The notes under the pieces: generated by a model | The model's input: the letters and a program-made list of their open reading frames with translations, nothing else | Databases searched by the model: none | What the model was told of the DNA's origin: nothing | Origin: Dimorphilus gyrociliatus | Lineage: Eukaryota > Animalia > Annelida | NCBI GenBank assembly: GCA_904063045.1 | Contig: CAJFCJ010000083.1 | Span: 1-64,000 of the forward strand | Length of the DNA: 64,000 nt | Direction of reading: 5' to 3' | Translations under genes and position numbers: made by a program | Shown: one piece after another, positions 1 through 64,000 of the stretch | How positions within the stretch are numbered: the first letter of the stretch is position 1 | Layout: every line of letters begins with the position of its first letter

Positions 1-2128
1 TTCTTGTTGGGAATCTAATTGTTCAGAGATGATTTTAGTCTCATCTAAAAATATACTGACTCATTGTCTGTGTCACTTGTATTTCTTCTCATCTTGGGAT
101 GAATCACCACTATGAGGGACTCATTATCGAATGGTTATGTCAATAATTTCACCTTCAATAATTATTGACTCATTATCCGAATGGTTATATCAATAATTTC
201 GCTTTCAAATTATTGACTCATTGTCTGAACTAGATATTTCATCTCTCTATCAAGAATAATGTTTGCCTCTGAATCTGTATTTTGATCCAGTTCATTATTT
301 GTTTCTGTGTCATCACTTTCAGATGAGCTTGAAGGTTCATTGAGACTGTAATTACTGTCTGTTTAAAGTATTGCTTGTGTCATAACCAGTATCAGAATTA
401 GTAACTTCCATCTCTGAGTCATCACTATCTAGCTTTCTGATGAAGAGTCATGCTGTCCCATCATGGCTATAGTGACTTTGTTAGTTGAGGTTGCCTTATT
501 CTTTCAGCCAGGTTCCCTTTCCTTCTATCAAATTTGAGAGAACACTGTTTAGCTTCAAAATTGAGGTTTGCTCCCACAGTTGTAGGAAATCACAACCAAG
601 TTTATTGCTATGTTAGATTTCCATAACTATAAATTCTTGTTCCATACTTTCTCCAGCAAATTGGATATTCAGCTTTACGCTTCCTTTTGCTTTAAAGCTT
701 TCCCATCAGCTGAAGTTATAATTGGTAAGCCAATTGTTCTTATCCATAATTGTAACATCCATTAACTTGATTTCTTTTTCAGTAATAAAGATCTCAATGC
801 TCCGTGTCACACAAGGCAATGACTTCTTGGCCTTTTTGATCTTCAAACGAATTGAAGTCATTTCTTCCTTCTACCTGAGAAAGATATTGGAGTGTGTTAT
901 TTCCTTCTCCACAAGGTGAAAGATTGTTGTTGCTTCTTCCCTGTTTCCAACTTATTAGATTCATTGCTAGTCTTAATCTGCTACCATGTACCAACTTGCA
1001 TGTATTATCATCCATTTGATTTCATATATCCACTTTTGATGATTGACTTTTGTTATTCGGTATGGCCTAACCATTTTAAAGAAGGATTTTGTTATTGCAA
1101 TTCTTGCAGCATCATTCTTAAGAATACTTCATCATCAACCTCAAAATATTTTGGAAGATTGAGATTTCTATTCTTTCTTTCCCTATATTGTTCTTTTGCC
1201 AGATGATTTACAGAAGGCTGTAGCTCTTAACTTACAATTGCTGCTGGTGATTAATACAAATAGTACATTTGTTTCAGGAGAGGTAGTATGCATTGTTACA
1301 TCAATCAGTGTTCTTGTGCTGTGCCAAAAAGAAGTTCCTGGGTGGTAGTCTTGTACTTCCTACAGGTGATTGATTCAAAAATGCTTGAATCAAGGTAGGT
1401 TTGCAACCCAGTATGCTGATTTTCTTCCACCACTAATTTATTGATTTCCTTCCTCACTTCTCATTTCTTCGTTCAACTAGTCCATTGCTCTGGCTTCTAT
1501 AAGCTGTTGTTTGGATTTTCTCAATACCTAATACCTTCATAAACTCTTTAAAAGCTTTACCAACAAAGTTTCTTCCTTATCTGTCAACATTTGTTTTGGA
1601 ATCCAAAAATGGGAAAAAATCTGTTGAAAAGAAGTTTGCAATTTCTTTACTGGTTCTGTTTGAGTGCATATAAAACTGTGTATCTACTAAATGATCCACT
1701 ATCACAAGTATGAATCTGTATGCTTAACCATGGGTAAGGGTCCCATTATATCCATGGCTACCAACTCCATTGGTGATGCAGGTGAAAGTTTCTACCAAAG
1801 GTATACTCTACTCCTACCATTCATTTGTTCACACAAAGTGCAATCCTTTATTGAATTCTCAATCATAATCTTTAATTTTGGTGCCAAAAGTCTTTGTAAT
1901 TATTTGTAATGTCATTCTGGTCCATGGTGATTGTGAATTTTATTTTTATGGAATTTAGGAGCAGATTAGCATCAAATGGTCAGGTAAAACCAGAATGTTT
2001 CTTTCTTCAAGGATAATCCAGATCATTTCCTTGTGAACAAACATCTCCATTATGAAAGGTGTAAAAGTTCCAAAATAAGAATAGGTAGCTGACCATCCAT
2101 GTTAAATATTCTTTAATTGATTTTAAAT
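1..2128 (-). pseudogene. Integrase + second aspartic protease + acidic linker of copy 1, broken by many 1-bp deletions (probably consensus errors)
   Basis: Near-identical to 11855-14030 apart from scattered single-base, mostly homopolymer deletions; the ORF 794..1015 retains VIALCDT. Confidence 0.88.
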
Positions 2129-5100
2129 TCACATCTTTTCTTGCTCTGACTGTAAGTCAACAGAAGACAAATCAATTTTCTCTTCACTGTTATCACTGGT
2201 AGCTACAAAAGTTAACTCTGGTGTATGTTCATACTGTTCCATTTTAACTGAAATAGAGGGAGAATTCTCCTTTTTGATCTTTCCATGAATTAGCTCTTCA
2301 AATGTTACTTTCCTTGGGGGTGTATATTCTTCTAATCTTGTTAATGCATCTGCTCTATTTTTTCGTCCTGTCACATAGTTAATTGTAAATTTTAAATCCA
2401 TTAAAGCCATGACCCATTTTGCTGTGCTGACATTCAATTTGTTTTGCTTAAATGTTTGTACTAGACTCTGATGGTCAGTATATAAAAAGAATGGCTTGTC
2501 TTGAAGGTAATGTAAAAATTTCTTTACAACCCAGTAAACACCAAATGCTTCCTTTTGATAGGCTGCATATTTCATTTGATTATTGTTGAATTGTTTTGAA
2601 GCGTAGGCAATGGGTTTCATTGTTTTCTTCCCATTCTCATCTACATAAACTTGTTCAAGAACTCCTCCTACAGCTACATTCGATGCATCTGTTGTTAAGT
2701 GAAAATCTTTAGCAAAATCAGGTAGTTGTAATACAGGAGGGTTAACTACTGCATCTCTCAACTTGAAAAATGATTGCTTGGCTTCCTCAGTCCATTGCAA
2801 TTTATCCTTTTTCCCATGTAGTTTCATTAACATATACAGAGGTTTAGCTACTCTTGCAAAATCTTGTATAAATTTTCTGTAATAGCCACAAAATGCAACA
2901 AAGCTTAGTAGTGAATTTGCAAACACTGGTGGCTGTAAATTATATAATTTATCTGTCTTGGACTTATCTGTTTCAATCCCCTTTTCTGATACAATGTGTC
3001 CCAAGAATTGAACTTGTTCTTTCAAAAACACACATTTACTTAGTTTAATCTTAAAATTGTACTTTTGAATCTGTTGAAGAATGGTCTCCAATGCTTCCCA
3101 ATGTTGGTCCAGCGACTTGGTAAATATTATTATGTCATCAAGGTAGTTTAGGCACAAATGCTTTACATCCTTTAGCACAAATGAATTCATTACATAACTA
3201 AAATGAGGAGGGGCATTGGTTAATCCAAAAGGCATCTTAATAAATTCAAACAAGCCAAAAGGTGTAATAAATGCTGTTTTAGACCTATCTTCTTTCTTGA
3301 TGTTAATGTGGTGGTATGCACTTGTCAAATCCATTGTAGAAAAGAATTTATTTCCTCCTCCCAAATGGTCAAAAAGATCATCTTGATTTGGCAGTGGATA
3401 CTTGTTTTTAACTGTCATTTTGTTTAGTTTTCTATAATCTACACACATTCGTAGACTACCTTCCTTCTTTCTTACGAAAACAATTGGTGAAGCCCAATTG
3501 CTCTTGCTTGGTTGAATAACTTTGCTTTTTACCAATTCAGCTATCTGTTGCTTACATTCTTCTTGTTTTTGAGGAGGCATTCTATATGGCCTTTGTCTAT
3601 ATGGTGTTGAACCTGGTTCAAGAGTTATTTCCAAGGGTGGTACCTCTGGATTGCCAATATCAAATCTGTCTTCTGCAATAGTTTCTTTATATTTTGCCAG
3701 AATTTGGGTAACTTTGTTCTTCATCTCGGGATTTTCTTGTTCAATTGTTGTCTGAAGGGTATGTATTTGACTCTCATTCTTTTTCATAATAAGAGGAACT
3801 GGGTAAAACCCTTTGAAAGATAAGTGTTGTGTTCCAACAGGGTAATTCTTTTCTGTACCTGGCTGGAGTATAATCTGTCTCTTGCCAAAGTCAAGGGTAG
3901 CTCCATTTTGTTGTAGAAAGTCACACCCAATAATACATTGTTGTGTAATGATTTTGTTGATCAGAAAGCGTTGTTTAATAATCTTTTCATTAAAATAAAG
4001 TCTGAGAATGATTTCTCCACATATCTCGATGCTATTTCCTGAAGCATCTCTAGCATTTTTCACAGTTTGTTCTGGGAAGGATGCTTTTCCTTGAACTTGT
4101 CTTAATACCTTTTTTGAAATGAAAGATCTGTCACTACCAGAGTCTATCAAGGCATCAAACTTAAAACCAGTATTAGTTTCAAATTGTCCAATAAATGTTG
4201 AAGCATTTCGCTCAGATTGTTTGCTTTGTAACAGCTGACAAGTGGATTCGTCACTATCTGAAAAACAGAGAATATCTTGAACTTCGTCGTTTTCTGACAT
4301 GCTTTCATTGTCTAATGTTTCTAATTTTTGTAGCTTAGGTTCCTCTTTCAGTATCGTCTTTGCTGGTTGATTTTTCTTATAATACCTATTTGTTGTAGTT
4401 GGTGCATACTTTTGGACTTTTTGGCTTGAAAACTTTTCTTTAGTAGCATTTTTGTTGTCAGGTACATGCTTTCTATTCCAGAAATTTGGGGTTTCTGTAG
4501 AAGCATCTTTTCTGATTACCTGGGTCTTTTTGGTCTCTTTTCTTTGTTGAGTTTCCAATTTTGACACCATTGTGATCAGTTTTCTTTGAGTTAGTTTTAA
4601 TGAAGTTTCTGCTTGCTTAGCAGCCTCATATAGTTCTGCCAATGTTTGACATTTAGGATGTAAGGTGTACACTAAATGTAGAATATCCTGTTGTAATCCT
4701 CTTTGTAAAACTTCCATCAGTTTTATTTCTTTCATAGTTGCAAGCAATTGTGGTTCCATTGGTCTAGGTGGAGAAAACCTCTTTATCAATTTCTTTGCTC
4801 TATTAACAAACTGAACCACACTTTCGCCATTCATTTGCTTTAAGTTAAGCAATTTCTCCTGATACTCCAAAGGATCTAGATCAAATTCGTCATGGAGGGC
4901 TTTCCATATTTCCTCCACAGTAGGCTCTCCATCCAGAGCCAACACCAAATCCTTTGCAGGACCAGTTAAATAATCTAAAAGATTTGCTTTCACAACATCT
5001 TCTCCTATCCAACCATAAGCATAACATGCCTGATTAAAGTCTTCTTTGAATTTTGAACACTCCTTGCTTCCATCATACAACTTGAGAATAGTTCTTTGAG

Positions 5101-5371
5101 GGCGGTCCCAAGCAGCCCTTAATGCTTGAATTACTGTTGTGATATCAACATTTGGGTTCTGTGCTGGGTGATGTGTTCCATCTCCATGATCTGTTGGAAT
5201 TGTGATTCGATTTCTTTTCATTTCACTCACCAATCTATCATAGTCTTCAATTAGTCTCTGTTGCCTTTCTGGCATTTCTGCTGGCTGAATTGTAATTGTT
5301 GGAGTTGCTGGGGTTGAAGGGTTAGAGTCTGTAACTGCCCCAGTGGCATTTCCATTTCCTCCTTCTGCCAT
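2129..5371 (-). CDS. Gag-protease-RT-RNase H polyprotein of copy 1 (single frame, no gag/pol frameshift)
   Basis: Protease LIDSGS...IIGCDFL; RT RMCVDYRKLN, MPFGLTNAP, YLDDIIIF; RNase H TTDAS, KEAFGV, TDHQSL, NRADALTR. First ATG after the PBS is MAEGG at 5371. Gag has no CCHC knuckle. Confidence 0.95.
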   Translation of the reverse strand: MAEGGNGNATGAVTDSNPSTPATPTITIQPAEMPERQQRLIEDYDRLVSEMKRNRITIPTDHGDGTHHPAQNPNVDITTVIQALRAAWDRPQRTILKLYDGSKECSKFKEDFNQACYAYGWIGEDVVKANLLDYLTGPAKDLVLALDGEPTVEEIWKALHDEFDLDPLEYQEKLLNLKQMNGESVVQFVNRAKKLIKRFSPPRPMEPQLLATMKEIKLMEVLQRGLQQDILHLVYTLHPKCQTLAELYEAAKQAETSLKLTQRKLITMVSKLETQQRKETKKTQVIRKDASTETPNFWNRKHVPDNKNATKEKFSSQKVQKYAPTTTNRYYKKNQPAKTILKEEPKLQKLETLDNESMSENDEVQDILCFSDSDESTCQLLQSKQSERNASTFIGQFETNTGFKFDALIDSGSDRSFISKKVLRQVQGKASFPEQTVKNARDASGNSIEICGEIILRLYFNEKIIKQRFLINKIITQQCIIGCDFLQQNGATLDFGKRQIILQPGTEKNYPVGTQHLSFKGFYPVPLIMKKNESQIHTLQTTIEQENPEMKNKVTQILAKYKETIAEDRFDIGNPEVPPLEITLEPGSTPYRQRPYRMPPQKQEECKQQIAELVKSKVIQPSKSNWASPIVFVRKKEGSLRMCVDYRKLNKMTVKNKYPLPNQDDLFDHLGGGNKFFSTMDLTSAYHHINIKKEDRSKTAFITPFGLFEFIKMPFGLTNAPPHFSYVMNSFVLKDVKHLCLNYLDDIIIFTKSLDQHWEALETILQQIQKYNFKIKLSKCVFLKEQVQFLGHIVSEKGIETDKSKTDKLYNLQPPVFANSLLSFVAFCGYYRKFIQDFARVAKPLYMLMKLHGKKDKLQWTEEAKQSFFKLRDAVVNPPVLQLPDFAKDFHLTTDASNVAVGGVLEQVYVDENGKKTMKPIAYASKQFNNNQMKYAAYQKEAFGVYWVVKKFLHYLQDKPFFLYTDHQSLVQTFKQNKLNVSTAKWVMALMDLKFTINYVTGRKNRADALTRLEEYTPPRKVTFEELIHGKIKKENSPSISVKMEQYEHTPELTFVATSDNSEEKIDLSSVDLQSEQEKM

Positions 5372-5409
5372 ATTTACTTTCTCAAAACTTTTGAATAAAC
5401 CAAAAGAAT

Positions 5410-5427
5410 ATCCTGCCAACTGCACCA
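5410..5427 (-). promoter_or_regulatory. Primer-binding site of copy 1 (variant TGGTGCAGTTGGCAGGAT)
   Basis: 4 nt inside the LTR; 3 differences from the copy 2 PBS. Confidence 0.75.
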
Positions 5428-5431
5428 AATT

Positions 5432-6066
5432 TGAACTGCTCTTGCTGGCAAAATTTATGCATTTGCAAGTTATAACAATACTGGTTCTACTCGAACCTTT
5501 AAACAAATGTTTAAATTAAAACTGTTTATTTGCAATAATAATACTTAAGCAAGTAACAATATGAGAGTTCAATAGCAGAGTAGATAGTTTGTAATAGCAG
5601 GTTGCCAAATTACCAAACTGTCTTCCAATGTTGAGGAGTAGATGGATGGTTCCAGTGGAGGTTGTTTCCAGATGATTTTCCCAGGTCCTTGGGTCCAGAT
5701 GGAAGCTGCATGCCAAATGAGAATAATGAGGATTTATATACTTTGAGGTTTGTCTCTGACATCCAATCATCACTTTACAGTTGCCGAAATGTGTAGTTCA
5801 TATTTATCTTTAGTAACAGGATGTTACAAGGTTCAACATTTAGGAAGGTTAATTGAATTATAACTTGGCCACACCCTAGGCAAGTTAATTAAATTATAAC
5901 TTGGCCAAACCTTTATTGGTAATTAAAGATGAACCTTCAAGCTGACTGATCAGACTTATGTTTGGCCAATGTTATAGCATTTTCTTGCGTAGGTTTTAAG
6001 ATGTACATGTATATGTTGCATAAAATAATAGAGTTCAAGCATGTAAAATATAACCAAAGTTGTACA
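5432..6066 (-). repeat. 5' LTR of copy 1 (635 bp)
   Basis: About 98% identical to the LTRs at 8497 and 17345. The minus strand starts TGTACA; the other end is mutated (TGAACT on +). Confidence 0.95.
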
Positions 6067-6099
6067 CCAGTGTACTGTTTAAATTCTTTTGTAACAGTT

Positions 6100-6760
6100 A
6101 CAGCTAATTTACTCCCTTTGTAATAAATTTGAATACCAACACTTTTCTTTGATGTTTTGATATAAGCAAAATCAAATTTAAGTTCTTTAAAATCAGTCCA
6201 AAGAAACTTTTGTTCATTGACAAAAATAAATCATTCATCAATGATGATTGTACCAACTTTACTTTGGATAATGATCTTTTGCATGTAATAATCATCTTTA
6301 AGAACACCTTTAACAATTGTATTGGTTGAATTATGATGTAGAATAGATATATGTTGACCACTTTTTCCAATAATATCATAACAAATATCAACAATTTGTT
6401 TTGTCTTTATATCAATAACATTTTGTGTAAAGTGAGGATCACCATTTCCACCTGGGTTTATTGCGTAAAAGAAAGAGTCAAAATAAATATAAATAAAAGG
6501 AAAAGAAATTATTTTGATCATACCAGGAGGGCAGTTATTTTCTGCATCAGGGGTTGCTGAGGTTGATACCCATTGGTTTGGATTATTTTTATCATTTCCT
6601 AAACATCTTGAATATGCAAAAGAAATAGTAGCCATAAGAACATTTAAGTTCCATTCAGCCAATTTTGTAAAATAATTTGAATCATTGGAAATTGATGAGA
6701 GTACCACTGAATCAACTACATTGTTATATAATAATTCAGAATATGTTGGAGGATTTGGGG
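6100..6760 (-). pseudogene. Fragment of an ITIH C-terminal/VWD-like domain gene
   Basis: GGNGDPHFTQ...DICYDIIGKSGQHISIL...IVKGVL resembles the GDPHF-led ITIH/VWD motif; bounded by the LTR on one side and a repeat on the other. Confidence 0.5.
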
Positions 6761-6762
6761 TC

Positions 6763-6847
6763 GGGTGTGAACGTACCTGGGTGCGAACGTACCCGGGTGC
6801 GAACGTACCCTGGGCGGGTGCGAACGTACCCAGGTACGTTCGCACCC
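6763..6847. repeat. 16-bp tandem units (GGGTGCGAACGTACCC x4) plus an inverted copy; MULE-type terminal repeat
   Basis: Three units + TGGGC + fourth unit, then GGTACGTTCGCACCC, forming a 15-bp stem with a 2-nt loop. Confidence 0.8.
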
Positions 6848-7379
6848 TATTTTTATATTTATTTTATTTTTTGAATTTTGAATAAACATGTACATTGACA
6901 CCCTTTTTTCCTTCTGTTCCTTCATTATATATTTGTTAATATATTGATTTGATAGAATGCAGATATTAAATAGAATACATATCCCATCAATATTAAATTA
7001 CTACTTTAAAAGAAAATGTTGTTGAAAGTGAAATAGCAGCCATTTTAATAGTGATAGTTTTATTAAATAAACTTTCACTTGGAATATTTATCCTTGCAAA
7101 AAGTAAAGCTATATTTACTGAATAAATTTGGACAAAGTTCTTCTTGGAAGCTTCAACAGAAGTGAGTATTATATCTAATCATTGAGATTGTTGATTCATG
7201 ATATTTTGATGTAATATACTATCTTCAATTGTGAAAAAGCTGAATATTTTTCATAAATAAAAATTTCAGCCATTTTGAATATTTGGAAAGGAAATTTATT
7301 GATAACTGGAAATATTTTTAGATAACCATCTACATTTGATTGAAGATTAAAAAATGGCTTTCAAATGTCACAATTGTCA

Positions 7380-8496
7380 TTCAACAATTTATGGAAGGCA
7401 AAAATATTTGAAATGCAGCCTTTGTAAGAATCTTATTCATAGGAAATGCACAGGTATGTAACTCTTTAATCAGCTTTCATGTAATTATATTTTTTTAACA
7501 TATTCTTATAGAAACACATAACATACCAATTTGCAAACCTTGTAACAAAAAGAAAATGTACTGTCATGCTCAAGAAGTTAACTAATCTGGAAATTCATCA
7601 ATTCAAAGTAAATTCTGAAGAAAGCTTTATTGATGAAAGAAATAAGATTGCTGCAGTTGAGGAATCAATATTGGAGGATGAAAATCATGTTCTTTCAGAA
7701 TGCCAATCAATGGACCTAGACTCTTTGGAGGAAGTTGAAGAGAATGCTGAAGAATATTGTGAATCATCCACAAAAAGTGATTTTGAGATTGTAAAAGGAG
7801 AAGTAGAAAGGGACATGACATTTTACTGAATGATGGATATTCTTTTGTTGTTAAACATTAAAACACCATCAAGTACTATTTGGGTGTGCAGTGTGAGAAG
7901 TAAGAAGAAAAGATGTGTGGCCAGAATAAGACAAAATGGAAATTTATTTCTCAAAGGCAATTTGGAACATAATCACAACAGAAAAAAGAATTTAGAAGTG
8001 GATATTAAAGTGAAAACAGATTTGAAAATTGTTTGCAGAAGTGATAATCAAACAATCTGGAAGAAGCATTGCTGAAAAAGTTCTTCTATCCTATGAACCC
8101 AATGCAACTTGTCTTCCTGATATCAACTATTTGAAGAGAATGGCAAACTCAAATAGACAAAAGTTTAGGCCAGTGGAACCTAAAGTGTACAACTTTAATT
8201 TAGATGAAACATTTTTGCCTGATGAATTTTTGCAGAAAAGATATTTGTGAAAATGGAGAAAGAATTTTAATCTTTGCAACAAACCATCAGCTGAATTTAT
8301 TATCAAAATCCAACTGTTGGTACATTGATGGTACTTTCAAGATTGTAAAAGAACCATTTTATCAACTTGTCACTATTCACTCATTTGTTAAGAAGAGTGG
8401 TGATATGAAGCAAGTTCCTCTTGTTTTTATTTTTCTGACTTCAAAGCATACCAAAGCATACTTACAAGCATTTCAAGTAAATATTTCATATTATCT
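7380..8496 (+). mobile_element. PHD-like/FLYWCH/MULE (Mutator, Phantom-like) transposase remnant, truncated by an LTR
   Basis: CSLCKNLIHRKC; WVCSVRSKKKRCVARI...HNH (FLYWCH); WYIDGTFKIVKEPFYQLVTIH...VPLVF (MULE); stops and frameshifts present. Confidence 0.85.
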
Positions 8497-9131
8497 TGTA
8501 CTGCTCTTGCTGGCAAAATCTATGTGTTTGCAAGTTATAACAATACTGGTTCTACTCGAACCTTTAAACAAATGTTTAAATTAAAATGGTTTATTCGCAA
8601 TAATAATACTTAAGCAAGTAACAATATCAGAGTTCGATAGCAGAGTAGATAGTTTGTAAAAGCAGGTTGCCAAATTACCAAACTGTCTTCTAATGTTGAG
8701 GAGTAGATGGATGGTTCCAGTGGAGGTTGTTTCCAGATGATTTTCCCAGGTCCTTGGGTCCAGATGGAAGCTGCATGCCAAATGAGAATAATGAGAATTT
8801 ATATACTTTGAGGTTTGTCTCTGACATCCAATCATCACTTTACAGTTGCCGAAATGTGTAGTTCATATTTATCTTTAGTAACAGGATGTTACAAGGTTCA
8901 ACATTTAGGAAGGTTAATTGAATTATAACTTGGCCACACCCTAGGCAAGTTAATTAAATTATAACCTGGCCAAACCTTTATTGGTAATTAAAGATGAGCC
9001 TTCAAGCTGACTAATCAGACTTATGTTTGGCCAATGTTATAGCATTTTCTTGCGTAGGTTTTAAGATGTACATGTATATGTTGCATAAAATAATAGAGTT
9101 CAAGCATGTAAAATATAACCAAAGTTGTACA
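8497..9131 (-). repeat. 3' LTR of copy 2 (635 bp)
   Basis: TGTACTGC...GTTGTACA termini; I count 10 differences from the LTR at 17345. Confidence 0.95.
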
Positions 9132-9145
9132 ACTTCCCCTTCTTT
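9132..9145 (-). promoter_or_regulatory. Polypurine tract
   Basis: Minus strand AAAGAAGGGGAAGT directly abuts the 3' LTR TGTACA. Confidence 0.85.
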
Positions 9146-9161
9146 GTGAAGATGAGTCCCT

Positions 9162-11749
9162 TCATCTTGATTTAATGAGAATTACAGGTGGTTGTTCTTC
9201 TTCATTAGTTTGATGTTGACTAAAGCTACAACTTTGTTTCATTAGTTTTGGGTTTTCAGGAGAGTTATCTGTGCTCTCACTTGGGGTAGCAATTTCTTCT
9301 CTTTGTTTTCTTCTTCCAATAATATAGTTGAAAATGATGATACATACCATTGACACTACAATACTCAAACAAATATTTCGTATGATAACATAAAGTGTTT
9401 TCCCAGGTTTATAGTACCAACTATGGAAAAACTTTTTAATTCCAGATAAATTGGGTACAATGCCATTTTTCTCTGCAACAGTGACCATGTTATCATACCT
9501 TGCCTGCTTCTGTTCCAGTGAACTGATAACTTGCTTAATTTTTGAGTGCTGGTATGCAATATCCTTCTTTACCCATGGTGGAGTAGATCAGCTAATCTGG
9601 CAATTTCAATTTTTGGTTCAGAAAGGTGATTGTGGATATGTAACTGCATGGATTTTGCAGACACAGTGTGAAATCTGCATCCTCTTTCTGAATAATACAC
9701 ATACGTTTTGTCTTCATTGGTTGGTTTTCTTATAGGATTTAATGGGTTGTGAGTTGTTTTGTAGAATAACTTNTTGGCAATTTCAATTTGGTTCAGAAAG
9801 GTGATTGTGGATATGAACTGCATGGATTTTGCAGACACAGTGTGAAATCTGCATCCTCTTTCTGAATAATACACATACGTTTTGTCTTTCATTGGTTGGT
9901 TTCTTATGGTTTAATGGGTTGTGAGTTGTTTTGTAGAATAACTTGTAGACTTACACTCATTATAGGTAATCTCTTCAGGATTGACTTGCTGTAAAACATG
10001 AGTAACTGTTCTACTTGGAAAAGCAGGTTGTTCATGGTGACAAGTAAAAATTGAGAACATTTGTTATTCTTTTTATCATGCTTAAGTCACAAACTACTTC
10101 TGTTGAGGCTATTGGTGAACATTGTTTAATTATAGCTAATTCTCCCATCTGACTACTGTGCATTCCCAACTCATTTGTTAACACTGTGGTCAATTGAGGA
10201 TCCAAATTTGCTAGTAATGCCATCATTCTGCTTCTTTGAACAAATTGATTGCAGAGAAGACTTGACAGCTGTTGGGTAAACTTTTTTAAATTCTTAAAAT
10301 TTGAATCAATACCATGTAGTAAGGTAGATGTTTGGGCAGCTTCTCTCATTTCCAATGGGAATTTGTGGTATGGGTTTTTACTTATCTTATGTTTCATTTT
10401 GCTTCCTTCTTCATCTGCTTTTTAGCCATTCTCATGTGTAGAGTAAAATAAATTCCTTCATAGGTAATCTTAAATTCTCTGGCTGGTGTCCTTTATACCA
10501 TATGCCCAATGTTGGTAATACCTTCCTTCTTTTTGATTCTTTTCTCACTGTATACATATTTTGAAATCGTCACAGATTGTCTTGTTGCCCTTGTCCAATT
10601 GACTGCTTGCAGCATTTCTTGGAATATTAATAGTTATCCAGCTCCAGTAAGATGGACTAATGGGTTGTTGTAGATGATATATCACAACTTCCTTGAGTGT
10701 GCCTTTATTTCTCATTAGTTTATACTTTGTGTTTGTTTCTCTGTACCATTGGTTAAGACTTGGTAAGGGGTTGTTTCGCTTGTATAGTATAATTTGTTCT
10801 TTAACTTTATTGGGATAGTTTAATAGTCGTTTTTCTTCATTTTTGCCAATCTTCTGATATTGTAGCAAATGTATAGGTGTTCCTTGCTTGTTTCCTGTAT
10901 TAAACTCTGTTCCTCCAGTGGTACTAGTACTTTTGTTCCAGGACCACCAATTCCATCAATAAACTTATCTTGATAAGGGATGTCCAGAATAGAATACCCT
11001 GGACAAGAATAGTGACCAGCAAATTTGATACAACTAATTCTGTTGCTAATTTTATCCATGTGATTGTTGCCCAAGTGTGTAATTATTCTTGAGGTTCCTC
11101 AAGACAATAATTGCCTCTTCTGTTTCACAATAGGACTGCCCTGGTAAACAATCTTCCAGGTAGTCCAGATTAGTTGTAATTTTCATATTAGGAGGTTGCC
11201 AATATGCTTTGCCAAACTGGATAATTGTGGTGTATTCCAGCACCTTGGTAGTTGTTGGCCATGTGTAGGCAGCAGGAAACTGATCTTGGTGGATCCAAGT
11301 GTTTCTTTTCACCATTAAAGGTTTTCCTTGAAAAGATCGTTTGTCTTTTACATCTGTCTGCATTGATCATGAGTTACTTTGATAACTGAGTTAACAATCC
11401 TCCTCTTCTTTGCTCCAAAGAAATAGTAAGTGTAAAAATTAGTTCTTAGATACACTTGACATTTTACTGCTCTTGTTTCAATTTCTTCCAAGTTCAATTC
11501 ATAGATATCAGCTGTAATTGTCTTGGTTTCTTGTGATTCTATATTACAAGTTGGCTCATCTGCTAGATCAAATGCCTGGCTTGGTAGTTGGTTAGAACAA
11601 AAGTATAACGGTGGTTTAAATGTTAAGGTAATGTTTGCACTTGTAACATGGGCACCTTGGTAGGATGGTTTTGGGACTGTTATTGAGTGGATGCAGCCAC
11701 AGATCACCATTACAGTCATCACTAGTGGAAGCCACAACATCTGTTTCAT
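9162..11749 (-). CDS. env: Envelope glycoprotein, class III fusogen-like (herpes gB/chuvirus G-like), split by frameshifts
   Basis: Signal-like MKQMLWLPLVMTVMVICGCIHS at 11749, Cys-rich ectodomain across 6 ORF pieces, LLCNQ..NLDPQ..MGELAIIKQC segment, TM LYVIIRNICLSIVVSMVCIIIFNYII followed by GRRKQR, and a stop just before the PPT. Confidence 0.8.
9598..9944. repeat. ~175-bp tandem duplication around a single N (probable contig-join artefact)
   Basis: 9598-9772 is repeated at 9775-9944 with differing homopolymer indels; N at 9773. Confidence 0.85.
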
Positions 11750-11967
11750 GTTAGCTCTTCCTGTGTTGGCTATAGTTGAATGGTTGAAAATTTTGTGTTG
11801 TTGTTCCACTCTGATAGTTATTCCATCTTCTAACTCTATATATTGTGGTTCCACTTCTTGTTGGGAATCTAATTGTTCAGAGATGATTTTAGTCTCATCT
11901 AAAAATATGACTGACTCATTGTCTGTGTCACTTGTATTTTCTTTCTCATCTTGGGATGAATCTACCA

Positions 11968-14157
11968 CTATGAGGACTCATTATCTGAATGGGTTATGTC
12001 AATAATTTCACCTTCAATAATTATTGACTCATTATCCGAATGGGTTATATCAATAATTTCGCTTTCAATAATTATTGACTCATCGTCTGAACTAGATATT
12101 TCATCTTCTCTATCAGAGATAATGTTTGCCTCTGAATCTGTATTTTGATCCAGTTCATTATTTGTTTCTGTGTCATCACTTTCAGATGAGCTTGAAGGTT
12201 CATTGAGACTGTAATTACTGTCTGTTTTGAAAGTATTGCTTGTGTCATAACCAGTATCAGAATTAGTAACTTCCATCTCTGAGTCATCACTATCTGAACT
12301 TTCTGATGAAGAGTCATGCTGTCCCATCATGGCTATAGTGACTTTGTTTAGTTGAGGTTGCCTTATTCTTTCAGCCAGGTTCCCTTTCCTTCTATCAAAT
12401 TTGAGAGAACACTGTTTAGCTTCAAAATTGAGGTTTGCTCCCACAGTTTGTAGGAAATCACAACCAAGTATTATTGCTATGTCTAGATTTTCCATAACTA
12501 TAAATTCTTGTTCCATACTTTCTCCAGCAAATTGGATATTCAGCTTTACGCTTCCTTTTTGCTTTAAAGCTTTCCCATCAGCTGAAGTTATAATTGGTAA
12601 GCCAATTGTTTCTTTATCCATAATTGTAACATCCATTAACTTGATTTCTTTTTCAGTAATAAAGGATCTCAATGCTCCTGTGTCACACAAGGCAATGACT
12701 TCTTGGCCTTTTTGATTCTTCAAACGGAATTGGAAGTCATTTCTTCCTTCTACCTGAGAAAGATATTGGAGGTGTGTTATTTCCTTCTCCACAAGGTGAA
12801 AGATTGTTGTTGCTTCTTTCCCTGTTTCCAACTTATTAGATTCATTGGCTAGTCTTAATCTGCTACCATGTACCAACTTGCATGTATTATCATCCATTTG
12901 TATTTCATATATCCACTTTTGATGATTGACTTTTGTTATTCGGTATGGGCCTAACCATTTTAAAGAAGGGATTTTTGTTATTGCAATTCTTGCAGCATCA
13001 TTTCTTAAGAATACTTCATCATCAACCTCAAAATATTTTGGAAGATTGAGATTTCTATTCTTTCTTTCCCTATATTGTTCTTTTGCCATGATGGATTTAC
13101 AGAAGGCTGTAGCTCTTAACTGTACTAATTGCTGCTGGTGATTGAATACAAATAGTACATTTGTTTCAGGAGAGGTAGTATGCATTGTTACATCAATCAG
13201 TGTTCTTGTGCTGGTGCCAAAAAGAAGTTCCTGGGGTGGTAGTCTTGTACTTCCTACAGGTGATTGATTCAAAAATGCTTGAATCAAGGGTAGGTTTGCA
13301 ACCCAGTTATGCTGATTTTCTTCCACCACTAATTTATTGATTTCCTTCCTCACTTCTCTATTTCTTCGTTCAACTAGTCCATTGCTCTGGCTTCTATAAG
13401 CTGTTGTTTGGATTTTCTCAATACCTAATACCTTCATAAACTCTTTAAAAGCTTTACCAACAAAGTTTCTTCCTTGATCTGTCAACATTTGTTTTGGAAT
13501 TCCAAAAATGGGAAAAAATCTGTTGAAAAGAAGGTTTGCAATTTCTTTACTGGTTTGCTGTTTGAGTGCATATAAAACTGTGTATCTACTGAAATGATCC
13601 ACTATCACAAGTATGAATCTGTATGACTTAACCATGGGTAAGGGTCCCATTATATCCATGGCTACCAACTCCATTGGTGATGCAGGGTGAAAGGTTTCTA
13701 CCAAAGGGTATACTCTACTCCTACCATTCATTTGTTCACACAAAGTGCAATCCTTTATTGAATTCTCAATCATAATCTTTAATTTTGGGTGCCAAAAGGT
13801 CTTTGTAATTATTTGTAATGTCATTCTGGGTCCATGGTGATTGTGAATTTTATTTTTATGGAATTTAGGGAGCAGAGTTAGCATCAAATGGTCAGGTAAA
13901 ACCAGAATGTTTCTTTCTTCAAGGATAATCCAGATCATTTCCTTGTGAACAAACATCTCCATTATGAAAGGTGTAAAAGTTCCAAAATAAGGAATAGGTA
14001 GCTGACCATCCAATGTTAAATATTCTTTAATTGATTTTAAATTCACATCTTTTTCTTGCTCTGACTGTAAGTCAACAGAAGACAAATCAATTTTCTCTTC
14101 ACTGTTATCACTGGTAGCTACAAAAGTTAACTCTGGTGTATGTTCATACTGTTCCAT
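11968..14157 (-). CDS. Integrase (HHCC, DDE, GPY/F) fused to a second retropepsin protease and an acidic tail
   Basis: H..HHG...CTLC; AMDIMGPLP, VDHFSRY, TDQGRNF, NGLVERRN; WLGPYRI; then ALCDTGALRSFI...IILGCDFL; then a D/E/S-rich tail. Confidence 0.93.
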   Translation of the reverse strand: MEQYEHTPELTFVATSDNSEEKIDLSSVDLQSEQEKDVNLKSIKEYLTLDGQLPIPYFGTFTPFIMEMFVHKEMIWIILEERNILVLPDHLMLTLLPKFHKNKIHNHHGPRMTLQIITKTFWHPKLKIMIENSIKDCTLCEQMNGRSRVYPLVETFHPASPMELVAMDIMGPLPMVKSYRFILVIVDHFSRYTVLYALKQQTSKEIANLLFNRFFPIFGIPKQMLTDQGRNFVGKAFKEFMKVLGIEKIQTTAYRSQSNGLVERRNREVRKEINKLVVEENQHNWVANLPLIQAFLNQSPVGSTRLPPQELLFGTSTRTLIDVTMHTTSPETNVLFVFNHQQQLVQLRATAFCKSIMAKEQYRERKNRNLNLPKYFEVDDEVFLRNDAARIAITKIPSLKWLGPYRITKVNHQKWIYEIQMDDNTCKLVHGSRLRLANESNKLETGKEATTIFHLVEKEITHLQYLSQVEGRNDFQFRLKNQKGQEVIALCDTGALRSFITEKEIKLMDVTIMDKETIGLPIITSADGKALKQKGSVKLNIQFAGESMEQEFIVMENLDIAIILGCDFLQTVGANLNFEAKQCSLKFDRRKGNLAERIRQPQLNKVTIAMMGQHDSSSESSDSDDSEMEVTNSDTGYDTSNTFKTDSNYSLNEPSSSSESDDTETNNELDQNTDSEANIISDREDEISSSDDESIIIESEIIDITHSDNESIIIEGEIIDITHSDNESS
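11975..12090 (-). repeat. 51-bp (17-aa) coding tandem repeat ESIIIE(S/G)EIIDITHSDN
   Basis: GACTCAT recurs at 11975, 12026 and 12077. Confidence 0.9.
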
Positions 14158-14219
14158 TTTAACTGAAATAGAGGGAGAATTCTCCTTTTTGATCTTTCCA
14201 TGAATTAGCTCTTCAAATG

Positions 14220-15701
14220 TTACTTTCCTTGGGGTGTATATTCTTCTAATCTTGTTAATGCATCTGCTCTATTTTTTCGTCCTGTCACATAGTTAATTGT
14301 AAATTTTAAATCCATTAAAGCCATGACCCATTTTGCTGTGCTGACATTCAATTTGTTTTGCTTAAATGTTTGTACTAGACTCTGATGGTCAGTATATAAA
14401 AAGAATGGCTTGTCTTGAAGGTAATGTAAAAATTTCTTTACAACCCAGTAAACACCAAATGCTTCCTTTTGATAGGCTGCATATTTCATTTGATTATTGT
14501 TGAATTGTTTTGAAGCGTAGGCAATGGGTTTCATTGTTTTCTTCCCATTCTCATCTACATAAACTTGTTCAAGAACTCCTCCTACAGCTACATTCGATGC
14601 ATCTGTTGTTAAGTGAAAATCTTTAGCAAAATCAGGTAGTTGTAATACAGGAGGGTTAACTACTGCATCTCTCAACTTGAAAAATGATTGCTTGGCTTCC
14701 TCAGTCCATTGCAATTTATCCTTTTTCCCATGTAGTTTCATTAACATATACAGAGGTTTAGCTACTCTTGCAAAATCTTGTATAAATTTTCTGTAATAGC
14801 CACAAAATGCAACAAAGCTTAGTAGTGAATTTGCAAACACTGGTGGCTGTAAATTATATAATTTATCTGTCTTGGACTTATCTGTTTCAATCCCCTTTTC
14901 TGATACAATGTGTCCCAAGAATTGAACTTGTTCTTTCAAAAACACACATTTACTTAGTTTAATCTTAAAATTGTACTTTTGAATCTGTTGAAGAATGGTC
15001 TCCAATGCTTCCCAATGTTGGTCCAGCGACTTGGTAAATATTATTATGTCATCAAGGTAGTTTAGGCACAAATGCTTTACATCCTTTAGCACAAATGAAT
15101 TCATTACATAACTAAAATGAGGAGGGGCATTGGTTAATCCAAAAGGCATCTTAATAAATTCAAACAAGCCAAAAGGTGTAATAAATGCTGTTTTAGACCT
15201 ATCTTCTTTCTTGATGTTAATGTGGTGGTATGCACTTGTCAAATCCATTGTAGAAAAGAATTTATTTCCTCCTCCCAAATGGTCAAAAAGATCATCTTGA
15301 TTTGGCAGTGGATACTTGTTTTTAACTGTCATTTTGTTTAGTTTTCTATAATCTACACACATTCGTAGACTACCTTCCTTCTTTCTTACGAAAACAATTG
15401 GTGAAGCCCAATTGCTCTTGCTTGGTTGAATAACTTTGCTTTTTACCAATTCAGCTATCTGTTGCTTACATTCTTCTTGTTTTTGAGGAGGCATTCTATA
15501 TGGCCTTTGTCTATATGGTGTTGAACCTGGTTCAAGAGTTATTTCCAAGGGTGGTACCTCTGGATTGCCAATATCAAATCTGTCTTCTGCAATAGTTTCT
15601 TTATATTTTGCCAGAATTTGGGTAACTTTGTTCTTCATCTCGGGATTTTCTTGTTCAATTGTTGTCTGAAGGGTATGTATTTGACTCTCATTCTTTTTCA
15701 T
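14220..15701 (-). CDS. Reverse transcriptase-RNase H of copy 2
   Basis: Protein matches copy 1 up to the frameshift. Separated from its neighbours by single homopolymer deletions (T-run ~15900, G-run ~14232) that are absent in copy 1. Confidence 0.95.
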   Translation of the reverse strand: MKKNESQIHTLQTTIEQENPEMKNKVTQILAKYKETIAEDRFDIGNPEVPPLEITLEPGSTPYRQRPYRMPPQKQEECKQQIAELVKSKVIQPSKSNWASPIVFVRKKEGSLRMCVDYRKLNKMTVKNKYPLPNQDDLFDHLGGGNKFFSTMDLTSAYHHINIKKEDRSKTAFITPFGLFEFIKMPFGLTNAPPHFSYVMNSFVLKDVKHLCLNYLDDIIIFTKSLDQHWEALETILQQIQKYNFKIKLSKCVFLKEQVQFLGHIVSEKGIETDKSKTDKLYNLQPPVFANSLLSFVAFCGYYRKFIQDFARVAKPLYMLMKLHGKKDKLQWTEEAKQSFFKLRDAVVNPPVLQLPDFAKDFHLTTDASNVAVGGVLEQVYVDENGKKTMKPIAYASKQFNNNQMKYAAYQKEAFGVYWVVKKFLHYLQDKPFFLYTDHQSLVQTFKQNKLNVSTAKWVMALMDLKFTINYVTGRKNRADALTRLEEYTPQGK

Positions 15702-15874
15702 AATAAGAGGAACTGGGTAAAACCCTTTGAAAGATAAGTGTTGTGTTCCAACAGGGTAATTCTTTTCTGTACCTGGCTGGAGTATAATCTGTCTCTTGCC
15801 AAAGTCAAGGGTAGCTCCATTTTGTTGTAGAAAGTCACACCCAATAATACATTGTTGTGTAATGATTTTGTTGA

Positions 15875-17284
15875 TCAGAAAGCGTTGTTTAATAATCTTT
15901 CATTAAAATAAAGTCTGAGAATGATTTCTCCACATATCTCGATGCTATTTCCTGAAGCATCTCTAGCATTTTTCACAGTTTGTTCTGGGAAGGATGCTTT
16001 TCCTTGAACTTGTCTTAATACCTTTTTTGAAATGAAAGATCTGTCACTACCAGAGTCTATCAAGGCATCAAACTTAAAACCAGTATTAGTTTCAAATTGT
16101 CCAATAAATGTTGAAGCATTTCGCTCAGATTGTTTGCTTTGTAACAGCTGACAAGTGGATTCGTCACTATCTGAAAAACAGAGAATATCTTGAACTTCGT
16201 CGTTTTCTGACATGCTTTCATTGTCTAATGTTTCTAATTTTTGTAGCTTAGGTTCCTCTTTCAGTATCGTCTTTGCTGGTTGATTTTTCTTATAATACCT
16301 ATTTGTTGTAGTTGGTGCATACTTTTGGACTTTTTGGCTTGAAAACTTTTCTTTAGTAGCATTTTTGTTGTCAGGTACATGCTTTCTATTCCAGAAATTT
16401 GGGGTTTCTGTAGAAGCATCTTTTCTGATTACCTGGGTCTTTTTGGTCTCTTTTCTTTGTTGAGTTTCCAATTTTGACACCATTGTGATCGGTTTTCTTT
16501 GAGTTAGTTTTAATGAAGTTTCTGCTTGCTTAGCAGCCTCATATAGTTCTGCCAATGTTTGACATTTAGGATGTAAGGTGTACACTAAATGTAGAATATC
16601 CTGTTGTAATCCTCTTTGTAAAACTTCCATCAGTTTTATTTCTTTCATAGTTGCAAGCAATTGTGGTTCCATTGGTCTAGGTGGAGAAAACCTCTTTATC
16701 AATTTCTTTGCTCTATTAACAAACTGAACCACACTTTCGCCATTCATTTGCTTTAAGTTAAGCAATTTCTCCTGATACTCCAAAGGATCTAGATCAAATT
16801 CGTCATGGAGGGCTTTCCATATTTCCTCCACAGTAGGCTCTCCATCCAGAGCCAACACCAAATCCTTTGCAGGACCAGTTAAATAATCTAAAAGATTTGC
16901 TTTCACAACATCTTCTCCTATCCAACCATAAGCATAACATGCCTGATTAAAGTCTTCTTTGAATTTTGAACACTCCTTGCTTCCATCATACAACTTGAGA
17001 ATAGTTCTTTGAGGGCGGTCCCAAGCAGCCCTTAATGCTTGAATTACTGTTGTGATATCAACATTTGGGTTCTGTGCTGGGTGATGTGTTCCATCTCCAT
17101 GATCTGTTGGAATTGTGATTCGATTTCTTTTCATTTCACTCACCAATCTATCATAGTCTTCAATTAGTCTTTGTTGCCTTTCTGACATTCCTGCTGGCTG
17201 AATTGTAATTGTTGGAGTTGCTGGGGTTGAAGGGTTAGAGTCTGTAACTGCCCCAGTGGCGTTTCCATTTCCTCCTTCTGCCAT
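15875..17284 (-). CDS. Gag-protease of copy 2
   Basis: MAEGG start at 17284; LIDSGSDRSFI motif; few substitutions relative to copy 1. Confidence 0.93.
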   Translation of the reverse strand: MAEGGNGNATGAVTDSNPSTPATPTITIQPAGMSERQQRLIEDYDRLVSEMKRNRITIPTDHGDGTHHPAQNPNVDITTVIQALRAAWDRPQRTILKLYDGSKECSKFKEDFNQACYAYGWIGEDVVKANLLDYLTGPAKDLVLALDGEPTVEEIWKALHDEFDLDPLEYQEKLLNLKQMNGESVVQFVNRAKKLIKRFSPPRPMEPQLLATMKEIKLMEVLQRGLQQDILHLVYTLHPKCQTLAELYEAAKQAETSLKLTQRKPITMVSKLETQQRKETKKTQVIRKDASTETPNFWNRKHVPDNKNATKEKFSSQKVQKYAPTTTNRYYKKNQPAKTILKEEPKLQKLETLDNESMSENDEVQDILCFSDSDESTCQLLQSKQSERNASTFIGQFETNTGFKFDALIDSGSDRSFISKKVLRQVQGKASFPEQTVKNARDASGNSIEICGEIILRLYFNERLLNNAF

Positions 17285-17322
17285 ATTTACTTTCTCAAAA
17301 CTTTTGAATAAACCAAAAGAAT

Positions 17323-17340
17323 ATCCTGTCGACTGCGCCA
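17323..17340 (-). promoter_or_regulatory. Primer-binding site TGGCGCAGTCGACAGGAT, tRNA-Ser type
   Basis: Starts with TGG 4 nt from the LTR. Complementary to a ...ATCCTGTCGACTGCGCCA tRNA 3' end, like the tRNA-Ser PBS of the 17.6/297-type errantiviruses (recalled, not searched). Confidence 0.8.
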
Positions 17341-17344
17341 AATT

Positions 17345-17979
17345 TGTACTGCTCTTGCTGGCAAAATCTATGCGTTTGCAAGTTATAACAATACTGGTTC
17401 TACTCGAACCTTTAAACAAATGTTTAAATTAAAATGGTTTATTCGCAATAATAATACTTAAGCAAGTAACAATATGAGAGTTCAATAGCAGAGTAGATAG
17501 TTTGTAATAGCAGGTTGCCAAATTACCAAACTGTCTTCCAATGTTGAGGAGTAGATGGATGGTTCCAGTGGAGGTTGTTTCCAGATGATTTTCCCAGGTC
17601 CTTGGGTCCAGATGGAAGCTGCATGCCAAATGAGAATAATGAGGATTTATATACTTTGAGGTTTGTCTCTGACATCCAATCATCACTTTACAGTTGCCAA
17701 AATGTGTAGTTCATATTTATCTTTAGTAACAGGATGTTACAAGGTTCAACATTTAGGAAGGTTAATTGAATTATAACTTGGCCACACCCTAGGCAAGTTA
17801 ATTAAATTATAACTTGGCCAAACCTTTATTGGTAATTAAAGATGAACCTTCAAGCTGACTAATCAGACTTATGTTTGGCCAATGTTTTAGCATTTTCTTG
17901 CGTAGGTTTTAAGATGTACATGTATATGTTGCATAAAATAATAGAGTTCAAGCATGTAAAATATAACCAAAGTTGTACA
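17345..17979 (-). repeat. 5' LTR of copy 2 (635 bp)
   Basis: TG..CA ends with TGTAC inverted termini, internal AATTATAACTTGGCCA direct repeat, AATAAA on the minus strand near 17438-17443. Confidence 0.95.
17645..17653 (-). promoter_or_regulatory. Candidate LTR TATA box (TATATAAAT)
   Basis: About 200 bp upstream of AATAAA, with an ATTGG (inverted CCAAT) just upstream of it. Confidence 0.5.
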
Positions 17980-18231
17980 TCAGTTTCTATTTTTACAAAA
18001 ATTATAAGAAATAATTTTCTATTGTATAATAAAGAGAAAATGCGCAATAAGTAAATTGCTAAACAATTTGCACACATTTTTTCTCATGCACTTATACCAT
18101 TTTACATACATCCAAAATATTTTTCACTTTTCATCTTTAGAATTCTCTTTTCCCTGATGAAAAACAAAACAATTCTAATTATCTATAAATTTCAATTTAC
18201 AAAAACTTGGATTTAATGCTTAATATCAGGT

Positions 18232-21200
18232 TTACAATACATTTAAATAGAATACAACAACAATGAATTTATACATCATTTCTTCTCTTTCAAATCCCAT
18301 TTTAATGTAGTATAGTTTAAACTGATTCAGCATAAATACTGCAGGATTTATCACAGAATTTAAGGTCAAAAGGAAAAACAATAGAACAACAAGTATTTTC
18401 TTTTTAATCATCAAAGTAAAAAATCTTGAATAAATTACTATTAAAAAATATGTAATGATTTCAAATGTCATTTCATGAAAAAAGTTATTAAAGTTTTTAA
18501 TGACAACAAATTTAAATTATTTTTCAAATATATTTACTTAGAATAGACATAGGAAACCAACAAAGCAAATTGGTTGAAACAATTAAAAGAACATTCAATT
18601 TCAAAGTAATTTGCCGTTTTTGAAATTTATCATCAAACATAAACTTTTTGGACATTAAAGTATGTTTCCAAATGGCAAAGTATAAAAAAATGATGAATAA
18701 ACATATTGATGTTATTAATAATCCAAAAATTACAAATGAAAACTGCCAACCTTCCAATTCAACACTAGTTATATGTATTGTAAAGCAAACTGGACTATTT
18801 GAATGATACATCTAAGTTGTTAATTTACTTTTCATCAACAGTCATTACTAGCATGGGAAATGGAGGTACTACTCACAGGATATAACACAAAAGGAAGTGA
18901 AGATATCAGTGAAGCTGTTAGAAAATTCAAAACAACTAAAATTTTGGATTTGTAAGGAGTGAGAACTTGTTTCATTGGTTTTGTTATAGAAAAATATCTC
19001 TCTAATGAAATCAGCAATATACTAAAAATAGACACCAGAATTGACCAACTGCAAAACCATCCAATGACTTTACAGTAGATGCTATTTCTCCATTCATAGT
19101 CATGTTCAATATAAGTACCTTTGAAATATTCAGTAATGCCAGCTATCAATATTAAATAGCATGAAGTGCAAAAATCAGCAAAAGAAAGACTAAGATGAAA
19201 GAGATTAGTTCTTTGATTCTTATTGCTTTTAAACACTACTCTAAACAACACTGTAGTCAAATTTTCTACAAATGCCATACTTCCCAATATCCAAAGTGTT
19301 GACTTTGTAGCTTTTGATTCTATGAGATCTTCGCAAGAATTAAATATTGCACTGGATGGATTGCAGCTCTTAACCTTCTTTGAGTATCTCCAAGCAAAAC
19401 AACACAATGAAAAATAGTTGCTGTTCAATTCTTCCAGCATCTTTGTTGGTTTCAGCAGTGTATTAACACCTTTTAATGAGATTTCAGTGTCTTTTAAACT
19501 CAATTTTCTCAAAAGTATTATGTGTCTGAATACATTCCGACTGAAGTAAATGATATGTGATTCATCAATGATTAATTCAGTAAGATTTGTGGAATCCATC
19601 AAAAAATTATCACTCAAATATGAAATATCTGTCGACGAAAAGTTAATTGTCTTGAGATTGATGGTGTTAAGCAATCTGCTTTTAGGATCAATGTTTATTC
19701 TGCCATTAGAAGTTGTTAACATTTGTAAATTCTTTAAAGAATTTCCTAAGTTTGCTGACACATTTAGCAACTGAAAGTTGGTGATTGAGAGAAAAGCAAC
19801 ATTTGGAAATATTTTAGAAATTGCCAAGTTTTTAATAGAACAATCATGGATTGACAGAGACACTATTGAAAAAATGACAGTATTCATGGAAGAGTGGTCA
19901 TCTATTGTAATATGAGTTGATTTATAGCTGTCTAACAGATTCTTTTCAAAGTATGCTTGGTGGAATGAACAATGGATTGTGTGGAAATTAATCACGTGAC
20001 AATTCTCTGAACTACTTCTGTTCAGATGACAATAAAGTTCATCACTTCCTTTTAGACAATCAATTATTCCATTACACACTTCATTGAGCATAATGTACAA
20101 AAACTGTTGTCTACATTTAAAATATCCTCTTGGCCTAAAATCATCTGCATTTTATTAATTGATTGCAAGGTTATTTTTTCACAGATTGCCTTTATGACAT
20201 ACCACAGTGCTGTTCATCATCATAGTGAGTACAGTGAACAATTCCATCACAAACCTGTTTAATTGATATACAGTATGCAGCATATTGACAAAGATATTGT
20301 CCTCTATTACAAAACTTTCTATCGCATGACATTAAATTAGAAAATGGAAAGTGAACTTTTGTTAAAAGTTTTCCCATTGATGTATAAACAACTTCACAGT
20401 TTTGCCTTTTTTCCAATCTTGAGCACATATTTTGCAAAGTAACATTAAATTTGTCGCAGAAATCATATTTCTCATCATTGCCATTGACACAGTTCATTTG
20501 TTTATTGCATAGTTTATCTTTTGTAAAGCATTTATTATCACATTCAAATTTATTGTATTTATCACAATCTGTCAAAAATTGACATGAATAGTTTGCAGAG
20601 TTTGAATTATTGAATACATTGTTTTGTTTACCTTGTTGAGTAAATAGTTGATTTTCCATACTACATTTTTCATCACTTTCATCATGACAATTTTTCTCAT
20701 CATCACAAATACTCTTTTCATTGATACATTGTTTATTGTCACACCTAATTGAATAAGACATTTTGAAAAAGCAGCAAGTATAACTTGTTTTAATTGGCCA
20801 AACAATGTTTTTATAATTTTACTTAATTTGTGCTTTGAGGAAAATATGCTGTTGCTTTCTTTCTGTTAAAAATGCATTGTGTTGGAGTCTGTTTAAAATG
20901 GCCACTTTGATTTGTCTTTGAGGTTAGATTTTGGGTTGGGAATGGGTTACTAACTAAGAGTAGGGTACAATGAAATCCTTAAAAGTGGTTTTACGGGCTG
21001 GGTTAAAGTAAAACCACTGTGAGTGTTTTTAACAACATTCCATTAATGATATTTTGGAATTGGTCTTTTTTTCCTAAAAAGCCTCAGGTTAGAGCTCTTT
21101 TCTAAACAAACATTTAGCTTGATGCTGTTTTTTGAAAAGGCTTTTTTCTTTACTTTTGATGGAACATTTTTAATCAATAATTAAATGTTGGCCTATCAAA

Positions 21201-24200
21201 GTTTATGGTGTCCATATTTTCCTCTTGTTTACTTAATATATAAAAAATGTGTATATATATTAGGCCAATTAGATGGAGCAATATAATTGGAGGAAAAATA
21301 AAGCAATACATTGCCTGGTTTGAACAGTTTTGATATTCTACAATGAGAAAATGACAGAGAGTTTATTGATATTGGTAGAAAACAGTAAATTAATGAAAAC
21401 TTGCCACAATTGATTTCATCCAATCTGTTAATGCAATCATATACAAAATCACAAACAAATTGAAGAGGAATTGAGTGGTTGCTTTGACAAAAAAAGAGTT
21501 GAGATTGACTACAATTTTGTTCATCTTCACCATAAAAACAATCATTCAAGCCATCACACACATTTATCATATTAATACAAATATCATTTTTGTAACAGTT
21601 GAATAAATCTTTTCCACAACTTTTAAATTCTTTATTCTCTAATTCAAATGATAAAGAAATTCCAATGTCATCTTTTTAGTATGAAAATAAACAAAAAGAA
21701 AACAAGTTCATTTTTTTTCTATCATTTTTCTTTTTTAATATTTAATTCTAAATTTTACTGGCAGTTTTACAAAAGTTTTCATCAAGAAAATTTTGACCAC
21801 AGCCATATAGATAATCTGAACGAATGTTGTGATTTCTAGTTTTATCTTTCATATAAAAGCATCTGAGACTATTTTTAAGATGAATATTAATGTTAATGTT
21901 TGGGATTAAATATTTTTCTTGAAAACAGATTTCATAAAATCTAAAAAACAGAAAATATGTATTGTAAATTTTCTGGAATAATGGGAAGATTGCTGATTTA
22001 GAAATTTTAAAATTGGATTATATGGAATGCTCTAGAGATAAATTGAGATTTCAGTGATTTACTTTTGTAGATTATTAGTGTGATATCTTAAGGTAAAATG
22101 TAATTTAATTCTAAATAGATGTGTTCTTTTGTTCATTAATTAAAACTTTTTGGATGAAATACCTTGAAAATTGTTGTAATGTATAGCCATAAAATTCATA
22201 AGGTTTTCCATCATCATATACAAGAATTTCATGTTTATTTATATCTTTAATGACTTTCAGTTCTATAAAATTGAATGTTAGGAAATTATTGAGGAAATTA
22301 AAAATGTAAGAATATTATAGTTCCATTTACAAAATGTGTCATCAAATGAAGATTAGATTTAGATATTTTATTTAACTATTAATTTACATATTTTTTTTAA
22401 CTTTTAAATTTGAATCTGAGGTATGGCAAGTGCTTTTTTAATTTGATGACACTTTTAACTGTAACTTACTTCCAGGGATTAGTTTTCGAAATGTAAGAAT
22501 AAAATGATACTCAGGAGTTGTATGATATGCTAGAGATGCATTTATAGTATTACATTCATTTTGTGCCTGATTAATTGTTACTCTCTTAGGATAAATGAAA
22601 CGGGTGTAGCATGAACCCTGAAAGCTATATGTATTTGGCTTTAAACAGTTGGAATCTATGAGTTTAAAAAATGAAAATTTATATCTTGTAATTATTTAAC
22701 AAAATTAATATTGACTTGAATCATTACTACATTGTAATAAATAATCATAAAATAGCCTATGAAAATAAAGTAATTAAATATTAGATGATAACTTCTGACA
22801 TTTCACCTAACATCAAAGTCACCATTTTTTTCATTGAAACCCAAAGAATACCCACTCATCCCAATCCTCTAAATTAAAATGGCAACTTTGGTGGGAAATT
22901 GATGATAAAATGTCAGAAAATACCCAGAGTTTTCCTGTTTCATTGTAATGTTACACTCGGATAAAGTTGATAGAAATGGACAATTGAAAGAAAATCCTTT
23001 TCCATAATGTAAAGATAAAGTACGCTTTTTATCCTTAAGCGTACCACCTTCAAAGCCAAAGTATTTACAAATAATTGCCACCTCAAAACTTTTTAATAGA
23101 TGTTTAAGATGATATGATTTTCCTTGATAAAAAGCTAAGAGATAACCCTCAAACTTTTCAGCTCCTCTATGTTTTAACTGTGTTGTATTATGTAAAAAGC
23201 TAAATTCATTCACCAAAATAAAATCATAATCTGATATAATTTTTGAACTTGGGCTTGTTTGATTTAAATTAAAAACAGAAATTTTTTTACCTGAAGCATA
23301 AAAATCAAAACATCTAGGCAGAAATATTTCTGAAGGATCTTGAAAACTTCTTAAAGAGCATCCATATCTAATATTGCCATTGTTTTCACAATATGCAAAT
23401 ACTGGTCCTGTTCTTTTTTCCAAAGCATAACTTAATTGAGGGCATCCAGTTGTAGATTGCTTTTAATAACAGAATATTTAAAATTTATTTAACAAAGTTT
23501 GGCAGTTGACAATTCAAAAGTATTTTTAACTTACAGTTTTTTCCATTTTAAACTGTTTGAAATAAGAAGAATGTAAAAGTGGAAACTTTCCTTCCAGATT
23601 ACAAATTAACTCAATAGCTTCATAGTTGCCAATCCAATAAAAAAGTAATGGATAAAATCCAAATGTCTTTGATAATAGAAGATAACCAGTCAATTTGGGA
23701 AATTTTGCAGAAAACATATATTCTTTTTGAAAAGATGTCATTTTAACGAACTTAAAATCATAATCTATTGAAAAAAAATCTTTTTTCATTAATACAATTA
23801 AGAATGATTAAATGTTTGGATAAAGGACAGGTTTTTAACCCATGTTCTTTTTTAAATATAGCTGGGAAAAAACTCTAAAACCTAAGGGGCTTTCTCAGAC
23901 CTTTTTTAGGCTGATGGCTAAAATTAGGGTTGGAATAAACAAAATAATGATACATTTGTCAATGGATAAGTTTGGGATATTATGTCCTCATCTATTTTAA
24001 CTAGAAATTCGCTTAAAAGAGAAATGTAGAGGAGTGAGTGATTTGTATCTTTCATTCAACAATATCAAATCCGAATTACCATATAATTCATCTTGACTGC
24101 ATGCAACTGGCTCAATATTTTCACCACTAGTGCTGTTTTGAAAACTACTCCAGTCAAGTTTCATACCTTTATGATAATTTATCAAAAGCATTCTTATCTT

Positions 24201-25185
24201 ATTATTTCCATAAACATCACTTATGATTAGATTGTCATCTGTGAAAAATTCAATTGTCTTACAAATGTTGTGTTCACTTCTCGTGTTTTTTTTATTTAAA
24301 AGAAAATTTTCTTTATTAAATCTCATAATAATTCCATAGGTTGTTTTATATCTTCTATCTCTAGCTGTAAGTTGGTTGCTATATACAGCTAAAAAATCTA
24401 TGAATAATTCATTAAAAAATCCTTGGTCAAAATAACTCATTGATTACAAATAAAAACTCACAAATTGTTTGCAGTTTAAAACATTTTAAGCAAAATGAAC
24501 CTAGAAAAGATGGATTTTCTCTTAGTACTTGTCTAAAATAAAGGAAAGGAAATATTGAATATTTGCTTTCTGATATATTGAATTTTCCCTCACAAAAGAT
24601 ATTTCCCAGAAACTTTTTTTGGCATAAGTGATAGAAATTCTGTATTTTGCAAAATGTAATTATTCATTTTACATACAAATTTAACATTTGTAGGATGTTG
24701 AACAGAATGTCAGCCATTTTGAATTTTTACTTGTTTCTCATGTTTTGTTAGTAAGCTGAGGTTTAGCTTGAAAAAAAAGACTAAATACTGAAATATTGAA
24801 TTTTTACTTAATTTTTCTATTATGGGACATTTTGATTCAACCCCACAATCTTTTCAATACCATTTTTGGGCTCACAAACTTCAGCAACAAAATGATAATC
24901 ATCATATCCCAGCATTCTACAAAGTTTCTTATGCAATCTGTTACTAATTCCAAGACCATAAGCAAGATTATATATTTTACTTTCATTTTTAATTTTTAAA
25001 AATATTTTCCCATAAACAAATTTTTCATTTTCAATTAATGATTTCATATGATATGTAACATTGATTTCATCCAGATATTCATATAGGAAATATTCACCAT
25101 TTTCAAGATAATTACATCTACAATTCACAGTTGAAGTTATAATGAAGAAAATATAAAAAATTATATGTTTTTTGAAAATTTCCAT
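18232..25185 (-). CDS. Multi-exon GRL101-like GPCR, paralog A: signal-SRCR-like repeats-CTL-like-LDLa repeats-LRR-7TM
   Basis: Signal MEIFKKHIIFYIFFIITSTVNC; SRCR-like KLCRMLGYDD and AIICKYFGF; LDLa CDGLNDCFYGEDEQNC; LRRs; CEDLI, LSFADF, SLERY; TM7 NSVINPAVF. Exon boundaries are approximate. Confidence 0.85.
18552..21777. repeat. Left arm of a 3,226-bp inverted repeat
   Basis: Reverse complement of 28793-32018, including introns; very few differences seen (for example TTSNG vs TISNG). Confidence 0.93.
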
Positions 25186-25418
25186 CAATGAAAAATTTGT
25201 CAAGAAATGTATTGAATAGAATTATTTTAATTGAAGCTTAAAACAAATGAAGATATTTCCCGTACTTCTAATATTTTTATTCAGATTATCCTTTTCAAAT
25301 TGAAATTATTACACCTTTGCAATAATTATTTTACTCAGATTTCAAACTAGCCTTGTTCAAATTGCATAAAATTTAACCTGTTGTTTTTTATGTCTAATAC
25401 AACTCAACATTTCAAAAA

Positions 25419-27668
25419 ATGAATAAATTACAAATTTTTAAATTGATTGCAACTTTTCAACAATTTAAATTAGTAATTTCTGATTTACATAGTGGATGTC
25501 CTGCTTTGGATACAAATTTTGAGCGTGAATATTTATTGCATCCATATCTTGATGAAACAGATGTCAAATATTACATAAATCCAATTATTGAAAATGACAG
25601 ATTTGTATATGGTACCATTTTTTTAATACAAAATTTGACAAATAAAACTCATAAATTGGCTTTTGGCCTTGGCATTAATGACTATCAGCATAAAAAACTT
25701 TGTAGAATGTTGGGATATGATGATTTGCACTTTGTTGCTGAAGTTTGTGATCCAAAAAATGGTATTTTACTTTTCATTTACTTTTTATGGTAAATAATAA
25801 TAAATGAAAAAATAGACTTTTTATCATTGTTACCTACAAAATTGTTTGGAATGCACCTTTTGTAAGAAAAATTTAGCATTAATACTCTTTAAATATGACA
25901 TTATTTGAATAAATAAAACATTTTCAGGCAAGTTTTACAGCATAATGCTGCTTATCTTGGTTCATTTTGTTTAAAATGTTATAAACTGAAAACTATGTGT
26001 AAGTAGCTTTCTTTTATGGATGGAGCAGGGGCTGACAGAAAATATCCTTTATTGGAAAACTTGGATTTCGAAAAATTTTATGAATAAAGGAGTGATTATG
26101 AAGAAAGGGATGGGTCAAAGGTCAAGATAAAACTCTATAATTATTATCATTTTCTGTCCCTCCCTATTTCCATGCTTATATATCTCTAAATATTTTTGAT
26201 AAATTTACCATGTTTTTTTAAATTTTGTTAGATTTATTTGCTTTTTTAAATGAAACTTTTTCAATTAAAAAAACTTATAATATTTTAATGAGATTGAATA
26301 AAAAAAATTTTCTTGTATATAAAAAGAAATCAATGGAAAATTTCACTGAACTTTGTTCTAAAAGTGATTTTTTTATACTAAATACAGCAATTCTATATGG
26401 AAAACTTTTAATTCATTATGAAAAAGATATAGAAATTAATTGGAATATTTTTGAAAATATTACTGATCATGATAAAGATTATGAACAAATTCATTGTTCT
26501 CACAAAGATTTAAATGGTATTGATATATGTTAAGATGGGAATCAATCCATTTACAAAATATAACCAAACATAAAATCAATGAAAATTTAGATTGTTTTGA
26601 TATGTTTTAGTTTAGGGTTAGGAAAATTAAAAAAATACAGATTTTATACTCTACAGGATAGTTAATTTGTTAATATACTAATTTTAAACAAATCTGTTAA
26701 ATATTTTAAAATTAGTTAAAAAATAATTTAAATTTCATTTTTTATTTGTTAAATTACAAAATTGTATTTTTTTTTTATTGATACATACTGTTTATTTATT
26801 CTGCAGATACAAGTTTAGTGAAAATGTCATTATTTTACAAAAAATACCTGTTTAATAAAATTAATGTTAATATGACTACATATTTAATTTTATCTAAGAC
26901 ATTTGGACTGCTTCCGTTAGTTTTTAATGATGTTGACAAATTTCTTGTTATGAAATTAATATGTCTCATTGAGAAAAAAGTTCACATACCACTTGTTAAA
27001 TTTAATCCAATGTTAGAACAAGTAGAGTTATTAAAGAGATTGCCCTATCATTCTTATTGTCCATCACTAAGCTATTCATGGGAAATGAGACTGGGACTAA
27101 TGTTTACCAAATGTAAATGGACTGAAGATTTATTTAGTGGATGCCTTCAAGAAGAATTTGTTAGGGGATATCTCTATTATGCTAATTGTATTGATGATAA
27201 AGTTGCTGGTAAGGCATAAATAGTGTTAGGTTTTAGTAATTAGTAAAACATCAGTTATTTCTTTTTAGAAAATGATTTTCTTTTACTTAATGCTAAAAAT
27301 TTTATGTTAAAAGCAACAAATGGATCAAAAAACCTATCTGAAGAATTTACAGGTTTTCTTCTATTATATTATCAAACGCAATGGTATTACATTAAGCCAA
27401 AAAAACTAAAAAGTTTTGAGGTACTCAGTATATGTAAACATTTTGGATTTAAGAGTGGCACATTAAAACTCACAAATAAAGACAGTACTCTTAAGGACCT
27501 CTTTACCTTTTTATTAAATTGTCCAAATCCATCAAATTTATCACAATGTAGAATTACTATTGAAAAATTTGGGAAATATGTGTAAGGTTATGATAATATT
27601 TTGTTCTGGTTCACAAAAATGGCAGCAATTTTTTACTGAATATTGGATAAAAAGAGTAGGATTCAACC

Positions 27669-27703
<35 letters not shown>

Positions 27704-30700
27704 TAGAACCAGAACAAATATACAAAACATTGTTAATGATAACAATTGCTAAAATATATCTGTATTTCTATTTTTCCTACATTAGATACAGTGAGGATCG
27801 ACTCCATTATGCTTTTGTGCATTGCAATAATAAATTAAGTAATTAACAAAACAAGAAATTATAATACACTCTGCCATTTTTGTATTCATTTAAGATTTTA
27901 AATGTTCAAAAGCAAATGTATATCACTATGAAAATAATTGTTATTTACAAATTAAACATGCTAAAAGAGTATCAGTTGATGAAGCATCAAAACAATGTCA
28001 AATGAGAAATCTTTCTATATTTTATACATCCAATAAAGAATATCACTTGTTATCATCAATCACTGAGGGAACAGGAATGGATATAACCAAATCCAAAAGG
28101 ACTATTCCAGGAAGTATCTATATTTGATACTATCTCTCTAAAAGCAATACCACATTACAAAAAACTTTTATTTTCCTTAGAGTTAAAAATTGTTGAAGAT
28201 GTCAATAAACGTGGAATACTTGTACATGATGACAAAAAACCATATGAGTTTTATGGATTTACATTTTCAATACATACAAAGTAAAATAAAAGATTAAAAA
28301 TTAAGCAAGCAATTGTCAATCTTATGATTTGACTTTAATTCAAAAATTCAAAATATATGATTACAAATGCAAAGAATCTTGGGTTAAATCATGCCTTATT
28401 TAAAAAATATTCACTTGAATTAAGTTTTCCCTTTTCTATATAAATCATAATTCAACATACACTACTCTGGTTTAAAACAAACTGTAAAAAACTACAAACC
28501 AATACAATTAATATAATTAAAAAAATACCAGAAGCATGATATAATCCAACAGTGATCTAAATCAATCCAGGTACAAATTATATGCCATCTAATTCTTTTC
28601 CTTTTTCCCAGTTTCTTTAAAGAGTGTGAAAATCTATATGGATCAGCAAATCATGATAACAATTTTCACAAAAAAACTGAACCTAAATGCCTAATTTATG
28701 AAAAGTCCTTCTTGGAATCCTTTACTTATCATTTTAAAGAAATCATATATACCGTGGCTCCAGTGTCCTGCACTGACAAACTATTTGTAGATAACTTTTG
28801 TAAAATTGCCAGTAAAATTTAGAATTAAATATTAAAAAAGAAAAATGTCAGAAAAAAAATGAACTTGTTTTCTTTTTGTTTATTTTCATACTAAAAAGAT
28901 GACATTGGAATTTCTTTATCATTTGAATTAGAGAATAAAGAATTTAAAAGTTGTGGAAAAGATTTGTTCAACTGTTACAAAAATGATATTTGTATTAATA
29001 TGATAAATGTGTGTGATGGCTTGAATGATTGTTTTTATGGTGAAGATGAACAAAATTGTAGTCAATCTCAACTCTTTTTTTGTCAAAGCAACCACTCAAT
29101 TCCTCTTCAATTTGTTTGTGATTTTGTATATGATTGCATTAACAGATTGGATGAAATCAATTGTGGCAAGTTTTCATTAATTTACTGTTTTCTACCAATA
29201 TCAATAAACTCTCTGTCATTTTCTCATTGTAGAATATCAAAACTGTTCAAACCAGGCAATGTATTGCTTTATTTTTCCTCCAATTATATTGCTCCATCTA
29301 ATTGGCCTAATATATATACACATTTTTTATATATTAAGTAAACAAGAGGAAAATATGGACACCATAAACTTTGATAGGCCAACATTTAATTATTGATTAA
29401 AAATGTTCCATCAAAAGTAAAGAAAAAAGCCTTTTCAAAAAACAGCATCAAGCTAAATGTTTGTTTAGAAAAGAGCTCTAACCTGAGGCTTTTTAGGAAA
29501 AAAAGACCAATTCCAAAATATCATTAATGGAATGTTGTTAAAAACACTCACAGTGGTTTTACTTTAACCCAGCCCGTAAAACCACTTTTAAGGATTTCAT
29601 TGTACCCTACTCTTAGTTAGTAACCCATTCCCAACCCAAAATCTAACCTCAAAGACAAATCAAAGTGGCCATTTTAAACAGACTCCAACACAATGCATTT
29701 TTAACAGAAAGAAAGCAACAGCATATTTTCCTCAAAGCACAAATTAAGTAAAATTATAAAAACATTGTTTGGCCAATTAAAACAAGTTATACTTGCTGCT
29801 TTTTCAAAATGTCTTATTCAATTAGGTGTGACAATAAACAATGTATCAATGAAAAGAGTATTTGTGATGATGAGAAAAATTGTCATGATGAAAGTGATGA
29901 AAAATGTAGTATGGAAAATCAACTATTTACTCAACAAGGTAAACAAAACAATGTATTCAATAATTCAAACTCTGCAAACTATTCATGTCAATTTTTGACA
30001 GATTGTGATAAATACAATAAATTTGAATGTGATAATAAATGCTTTACAAAAGATAAACTATGCAATAAACAAATGAACTGTGTCAATGGCAATGATGAGA
30101 AATATGATTTCTGCGACAAATTTAATGTTACTTTGCAAAATATGTGCTCAAGATTGGAAAAAAGGCAAAACTGTGAAGTTGTTTATACATCAATGGGAAA
30201 ACTTTTAACAAAAGTTCACTTTCCATTTTCTAATTTAATGTCATGCGATAGAAAGTTTTGTAATAGAGGACAATATCTTTGTCAATATGCTGCATACTGT
30301 ATATCAATTAAACAGGTTTGTGATGGAATTGTTCACTGTACTCACTATGATGATGAACAGCACTGTGGTATGTCATAAAGGCAATCTGTGAAAAAATAAC
30401 CTTGCAATCAATTAATAAAATGCAGATGATTTTAGGCCAAGAGGATATTTTAAATGTAGACAACAGTTTTTGTACATTATGCTCAATGAAGTGTGTAATG
30501 GAATAATTGATTGTCTAAAAGGAAGTGATGAACTTTATTGTCATCTGAACAGAAGTAGTTCAGAGAATTGTCACGTGATTAATTTCCACACAATCCATTG
30601 TTCATTCCACCAAGCATACTTTGAAAAGAATCTGTTAGACAGCTATAAATCAACTCATATTACAATAGATGACCACTCTTCCATGAATACTGTCATTTTT

Positions 30701-32499
30701 TCAATAGTGTCTCTGTCAATCCATGATTGTTCTATTAAAAACTTGGCAATTTCTAAAATATTTCCAAATGTTGCTTTTCTCTCAATCACCAACTTTCAGT
30801 TGCTAAATGTGTCAGCAAACTTAGGAAATTCTTTAAAGAATTTACAAATGTTAACAATTTCTAATGGCAGAATAAACATTGATCCTAAAAGCAGATTGCT
30901 TAACACCATCAATCTCAAGACAATTAACTTTTCGTCGACAGATATTTCATATTTGAGTGATAATTTTTTGATGGATTCCACAAATCTTACTGAATTAATC
31001 ATTGATGAATCACATATCATTTACTTCAGTCGGAATGTATTCAGACACATAATACTTTTGAGAAAATTGAGTTTAAAAGACACTGAAATCTCATTAAAAG
31101 GTGTTAATACACTGCTGAAACCAACAAAGATGCTGGAAGAATTGAACAGCAACTATTTTTCATTGTGTTGTTTTGCTTGGAGATACTCAAAGAAGGTTAA
31201 GAGCTGCAATCCATCCAGTGCAATATTTAATTCTTGCGAAGATCTCATAGAATCAAAAGCTACAAAGTCAACACTTTGGATATTGGGAAGTATGGCATTT
31301 GTAGAAAATTTGACTACAGTGTTGTTTAGAGTAGTGTTTAAAAGCAATAAGAATCAAAGAACTAATCTCTTTCATCTTAGTCTTTCTTTTGCTGATTTTT
31401 GCACTTCATGCTATTTAATATTGATAGCTGGCATTACTGAATATTTCAAAGGTACTTATATTGAACATGACTATGAATGGAGAAATAGCATCTACTGTAA
31501 AGTCATTGGATGGTTTTGCAGTTGGTCAATTCTGGTGTCTATTTTTAGTATATTGCTGATTTCATTAGAGAGATATTTTTCTATAACAAAACCAATGAAA
31601 CAAGTTCTCACTCCTTACAAATCCAAAATTTTAGTTGTTTTGAATTTTCTAACAGCTTCACTGATATCTTCACTTCCTTTTGTGTTATATCCTGTGAGTA
31701 GTACCTCCATTTCCCATGCTAGTAATGACTGTTGATGAAAAGTAAATTAACAACTTAGATGTATCATTCAAATAGTCCAGTTTGCTTTACAATACATATA
31801 ACTAGTGTTGAATTGGAAGGTTGGCAGTTTTCATTTGTAATTTTTGGATTATTAATAACATCAATATGTTTATTCATCATTTTTTTATACTTTGCCATTT
31901 GGAAACATACTTTAATGTCCAAAAAGTTTATGTTTGATGATAAATTTCAAAAACGGCAAATTACTTTGAAATTGAATGTTCTTTTAATTGTTTCAACCAA
32001 TTTGCTTTGTTGGTTTCCAGTATCTTTTTTAGGTAAATGTTTAAAAATTTTAATAGTTTGTATAGTGTAGGGAAAGCAGGAATTTTTTGAAATTATCAAT
32101 AGTTTTTGCTGTTGGTAAAATCAGAGTATAGATTTTTTAGAAGTATTTGATGAATAGTTAGAAACATAGGTCATTGTGTAGATTAAATTAGTGTGTTTTT
32201 ATTAATTAGTTGTAAATCTGTAGGTGTTTAGTTTTTATGTTAACCCTGATGGTAAAAGAATTGAATTTAGATGGATAAAGTTTAGAAATTAGTTTCTTTT
32301 AATCAGGACACTTTTTTTCTTTTTTTTTACAGGAATATACTCCACATTCTTCAAATTATTGTTAAAAAGGGACATATATACAGCAATTATTTTTATTATT
32401 CTACCTCTTAATTCTGTTATTAACCCTTTAATCTATACCTTTAGAGATATAAGATTACTTATTATTAAGAGACAAGCAGATAAAAAGGGAAAATTGTAA
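25419..32499 (+). CDS. Multi-exon GRL101-like GPCR, paralog B (head-to-head with A)
   Basis: Same domain order; CTL-like exon near 27.9 kb; last exon 32333-32499 reads GIYSTFF...LPLNSVINPLIYTFRDIR...KGKL*. Start codon uncertain. Confidence 0.87.
27674..27700. repeat. (TC)n microsatellite (others near 35730, 38650, 50440)
   Basis: Direct observation. Confidence 0.9.
28793..32018. repeat. Right arm of the 3,226-bp inverted repeat
   Basis: Identity begins at AACTTTTGTAAAA and ends at GGTTTCC; the arms are centred on ~25285. Confidence 0.93.
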
Positions 32500-33374
32500 A
32501 TGTTATTTAAAATTGTTTTTAGATAAGGGAGAAAAAAATCTATTGCTTTGTCCATTTTTTTCTTCCAATCAGCTCTTTTCTTTATATTTCATCATAAAAT
32601 TCCATTTTTTTGAAAGTTTTCTTTTATTATAGAGACATACATATTTGTAAAATGGCTGACAAAGAATTTTCAAAATGTAAAAGTCTAATATTTTAGTAAA
32701 TTGAAATATCAACAAAAAAAAATATTAATTTTTTTCTTTGTTTTTGTGATTAGTTTTTGAATTTTTGAAATCAGAGGAAAATTTTTTAACATTTAATAAT
32801 CTGTCATGCATAAATAAATTTAGAAATGTACCTGGTTTTTATGCAATTAAAAATATCTTTAAAATTATTAAGGATATAATATCTTTGTTAAAAAGGAGTC
32901 ATAAATGTGGAATGTCTTTTAATGGTTTAATAGACCATCAAACTATTTATACATTTGTGAGTATATTAATAAAGAATTATGAAAAGTATCAGATATTTAA
33001 ACTCTATTACAATATTTAACAAGACAAAAGAACATACTAAAATGTATATTGTCTCATCCAATAATTTGATAATATCAAATAAAGATAATATGGCCAATGA
33101 TATTCAGGCATGTGGTTTTTTAATCAAGAAAATCTTACAACACAGAACAATTCTTTTAAGAAGATTAACAAAGTTTACATATCATCTCAATACAAAATAA
33201 TATCTGTATGTTATCTTTCTAAAGATATTATTAGAAATAAACCTAATAATTTAAATTTGAAATGTAAATTAGCATCAATAAAGCTGAAAAGTTGCAAACA
33301 TATAGGCCCTTTGTTTAATTGGGAAGAGTGTTAATTGACTCATACCAATAGCCATAATCAACAAAATTTAAAAT

Positions 33375-35335
33375 TTACACTGATGACACATAAAATATTG
33401 CCAATGATGACAACTTGTAACCACCACTATAAACGCCGTGTGACGTCAATAAGTATAGATTATCATTTTTTCTCAAATTTAATAAACCTGTTCTGCTCAT
33501 ACTTTCATATCCTAGACGTCTTCTACGTCTGCGCATGCCCAATCTTTGTTCATTATTGACCATAATGAAAACTGATGATACTGAATTGGCCATTGTTCCA
33601 ATAGAAACATCAATATAGTATACACCACTCACAGCAACTTTATAGACACTCTCTGTAGAATTCCATCCTGAATTTGTATCTAGAACAACACGCTGATATT
33701 TAATTCTTTCAAGATTAGCTGTTGGAGGTTTACTGCTTGTGCTATAGGCATAAAATGCAGGAGTTTCAATTGTTGCATTCAATCTAAATCCTGATATATA
33801 TGTATATAGAGCTGTTGAAACAGAAATTCCACGAATTAGCTTCAATGATAATCTATCATTTTCATTCAAATGAACAATTACTCCTCTAGATGCTTGAGTA
33901 TGTCTAGTATTATCATGATTTCTTGCAACAACTTTTTCAAAATCTATAGAAATGTCATTTATTGTTAAAGATACATGACAAACATCTGGTGAAAAACCAG
34001 TTCCAAAATTAATATAATACCATCCTTTGGATGAAACTGTTAATTGATTTTTATCAGCATTCAATGATGCACCCCTTAAAGATACAACTACTGGTAAAGA
34101 TATTAGAGATCCTTCTTGTTGATTTCTTGAATTTGTGCCAACAAAAAATGCATTATCCGATCCTACAAAAAAACCACACCAAGATGTCTCAGAGCCACGG
34201 CTGGAGCTTACAGCAGAAGAATTGGAATTTTTTATCTCGATATAAGGCTTAGAAAGAGGTGTTAAAGAATATATTCCAGATCTACTAAAAGTATCTCTGT
34301 AATAACTGAAAAATTGATGGAGGCCTACATCAACACCTACATTGCTAGTATGCATTGATATCGAGCGAACTCGACTACTTTCACTTGCAGTAGCTGTTGA
34401 TGAAAGAAAATATAAACCAGAATTTCTTATATTTAAAGAGTTTGTAACAGCATTAAACAAATCGCCATTATCATGATTTATTCTATGCCATCTAAGTTTT
34501 CCAATATAAATAGATACACTTCCACTTAGAGATACCATAAATGCAGGATTTTTATTTAGGTCACAGGAGGGATTTAAACATACTTCAAATTCAATTGAAT
34601 TTCCTGGGCATGCAGCTCCTCCATTGGATGGTGGAGGGTTTGTACAATTTCTTGTACGACTCTTTAAACCATCTCCACAATGAGGTTCACATTCACCCCA
34701 TTCCGACCATTTTGACCATCCTCCTGCAATTGGACATTTAGATTCTGCAAGGGTAACGCATAGTTTCGTTGTACAGTCACGAACATTCAATGACGGACTG
34801 AAGAAATAGCCTGTTGGACACTGTTGAGGCCAAGTAACACCATTATGGCAATGATAGTACTGTCTACAATCATTACTATTGGGGAATGTACCATCTGGCA
34901 TATTTTCACAGTCATTGCTTTTAATGTAGCAAGATTGTTTGAATGCATTTACAGTAATATCATCTTTTGAACATTCTTTAGCGTTAGCCTGGCTAATAAT
35001 CATTGATGAATTTCCTCCTGGACAATCAGCAACATGTGGTTCAACACATAGACTATACAGACAGTTTTTTGAAGAGATGGTAAATAATAGTCCAGGAGGG
35101 CATTGCTGAGGATGGGCTATACCATCAATACAATGATAGTAAATACCACAGTAATCGGGGTCAGCATAGGCACCATCAATTGGGTTTAGGTCAGCATCAC
35201 GTGGACAAAAAAATTCACAATTGGTCAATTGAACAATTGACAATACTGTAAATGAGGGAAAAGAAAACAATAGAAAATATTTTATTTCAAATAAACCAAA
35301 GTCTTACTTTGAAAAAATGTTGTTAAAAGTTTCAT
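33375..35335 (-). CDS. Secreted protein: 2 chitin-binding (CBM14/peritrophin-A) + TSP1 + 3 tandem C1q-like domains
   Basis: Exon 1 (35308-35335) and a 62-bp GT-AG intron give the signal MKLLTTFFQILSIVQLTNC. DGAYADPDYCGIYYHC...CPPGLLF; WSKWSEWGECEPHCGDGLKSRTRNC; three AF...G.Y[FY] C1q-like units. Confidence 0.88.
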
Positions 35336-35929
35336 CTCTCCTCTTCCAATGTTGAAAAGAAATGAAGACATTTTTGGATTATATAGGAAATATATTATCA
35401 CTTTTTATCATCTGACATAACCTTTATCATATACGTCACGTTATTTGTTACTTGACTTCAAAAAGATAATTAACAAATATTCAACTTTTAAATCCTCAAG
35501 GACTATAATTTTTACATAATGCAACAATGAAACCCAAAGTCACCTTTCTTCCTTTTAATAAACTAAGTTTTATTATTATGTTTTAATAATAATCTACATT
35601 AAATTTGCAATACACTTTCACCATTTAATCTTATTGATTTTCACAGATAATTTTTATCACACAAAACATTTTTTAGGCCAAAGTTCAGAAAATAAGAACA
35701 ATTTTTTATTTATTTGTCCTATCTTTTTAGAGAGAGAGAGAGAGGCAGTGTTGATGTTCTACACCAATTAGAGAGTTAGATGAGAATTTTTCAAAAAATG
35801 GGGAAATATCAACAATAGAAAAAATTCACAGTAGAAGAGGTGGAAACAAAAACATCCTACAAATAAGCAATAATAAAAATAATAAGAATATAGTCCAAAA
35901 CAGTTTTATTAATTAACATTGTTTATTAT

Positions 35930-37125
35930 GGAACAATGTTTCAACAGTAAATTTCCAAATACCATACATTGCTTATCATCTAAAATACAATTGCGTAATC
36001 CAAGATTTTTCAGAGTGTTTTTGATGATCCTAGGAGTCCTTTACAAATCTTCAAAAATATTACTGTACTGCTCTTGCTGGCAAAATCTATGTGTTTGCAA
36101 GTTATAACAATACTGGTTCTACTCGAACCTTTAAACAAATGTTTCAATTAAAACGGTTTATTCGCAATAATAATACTTAAGCAAGTAACAATATGAGAGT
36201 TCGATAGCAGAGTAGATAGTTTGTAAAAGCAGGTTGCCAAATTACCAAACTGTCTTCTAATGTTGAGGAGTAGATGGATGGTTCCAGTGGAGGTTGTTTC
36301 CAGATGATCTTCCCAGGTCCTTGGGTCCAGATGGAAGCTGCATGCCAAATGAGAATAGTGAGGATTTATATACTTTGAGGTTTGCCTCTGACATCCAATC
36401 ATCACTTTACAGTTGCTGAAATGTGTAGTTCATATTTATGTTTAGTACGAGGATGTTATAAGGTTGAACATTTAGGAAGGTTAATTGAATTATAACTTGG
36501 CCACACCCTAGGCAAGTTAATTAAATTATAACTTGGCCAAACCTTTATTGGTAATTAAAGATTGAGCCTTGAAGCTGACTAATCAGACTTATGTTTGGCC
36601 AATGTTATAGCATTTTCTTGAGTAGGTTTTAAGATGTACATGTATAAGTTCCATCAAATAATACAGTTCAACCATGTAAAATATAACCAAAGTTGTACAC
36701 TACCTTTTCTTCCAGCTGAAGCTATTCTAAACAGTTTTTACATGCTAAAAGATAAAGCTTTTGAGAGAAATGAATTTCTGGATTTTTTTCAATACATTGA
36801 CAGTACTTGGATTAAGCATTCAATTTGGACACCAGATTGTTGGTCTGTATTTGGTCTTGCCATCAGAACCAACAATGATGTTGAAGGATGGCACAGAAGA
36901 ATGAATGAAAAAACACCTGCAAAGGGGTCACTTTATATGCTCATAGACATTTTAAAACAGGAGTCATGTCTTATTCCAGTTGTTGAGAAACTTCTTTAAG
37001 AAAAAAGGCTAAAGAAGTATCAGAAGAAAAGTGTGATTCCACCCTTGGGACGTTTTTTCCCCCCCTTAGGACGTTTTTTCCCACTCTGGGATGTTTTTTC
37101 CCAGGGACGTCTTTTTCCCATACTC
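35930..37125 (+). mobile_element. MULE transposase C-terminal remnant with terminal GGACGTTTTTTCCC repeats, interrupted by a solo LTR
   Basis: Removing the LTR plus one TSD restores ...SKILPFLPAE...WSVFGLAIRTNNDVEGWHRRMN; four ~15-bp repeats at 37045-37120. Confidence 0.85.
36064..36699 (-). mobile_element. Solo LTR (636 bp) of the same family
   Basis: Full LTR with no PBS or PPT; flanked by TTAC / CTAC (4-bp TSD with 1 mismatch). Confidence 0.92.
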
Positions 37126-37706
37126 AGATGAAAATTTAAGAATGCAAATTTTGTAGGATTAATTATTGCATAATTGCTAATTTCCAGATTTTTAAATTTT
37201 TGATACTTATATTTGTTATCTAAAATTTTTAAAAAGTTATATGTTGTCTCTTGACAAAATACTTTGTTTTTTAATGATATATATTGCAGATGTTCCTGTT
37301 GTTCAATAAAGTTAAGGGATGAATTTGGATAAAATATGTCAGAATTGTAGGATTCATTACTTAAACTTGAGAATTCTCCACTTCCAAGTGTCACTGCTAT
37401 CATCCAAATATTCTGATTTCTATCATTTGAAATATTTAATCTTTCAATACCAATTTTTTCTTTTTATATTTTTGTCATTAGAATTATCTCTTTTTATGAA
37501 AACTGTAACATTATTGAAATTAAAACATTCAATATTTGTTGATAAAATCAAAGGTAGTATTTGTTCAAAAATCATATTATATGAAAAGTGAAAGTCATTA
37601 TTTTGTATTGTTATTTTTGTTATTTGTGGAGAATCTACAAAAAGTTGCTCTAATAGCAGCCTTGAAAGGCCTGATTGTTTGGGTTTTGTTTTGGCAACAT
37701 ATATAG

Positions 37707-38400
37707 TTGAAGGAAAAAAATTGTTTTCTTAAAAATACTCTAATTAAGCAGTCAACAGCACACACAAGACTTCTCGCCTATAATAGATATGCATTTCCAG
37801 ATTCTTCTTGTGTAATTTGTACTTGCACTACTCAGCTGAATACATTAAATGTGTCAACAAATTCAAATTATAAAAATTGCAGAGAATTTTGCAAAGCCGA
37901 CTCATCCTGCAAATATTTTACAGTTGGCATGAACAATTGTTATTCTCATTCAAATTGTCAAAGGAATCCTAATGTTCTTAATAAGTTTTTATGCACAAAT
38001 TCTGTACCTACAATCTCTCCAATGTCAAAGTATAAAGAAAATGCTGTTCACTTACTGAATGACTTTAATAATTCAACATGATGTGTAGAATGGAATTCTA
38101 TACCATACATGTTGAGATATCCATTTCCAGGAGTAAATAGGCCACTTTCCTCAATTCTATTGAGTATATTTGGAAAGAATTTATCTTGTTCAATTAGAGA
38201 AAATAATGATACATTTGTTTATGTACCAGTTTAAGAGCAATTTAAAATAGAATTTGAAGGATATTTCAAAGTTTGTAATTTAGTATTTTCCAGTTTGGAA
38301 ACATGTCAATATAGTTGTAATTGCAATGGTAGATTTTGTGAAGGTGTATATTTATTTGCTTTTTTAAACAAAAGTAAAATGTGTGGAATTTCTATTGCAT
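37707..38400 (+). pseudogene. PAN/apple-like + unknown Cys-rich domain, with in-frame stops
   Basis: CREFCKADSSCKYF..NNC, then after a TGA the frame continues CVEWNSIPYMLRYPFPG...; paralogous to 48480 and 54640. Confidence 0.5.
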
Positions 38401-38737
38401 AGGTTTTTCTTTACTTTTTAAGATTACAATACAGATATTTTATCATCATTCTAACAAATTCTTTTTCAAATATATTCATTTTTGCTTATAGACTATCTTT
38501 TCAACATTTTATGCCAAATGTTCTATTTAAAAAGGACTGATGGCTTGAAAAGCCTTCACTATGTATTATTCTGGTAATTTCAATATGCTAAAATATTCAC
38601 CTTGTGCCCTGATGATGATATTTCAGATGATCTTCTCAGATTGAGATGTAGAGAGAGAGAGAGAGAGAGATTATTGGAATACAACTACAAGAGTTTATAT
38701 ACTGTTTTGGTTAGTGACACTAAAACAAACTGAATAG

Positions 38738-38806
38738 GGGTGAAACCATAGCCAGATGAAACCATACCTGAGTGAAACTGTGCCCATGGCGGGTGAAACC
38801 ATACCT
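38738..38806. repeat. 16-bp tandem units (GGGTGAAACCATACCT consensus), MULE-type end
   Basis: 3 units + ATGGC + 1 unit, the same layout as 6763. Confidence 0.7.
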
Positions 38807-39229
38807 ATTAGAAACCTAGTTATCTTATATTATTAAATGATAATAATTAAACCAAAAACAATAAAAAGATTGCTAAAAAATAAAAAGACAGCCATTTTAA
38901 AATTGAAGAAAACTTTGACTTTGGAAAGAGGCTACTTAGAAAGTCAAAACATATTTCCTGAATATTTTTGGACAAAGCTTATCTTAGAGGATTGAAAAGA
39001 GGTAAATTCATATGGAATTTAATCTAGTTCAATGTTGTATTAAGATTTTCATTATGCATCTTATCTTCATTTGGAAAATACTGAATTTATTTGATAAAGA
39101 ATGTTCAGCCATTTTGAATAAATGCTAATGATAATCGTTGTTTTAGAATAGAGTTTTGATAATTGTTTCTTAGATAGCATTATTTGTGGTGAATATTTTC
39201 AGTTATTATTTAAATATGGAAGTTAAATG

Positions 39230-40020
39230 TAAAAATTGCAAGCTTGTTGTACATAGAAGACAGACAAGGAAATCCTGTGTGCTTTGCAATCAAATTATTC
39301 ATCAAAAATGTATATTAAGTATGATTCTATAATCCATATGATTATTATAATTATTCAGCTATTTCATTCAGATTCTAAGGTGTCAGTTTGTCTGGATTGT
39401 GAAACGAGAAAGTGCCTCCTTCAAACAATCAGACCTGATGATCCAGGCATAGAAACTTGTGATGTGGATGAAAAACTGAAAAATTCAATTGAACATTAAC
39501 ATCAACATGCAGAAAGTCTAAGTGCCTTCAATGATAGTCATTCAAATGAACCAGAGTTTGATAATGATGAAAATTGTGACAGCTGTAACATGAATGAAAA
39601 AGAAATGGAAGAATATATAAATTAGGATGTCACACATGTAAATCTGAATGAAGATTCAAATGTGAATGACAATTTTCAAATAATTAAAGGTGGAAGTCAG
39701 TTGAAAAAGGTATTCTAATCAATGATGCATTTTCATTCACATTGGAGGCTAAAACTTCTAAAAGCAACATCTGGGTGTGTAGTAAAAGGACCAAAAAACA
39801 AAGGTGTCCTGCAAGAATACGCCAGCAGAACAAAACATGTAAATGGGAAAGTTATAACACATTCATGGTAAAAATGACCATCTAACCACTGACATCAGAA
39901 TTAGAAAAGATTTAAAAGAAATGTGTAAAAGTGACACAAGTTCAAGTGGAAAGCTATTAGCTGAAACAATTTGTTTAGAGCACAGCAATCTAACAGATTG
40001 TCTGCCAAATGTTGATTATC
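39230..40020 (+). mobile_element. Second PHD-like/FLYWCH-MULE 5' remnant
   Basis: IWVCSKRTKKQRCPARIRQ; DCLPNVDYLK parallels TCLPDINYLK at ~8110; acidic spacer. Confidence 0.7.
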
Positions 40021-40124
40021 TGAAATTTACTTTGTTGTATTGTAATTGTTGGAATTTCTGCTTCTTCAGAACAGTATTTGTCCGCTTCAATTATTTATCA
40101 ATTCAGCAAAGTACTCAAACAAAT

Positions 40125-40387
40125 AGAACATTTTAAGTTCATCCACAATCAGTATTAACAAATGTAATTTTGAAAGAAATTAAACAACAAAACACCAGTA
40201 TTTCATCCAAAGCTTATGTATTGAGTAAATGAGTTTCTAGTTCTAAACAAGTAAGTTTAAACGGCCAGCTAATGGTTAAAGAACTGAACTAATGAGCTGG
40301 GGAAATGTATTTCCTTTTATACATTTCCCAAAGCTTGGGTTCAATTGGTCAAAGGATTAGGAGGGCAAAATATAGCAGTCTCATAAT
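40125..40387 (+). repeat. ~260-bp dispersed repeat with an 11-bp hairpin; inverted copy at 56163-56428
   Basis: Direct comparison gives roughly 85-90% identity; stem GGGAAATGTAT/ATACATTTCCC at 40300-40329. Confidence 0.8.
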
Positions 40388-40930
40388 CTACAAGTAACAA
40401 AAATATCAAAGACTAATCTTTTCTATGTTCTTTGTTCCTTTGTTAATTGCATAGTGGCTCCATCTAATATGGGCAAAGAATCTATTTCCTATGAAATAGA
40501 GTTCTTTCTAAAATTCCCAAGTCTTATTCTACAAAATAAAAGTCTTTATAAAGTTCTACCATTATAATTGCCACAAAATAGAAGTTATTCTAAAGTTCAT
40601 TTATATCTAAAGTCTAAATATCAATATGTCATTATATGTAAGTGTACAGATATCCCACCCTTTTAAGACCTTGCTTCAACAAAAGGTCTGAGACTGATCA
40701 CAATGACTCTGTTACCTTCCTTTGGAAATGTTGGATAGTTTTGAAGAGGTATTGCTTCTTGATCAATTTCTAAGGTTGAGTATGTTGGTACCTGTAGTTC
40801 CTCTTGTTGAATTTCTGGAGCTGTGGTTTGGGCTTTTCTTTTTTCTAAATATTTCCAAAGTGTTTCATTGCTGATTTTCATTCTGATTGATCTGGCAGCA
40901 GCTGTTTGAAATGTACAACCATCCTTTGTA
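40388..40930 (-). mobile_element. 3' end of a related LTR element: env-like tail, PPT and truncated LTR
   Basis: ORF ending ...RVIVISLRPFVEARS*, then AAAAGGGTGGG, then TGTACA at 40648 (same LTR start as the main family). Confidence 0.45.
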
Positions 40931-40955
40931 TAATAGATAAAAGTTTTGGTTTCAG

Positions 40956-41465
40956 ATGATTGTGGATTGTGGTTCCTTTCAGCATCCAGTGGATTCTTTT
41001 TATTTTGAAAAGATACTGTGTTTGGTCACATTCCCCATATCTTACATCCTCTTTTGTTATGCTTCTTGGATATTTGCAGATTTTCTTATCAATCAGAAAT
41101 TTTTGGAAAATTTACACTTGTATCGAAATTCTATTTATGACGTTGAAAGTTTTTGTCAGAAAATATCTTGTATCACATATTTGAAAAAGCTGACAAGAAC
41201 ATTTGATATTCTCACTGAATGCATAATTAAATTTATTGTATTACAAAAAAATTTGATAAAATTAAGATTGAAGTTAACTGATCCTGACATTTCTTTGGAA
41301 AATACTTTCATTGAAGATGACTTTTATCCAAATAACTTTATTGAAAATGACGATGATAATGATTTGTCTTCAATAAATGGCTCATCTATAAGTGATGGTG
41401 AAAATAATGAAATATCTACTAGCTCTTCTTCACAAATTGATAGTTTTGAAAATGAAATGAAATAA
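40956..41465 (+). CDS. Unknown exon/ORF with a hydrophobic segment and acidic tail (actually on the + strand)
   Basis: ATGATTGTGGATTGT at 40956 and ATGAAATAA at the end read on +, after a TTTCAG acceptor; no recognisable domain. Confidence 0.35.
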   Translation: MIVDCGSFQHPVDSFYFEKILCLVTFPISYILFCYASWIFADFLINQKFLENLHLYRNSIYDVESFCQKISCITYLKKLTRTFDILTECIIKFIVLQKNLIKLRLKLTDPDISLENTFIEDDFYPNNFIENDDDNDLSSINGSSISDGENNEISTSSSSQIDSFENEMK

Positions 41466-44400
41466 AATCTCCTTAGTCTAGTAAATTATTAATTGCTTGA
41501 CTTGACCTTGATAGGCTTATTGTTTCTATTCTGCAGATTATCTATGTATTCACAAGTATTTCAACATTCCAAATACTTCATCAATTGTTACAGGAATGTC
41601 AAAATTGAGTACACTATAAAATATTCCTTCAGTAGAGCCTTTATCAATATCATTTGCTTGAATCTGCTCACAAGAAATTCAATTTCCATCATAAAATATA
41701 CATTCAGTTCCTCCAACATAATTGATGTCAAACAATTAATTGACACTCTAAACTGAGATTTAACAAAAATGCCATAAAATAGATTATCATCCAAAACAAT
41801 TGATGTGATATTATAGTCATATGACATTTTCTTATTGATTATACAGACTGCATTTTCAGATGTAACACTTCGAAATCAATATTTCTATTAGGAAAATAGA
41901 ACAATGAAAATGAGAGGTGATAAGTTGAATGTATACCTAAATTCAACAATATTTGAATCTTCAAAATGGAATGCTACTCTTTCACTCTTCACATTTGATA
42001 TAGACACTTCAGATGAGTTTGATATAAAAATTCCAGTATCTATCAAAAGTTTAGTTAGTTACGTTTTCTAAAGGGCTTGGGTCAGGGCTCTTTGCCGTGA
42101 AATTAATTGGGTTTAAGCCCTCTTAGTAGCCCTAACTGTGTGACAACCTGAACCAATTCCTGCCCACTTTTTCTGAGTGAGATTTCTTTAATAACAGGAA
42201 GAATATTTTCAATTATCAAACAAGAATAATTTTCTTCTTTTAGTTTTTTTCTTTAGCCTCCAAACCTTTTTTTACATGTCAAAGCATATATATCTTTTAA
42301 GTATTTTATTTATTCTATTGACCTAATTTGTGTCTATAAAGACAACAAAATATTTTAATTTCTTAATTTTGAGTACTTTGTTTTAAAAGAATATACTGCT
42401 GAAACTGGAGTGATTGATTATAGCAAAAAAGCTGATTCACTTCCTGAACTGAAAAATTTACAATGCCTTAAGCATTAAATTTTGATCTAAATTTTTACCA
42501 GATGTAAAGCAGCCTTTTTACTAACTATTTTCAATATATTCATTCATAAAAATTCATGATCATGTTTAACAAGTTCCTCTAATCCTAACTCAGCCCTAAG
42601 CTGTATCTAACCTTTGCAACTTTACTTTTTTCTTTAAATATATTTTATCTTTTCAAAATTTTTCTCCATGACATTCTTTTCATAGATTAGTATTTACTTT
42701 CTTTCCAATTTGGGATATTCATTTCATGGGACATCCTTTCCTAAGGGCAACTATTCTTTACCCAATCTCTCTCCTATGAATTGTGTTTTAAAAGTTAGAG
42801 AGTTAGAGAATGTCAAGAGGATTTAATGGAAAAGTATACCCAGAGATAATTCATGAAATTAGGATTAGGGTTAGGGTAAACCAAAGTTTTCTGCACGTTT
42901 TCCATGACAGTCATGAATTTAGTATTAATCATAGAACTGTATTATTGTTTTCCTAATAAGCTACAAACATTAATTTTGGCTGCTGGCCAATAGTATAAAA
43001 AGGTCAAACTTGACAATTGTTGACTTTTGGACAAGTTCCAACTTCTCACCTTCAATGGTTGAGTTGAATTTTTATTAAAATTGTTACATCTTATAAAAGA
43101 AGTTGACCACTTAAATTTATCTGACCTACTTACTCAGGATGAATATCAATATCAGACACCTCCTCTTGAAAGATTTTTAGAATTTACTGAATTGTATGTC
43201 TATGTATCTGCAATTGGTGAAAATGATTCGCAAGGTGAGTAGTAAAAACAGGTGTAATTAATTAAAAAATAATTGACAAACATGTATGAAATTTATGGAA
43301 GGAAGTGGAAAGAATTTGAACTCTTACATTACTGAAGCAAAATTGGATAATGTTCAATTATCCAGTAATGATTTTACTTTATTAACTGATAGTGTCCACT
43401 ATCTCACAGACACAAATGGAATATTGAACTTTAATTCAAACAACAAAATTGTATTAACAACTCAACTTTTTTAAAATTAGCATCTGATGGTTCAGCCTAT
43501 AAAACTGGAATTCGAGTGAAAGTAACAAATTATCTATACAGCAATGTTATTGAGGTGAAAACATCTGAAAATTTTCTAGATTGATTTTATTGCGGATTCA
43601 AGACAATGCCATATTGATTTGCATAAAAAATTTCTTTTCCCATTAAATTTTTAATAGAATCTATTTTGATTGAAATTTCACTGTTCCACCTTATTGTTCT
43701 AAAAACTTGAAAATTCTGACCTATTCAATTCCACAGACACCTAATAACTTAAAATAAAAAGACATTCTTACAATGAATTTTCAATTGTTCATGATCAATA
43801 TAAATCTGAACTTTTTCAATTTCTCTTCTCCCATTCAAAAACTTTATGTATTTTATTTATTTTTTAACAAAGAACAGCAGTTTCTTTGTAAAAAAAAATG
43901 ATATAAAATTAGTTAGTATTTAGAGTGGTGAATAATAATCACCCAAAGAAATGTCTAAAAAATTTTCCATTCTGTACATCTAACTCACAATTTTATCCCC
44001 AAATTCTCCTATACTTTTCAAATTCAAATTGCAATAAAGCCAAGGAAACTACCCAATCCTGCCTAGCTACTATCACTTGTTGGGAAAATAAATAGAGATT
44101 GTAAATTGCTGATTTTACCCTAACCCTAACTCAGGGCTGGGCTGTACCTAACCTTTTCCAATAGCCCTAACAACTTTTATAGAAAAATGTTACACTAATG
44201 TTTTTGTATTAATTTCTCTTTACTACAAGATTTTGGATGTGCCAATTCATCAAATTTGATATTTTCAAATCAACAATTAAAGTAGGCAAAGATCTAATAG
44301 CTATAATAAATGTTCTATTTATGTGAGTACTTTGGCAAATCAGTAAATGATTGGAAAGGATACTGTTGTGAAAATCCTGAAATTCCTGCAATTACAATAC

Positions 44401-44920
44401 AACAATTACACTTATTAATGTAAATTTTTTTAAAGAAATTAAAAATAATAAATTAATTTCAGTCTACAGTTTTCTCAAAAGTGTTTTATAATTAACTGAA
44501 GTGCACATCTATGTTTGGTTAAATGTTGTTGACTTAGTATAGAGCTATTATTGGCAGAATTCTACTACAGATGTCGTTACACCACCTAACAACAGTGCCT
44601 AACAACATGAGATCTTTACTACTTGCCTCTATCAGAACAAGCTGTTAGAATGTAAGTTTTCTAAACTATTCATTATTAATGTATGCATTATTTTAAGTAC
44701 CATTTAATTAATAATTGTGAATTTGTGCAAATGATCAACTATACAATATGGATAAATAGAACATTTAAAAAAAAAATAGGTTAAATTATTGTATTTCACA
44801 ATAGGCTATTTCATGAGATAAAAATAGATTTTATAGAAAAAATCACAATACCAAGATCAAAAAGCTAAAAATTTTCTTTTTAAAAAGCTGAAATATATTG
44901 ATCTCTTTCAGAATGAAAAT

Positions 44921-46099
44921 ATGGAAAATGGATTCAAAACAATATGTGATAGACTCAAATCTTCTTCAAACTCTCTGAAACATATTGATCTTTCTTACTG
45001 TAAATTAAATGATGAACAAGCTAAATTTTTGGGAGAAACATTAAAAAAGTGTTCAACACTTGAAGATATTAATTTATCTGGGAATGACAACACGGGGAAT
45101 GGATTTAAAGTAATATGTGATGGATTGAAATCTTCTTCAAACTCTTTGAAAAAAATTGATCTTAGTGGCTGTGCATTAAATGATGAACAAGCTAAATATT
45201 TGGGAGAAACATTAAAAAAGTGTTCAACCCTTGAAAATATTAATTTATCTGGGAATGACAACACGGGGAATGGATTTAAAGAAATATGTGATGGATTGAA
45301 ATCTTTTTCAAACTCTTTGAAACATATTGATTTTTCTTACTGTTCATTAAATGACGAACAAGCCAAATGGCTTGGAGGCTCATTTAAAGAGTGTTTAACA
45401 CTTGAACATATTGATTTATCTTGGAATGATAACATGGAAAATGGATTTAATGTAATATGTGATGGACTCAAATATTCAAACTATTTAAAAAAAATTGATC
45501 TTTCCATCTGTGAATTAAATGATGAACAAGCCAAATGGCTTGGAGAAACATTCAAAGTGTGTTCAACACTTGAAGATATTCTTTTGTCTGGGAATGATAA
45601 CATGAGAAATGGATTTGAAGTAATATGTAATGGACTCAGGTCTTCTTCAAAGTGTTTGAAAAGAATTAACCTTAGCGGTTGTGTATTAAATGATGAACAA
45701 GCTAAATGTTTAGGAGAAACATTTAAGGAGTGTTCCACACTGGAAGGTATTTTTTTGTCTGGGAATTATGAAATGGGAAATGGATTTAAACTAACATGTG
45801 ATGGACTCAAACTGTCTTTAAACTGTTTGAAAAAAATTGATCTTTCCATCTGTAAATTAAATGATGAACAAACTAAATATCTTTGTGAAACAATTAAAAA
45901 ATGTTCAACTCTTGAAGATATTGATTTGTCTGGGAATTCTAACATGGGAAATGAATTCAAAGTAATCAGTTATATACTAAAATCTTCTTCAAACTGTTTG
46001 AAAAGAGTTAGCCTTGTTGGCTGTGAACTAAATGATGAGCAAGCTAAATATATTAGAGAAACAGTAAAAGAAGTTTCTAATAATGTATTTTTTTTTTAA
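44921..46099 (+). CDS. RNI-like (NLR-type) leucine-rich repeat protein, ~7 x 57-aa double repeats
   Basis: Repeated LKxIDLSxCxLNDEQAKxLGETxKxCSTLExIxLSGN. Confidence 0.9.
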   Translation: MENGFKTICDRLKSSSNSLKHIDLSYCKLNDEQAKFLGETLKKCSTLEDINLSGNDNTGNGFKVICDGLKSSSNSLKKIDLSGCALNDEQAKYLGETLKKCSTLENINLSGNDNTGNGFKEICDGLKSFSNSLKHIDFSYCSLNDEQAKWLGGSFKECLTLEHIDLSWNDNMENGFNVICDGLKYSNYLKKIDLSICELNDEQAKWLGETFKVCSTLEDILLSGNDNMRNGFEVICNGLRSSSKCLKRINLSGCVLNDEQAKCLGETFKECSTLEGIFLSGNYEMGNGFKLTCDGLKLSLNCLKKIDLSICKLNDEQTKYLCETIKKCSTLEDIDLSGNSNMGNEFKVISYILKSSSNCLKRVSLVGCELNDEQAKYIRETVKEVSNNVFFF

Positions 46100-46257
46100 A
46101 ATATGATATAAAGATATTTTGTTTATTTGCTTATTGATTTAACAGACTTTCTTGAGTTTATTATTCTAAAGGTTTGGATTTAAGAGGCAAATCTCAAAGC
46201 ATAAAAATCCTGACTTTTTCAAGTAAAAATAAAACCTCTAGTTCTAACAAAGCAAGT

Positions 46258-46461
46258 TTAAACAATCAGCCAACAATTGGAGTTGAATATGGCTTTATAT
46301 GATTTTTTCTTTCTTTGGCTCATAAAAGCATAAACTAGAGGAACTTGCTTATAATTTCCATTTTTCTTTATGAATGCATGAATAATGAAAAGCTGTTGAA
46401 ATGGTTCTGAAATCACTTTGAAAGTTCCATCCATAAATAATATTTTAGCATGTTTCAACAA
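46258..46461 (-). mobile_element. MULE transposase core fragment
   Basis: LFMDGTFKVISEPFQQLFIIHAF...QVPLVYAFM. Confidence 0.85.
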
Positions 46462-46779
46462 ATCATTTTGATGATTATTAGCAAAAATAATATATCTGCA
46501 TCAGCCTTTTTAATATCTTTTATTAACAAATTTTCAGGAACAAAAATCATTTCAAGGAATGAAAAATTTCAGAGAAAACTGGTACAAATAATACTAATAA
46601 TACATTTGATAACTAAAGAAAACAGCACAGAGAAAATTATTTCAGATTACTAATAGTTATGCCTAGAACATTTTTACTTATCCCAGGACGTATTCTTTCC
46701 ATACTCTCATAATTTAATGGCATCAACAGAAAAAACGTCCACAAAAATAGAGAGAAAAACATACAGTTTAGGCTGAAAA

Positions 46780-48260
46780 TTGTTCTAAGAATATATAACT
46801 GATTGTCTTGCTGCCCTTGTTCAATTTACTCTTTGGAACATTTCCTCAATATAATAGTTACCCAGCTTCCAGTAGGATGGACTAATGGGTTGTTGTAGAT
46901 GATACATTACAACTTCCTTGAATGTGCCATACTACTCATTAGTAGAATGTGTTGAAGTTAGTTCTTAAATACACTGGGAATTTTAAAGCCTTGTTTCAAT
47001 TTCTTGCAAGTTCAATTCATAGATATCCACTGTAATTGTCTTTGTTGTTGTGACTCTATGCTACAAAATGCTTGGTCAGATATATAGAATTGTTATTAGT
47101 GCTATCCCACACAGTCTGTTTGAAATGTTTGTTTGGGTGAAAAGTTCACCATCCTCTTGCGCCATTCCCCTCTAGAACTCATTTTTGGAAAGTTCTTTTT
47201 GACATCATCTCCAGCAGTAAATTTTGTTCTATTTTAATTGCAGTTTCTAGCTTTTTTCTATCTTGCAGTTCCCCACACAACTTCTTTGGCACAGTGCCAA
47301 GCATTGAATAAATACTATAATGATGTAATAAGGCAACATTACTACGTTGGACTTGAACTTCGTTGCACAATGGAAAATAAGATGGGTTCATAGTAAATGT
47401 TGTTGAAGATATTTGAATTGTCTAATCACACCAATTGCAGAATTGTTACCTGTCCTTATTGGGGAAAATAAGGTAATTTATTTATATATTACTTTCTAAG
47501 CTTAAGTGTCTGATGAGAGAGAGTTTGTGAGAAGAGGCCCAGGAATAATATCATTACTTATCTTAAGTTTAATAATGTATCATCAAGAAAGAATTCATTG
47601 GCCGTTTGCCAAAAAATGAGAATTTTCCTAACCCTAGAAATGCACAATATGCTATATTAACATTGTTATCATTTGCAAAATGCATTGCAAAAGGTTTTGA
47701 AACAGTAGAACAGTGAAAGGAAGTCTTCCCTCTAGCTAAGTTTATACATTGTATTTTAATAATACAATAATCTAGCAATTGAAAATGAACAGAAATAGTG
47801 TTTAATATAAAATTAATCTATAAACTATACTGACAAAGCAGAAGGAAAGGAGCAAAACATTTCCATATTGACCTATTTGTGATCAATTAATTTGAATTAT
47901 ATTCTACTGGATTTGCATACTGGAGAAAAATGGTTGTTGAATTAGAAACATAACTTTACAGAATAGTTGGTTATTTTATGTCAAACAATTATATTTCAAA
48001 TAACATCAGAAGAAAAAGTATGTTGACATGAATTGACAAAAATTTTTTACCCAACTCACTTGTCTCTGCCTAACCTTACCAGTTTTCTAGAGGTAGGATG
48101 GCAATATTTAATCTTGTGTGAATTGGTTTGTAACTTAGTTTGTTTTACGCTCATTGTAGGTAATTTCTTCCAAATTAACTTGTAAAGTATGAATGACTGG
48201 TTCTACTTGGATAAAGGAGGTTGTTCATTGTAAGAAGTAAAGAATTATGAATATTTATAA
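46780..48260 (-). mobile_element. Decayed, rearranged env/integrase remnants of an older relative of the main element
   Basis: 46860-46925 resembles 10640-10705; 46988-47040 resembles 11470-11520; 48120-48245 resembles 9945-10060; integrase-like sequence at 47.2-47.45 kb. Confidence 0.7.
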
Positions 48261-48399
48261 ATGTTTTGTAGCTGGATGAACATAACAGAATTTTTCAAGT
48301 GATCTAAAAGTGAATTTATTTTAATATTTCACTTGTTTCATTGGAGCCTTTTTTAAATTGCTTTTAAGTTCTATTTCATTCTCTATTTCACAGTTGAAT

Positions 48400-48848
48400 T
48401 TAGCAATCTGAGTTGGGAGAAAACATCTGCAAATGAAATTACTAAAGAATACAATGAAAACGTTTGCTTTTATGGAAATTTGATACAAAACATTAAAGTT
48501 GGTAGTAAAATAATTTGCAAGGATGACAAAATCTTTGACAATGATAATGAAAGCTGGGAAATGATTGAACAACTTCCAATCACAATTAGATTCCCTTGGC
48601 CCACTTCCAATACAAATAAATTTCAATTTAGAGTTAACATTATTGGAGAAGAGATGATCTGCTATTCTGCAATAGGAGGTGAATTCTTCACCTGCAAACT
48701 GACTCTTTCATCTCCCACCAATTGTCAATATAATTGTAATTGTGGTGATAAATATTGTCAAGCCTTCTATGTGAATATGATGATTGATAAGAGAGCAATT
48801 ATGAACATTTGCAATTGGAATTTTCTCATCTCTGCATTTCTAGATTAA
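48400..48848 (+). CDS. Uncharacterised Cys-rich domain exon
   Basis: RFPWP...IIGEEMIC...FTCKL...CQYNCNCGDKYCQAFY...ICN; paralogs at 38.1 kb and 54.7 kb. Confidence 0.5.
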
Positions 48849-49049
48849 AGATTCACACCCAATACCTTGAATATTTATTGCAAAGATTTGAAAATTTCTT
48901 TCTGATTGTTGTTGTTTTTTTTTAAACAATAGACTGGTTCCTATTCAAAGCAAAAATCTTAACTTTAACCATTATCAATATATTTGTATTGCTTTTGCTG
49001 TTGGATCAGTTTTTTTCAACAAATCCGACTCTTACTTTCAGTTTTAATT

Positions 49050-50410
49050 TTAAATCTGTTCAATTTAAATTCGTTATTGGGAAATGACGTAACGGAAGCA
49101 GATGTTGCGTATAGTTTTTCTAAACGTACAAAGATTTGTGTCGATTACTCGTGCAGAGGAAAACTTATTGCTAAAGTTAATGGAATATTGGCAACAGCTA
49201 CTTGTTATAATTCGGATAAATTTGGTTCTGACGACGACGATGATGATCATAATGGTGATAATGATGATGACGATGAAAATGATAACATTTGGAGAGTTGC
49301 AAATGTAATTTGTCACAGAATGGGATATGATTATTTCTATAGTTTTGAATACGATTCTGCTCATTATATATATATAGTCATATTATTTTACGTTCCCCAA
49401 CACCACCGATGATGGAAATTTATTGAAAATATGCAAAGATGGATTCTTTCTGGATAGGAGAAATTTTCTGAAAGAATCTGAAAATTGTAGTACTCAACAA
49501 CTAAAAGAAACAGTCATTCATTCATTCATTCATTCATTCAATCAATCACTCCAACTGTCTTTCCTTAAAGATAATGTGCAAGAGTTTTGGATATCAGAAT
49601 GGATTTTTGCTTTTCAACATGGATAACAGTAATTCGGTTAAAGCGTTCATTTTTTCTATACACTGTCCAAAGAACGCTAGTCATCTTGATCACTGCAACT
49701 ATGAGAATATTTTCCATCCAAAATTACATTCACTATCTGTCTATTCAGATGGATAGGAAGGGGAGGAGCTAAATGTATGACGTTTCTTACTTTTGTCGGA
49801 AATTTAGTAGAATGTTTGAAACGCTGCTCTTCATCGACAGACAAAGAACAGAGAAAAATTGAACAATTTAGCCTATAAAAAGGCGTTTATTCTGAACGGA
49901 AATAGATACATTGCTGGTATGGTGTTGATTTGTTTCCCTCTCTAGTGTATGGATATCGTATTGAAAGTAACAAAGTTTGCGATGGAAAATACGATTGTCT
50001 TCTGAAGGATGATGAGCACAACTGCAGTGAGTTGTCTTTCTGTCATTTTAATCGAATGCTCTATTACTCTAAAATCTTGTAGAATGGTTTAGGCCTATAG
50101 GGCATTTTCGCTGTAAAACTAGCTCTGTTCATATTCCTTTGAACAAAGTCTGCATTTCATAAAATATTAAATATTTTGACTACAAAGTGCCAAAGACGTC
50201 AGTGTCCTCTAAATGATAACGAAGATGAGAGAATATGTCTGAAAGACTTTCTCTCTCCAGTTGGATGTCTGTGCCCTTCGCAGTTTGATATCACTTGTAC
50301 TAAAGAGTTTGACGAGATGACAAGAAAATTCAAGTATCAAGCGATTAAAATGGCCGACTGTAAACCAGAGAAAACTTTATTCTTTGCTTGTGGTGAACTG
50401 CTAAGTACCG
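49050..50410 (+). pseudogene. Truncated SRCR-like/LDLa/LRR-cap paralog (C) of the GPCR family
   Basis: VANVICHRMGYDY; CKSFGYQNG...IHCP..CNY; VCDGKYDCLLKDDEHNC; CLCPSQFDITC. No 7TM seen. Confidence 0.6.
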
Positions 50411-50509
50411 TTATCCTAAAAAGTAGGTCATTCCTTTTCTCTCTCTCACTCTCTCTCTCTCTCTCTCTCATTCCCTCAATAAAAATATTCTAGTTCAAGA
50501 ATTTTCCAA

Positions 50510-50725
50510 AACTTGTGAACGACTTGGAATTGTTGTTCAAAATTTTCCAATGGCTACCATTACGTTGACTTTTAGATGGTGTTAATTTAACTGAAAATCA
50601 ATCAACAAATATTGGAAAAGTATTGAAAAATTGTCCTAAAATACAATCAGTAAATCTAAGTGGTAATAAAGAGATGAATAATGGATTATCAAAGATTTGT
50701 GATGGATTATCCCTATCTGAACGTC
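50510..50725 (+). pseudogene. RNI-like LRR fragment
   Basis: IGKVLKNCPKIQSVNLSGNKEMNNGLSKICDGL is similar to the 44921 repeats. Confidence 0.6.
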
Positions 50726-50984
50726 TCAGTGTCCAGTTCACGCTTGCTTAGAATATATTAATAAGATTGTAGAGTGTTGAGGAATTTTAGAGGACAGCAC
50801 TAGAATTGTTAACTTTCACAACGTGTCGAATATTAAAATATGCAAAACAGTTTAATTTCAAACATGTCTATGATTGATATGGTTGATAGAATCTATTGAA
50901 AGCTAATTTTCCAAAGAAATGATGGAACCAAAATTAATTACACCATATCTCTCTGGTTCGTTGCTCATTTCACATAATCGCCCA

Positions 50985-51540
50985 CTAAAAACATTTTTTA
51001 GGTATACCCTGCCTTGGGGGACCTATAGGACCAGGAATACCTTGCTGACCAGTAGCACCAGGTATGCCCTGGGGACCTATAGGTCCAGGAAAACCTTGTG
51101 GACCTGTAGGACCAGGAATACCTTTTGGACCTGTAGGAGCAGTTATGCCTTGGCGACCTATAGGTCCAGGAGTACTGTGTAGACCCAGAGGGCTAGGAAC
51201 ACCTTGCTGACCATTGGCCCCATATATGCCCGGGGGACCTATAGATCCTTTAGTGTTAGGTTCCATACATTCTTTTCCTGAATAGCCAGGATTGCAGACG
51301 CAGTGCCATAAATGGTGATTTCCAACACATGTACCTTTAAAGTAAATATTACAAAATGCATATTCAATTATTAGTCTCTTTCTTACCTTGATTATTGCAT
51401 TCTGTTGAACTACACCACTCGTGAGGAGGAGCATGATGTTGAGAATTTGAAGATTGTGCATTTTCGCTAAAAACAATTGACAATTGGTAAAGAAATAGAA
51501 AAATTGTAAAATATGTTTGAAAATTTCTCATCTTCAACAT
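50985..51540 (-). CDS. Short secreted EGF + collagen (Gly-X-Y) protein, possibly degenerating
   Basis: Signal exon; a 52-bp intron (51335-51386) joins CSSTECNNQG|TCVGN..CVCNPGYSGKEC; ~25 GXY triplets with interruptions. Confidence 0.75.
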
Positions 51541-51704
51541 CTTTCCGAACGTTTGACTCAATTGAGTGTAGCAATGGAAGAGAATAGGTGCTTTTATAAT
51601 TCAAGGGAAAAAGCTTTAACAATAGTGTAATGGTTTTAAATCAGCTTATCTGCTTATATTCCAAATTTAGCTTAATCCAGATCACAAAGGATCATAAAAG
51701 CAAA

Positions 51705-52350
51705 TGGAGCAAGCTATCTAATTATACCAAAAATTTGTGCTATATCAACAAGGGCAAAAAATACCATGTTAGCTATGGTAGGTGATCGATCCAACAACAA
51801 ATCAACTTTAAAAAAAATCATCTTTACTGATGAATCCAGGTTTTCATTAGATGGTCCAGACTACCTACTAACTTGGCAGTGAGACTGTGTAGGGATAAGC
51901 TTCCTAGTGGTGAAAAGGAGTGATGATTTGGGAGTATATATCTTCAGATAGTGAAGTTTTCATCCAAAGACTTCCCTCTAACATATTTGGAGAAATTTAC
52001 TCTGAATTAATTCAAGGTACAATTTTTGCTATGTTGAGGGAAAAATTTGTTGAAGACTTCATGTAGTAGCAGGATAATGCACCCATACACACTGCCATTG
52101 TAACAATGGATATATTGGAGGAGAATGGAAGTCAAGTCCTTGATTGGCCTCCATATTCACCAGACCTCAACTCCATTGAAAATTTGTGGGGGTATTTGAA
52201 GCAAAAGGTGTATGTAATTTGTAGGCCACAAACACTTGACCATTTATAGGACAAAATCCAAGAAGTGAAAAATTCAATACAAATAATATTTGTATGAAGG
52301 GATTGGAGAAAGAGTTTGGCAGGCTATTGCCAACAAAGGTTACAGGGTAG
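51705..52350 (+). mobile_element. Tc1/mariner transposase relic
   Basis: IIFTDESRFSLDGPD, QDNAPIHTA, VLDWPPYSPDLNSIENLWG; stops and frameshifts. Confidence 0.9.
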
Positions 52351-52533
52351 GAAAATAACTGTCATACTAAAACAAAAAACTAAAATTTATCACTAAAAAC
52401 AAAAACACACTGGCTAATTAAGCTTTTACTGATATTTTTGGTACACTATTTTTTTTTCAAGTTTAATATTCAGTCAAGAATTTTTAAAGAGAGCAGTTTT
52501 ATTATAAACTTGAACATTAGACTTCATTTAATT

Positions 52534-52744
52534 GGGGCCGACAGAAAACGTCCCCAAGTGAGATTTTTGAAAGCAACATTTCGGATTGAAAAATGGTTAG
52601 GATGAGTGAAGTAGCCATTGATTTGTAGTTAGTTAGGGGGGTTCCTTCTAAGGGTCAGGGGTAATCAAAAAGGTTAGGGAGTGACAAGGGCTGGGTTAGG
52701 GTTAGGGTTAAATCATGCATTTGGGGACGTTTTCTGTCATAACC
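52534..52744. mobile_element. MULE-type MITE containing TTAGGG motifs
   Basis: 18-bp inverted repeat GACAGAAAACGTCCCCAA (52540, 52721) and 9-bp TSD CATTTAATT (52525, 52745). Confidence 0.88.
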
Positions 52745-53339
52745 CATTTAATTTCCTTTATGAAAAAGGTATAATAGGTCCAAATAAACAATTGTAAACA
52801 ACTTTAACATTTAAAAGATAAAGCTAGTATTAAGACTGTTGCAATAATTTCTATACTCAGCCTACCAATCATAAAAAACAACTAATAAGATATGATTTTT
52901 TTTTACTATTTCAATAACAAATCTATTTAATTCTCCTACATTTGTAAACACATTACTAAATACATTTTGTTGTGGGAAAATTTTGGTGTCACTTCAATAG
53001 TATCATTTTAATTGACATGCTGATTTTTTTCTAAACAGCTTGTGCTGAATGAAAGACACAGCTGTGTGGAGGTTCCAACTAAGGGTTAGGGGTAATCAGA
53101 AAGGCAAGGGAGAAACAAGGGCTAGGTTAGGGTAAAACAATACATTTGGGGACATTTTCCATTGGTCCCCTGTATGGTGAATGTTTTATTAATTTAAAAA
53201 TAATTAATAGATAGATAATGTACTTTGTTGTATCATTAACATCTGAATTTCATTCATTTGGTGTTGATCTAGCCTCACTATGTTTTGCCCATTACAAGTT
53301 ATATCAGGTTAAGCTACCTAACAATAGTGTAAGCCTGAT

Positions 53340-53580
53340 CACTAGCCCTTTGGCATTCAGGATCAGGTGTGTCTTGTGGATCCATAGGACAAGGAATACC
53401 TTGGGGCCTATAGGATCAAGATGACCTAATGGACCTATAGGACTGGGATAAGCTAATTCAACTATAGGACAAATGCAAAGAGCTTGGGTGTTTTAACAAC
53501 TCAAGGCAAAAAGTTTTAACCACATTTTAATCAGCTTATTTACTTAAATTTCAAATTTAGTCTAATCTGAATGACAGATC
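53340..53580 (-). pseudogene. Degenerate paralog fragment of the collagen gene and its upstream region
   Basis: GGACCTATAGG triplet pattern; similar to 51585-51690. Confidence 0.55.
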
Positions 53581-53924
53581 CTCTAGTCTTTTTAGATTTC
53601 CTATTACCTTCACAAAACTCTGCTCAAGCTGAAAGAAAGCCTTGTAAGATGGTCTTTTGTTGGCTAAAAGAAGGATTTAAGTGAATGTTGATTAGATATC
53701 CTAAGAGACTACTCCGACTCACTTGATAAAAGAGGAATACCTCTGAAATATTGTGGATTTTTATTTAGTTGGTGGAAAGTAGAACCCTGTAGTTGATGTT
53801 CTCTTCACTCTTGTTCAGAATCTGTCCTTGTGGTTTAAGAGATATAAGAAAAGCTTTAGATCACATTAATTTATACTTAGTGTTGGTTTCTCTGTACCAT
53901 TCATTAAGGCTGGGTAGAATATTG

Positions 53925-54440
53925 TTTGGAGAAATTATTCTAAAACTGCACATCAACAGGAAAATTATTGAGCAAAGCTTCCTCATCAACAAAAGCATAA
54001 CACAAAAGTGTATTATTGGGTGTGATTTTCTACAACAAACTGGAGCAACTCTTGACTTTTACCAGAGACAGATTATACTGCAGTCAATTATAGAAAAGAA
54101 TTATCTAGTTGGAACTCAACATCTATCCTTCAAAGGACTTCACCCAGTTCCTTATATCACAAAGAAGAATGAAAGTAAAATACATACTCTTCAGACAAAT
54201 ATTGGACAGGAGAATATAGAGTTGAAACTAAAGCTCACTAAAATACTGGAAAAATATCAAGATACTATTGCAGGCGACAGATTTGATGTTGGAGATTCAG
54301 ATGTTCCACACCTGGAAATTACTTTACAACACCATATACACAAAAGCCATATATGAATGCCTCCTCAAAAACAGGAAGAGTGCAAGCAACAAATAGCTGA
54401 ATTAGTAAAAAGTAGAGTTATTTAACCAAGTAAGAGTAAC
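53925..54440 (+). mobile_element. Protease/RT 5' remnant of a diverged relative of the main element
   Basis: GEIILKLHINRKII..CIIGCDFLQQTGATLDF...MPPQKQEECKQQIAELVKSRVI is colinear with copy 1 pol. Confidence 0.9.
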
Positions 54441-54639
54441 TCTGACCCCGAAATTTCATTGAAGTTTCCTTATCAAATCATCAATTTTTTTAAAACCTTT
54501 CCAATATTATTCATTTCTTTTCATGGTTTAAATTTTGACATTGAGACAATGTTGGACGTTTTATTCATATCATGGCATCATAGTCTCTTAGATAACAAAA
54601 TCATTCTTATTTTCAAAGGCGAAAAATGATGTTGAATGG

Positions 54640-57100
54640 ACAAGTTTTTTCATGAAAATATGGCTACTTGTTTAGGTGTAATATTTAATCCATTTACTGC
54701 GAGATTTCCATTTCCAGGAGTTGATAAGCCTCTGGCTCAATCATTGTCCAAATGATTGGGGAAAATTGTTTCTGCTCTAATGAAGAAAGTATAAATATTT
54801 TGTTTATGTTTCTTAAACCAGTGTGCCTAATGTCGAATTTAATGGAAAATTTAAAATGTGCAACCTGATAAACTCAAATAACAATGAATGTAAATATTCA
54901 TGTTCCTATGATGATAGATATTGTGAAGGTGTTTCAAATGATTCATCACTAAAACTGTGTGAAATGAAATTTCTTTACCTTTAAATGAATAAATATTAAT
55001 ATTTATATGAATTTTTTAGTGTATTTTCAAATCTTGACAAAAGTTTGTCAATCAGTTTGTAATATAGTTAATTAGTTTTTCTTATCTTTTCGTCGAGAAA
55101 AGAGGTTTAAGGTTCCATTTGGATCAGTGTTTTCAAGTAAAAAGATTTACTTTGTTGTCTTGAAATTGTAGAAATTTCTGGCTTATCACAACTGTAATTC
55201 TCCTTTCCAATTATTTACAGCAGGAAAGTAGGTCAATAGTCCTTATCTTTAACAGTGCAAAAACTTAACCAAAACTACACGTTTTAGTAAAATGTATATG
55301 TAAAATACATGCTCAGGAACAAGTTAGACATTAATATATTAAAACTAGGCATATTAATAAAATCTATGCATTTTGAAATTTCTGTTCTAAAATCTTATGA
55401 ATGTAAATCAATTGATGTATTCCTATAAATAAATATGCCTGTATTCTTTACGAATATTTGATGTTTATTCAGTGAAGAATGTTGTTTTTGTGATATTGTT
55501 CATCTAGAATTATTGAGCTTTATCAATTTTTCAACAGATAAGAAAATTTAAAGTTATCCCTAAAGTTTGCTAGATAGTTTTTCTTTAGCAGAATGATCAA
55601 AACATGTATTTATTAATTGAATGGTTTCAACTGACTATTGATAGTTTGATAAAATCCAAGTATGAGTTTGTAATCCAAAGATGAAAGATATATCATAGAA
55701 TATATATACAAATTTCCTCCTTTGTTCTATTCTACACAATGGATTATAAAGAGATATTAGAATTTAAGAAATTGAATGGAGATTTTTGAACCTTTGGCAA
55801 TAAATGCAAATCTATCACTACTTGAAAACTTTCATATTATTGAAAATACAATAAATGCTGACAAGAACATTTGCTTAGTAACCAGATTTCCTAAGTTGTA
55901 AGTCTTTTTTTTATTTTTCTCTTGAGCAACTCATTGAAACAATTTTTCAGAGCTCTTCATTATGAAACTATGATGTTTGTACCACTCTTTTTTGGTGTTA
56001 TTATTTTGAGTTATGATTTCATAATTGTGAAATTTAAATATCATAGTACTGAGAAAGATGATACCAGAGCAGGCCTGTGCATGTTGGCCATGTGGTCTTC
56101 ATCTCATCATTGTATTCTATATGTGTCATATAATAGTCTTTCATATTTTTGTTACTTGTGAATTATGAAACTGCTATATTTCGCCCTCCTAATCCTTTGA
56201 CCAATTGAACCCAAGCTTTGGGAAATGTATAAAAGGAAATACATTTCCCCAGCTTGTTAGTTCAGTTGTTCAACCGTTACCTGGCTGTTTAAACTTGCTT
56301 GTTAACTAGAAACTCATTGACTGAATACATAACCTTTGGATGAAATACTGGTGTTTTGTTGTTTAATTTCTACCAAAATTACATTTGTTAATACTGATTG
56401 TGGAGGAACTTAAAGGGTTTTACTAGAACCAGTAGTTTGGTCAGTTCATCAATCATTCAAAAAAACAAACAATTTTTATCTTTTCTTCTTCAAATGGATT
56501 TCTTGATATAAAGCTTGTACAATTTTTAATGTTTTACTACTAACTTTAATATATTTAAGAAAGAAGCTATGTTAAGCAATGACCTTGCCCTTTGTAATAA
56601 TAGAATCTATATTTTAATTTTTGAATATTTTCAAAATATTCTTGTATCTTTTTAGATTATAGAAATTTTTTATTCTTTAATGATAAATCATTAAGAAATT
56701 TGAAACATATTGTTGTTAAAAGTACTAATATAAGTGAGATTAGAAAGACAATTATCATATTCTGTCAACTTTTAAAAGTAATTCATTGTGCAAAATTTTT
56801 TATTGTCAATAGAATAAATTTAAATTGTTTGGAAAAGGTGAAAAATAAAAACAGCATTGAAATTTTAAACAATTAGAAAAAAAATTGTTTGTCTGTGTCA
56901 GTGCCTAGGGAAAGTGTTTTAATAATTTTCAAAAAATGAAGATACAACAAACATTATGGATTTTGGATTAGTTGTTAGAAAACTATTACAACAATGTCAT
57001 AAGAAGTATATACTCTTTTGATGGTATATATCTGAGTAATAAAATTGAAACATGCAACTAAAAATTCACTTTTTGTAGTCTTAGAGTTAGGGTATTAAAA
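54640..57100 (+). pseudogene. Degenerate Cys-rich domain followed by LRR/7TM-like GPCR remains (paralog D)
   Basis: RFPFPG...CQYSCSYDDRYCEG-like; LRR-like text; KYHSTEKDDTRAGLCMLAMWSS resembles TYIEHDYEWRNSIYCKVIGW; interrupted by the 56163 repeat. Confidence 0.4.
56163..56428 (-). repeat. Inverted copy of the 40125-40387 dispersed repeat
   Basis: Direct sequence match including the hairpin. Confidence 0.8.
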
Positions 57101-57649
57101 ACTAGGATTAACAGGGAGCTTGCTTTCTTCTTTCATCATACAAATTCATTTCTCTAGTTGAAGAATATATATCTCCATTTAAAATAAATAAAACAATTTC
57201 CACTAATTAAATATCCATTGGAAACCATTAAGAGAAATATTAAGAAAAATTACTCAATATGTTTAGAGTTGTACCAGAGTCACGGCAGAAAATTATTTGA
57301 AAACTTTTAGGAGGGTCTTCACCTAAGAGTTAGGTTTAGGGTTAGAACAAGGACTAAGGTTAGGGCAATAGCACAATTTTGTAAAACTTTCAGTTTTTTC
57401 TGATGGTATCTCATCTTTTGTATCTCTATAAAATTGTTATTTACTGTCACATGATCATTTTAGAATCAATTGTCTACTAATTAAAAAATGTGAAATGATT
57501 TATAGAATTAGAAATAAATCATTTACAAGAAAGGTGACAATTTAACTTCACAAAGATGTTGATCATCTGCCCAGAGTTGTAAATCTTTCTGTATTAAAAT
57601 CTCTTGAATTCTTCCTCTATTGCAAATGTAAACGCAAACTCTAAATGGG

Positions 57650-58510
57650 CTATTTGTATAGAATTCGGAATTTGAAAATTTACACTGTTTTAATGATTTA
57701 ATACAGCAGAAATTTTCTTGTTGGTTAAATGAGATAAATCTAAAATGACCAATAAAAATGTCTACATAATCATCTCTAGTATCTGCAGTGTGTTTACTTG
57801 TACAAATTTTGAAAACTGGTATATCTTCAGAGTTTCATTTAATATAATGCTGGATTGTAGATGTTTGTCTATTTGCGCAAGAACAATTAGCATTGTCATA
57901 GAAACAAGGAAGGTTATCATCTAAAACTCCATCAGTGACATTATTTCTGAAATAAAGCGTTGCCTTTACATTATCGCTCTTTCCGTAAAAATGTTTTTCT
58001 CGTAACTCTTAAATACGGCGAATGATGGTATGAAATCAGAAGTTAATACTCTCTCGCTGCTTAATCTTCTACAGTGAAATCGTTTAATCATTCAAATGTC
58101 GCTAAAAGCTGAAATTTCATAAATTCCAATAAATTTCCATTCTCCTCCTTCAGCAGATATAACAAATTTCAACCATTTTGTTTTTACATTTGTTGAAATT
58201 GTTGTCCAATTCGATGTTTTATTCATTTCCATAATGATTATCATCTCTTCATTTATGATATTTATGAATGGAATATCATTTTCCAAGGGTTGATTGACCC
58301 TGATTTCTCTTATGGTATTCTTATTAAATGTTTCAAGTTTGATAAAAGTCTCTATATCATTGCCATTTAGTATCCACATTTCATCAATATACACAACGGT
58401 ATCGCTAAATGCCGCTCTACAATTGCCACTGGAGGCTGTACATATTCAACCCGATTCAATCTTTGCAACATTCTCATACCACGTGTCAAATAAGTTTGGA
58501 ATATAAATAT
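57650..58510 (-). pseudogene. Discoidin/F5-8-like (galactose-binding fold) domain remnants
   Basis: TKWLKFVISAEGGEWKFIGIYEISAF C-terminal pattern; internal stops. Confidence 0.35.
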
Positions 58511-58551
58511 TTTCAGCAAATAGAATAATTTAAAAATGTGCATTGTTCAAC

Positions 58552-58759
58552 GGATGCGACAGAAAACGGCCCCAAAAGCATGGTTTTACCCTAACCCTAA
58601 ACCATCCCTAATGTATCCATAACCCTTTTTCATTACTCCTAACCCTTAGATGGGACCCCCTTAACTACAAATCAATAAATGTTTTTTTCCTCCTAACCAT
58701 TTCTTAACCCAAAATGCTGCCTTCAAATATCCTTCTTGGGGCCGTTTTCTGTTGATCCC
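58552..58759. mobile_element. Second MULE-type MITE copy (opposite orientation)
   Basis: TIR GACAGAAAACGGCCCCAA / TTGGGGCCGTTTTCTGTT; 9-bp TSD TTGTTCAAC (58543, 58760); internal CCCTAACCCTAA. Confidence 0.88.
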
Positions 58760-59669
58760 TTGTTCAACTCTTACTTTGAAGTTCCTTCAGAAATAAAACA
58801 CAATGAATTATAAAGATTCTGTATTGAAAATATCAAACTTACCCCATAATGACAATATCTTGATTTGTATGAAATACAAAAGCTTTTATTTTCAAAAATT
58901 CATTACTCATGTTCCCCTCTCTCAGTACAAAAGGCAATGAAAGAATTCTTGAGTAAAGTTCACTATGATTGATTCATTTTCACTGTCATTTATTAAAAGC
59001 TAGAACAAAAACAAGTAAGAAATATGGACATTATATTAAAACTTCTCCTTTATTTTTCATTTTTAACAAGAAATAAGTTACAAATTTGAATTTAAAAGTG
59101 AAACATACATACAAAATGCCTTTAGACAACAATAAATCACAAGAGAATCTTGTTAGTTTTGTTGTATTCTAAAAGTAAAATTTAATTGGTGGTGTTCTTT
59201 TTTTAAATGGTAATTGCAAGAATAGTGTTGCTAAGCAACTGTTTTGTTTGCATATTCTTTATGTCTTTTGTATGATAAAAATCAGCAGAAATTGTAAATT
59301 CTTGGGTAACTATTGCTTTATTAATCCTTTAAATGTAAACTCATCTGCATATAGTCTACTTGTAAAGTTTACAATTCAAATATAAAAGTTGATTGTTGCG
59401 CATTTAAATAAAACAATGAATATTCACAATAGATCATTAATACATCACTTCCTCAACTATATAAAAAGATTAATCTTCAACACAAAGACTCAGCATTTTA
59501 TGCCAAAATCCATTTATTTTTTGTATATAAACTAACTTACAAATGTCCAAAAGTTATACATAAACAGCCGCTAGATGGCAGTGTACAATTCAGTTAGTTG
59601 CAATTGTCAAAATATAAATTTTGCACTTGGATCTTTATTTGATATAGCAGAAGTTTGTGTTGAACAGAA

Positions 59670-60010
59670 ATTTTGATGTTGAAAGCATTTGTTGAAGTAT
59701 GTGTCCAATACATGGATAAACAATTCATTTTGGCCTCTAGAGACTTGGTTCGTTTTTGAGTATCAGAACAAATAATGATCTGGAAGGTTATCATCCGAGG
59801 CTTAATAAAATTGTTGGAGAAAATGTTTCTCTCTATTTAGTTATAGATGAACTGAAGAGGGAGGCAGACCTGATCAATCTCTACAAAAAGTTGTTAAGTG
59901 AAAGAAAAATAATTAGACTTCAGAGGAAGATTTCTACTCAAATTCAAAAAGATCTTTTCTTAATTTGAGAAGATTTTAAAAAAGGTGAAATTAATGCCAA
60001 ACAGCTTCTG
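59670..60010 (+). mobile_element. MULE transposase C-terminal fragment
   Basis: IRTNNDLEGYHPRLNK..SLYLVIDELKREA. Confidence 0.8.
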
Positions 60011-60480
60011 TAATTGTGCTGAGAATTGTACTATTGAAAACATATTGACAATTATTTGTTATCAATAAAACTTGATTTGAAAATACATAGAATTTCAGCT
60101 TAGTTTCCTAGTTGTTTAGAGACAAAGACTCAGAATACAGAAGAGTATAGTTTAAGCATAACTACAACTTATTAAAACACATGCATTTCCTATCCTTTCA
60201 TGGACAGTTTCTGTCCTTTCATAGACGTTTTCTGTCGACCCCTTGCTACATGATTGCATAATTGAAATCAAAATATCCAGATCTTTTTTTTTATAGCTTT
60301 TCAATGTCAAATTAATAAATTTGTCTCTTGCCATTAGTTTATTATCTCTAAATTGAAGTTATAGTTCAAAGAGTAGTTGTCTTTTTTGATCAAAGATTAA
60401 TATACAAAGGCATCCAAAGTGACAAGAGAATTTCATTTGATTTGCAAAATATTGTTTAGATACATTTACAATTATGTCAT

Positions 60481-63400
60481 TTATTTTNNNNNNNNNNAAA
60501 AATAAGACAAAATAAATTTAGTAAAGTTGAAATTGTTGAGCAAAGGTAAAACATCACTGAAAAAATAAATGAATTGTTGAAAATTGAAGTGATTCAATAA
60601 CTTTTTAAAAGTGAAAATGTTACTTTTCAGAATTGATAAATCGAGCAATTGATTGCAAGAATTTGTTAAAAATCCATTCCTTTTACACTCGTCATTCAAA
60701 TTTAAAAATTGAATGAAACAGCAAAATTTAAATTTAGAGGTTTTCAATGTTTTTAGTGATTTCAAATTATAGAGATTAACTCTTTCAAATTCTTTTCCAC
60801 TGAATGAAATATTTTCAATGTTTAACAATTGCAAACTACTCAGAGAATTTAGGAAGTCTTTTGAATAGTATTTTAATTGAGAATTTGATAAATCAAAAGA
60901 TAATAGATATTTAAGATTAATTGAAGTATTCATTGAAAAGTTGAATATTTTTGAATAGCTGAAATCTAAATGTAATAATGAACTATGAAAGAGAAATTTA
61001 AAAGGAGAAAGAACTCCAAGTTGATTTTTGGAGAAGATAATCTGTTGAATTTTCTTAATATTTCTAAATTCACCAGAAGAAACTGAATATATTTGATTTT
61101 TTGTAAAATTTAAAATTATTAAATTATTAAGGCGTTGAATCATCTCTATATCTTTTAGTTGACCATTGAAAACTGTTAATTTTGTAATTTCTTCATTATA
61201 CGCTCCTATTATCATATTTAATGTTTGAACGGCGGGAAAATTTTCAAAAATTACACTCTTCCACTTGTATTTCAAACTTTTAATTGTTCTATTCAACATG
61301 CTCGTACAGTAGATAACCAGAAATGCTCTGCAATGACATTCTCTAGGGCAATTCTCTTCTTTAAAACTGCAAATATTTCTATCCAGATCATCAGCATAAT
61401 GGCAATTGTCTTTTGTCGATTTGGTTAAAGAATTTCTTGTGCACAACTCATACAAAGGTAGAAATGTATTTTGTCTTCTGCATTTGTATAACCCTCTTCC
61501 TATGAATTTAACTATTGGAAAAGTTTCATTTGTCAAAGATTAAGTGGAAAAATGCCTTAGCTTACAGTCTTCACACCCTTCTTCATCATCTCCAAATATA
61601 CATTGATTCACACCGTCGCAAATTAGGTTAGCATTTGTACAATATTGATAAAATTTGCATTTATATTGACCAGGTTTGCAAATCCAACTTTCGCAATTTT
61701 CCAACTCTCTCCAGGGAAAATAGTTTCTTGATGCGAGGAAACCAAAACTGTGATATCTTAGCTGACATCTAAACAATAATTTCCTATGTTCACTAATCAA
61801 TTCTATAAATTCACACACAAATTGAACTTTATAATAATCAAAAGGTCACTTTTTACTTACTTTGCTGAAGGATGCTATCTTCTATAGAATCTATTTTTAG
61901 TTGGGAGGGAAATTTAAGAAACAGCCCTAATGTTGTTTTTATAAATTTTATATGAATGAAACTTTACAATTAACTTTGGAAAAGAAGATTGACTTGAAAT
62001 TCCAGTTTTGATCAATATTAGTAGATTGCCGTGTCAACAATAAGGAATCATACATTGAAATCTCCACTCCTTTTTCTCTTAATTTCATATCATTGATATT
62101 TAATTCAAATTTCTTTGTTCTATAATCAAAATTCAAACTGTCGTAGTTGTCATCTTTGGAAAGAAAAGGTAAAAAATTGGGCTATTAAATTTCGATTAAG
62201 ACTTACGAGAACATATTTCTACATCGCTCCTATCGATACAATAAGGCATTTGAGCACATTGCTCAACATTTGGAATACACTGATTATTAACGCATAAACT
62301 AGATGGAGAGAAAAGGGAGAGGGTGAATGTAAACAGTTCTAATAGTTCCCTTACACTCTTTCAACCTTTTCTCCGGGAAGAGATGCACACTTCTCTGAAG
62401 CTATACATAAAGTGATTTTAATGCCTATTTCTAATATTTAGTTAAATAGAACCCACCGCAGTTTTCCTCATCACTTTTATCTTTGCAGTCGTCGATAAAG
62501 TCGCAAACAAGGTTAACACTTATACTTTGATTACCGTTTGAACAAAAGAATAGGTTCTCAGTTAATCTTGAACAATCTTTCTCATCCGAATCATCGCTAC
62601 AGTCGGAATGTCCATCGCATTCATATTTTATATTAATACAGAATCCGTCACTTTTGCATTGGAATAAAGATTGCTTTGAACAGCTTGTTACTTCTTCCTT
62701 GGCATTTAGATGAAAAATTTGGGGCAAGTCAACTTTCATATCTTTGTTTTTAGAATAGAATTAAAAATACGAATATTAGAATTTTTATTTACCAGTTTTC
62801 TTTTCGCAAATGATATATTTGAATAGCGGAGTTGAACAGTTAGTATAAATGAGTTCCAAATGATTGAATTCGCCATTTCTAGAGAAATATGGACACGCTG
62901 TCTTCAATTTGTTTAAATTGTCTGAAAAACTTTTTTTTTTCATTCATTTAAACAGATTATAGCATTTGCAAGAAAACAAACAGTTTTTTATTGTATAGTA
63001 GGCTTGTTGGCCAAAATCCTATGATATCAATAGGGACATTATCTCTATTAAGTAGAATCTCATTTTTGTAAACTGTATTGTTAACTCTATGCAAATGACA
63101 TTTATTGTTATTGGGATTAATTGCCTTATCTAATCTCTTACCTCTTCTTCAAAAAACCTGTTGTAGAAGGAAAAAACGAGAAGAAAGAGTATTTTGTTTA
63201 AGAGGTTAATAAAAATATAAAGTTTATTTTATACCAAAAGGAAAGATTTTTCAAAATCTCAGTATTCACTCTCATTTCAATAGTATTGATGATTAGAGAT
63301 TCTACAAGTCTTGCCTCATCTCTATGAGAAACACCAACCAATTTATTCTCACAAACACTGATACTTTTAGTATAAGATATAGGCTTATTAAATTTGCAAA

Positions 63401-63996
63401 CATAGTAACAACTATTCATATATATAAATTTTTCTAGACAGTTTCCAACACTCTTTGAACAATCCTTGGAATTGAACATTACATAATGTACATTCATAAA
63501 GCTAGATAATAAACGTACTATTATAACTAGATTTCGTTTTACTGCACATCAATTGAATACTCGAAATATGAAATCTACTCAACCATTCTTCCATGAAATG
63601 TTCAATTCTACACTTTTCAAAAGATTTGGCAAGCGTGCAATTAATTACAAAAAAGGCAAAATTTTTGTGTTTATTTTCCTTGAATAGATGAATTACACCG
63701 GCAGAAAAACCAAAATATTTGCAAGCCATTTACACTTGTTCGTAATCAAATTCAAAATACGAAGCTGGATACCAATAGTCATTGTAGAATATTTCAATCA
63801 TTCCAGTATATTTACTGCCATCGTCTATAACTGAACTATCTTTTACAATCTTCTCATTATTCTTTAATCTTGTCACAAAATCTTTTACTTGAGGTAATCG
63901 CTTATTACCGTCCAATAGAAAATGTCTGTTGATAGACTGTTTTAAGCATTGAATACCAAGAATTTGATGGTCAAAATAGCTATATCTCTTTTTCAT
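60481..63996 (-). CDS. GRL101-like paralog E (SRCR-like-CTL-LDLa-LRR); 5' end off-window, 3' end at an N-gap
   Basis: ACKYFGFSAG..INC; CTL YMNSCYYVC; LDLa FQCKSDGFCINIKYECDGHSDCSDDSDEKDC; CPRECHC LRR cap; LRRs; FKFCCF. Confidence 0.82.
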
Positions 63997-64000
63997 TAAT

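What the first reader, a model, noticed from the sequence alone, without database searches (positions are those of the whole stretch)
9162..17284. Possible single Gag-PR-RT-RH-IN-PR2-Env polyprotein (~2,650 aa)
Seen: every break in copy 2 gag-pol is a 1-bp homopolymer loss absent in copy 1, and vice versa. At the pol/env junction copy 1 reads TATGAGGGACTC (111-122) where copy 2 reads TATGAGGACTC. The extra base turns ...ITHSDNESS* into ...ITHSDNESLIVVDSSQDEKE, in frame with the ORF leading to the Env signal peptide, and it continues the DNES-I/L/V-I repeat pattern. Established: errantiviruses and retroviruses express Env from a separate, usually spliced ORF. Inference: this element may encode Env in one flavivirus-like polyprotein with an internal signal sequence, and PR2 would release it. 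Env expression from the internal ATG at 11749 or by splicing remains possible.
Basis: partly seen in the sequence, partly recalled or inferred. Interest (0 to 1): 0.85.

Follow-up and report, generated by a model that had tools for sequence, protein, structure and literature searches.

The report
Two-protease single-frame enveloped retrotransposon
Short-read data show that this virus-like jumping gene's apparent stop between its enzymes and its predicted envelope protein is an assembly error, which leaves one reading frame of about 2,650 codons with an unusual second protease; the envelope is likely cut free by the cell's signal peptidase, and single-frame layouts are already known in related elements.

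Summary
Confirmed. Contigs from 4 of 4 runs laid (2 studies) differ from the window at the pol/env junction just as copy 1 does, so the stop at 11968-11970 is an assembly error. With the lengths of the 19 differences, every stretch between breaks is stop-free in the predicted phase, and ATG 17284 to stop 9162 spans 2,652 codons. A natural relative confirms three env phases. The order is Gag-PR1-RT-RH-IN-PR2-acidic linker-internal signal-Env-TM.

Single-frame Gag-Pol-Env is not new: the hookworm Atlas belpaovirus has it, 3 of 139 rows in an errantivirus survey table carry that label, and this scan noted single-frame Gag-Env-Pol elements in other genomes. The family probably equals the published Dgyr_errantivirus_1, annotated as GAG-POL with a chromodomain.

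New here: an intact second retropepsin after integrase, likely an old duplicate of PR1 (31% identity), followed by SUMO-interacting-motif-like repeats. Topology makes signal peptidase, not PR2, the likely releaser of Env; PR2 could only cut on the cytosolic side. A separate env RNA starting at ATG 11749 is untested. New variant of a known kind.

The parts
17345..17979 (-). 5' LTR of copy 2, 635 bp, termini TG...CA
17329..17340 (-). Primer-binding site; same 12-mer as listed for Dgyr_errantivirus_1
16150..17284 (-). Gag (start ATG 17284); weak PNMA-type capsid hit; no CCHC knuckle. End approximate
15743..16123 (-). PR1, retropepsin with DSG; broken at about 15898 in copy 2, uninterrupted in copy 1 (3830-4210)
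14904..15389 (-). Reverse transcriptase core (YLDD)
14313..14708 (-). RNase H
12853..13896 (-). Integrase: zinc-binding domain, core, and weak p58_C-type C-terminal module; no Pfam chromodomain hit
12370..12750 (-). PR2, second retropepsin after integrase, catalytic DTG at 12684 (residue about 1535); 31% identical to PR1 over 98 aa
11750..12327 (-). Acidic Ser-rich linker that spans the junction; 51-bp tandem repeat; SIM-like cores at 12087, 12057, 12036, 12006 and 11923
11968..11977 (-). pol/env junction: frame break and stop in the window, not carried by short-read contigs
11675..11749 (-). In-frame ATG 11749 (residue about 1847) and hydrophobic signal-like segment (best window 11731-11675)
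9375..11674 (-). Predicted Env ectodomain, broken in the window at about 11350, 11059, 11049, 10869, 10643-10624, 10521, 10487, 10396, 10069, 10007, 9945-9773, 9725-9712 and 9571
9598..9944 (.). 174-bp tandem duplication around an N at 9773; skipped by contigs of X1, X2 and X4, so a gap-join artefact
9318..9374 (-). C-terminal transmembrane segment of Env
9162..9317 (-). Cytoplasmic tail (about 51 aa) and stop codon 9164-9162
9132..9144 (-). Polypurine tract
8497..9131 (-). 3' LTR of copy 2; differs from the 5' LTR at 10 of 635 positions; no target-site duplication
1..6066 (-). Copy 1: 5' LTR 5432-6066, uninterrupted Gag-PR1-RT-RH frame 2129-5515, error-rich from about 2140 down to the window edge
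36064..36699 (-). Solo LTR of the same family, about 96% identical

Best explanation
This is an env-carrying Ty3/gypsy-type LTR element whose breaks in the window are assembly errors, leaving one open frame of 2,652 codons (Gag-PR1-RT-RH-IN-PR2-acidic linker-signal-Env-TM); Env is likely made as the tail of that polyprotein and cut free by host signal peptidase, while PR2 would act on the cytosolic side. Inferred steps: the hydrophobic segment at about residues 1853-1871 would act as an internal signal, and signal peptidase would release a type I Env of about 780 aa. Gag-Pol would stay tethered to the membrane through the signal stub until an element protease cuts it loose. PR2, the protease next to that stub, is the likeliest to make this cut, much as flavivirus and alphavirus proteases free capsid from the following signal (analogy recalled). 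The SIM-like repeats would then ride on the C-terminal PR2 or IN-PR2 product.
For: Shown: the junction difference in 4 of 4 runs. All 20 inter-break stretches have 0 stops in the predicted phase (two are too short to hold a codon after trimming), against 18-85 stops in each other phase of the four longest. P0046 aligns colinearly to three env stretches only in the predicted phases (E 4e-35, 1e-23, 5e-21). The 74 codons between the junction and ATG 11749 are stop-free, against 66 of 20,000 shuffles; the 129 codons before the junction are stop-free, against 0 of 20,000. Only two transmembrane-like segments were found in the 8 pieces scanned, one at each end of Env. PR2 passes Pfam RVP_2 and RVP cut-offs and keeps DTG and the ILGCDFL motif although only 31% identical to PR1. 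Precedent: the Atlas single 2,828-aa Gag-Pol-Env polyprotein (PMC9094657, passages); P0009, with RT-RH-IN, a linker and membrane segments in one frame.
Against: No expression or protein data. ATG 11749 has an A at -3 and is followed directly by an ordinary-looking signal peptide, so a separate env RNA would work equally well; Oikopleura Tor elements use splicing or an internal promoter (PMC4402516, passages). One minor X5 contig (depth 38 against 678) replaces 11885-12015 with 25 other letters and is out of frame there. Codons within 4 bases of each break were not examined. The fourth env stretch tested did not align to P0046 in any phase. The Env class was not confirmed: best hit Rhabdo_glycop_FD at E 0.11 on the relative. 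Signal-peptidase and PR2 cleavage sites are not shown. No relative with integrase followed by a protease was found among 45 long proteins. A 1:1:1 Gag:Pol:Env ratio needs some correction that was not identified.
Confidence: 0.6

Rival explanations
1. The frame is continuous, but most Env comes from a subgenomic RNA (spliced, or from an internal promoter) that starts translation at ATG 11749. The fusion is then a minor or secondary route.
For: Good start context and a standard N-terminal signal peptide directly after ATG 11749. Tor3a uses splicing and Tor3b/4b an internal promoter (PMC4402516, passages). Three pyrimidine-rich sense acceptors lie within 11740-12700.
Against: The linker stays open and in frame for 74 codons before the ATG (66 of 20,000 shuffles) and the repeat motif continues across the junction. 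Only one GTRAG donor was found in 16900-17700.
Confidence: 0.25
2. PR2 and the acidic SIM-like array form a SUMO-directed accessory protease or SUMO-binding module that acts on host chromatin or silencing proteins. It would have nothing to do with Env release.
For: EIIDITHSD occurs twice and resembles RNF4 SIM2 and SIM3 (DEIVDLTCES, VVVDLTHND; PMC4083429, passage) and the PIAS VIDLT core with acidic flanks (PMC3901395, passages). A type-b pattern gives 2 hits in 192 aa against 0 in the other 2,186 aa scanned, and 0 of 10,000 shuffles reach 2. PR2 is catalytically intact.
Against: The two IIDIT hits are copies of one tandem repeat. The two broader SIM patterns (recalled) were not enriched: 2 hits against a mean of 0.84 (2,019 of 10,000 shuffles reach it), and 0 hits. 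The acidic-core pattern was written after seeing the sequence. DLT is the published core and here it is DIT. None of 46 stored proteins shows such an array. No binding test was possible.
Confidence: 0.12
3. PR2 is a leftover of an old internal duplication and is dispensable; PR1 does all the cytosolic processing.
For: PR2's best match is PR1 of the same element (40 bits against at most 13 for proteases in 46 stored proteins). The X5 contig lacks 20 codons of PR2.
Against: Catalytic and substrate-groove motifs survive divergence to 31% identity. The X5 skip has the ends of an intron on the opposite strand, so it is probably antisense splicing and not a DNA deletion.
Confidence: 0.1
4. The stop at the junction is real in intact copies and env is a separate ORF, as in the published annotation.
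For: The window shows the stop. The probable same family is labelled GAG-POL in the survey. One minor X5 contig is out of frame at the junction.
Against: 4 of 4 runs and copy 1 lack the break.
Confidence: 0.03

Closest known systems
Annelida_Polychaeta_Dgyr_errantivirus_1 (Chary and Hayashi, eLife 2026, PMC13524379, Supplementary files 1 and 4)
   Same: Identical PBS 12-mer; LTRs of 631 and 636 bp against 635 here; LTR-to-LTR span 9,315 against 9,320 once contig lengths are allowed for. Listed as HSV/gB-type Env, 7 copies. Probably the same family; not compared at sequence level.
   Different: Labelled GAG-POL and credited with a chromodomain. Here the frame runs on into Env, a second protease follows integrase, and Pfam finds no chromodomain. 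The paper's figures and online sequences were not seen.
Ty3/gypsy errantiviruses labelled GAG-POL-ENV in the same survey (Saqu_1, Bcal_1, Pmet_4) and POL-ENV (Llat_2)
   Same: Labels imply a single frame through Env (3 and 1 of 139 rows; most rows carry no label). The meaning of the labels is my inference.
   Different: No second protease is mentioned: 'protease' occurs once in the main text and 'polyprotein' never. Their sequences were not examined.
Atlas virus and related Ancylostoma belpaoviruses (PMC9094657)
   Same: Single Gag-Pol-Env polyprotein without stops or introns, glycoprotein at the C-terminus.
   Different: Belpaoviridae with a YVDN motif and phlebovirus-like Gn/Gc; this element has YLDD, one Env anchor and a second protease.
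Oikopleura Tor elements (PMC4402516)
   Same: Env-carrying LTR elements of a marine invertebrate with membrane-bound Env.
   Different: Their env comes from a spliced RNA or an internal promoter; they are the model for the main rival explanation.
RNF4 poly-SIM region (PMC4083429, PMC3901395)
   Same: Clustered hydrophobic cores with acidic flanks; the closest resemblance is to SIM2 and SIM3.
   Different: RNF4 is a cellular ubiquitin ligase with DLT cores; the cores here read DIT, sit beside a retropepsin, and binding is untested.

Membership tests
Ty3/gypsy (Metaviridae) | Domain order PR-RT-RH-IN | tested here: met
Ty3/gypsy (Metaviridae) | LTRs with TG...CA termini, PBS and PPT | tested here: met
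Ty3/gypsy (Metaviridae) | Target-site duplication | tested here: not met
   Copy 2 flanks do not match; the copy may be a mosaic of two insertions or an assembly collapse. This bears on the copy, not on the family.
Ty3/gypsy (Metaviridae) | RT phylogeny within Ty3/gypsy | not tested
   No tree built. Top long relatives have the gypsy-type RT/RH/IN domain set; the probable same family was classed Ty3/gypsy in PMC13524379.
Errantivirus in the broad sense of PMC13524379 | Env with signal segment, ectodomain and C-terminal TM downstream of Pol | tested here: met
Errantivirus in the broad sense of PMC13524379 | Env of F type or HSV/gB (class III) type | tested here: inconclusive
   Only Rhabdo_glycop_FD at E 0.11 on P0046; no furin motif in the pieces scanned; model pLDDT 32; PDB and Atlas searches uninformative. 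The published label for the probable same family is ENV_HSV.
Canonical errantivirus layout | env as a separate ORF | tested here: not met
Belpaoviridae (Atlas type) | Single Gag-Pol-Env frame | tested here: met
Belpaoviridae (Atlas type) | YVDN RT motif and phlebovirus-like Gn/Gc | tested here: not met
   YLDD; one C-terminal anchor. It works like Atlas in layout but is not a member.
Chromodomain-bearing errantiviruses | Chromodomain after integrase | tested here: not met
   No Chromo hit; the same library found one in P0040. A structure-level match was not testable (model pLDDT 32).
Retropepsin (PR2) | D-T/S-G triad and retroviral protease profile | tested here: met
Retropepsin (PR2) | Dimerisation and proteolytic activity | not tested
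   No complex prediction was run; activity needs a bench assay.
SUMO-interacting motif array | Hydrophobic cores with acidic flanks, clustered | tested here: inconclusive
   narrow patterns enriched, broad patterns not
SUMO-interacting motif array | Binding to SUMO | not testable with these tools

The most novel reading that the evidence does not exclude
The element carries, between integrase and Env, a duplicated retropepsin fused to a poly-SUMO-binding array: a transposon-encoded SUMO-targeted protease that is released from the single polyprotein and cuts SUMOylated host silencing or chromatin factors, or steers integration to SUMO-rich chromatin.
Probability: 0.12. Interest if true: 0.85.

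Novelty: new variant of a known kind. Interest (0 to 1): 0.5.

Why it matters
It corrects the layout of a catalogued enveloped retrotransposon: assembly errors hid a single frame, so surveys built on such assemblies may undercount single-polyprotein errantiviruses. It also gives a compact case for an open question, how an element that makes Gag, Pol and a membrane protein from one frame separates its cytosolic and lumenal parts and sets their ratio. The second protease and the SIM-like array can each be tested as isolated domains. If they prove to be a SUMO-directed protease, that would be a new kind of transposon accessory function.

Tried and rejected
No whole genome is held for the window, so other copies could not be read directly.

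No RNA holder was listed among the runs; this says nothing about expression. No sense-strand splice joint appeared in the contigs laid, but contigs drop rare forms, so this is not evidence against a spliced env RNA.

Searches for Env relatives in long proteins found none: 62 candidates of 234-2,000 aa and 4,830 of 530-2,000 aa. Neither covered 2,650-aa proteins. The full HMMER scan of 1.84 billion representatives with a 160-aa env piece gave 1 hit, P0046, 302 aa on a 1,369-nt contig, too short to show what lies upstream. Two metagenome scans found no relative.

Both structure predictions were single-sequence and unusable (pLDDT 32), so no fold search was run. PDB sequence searches gave only weak ASPRV1 hits for PR2 (E 0.03) and chance hits for Env. 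The Atlas gave nothing above 0.77. No complex prediction was run, because a retropepsin dimer would likely pass by likeness to solved structures.

The first PR2 comparison used the wrong frame and was redone. The weak GP41 (E 0.005) and Phlebo_G2_C (E 0.016) hits on the last env piece were set aside as coiled-coil/TM matches below cut-off.

Rejected: PR2 as the enzyme that frees the Env ectodomain, on topology; the 174-bp env duplication as biological, since 3 runs skip it.

Literature searches for a second protease after integrase or a SIM array in LTR elements found nothing relevant: 0 papers; none of the 15 listed held the protease phrases; 3 listings, not read. The library lacks most subscription journals, including the nematode paper by Sacco et al. 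2022, which I did not see.
Full report
Anatomy. The window holds two copies of one LTR element on the minus strand and a solo LTR. Copy 2 runs from a 5' LTR (17345-17979) to a 3' LTR (8497-9131), both 635 bp with TG...CA termini, a primer-binding site at 17329-17340 and a polypurine tract at 9132-9144. Copy 1 (1-6066) is cut by the window edge just past the pol/env junction. Pfam finds a PNMA-type capsid (below cut-off), protease, RT, RNase H, integrase and a second protease after integrase. Copy 1 holds Gag-PR1-RT-RH in one uninterrupted frame of 1,128 codons. Copy 2 holds IN-PR2-linker in one of 766.

Copy comparison. The copies differ at 64 length events and 19 substitutions. Copy 1 is shorter at 60 events, all in its first 2,140 bases, a pattern typical of low-coverage long-read consensus (inference). 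Of these, 42 are in homopolymer runs and 18 are not. Copy 1 is longer at only 4 places: one cancels a loss two bases away, and the other three coincide with copy 2's breaks at about 15898, 14231 and 11974. Copy 1 alone is weak evidence for the junction, since it stays open for just 22 bases between its own errors.

Independent data. Five public runs from two studies hold the element, all as contigs. In one search, contigs from 4 of 4 runs differ in length from the window at 11973 at full depth, as copy 1 does. Some may be the window's own source data, but X5 (second study) carries a distinct variant with 16 substitutions in a 3,128-nt contig and shows the same thing. The indel table was cut to 12 rows. 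Gap counts and record lengths for X1 account for all differences from 9071 to 15900, apart from the 15897 break, where X1's contig ends and the other runs cover it. One minor X5 contig (depth 38 against 678) replaces 11885-12015 with other letters and is out of frame there; it may be a decayed or related copy.

One frame. Using only the places and lengths of the 19 differences inside the coding region, I examined each stretch between breaks on its own. All 20 have no stop in the predicted phase (two are too short to hold a codon after trimming); the four longest have 18-85 stops in each other phase. The total from ATG 17284 to the codon before the stop at 9164-9162 is 7,956 bases, 2,652 codons. 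Codons within four bases of a break were left out. As a separate check, the natural protein P0046 (48% identical, the only hit among 1.84 billion representatives) aligns colinearly to three successive env stretches only in the predicted phases; a fourth, beyond most of its length, did not align. The 174-bp duplication around the N at 9773 is skipped by X1, X2 and X4. The linker is open for 129 codons before and 74 codons after the junction, against 0 and 66 of 20,000 shuffles.

PR2. It passes the RVP_2 and RVP cut-offs, keeps DTG and ILGCDFL, and is 31% identical to PR1 over 98 residues. PR1 is its best match by far among 46 stored proteins (40 bits against 13), which suggests an old internal duplication. 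Retention of the catalytic motifs suggests constraint, but no selection test was possible. None of 45 long relatives has a protease after integrase; P0020 has two proteases, the second between RNase H and integrase.

Linker. It is acidic and Ser-rich (36 D/E and 2 K/R in 118 aa) and contains a 51-bp repeat. Narrow patterns are enriched (0 of 10,000 shuffles), but one was written after seeing the sequence, the two IIDIT are one repeat unit, and two broader recalled patterns are not enriched. This is a lead. That SUMO takes part in piRNA-guided silencing is recalled; the review checked (PMC11599104, passages) has one occurrence of the word, not among the passages shown.

Env. A hydrophobic segment follows ATG 11749 and a second lies 51 residues before the stop; no other TM-like segment and no furin motif was found in the pieces scanned. 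The class was not confirmed: the relative gives a rhabdovirus fusion-domain hit at E 0.11, and models and fold-level searches failed.

Mechanism. Shown: one frame, two intact protease motifs, two hydrophobic segments. Inferred: after about 1,850 cytosolic residues the internal signal enters the ER, signal peptidase releases Env, and an element protease frees Gag-Pol from the membrane-bound stub. A cytosolic retropepsin cannot reach the lumenal cut, so PR2 is unlikely to release Env itself; it may cut at the cytosolic side of the signal. The rival, a subgenomic env RNA starting at 11749, remains open and has precedent in Tor elements (PMC4402516, passages). The two routes could coexist.

Known systems. 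The survey PMC13524379 (abstract; sections 5 part 1, 6, 14, 22; passages; Supplementary file 1 part 1 and file 4 parts 2-3; figures not seen) lists Dgyr_errantivirus_1 with the same PBS 12-mer, similar LTR lengths and a span of 9,315 against 9,320 here: probably this family, labelled GAG-POL with a chromodomain and an HSV/gB-type Env. I find no chromodomain by Pfam. The main text has no hits for 'single ORF', 'fused', 'polyprotein', 'splic' or 'second protease', but 3 of 139 rows of one sheet are labelled GAG-POL-ENV and 1 POL-ENV, and Figure 1A on ORF arrangement could not be seen. Atlas virus has a single 2,828-aa Gag-Pol-Env polyprotein (PMC9094657, passages). P0009 is a natural RT-RH-IN protein that continues into membrane segments with a furin-site-plus-hydrophobic stretch, F-type-like by my reading. 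The rotifer paper (PMC5408684, passages) and the Troyka paper (PMC12440569, passages) showed no fused env or second protease. Earlier notes of this scan describe single-frame Gag-Env-Pol elements in other genomes. A second protease after integrase was not found in print, within a library that lacks most subscription journals.

Verdict. The single-polyprotein layout is a known kind. The second protease and the SIM-like linker are the new features, and their functions are untested. New variant of a known kind, interest 0.5.

Noticed in passing
window 12597-12656 and 9749-9978, plus strand: Contigs of run X5 skip these stretches (60 nt, and 59 nt once the gap-join duplication is discounted). Both have GTRAG donors and pyrimidine-rich CAG acceptors on the plus strand, antisense to the element; only 1 of 8,060 60-nt windows in the element has such ends. 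This suggests spliced antisense transcripts of one variant copy, as from a host transcript or small-RNA precursor. The kind of run X5 is not on record.
   Followed up: partly
window 8497-17979: Copy 2 has no target-site duplication and its LTRs differ at 10 of 635 positions, while the internal regions of the two copies differ at about 10 substitutions in 5.4 kb; it may be a mosaic of two insertions or an assembly collapse.
   Followed up: partly
window 8204-8496: Copy 2's 3' LTR abuts a MULE-like transposase fragment (E 0.009); contigs of X1 and X4 continue past 8496 with other sequence.
   Followed up: partly
window 46798-47089, 48117-48267, 53846-54440: Scattered fragments of a related family, 75-85% identical, with env pieces on the minus strand and an RT piece on the plus strand next to an env piece.
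   Followed up: partly
protein P0009: 1,973-aa natural protein with RT-RH-IN, a long linker and three membrane segments, apparently an F-type-like Env followed by a second Env-like domain in one frame; single-member cluster.
   Followed up: partly
protein P0020: Gypsy-type polyprotein with two protease domains (about 114-190 and 1052-1142), the second between RNase H and integrase; single-member cluster.
   Followed up: partly
window 18532-21780 and 28790-32038: 99.6% identical inverted duplication containing an LDLa-repeat rhodopsin-type receptor gene; recent duplication or assembly artefact.
   Followed up: no
window 33375-35303: 642-aa frame with chitin-binding CBM_14, TSP1 and C1q domains.
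   Followed up: no
window 44837-46099 and 60481-61539: Leucine-rich-repeat frames, the first built on a 171-bp repeat; an N run lies at 60488-60497.
   Followed up: no
window 16150-17284: Gag has no CCHC zinc knuckle and is in frame with Pol, with no frameshift site needed.
   Followed up: partly

What the first reader, a model, noticed from the sequence alone, without database searches (positions are those of the whole stretch)
12400..12740. A second complete retropepsin protease placed AFTER the integrase in a Ty3/gypsy Pol
Seen: downstream of the IN GPY/F motif the same ORF continues into ...EVIALCDTGALRSFITEK...KGSVKLNIQFAGESMEQEFIVMENLDIAIILGCDFL, with the catalytic DTG at 12673-12684 and the G-x-D-F closing motif. 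The normal protease (LIDSGS...IIGCDFL) is intact after Gag, and the two are clearly divergent, so this is not a recent duplication. Copy 1 carries the same domain (~530-860). Established: Ty3/gypsy Pol is PR-RT-RH-IN, with at most a chromodomain or other small extension after IN. I know of no described gypsy lineage with a second protease there. Inference: PR2 is a dedicated enzyme that releases or matures the downstream Env, or cleaves host factors.
Basis: partly seen in the sequence, partly recalled or inferred. Interest (0 to 1): 0.92.

Follow-up and report, generated by a model that had tools for sequence, protein, structure and literature searches.

The report
Second protease after integrase, annelid retroelement
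A virus-like LTR retroelement of a small marine worm encodes a second, complete retroviral-type protease fused in frame behind its integrase, a domain order I found described nowhere; the domain is real, but nothing here shows that it is used.

Summary
On the minus strand, a 729-codon open frame (stop at 11968-11970) runs from a complete integrase (zinc finger, core, GPY) into a full retropepsin domain, PR2. Its core is 12391-12735, with DTGA at 12673-12684 and GCDF at 12454-12465, followed by an acidic tail. PR2 passes four Pfam protease cut-offs. Its model (pLDDT 82) matches DDI1, HIV-1 and EIAV proteases.

The element belongs to the env-bearing Ty3/gypsy family of Dimorphilus gyrociliatus, probably 'Dingle' (Gag 98% identical). 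PR2 is not a copy of the element's own PR1 (28% identity, never sister in 100 bootstraps). It groups with the ordinary Gag-linked protease of a distant relative and with a second D. gyrociliatus fragment (90/100).

Limits:
- No other integrase-then-protease protein turned up, and no paper describes one.
- Only two near-identical copies are available, and neither has both proteases uninterrupted as assembled.
- Env is a separate ORF with its own ATG and signal-like stretch, so 'PR2 releases Env' is not supported.

Best reading: a captured or anciently duplicated protease kept as a second, self-releasing Pol protease. This is a new variant of a known kind, and its function is unproven.

The parts
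8496..17979 (-). Copy 2 of the LTR element, complete from LTR to LTR (9484 bp). It holds the finding.
   Evidence: Self-BLAST. The LTR ends read TG...CA, with a purine-rich tract before the 3' LTR and a primer-binding-like stretch after the 5' LTR.
17344..17979 (-). 5' LTR of copy 2 (636 bp)
   Evidence: 98.4% identical to the 3' LTR.
8496..9131 (-). 3' LTR of copy 2 (636 bp)
11968..17284 (-). gag-pol of copy 2, given as one part because it is a broken gene. It covers Gag, PR1, RT, RNase H, IN, PR2 and the acidic tail. The frame is interrupted twice, both frameshift-type: once within PR1 and once in the RNase H-IN linker. The IN-PR2-tail portion is one open frame of 729 codons.
   Evidence: In copy 1 the same stretch from Gag to the start of IN is a single frame.
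15764..16081 (-). PR1 of copy 2, the canonical protease after Gag. It is interrupted once (frameshift-type).
   Evidence: Position mapped from copy 1.
14904..15389 (-). Reverse transcriptase domain (copy 2)
   Evidence: Pfam RVT_1, E 6e-34.
14313..14708 (-). RNase H domain (copy 2)
   Evidence: Pfam RT_RNaseH and RT_RNaseH_2, E 1e-29 and 2e-28.
12853..13896 (-). Integrase: zinc-binding H2C2 13726-13896, catalytic core 13393-13680, GPY motif 12943-12951
   Evidence: Pfam Integrase_H2C2 35.9 bits and rve 50.2 bits. GPY located. No chromodomain hit.
12358..12828 (-). PR2 module (ORF residues 444-600). It comprises a roughly 30-40-aa N-terminal flank that is also conserved in the Gag-PR relative P0003, plus the retropepsin core.
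   Evidence: BLASTP to P0003 starts at residue 444, 42% identity over 109 aa. Representative search.
12391..12735 (-). PR2 folded core (ORF residues 475-589)
   Evidence: AF2 model with pLDDT 82.3, pTM 0.75 and confident blocks over residues 21-135 of the query. Foldseek hits to DDI1 RVP domains and HIV-1/EIAV protease, probability 1.00. Pfam hits.
12673..12684 (-). Catalytic D-T-G-A of PR2
   Evidence: Direct reading. D38 and G40 of the query are at least 90% conserved across 55 aligned retropepsins.
12454..12465 (-). G-C-D-F of the I-L-G-C-D-F-L motif near the end of PR2
   Evidence: G111 is at least 90% conserved.
11971..12357 (-). Acidic Ser/Asp/Glu-rich tail (residues 601-729), ending with a 51-bp tandem repeat at 11975-12083. 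The pol stop is at 11968-11970.
   Evidence: No Pfam family.
9162..11749 (-). env-like gene of copy 2, given as one part because it is broken. It has a signal-like hydrophobic stretch just after the first ATG and a transmembrane-like stretch plus a basic tail near the end. It is read as six separate ORF pieces, so at least five interruptions (a mix of frame changes and in-frame stops). It also contains a 174-bp tandem duplication and an N.
   Evidence: No Pfam or PDB sequence hit for the pieces.
1..6066 (-). Copy 1 of the same element. It runs off the window start just after the beginning of env, with its 5' LTR at 5431-6066. It is 98.5% identical to copy 2.
   Evidence: one colinear alignment of 6133 columns.
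3851..4168 (-). PR1 of copy 1, uninterrupted
   Evidence: Pfam RVP 23.3 and RVP_2 22.2 bits, both above cut-off. AF2 pLDDT 84.5. Retropepsin fold.
530..860 (-). PR2 stretch of copy 1 (a broken part). It differs from copy 2 by 12 small indels, none a multiple of three, and 7 substitutions.
36064..36711 (+). Solo LTR of the same family, 96% identical to the LTRs. The alignment is to the plus-strand text of the other LTRs, so it has the same orientation as the two copies.

Best explanation
PR2 is a genuine, complete retropepsin domain that forms the C-terminal part of Pol in an env-bearing Ty3/gypsy-type LTR element. The host is the annelid Dimorphilus gyrociliatus or a very near relative, and the family is probably the one published as 'Dingle'. 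The domain order is Gag-PR1-RT-RH-IN-PR2-acidic tail, followed by a separate env ORF.

Shown:
- The open frame, the profile matches, the catalytic and closing motifs, and the predicted fold.
- The same colinear IN-to-PR2 junction in two separate insertions.
- PR2 belongs to a protease clade distinct from PR1. That clade includes the ordinary, Gag-linked protease of a distant relative.

Inferred:
- PR2 arose when a protease, together with its short N-terminal flank, was copied behind the integrase. This happened either by recombination with a related element or by an old internal duplication after which PR1 diverged.
- It has been kept as a working enzyme.
- As part of Gag-Pol it would pair with a second PR2 when polyproteins gather, as retropepsins do. 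It would then cut itself free of the integrase at the inherited flank and serve as a second processing protease beside PR1.
For: - Open frame: 729 codons from IN through PR2. The 294 post-IN codons have no stop, P about 5e-11.
- Profiles: four Pfam retropepsin families above their curated cut-offs.
- Motifs: DTGA and ILGCDFL are present.
- Fold: AF2 pLDDT 82.3 and pTM 0.75. Foldseek top hits are DDI1 RVP domains and HIV-1/EIAV proteases at probability 1.00.
- Two insertions: the whole stretch is colinear between copy 1 and copy 2 in a single alignment.
- Clade: PR2 vs PR1 is only 28% identical. NJ bootstrap gives PR2+P0001+P0003 90/100 and PR2 sister to PR1 0/100.
- P0003 is a Gag-PR protein. 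Its Gag aligns colinearly with the window's Gag (24% identity, E 5e-17). Its protease, including about 40 residues before the core, is 42% identical to PR2.
- P0001 (D. gyrociliatus) is 58% identical to PR2 over 113 aa. The alignment runs about 30 residues beyond the protease core into the start of the tail. So a diverged second sequence shares the PR2-to-tail context rather than a PR-to-RT context.
- There are no Gag or RT traces on either side of PR2.
- Family assignment: Gag is 98% identical to a D. gyrociliatus protein. The family is described in PMC7854359.
Against: - Function is not shown.
- Only two copies are available, 98.5% identical. PR2 substitutions between them are 3 synonymous and 4 non-synonymous, which has no power.
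- The only copy with PR2 open has PR1 interrupted. The copy with PR1 open has PR2 riddled with small indels.
- No other IN-then-PR protein was found among 5.8 billion clusters at comparable length, nor among the 1.84 billion representatives beyond P0001 and P0003.
- P0001 lacks its upstream part, so it is unknown whether an integrase precedes it.
- P0001 and P0003 each cover only about half of the domain, so the clade rests on short overlaps.
Confidence: 0.55

Rival explanations
1. Passenger domain. PR2 is a piece of another element's protease that a recombination event placed behind the integrase of one young subfamily. It is still open only because the subfamily is young, and it does nothing for the element.
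For: - Only two near-identical copies are seen.
- The architecture was not found elsewhere.
- PR2's nearest complete-context relative has it in the ordinary place after Gag.
- No copy has both proteases open.
Against: - PR2 is 42-58% identical to its nearest relatives yet keeps every hallmark and a confident fold. So it has been under constraint for most of its history, in one place or the other.
- The junctions are clean at domain level and in frame, with a further 129-codon tail also open.
- P0001 shares the PR2-to-tail junction at 58% identity, which suggests the arrangement predates this subfamily.
Confidence: 0.28
2. One reading: PR2 is dedicated to Env, either releasing it from a fused precursor or maturing it.
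For: - PR2 is the last folded domain before env.
- The env frame is open for 73 codons upstream of its first ATG, with a Ser/Asp/Glu-rich make-up like the Pol tail.
- From my own knowledge, retroviral proteases are known to trim Env cytoplasmic tails (the R peptide of murine leukaemia virus). Env here ends with a transmembrane-like stretch and a basic tail.
Against: - Pol ends at a stop. Env is in another frame, with its own ATG 219 nt on and a signal-like stretch right after it.
- The Pol tail and the env-frame upstream peptide are not significantly alike (E 0.16).
- An ectodomain in the secretory pathway is out of reach of a Pol-borne enzyme (inference).
- PR1 could do any tail trimming, so nothing ties PR2 to Env.
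Confidence: 0.07
3. Non-catalytic or partner role. PR2 serves as a dimerising module for the integrase, or pairs with PR1 to make an asymmetric protease.
For: - Retropepsin folds are obligate dimers (general knowledge).
- Extensions after IN in this superfamily are usually targeting or assembly modules such as chromodomains (general knowledge).
- Both PR1 and PR2 model as complete half-proteases.
Against: - The catalytic DTGA is intact, which a pure dimerising role would not require.
- No evidence of any PR1-PR2 interface. Only single-chain modelling was available.
Confidence: 0.07
4. Artefact. The IN-PR2 junction is a mis-assembly, or a nested insertion of a foreign element fragment in this one locus.
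For: The assembly shows signs of imperfect polishing: an N in env, 50 one- or two-base deletions confined to one part of copy 1, and a 100% identical 3.25-kb palindrome nearby.
Against: - The same junction is present in two insertions with different flanks, in one colinear alignment.
- There are no LTR, Gag or RT traces around PR2.
- PR2 is in frame on both sides.
Confidence: 0.02

Closest known systems
'Dingle' (Dinophilidae Gypsy-like elements), the main LTR family of Dimorphilus gyrociliatus (Martin-Duran et al. 2020, PMC7854359)
   Same: Gag is 98% identical to a D. gyrociliatus protein. It is a Ty3/gypsy-type Pol with an extra ORF downstream of the integrase that looks like an envelope gene. 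The paper describes exactly such a family as the most abundant one in that genome.
   Different: The paper's text, methods, legends and held supplements never mention a second protease. Its domain figure could not be read here. I had no Dingle reference sequence, so membership is inferred. The published likeness of Env to herpesvirus glycoprotein B was not reproduced with the broken env pieces of this copy.
Canonical Ty3/gypsy (Metaviridae-type) protease between Gag and RT
   Same: PR2 has the same fold, motifs and profile families. Its nearest relative with known context (P0003) sits in that canonical place.
   Different: PR2 lies after the integrase, and a canonical PR1 is present as well.
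Other extra or doubled Pol domains in LTR elements: chromodomain after IN (chromoviruses) and a second RNase H in some plant and oomycete lineages (from my own knowledge, not tested here)
   Same: A domain is added to or doubled within Pol, at or after the integrase end.
   Different: Here the added domain is a protease. No chromodomain is present.
Cellular retropepsin-like proteins (DDI1 RVP domain, ASPRV1/SASPase)
   Same: These are the best structural matches and the best PDB sequence match, 'Retroviral-like aspartic protease 1', E 0.03.
   Different: Those are host genes outside any element. PR2 is in frame with an integrase between two LTRs.
Proteins with two retropepsin domains in tandem (P0007, P0039 in the protein collection)
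   Same: Two retropepsin domains in one chain.
   Different: Those domains are adjacent, with no RT or IN between them. Their origin is unknown.

Membership tests
Retropepsin (peptidase family A2; Pfam RVP / RVP_2 / gag-asp_proteas / Asp_protease_2) | Profile match above the curated cut-off | tested here: met
   RVP_2 31.7 bits (cut-off 20.3), gag-asp_proteas 29.8 (28.2), RVP 27.3 (20.7), Asp_protease_2 26.7 (24.3).
Retropepsin (peptidase family A2; Pfam RVP / RVP_2 / gag-asp_proteas / Asp_protease_2) | Catalytic Asp-Thr/Ser-Gly(-Ala) triad | tested here: met
   D-T-G-A at 12673-12684. The Asp and Gly columns are at least 90% conserved among 55 aligned homologues.
Retropepsin (peptidase family A2; Pfam RVP / RVP_2 / gag-asp_proteas / Asp_protease_2) | Hydrophobic-Gly-x-Asp motif near the C-terminal end of the domain | tested here: met
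   I-L-G-C-D-F-L, with GCDF at 12454-12465. This motif is identical in P0001.
Retropepsin (peptidase family A2; Pfam RVP / RVP_2 / gag-asp_proteas / Asp_protease_2) | Retropepsin half-barrel fold | tested here: met
   AF2 pLDDT 82.3. Foldseek matches DDI1, HIV-1 and EIAV proteases at probability 1.00, TM up to 0.76 on the target.
Retropepsin (peptidase family A2; Pfam RVP / RVP_2 / gag-asp_proteas / Asp_protease_2) | Homodimer formation and proteolytic activity | not testable with these tools
   Only single-chain modelling was available, and there is no biochemical evidence.
Ty3/gypsy-type (Metaviridae-like) LTR retroelement | Two LTRs with TG...CA ends, a primer-binding-like site and a polypurine tract | tested here: met
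   636-bp LTRs, 98.4% identical. Ends and tracts read. A target-site duplication was not evident.
Ty3/gypsy-type (Metaviridae-like) LTR retroelement | Pol order PR-RT-RNase H-IN, with a GPY/F module in IN | tested here: met
   The order is met, with an extra protease after IN.
Dingle family of D. gyrociliatus | Close sequence identity to D. gyrociliatus element proteins | tested here: met
   Gag is 98% identical over the shared 44% of the query to P0262, 'unnamed protein product [Dimorphilus gyrociliatus]'. No named Dingle reference was available.
Dingle family of D. gyrociliatus | Env resembling herpesvirus glycoprotein B | tested here: inconclusive
   No Pfam or PDB sequence hit for the separate env pieces. 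The published likeness came from a profile of ten copies, which I did not build.
Chromovirus-type IN extension | Chromodomain after the integrase | tested here: not met
   No Chromo hit at E up to 0.1.

The most novel reading that the evidence does not exclude
This annelid family carries a fixed PR-RT-RH-IN-PR Pol in which both proteases are active and share the work. They would either have different substrates or pair as an asymmetric PR1:PR2 enzyme. The arrangement would be conserved across diverged subfamilies. That would make it the first two-protease lineage among Ty3/gypsy-type elements.
Probability: 0.35. Interest if true: 0.75.

Novelty: new variant of a known kind. Interest (0 to 1): 0.6.

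Why it matters
The order of Pol domains is one of the most stable traits of LTR retroelements and retroviruses, and it is used to classify them. A lineage that keeps a second protease behind the integrase would add a new architecture.

It would also give a natural case for two questions. How does a polyprotein with two dimerising proteases time its own processing? And do retroelements swap single enzyme domains between lineages?

If PR2 proves to be a passenger, it is still a clean example of domain-level recombination between related elements.

Tried and rejected
- **P0002** (5434 aa, second-best hit) is a filamin-like repeat protein. Its score is the sum of 22 very weak repeats. Discarded.
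- **P0028** (2337 aa) has an RVP about 750 residues after a chromodomain-bearing IN and a partial PR at its start. It looks like two elements run together in one gene model, so I did not count it as a precedent (not tested further).
- **Fish and other 'GIN1-like' proteins** with both rve and RVP all have the protease before the integrase.
- **dN/dS between the two copies** has too few changes to say anything: 3 synonymous vs 4 non-synonymous in PR2.
- **Copy 1 as evidence of decay** was rejected. It has 0 substitutions across about 1.8 kb of PR1-RH. Then there are 52 one- or two-base indels, 50 of them deletions in copy 1, in the next 2.4 kb, against 26 substitutions. That ratio looks like assembly error rather than neutral decay, but I could not prove this.
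- **Third, diverged relative in the window** (scraps at 46.8-47.1 kb and 53.8-54.4 kb) holds no IN or PR2.
- **Env pieces** gave no Pfam or PDB sequence hit.
- **Pol tail vs env-frame upstream peptide**: no significant similarity.
- **No tRNA gene** in the window to match the primer-binding site.
- **A target-site duplication** was not evident.
- **Four literature searches** for a second protease in LTR elements found nothing relevant. The library lacks most subscription journals.

Full report
**What is there.** The finding lies on the minus strand of a complete LTR element.
- Copy 2 spans 8496-17979, with 636-bp LTRs that are 98.4% identical. The LTR ends read TG...CA, with a polypurine tract and a primer-binding-like site.
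- Copy 1 spans 1-6066, is 98.5% identical, and runs off the window start.
- A solo LTR lies at 36064-36711. Scraps of a more diverged relative lie at 46.8-47.1 kb and 53.8-54.4 kb.
- In copy 1, Gag, PR1, RT, RNase H and the start of IN form one frame.
- In copy 2, that frame is interrupted twice, both frameshift-type: once within PR1 and once in the RNase H-IN linker. The IN-PR2-tail part is a single open frame of 729 codons ending at 11968-11970.

**The observation.** Pfam finds the following in that frame:
- Integrase_H2C2 at residues 88-144
- rve at residues 160-255
- a retropepsin domain at about residues 483-586

Taken alone, the 146-aa PR2 piece exceeds the curated cut-offs of RVP_2, gag-asp_proteas, RVP and Asp_protease_2. 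An AlphaFold model built on 55 homologues has pLDDT 82.3 and pTM 0.75, with a confident core at ORF residues 475-589. Its best structural matches are the retropepsin domains of DDI1 and the proteases of HIV-1 and EIAV, all at probability 1.00.

PR1 of copy 1 also passes RVP and RVP_2. It models equally well (pLDDT 84.5) with the same fold.

The 294 codons after the integrase carry no stop. That has P about 5e-11 from composition, none of 20000 shuffles was stop-free, and the other two frames carry 22 and 42 stops.

**Two corrections to the observation.**
- In copy 2, which holds the open PR2, PR1 carries one frameshift-type interruption.
- In copy 1, which holds the open PR1, the IN, PR2 module and tail differ from copy 2 by 25, 12 and 8 small indels. 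None is a multiple of three.

Of the 52 indels in that part of the alignment, 50 are one- or two-base deletions in copy 1. Only 26 substitutions accompany them. The preceding 1.8 kb (PR1 to RNase H) has no difference at all. That pattern looks more like imperfect assembly than decay, but I cannot prove it. As assembled, no copy has both proteases open.

**Whose element it is.** The Gag query found one protein: P0262, 'unnamed protein product [Dimorphilus gyrociliatus]', 98% identical over the shared part. The best PR2 hit, P0001, is also from D. gyrociliatus.

The genome paper for that worm describes its most abundant repeat as a new Ty3/gypsy family, 'Dingle'. The family has an envelope gene downstream of the integrase that resembles herpesvirus glycoprotein B (PMC7854359). 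The window's element fits that description and very probably belongs to the family.

The paper's text, methods, legends and held supplements never mention a second protease. Its domain figure is not readable here.

**Where PR2 comes from.**
- PR1 and PR2 are 28% identical.
- In the search of 1.84 billion representatives, only two proteins are close to PR2; all others are generic retropepsins at 37% identity or less.
- P0001 is a gene model whose first 100 or so residues are the C-terminal half of a PR2-like domain joined to a TIR-domain host protein. It is 58% identical to PR2 over 113 aa. The alignment runs about 30 residues past the protease core into the beginning of the tail.
- P0003 (656 aa, ENA) is a Gag-PR protein. 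Its Gag aligns colinearly with the window's Gag (24% identity, E 5e-17). Its protease, in the ordinary place, is 42% identical to PR2, including about 40 residues ahead of the core.
- In a neighbour-joining analysis of 44 protease domains, PR2+P0001+P0003 group in 90 of 100 bootstraps. PR2 is never sister to PR1.

So PR2 is not a recent copy of PR1. It belongs to a protease lineage that serves as the normal protease in a distant relative.

It came to lie behind the integrase together with its N-terminal flank. No Gag or RT traces accompany it on either side. This happened either by recombination with such a relative or by an old duplication after which PR1 diverged. The data cannot tell which. 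Both P0001 and P0003 cover only about half the domain, so this clade rests on short overlaps.

**Is the arrangement found elsewhere?**
- A word-indexed search with the PR2 region, among proteins 0.55-1.75 times the ORF length, found only P0001.
- The nearest integrase relatives are only about 30% identical.
- Six of them that list both rve and RVP were scanned, and in every one the protease precedes the integrase.
- P0028 has a protease far downstream of a chromodomain-bearing integrase. It looks like two elements in one gene model.
- Four literature searches found no description of a protease after the integrase.
- From my own knowledge, known extensions after IN are chromodomains and similar small modules, and some lineages carry a doubled RNase H. 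I know of no doubled protease.

Pol ends at a stop. The env frame has its first ATG at 11749-11747, 219 nt further on, followed at once by a hydrophobic signal-like stretch. The last env piece ends with a transmembrane-like stretch and a basic tail.

Env of copy 2 is read as six separate ORF pieces, so at least five interruptions. It holds a 174-bp tandem duplication and an N.

Env is therefore a separate gene, not a precursor fused to PR2, so PR2 is not needed to release it. The env frame is open for 73 codons upstream of its ATG with a make-up like the Pol tail, but the two are not significantly alike (E 0.16).

A Pol-borne protease could reach only a cytoplasmic tail of Env. Retroviral proteases do trim such tails in some retroviruses (my own knowledge), but nothing ties that role to PR2 rather than PR1.

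**How it most likely works (inference).**
- PR2 is made as the C-terminal part of Gag-Pol.
- Like all retropepsins, it would be active only as a dimer, so it would switch on when polyproteins are concentrated.
- The flank it shares with the Gag-PR junction of P0003 is a plausible site for cutting itself off the integrase.
- It would then act beside PR1.

I put the domain itself at about 0.9 (real, in frame, complete). That it is a maintained, working enzyme I put at about 0.5. The overall statement stands at 0.55.

The main rival is a passenger domain in a young subfamily (0.28). Against that rival:
- PR2 has stayed a perfect retropepsin while diverging 42-58% from its nearest kin.
- The 129-codon tail is also open.
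- P0001 shares the PR2-to-tail junction.

- I did not fetch genomic DNA around the relatives P0001 and P0003, or around further copies of the family in public assemblies. This is the main gap. It would show whether an integrase precedes the P0001 protease and how widespread the order is.

**Verdict.** This is a new variant of a known kind: an annelid Ty3/gypsy-type family, probably Dingle, whose Pol carries a second, lineage-distinct retropepsin after the integrase. Interest 0.6.

Noticed in passing
window 18532-21785 and 28785-32038: Perfect (100%) inverted repeat of 3254 nt, with 6999 nt between the arms. Each arm carries ORFs with LDL-receptor class A, leucine-rich-repeat-like and rhodopsin-type 7TM parts, suggesting an LGR-like receptor gene. 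It is either a very recent inverted duplication or an assembly palindrome.
   Followed up: partly
window 1-2100 (copy 1, IN to env start): There are 50 one- or two-base deletions relative to copy 2 within 2.4 kb, next to 1.8 kb with no difference at all. This looks like poor polishing of one repeat copy rather than decay.
   Followed up: partly
window 36064-36711: Solo LTR of the same family, 96% identical to the LTRs of the two copies.
   Followed up: no
window 46798-47089 and 53846-54440: Scraps of a more diverged relative of the element. One piece covers the PR1 end and RT start (71% aa identity to copy 1). There are also short env-like pieces in mixed orientation. No IN or PR2 is present.
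   Followed up: partly
window 9598-9944: 174-bp tandem duplication (two copies, 96% matches) in the 3' part of the env-like gene, with an ambiguous base inside it.
   Followed up: no
window 8204-8584 (+): MULE-transposase-like ORF (weak Pfam hit, E 0.007) abutting and slightly overlapping the 3' LTR of copy 2. The D. gyrociliatus paper lists MULE among that genome's DNA transposons.
   Followed up: no
window 33375-35270 (-): 631-aa ORF combining chitin-binding peritrophin-A, thrombospondin type 1 and C1q domains. It is probably a host gene.
   Followed up: no
window 11975-12083: 51-bp tandem repeat (2.1 copies) at the very end of the Pol acidic tail, just before the stop.
   Followed up: no
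proteins P0007 and P0039 (not in the window): Database proteins with two retropepsin domains in tandem in one chain. Their origin is unknown.
   Followed up: no
proteins P0001 and P0262 (D. gyrociliatus annotation): Two annotated host gene models begin with pieces of this element family: the PR2 half in P0001 and the Gag N-terminus in P0262. These pieces are fused to unrelated sequence, so the models are likely chimeric.
   Followed up: partly
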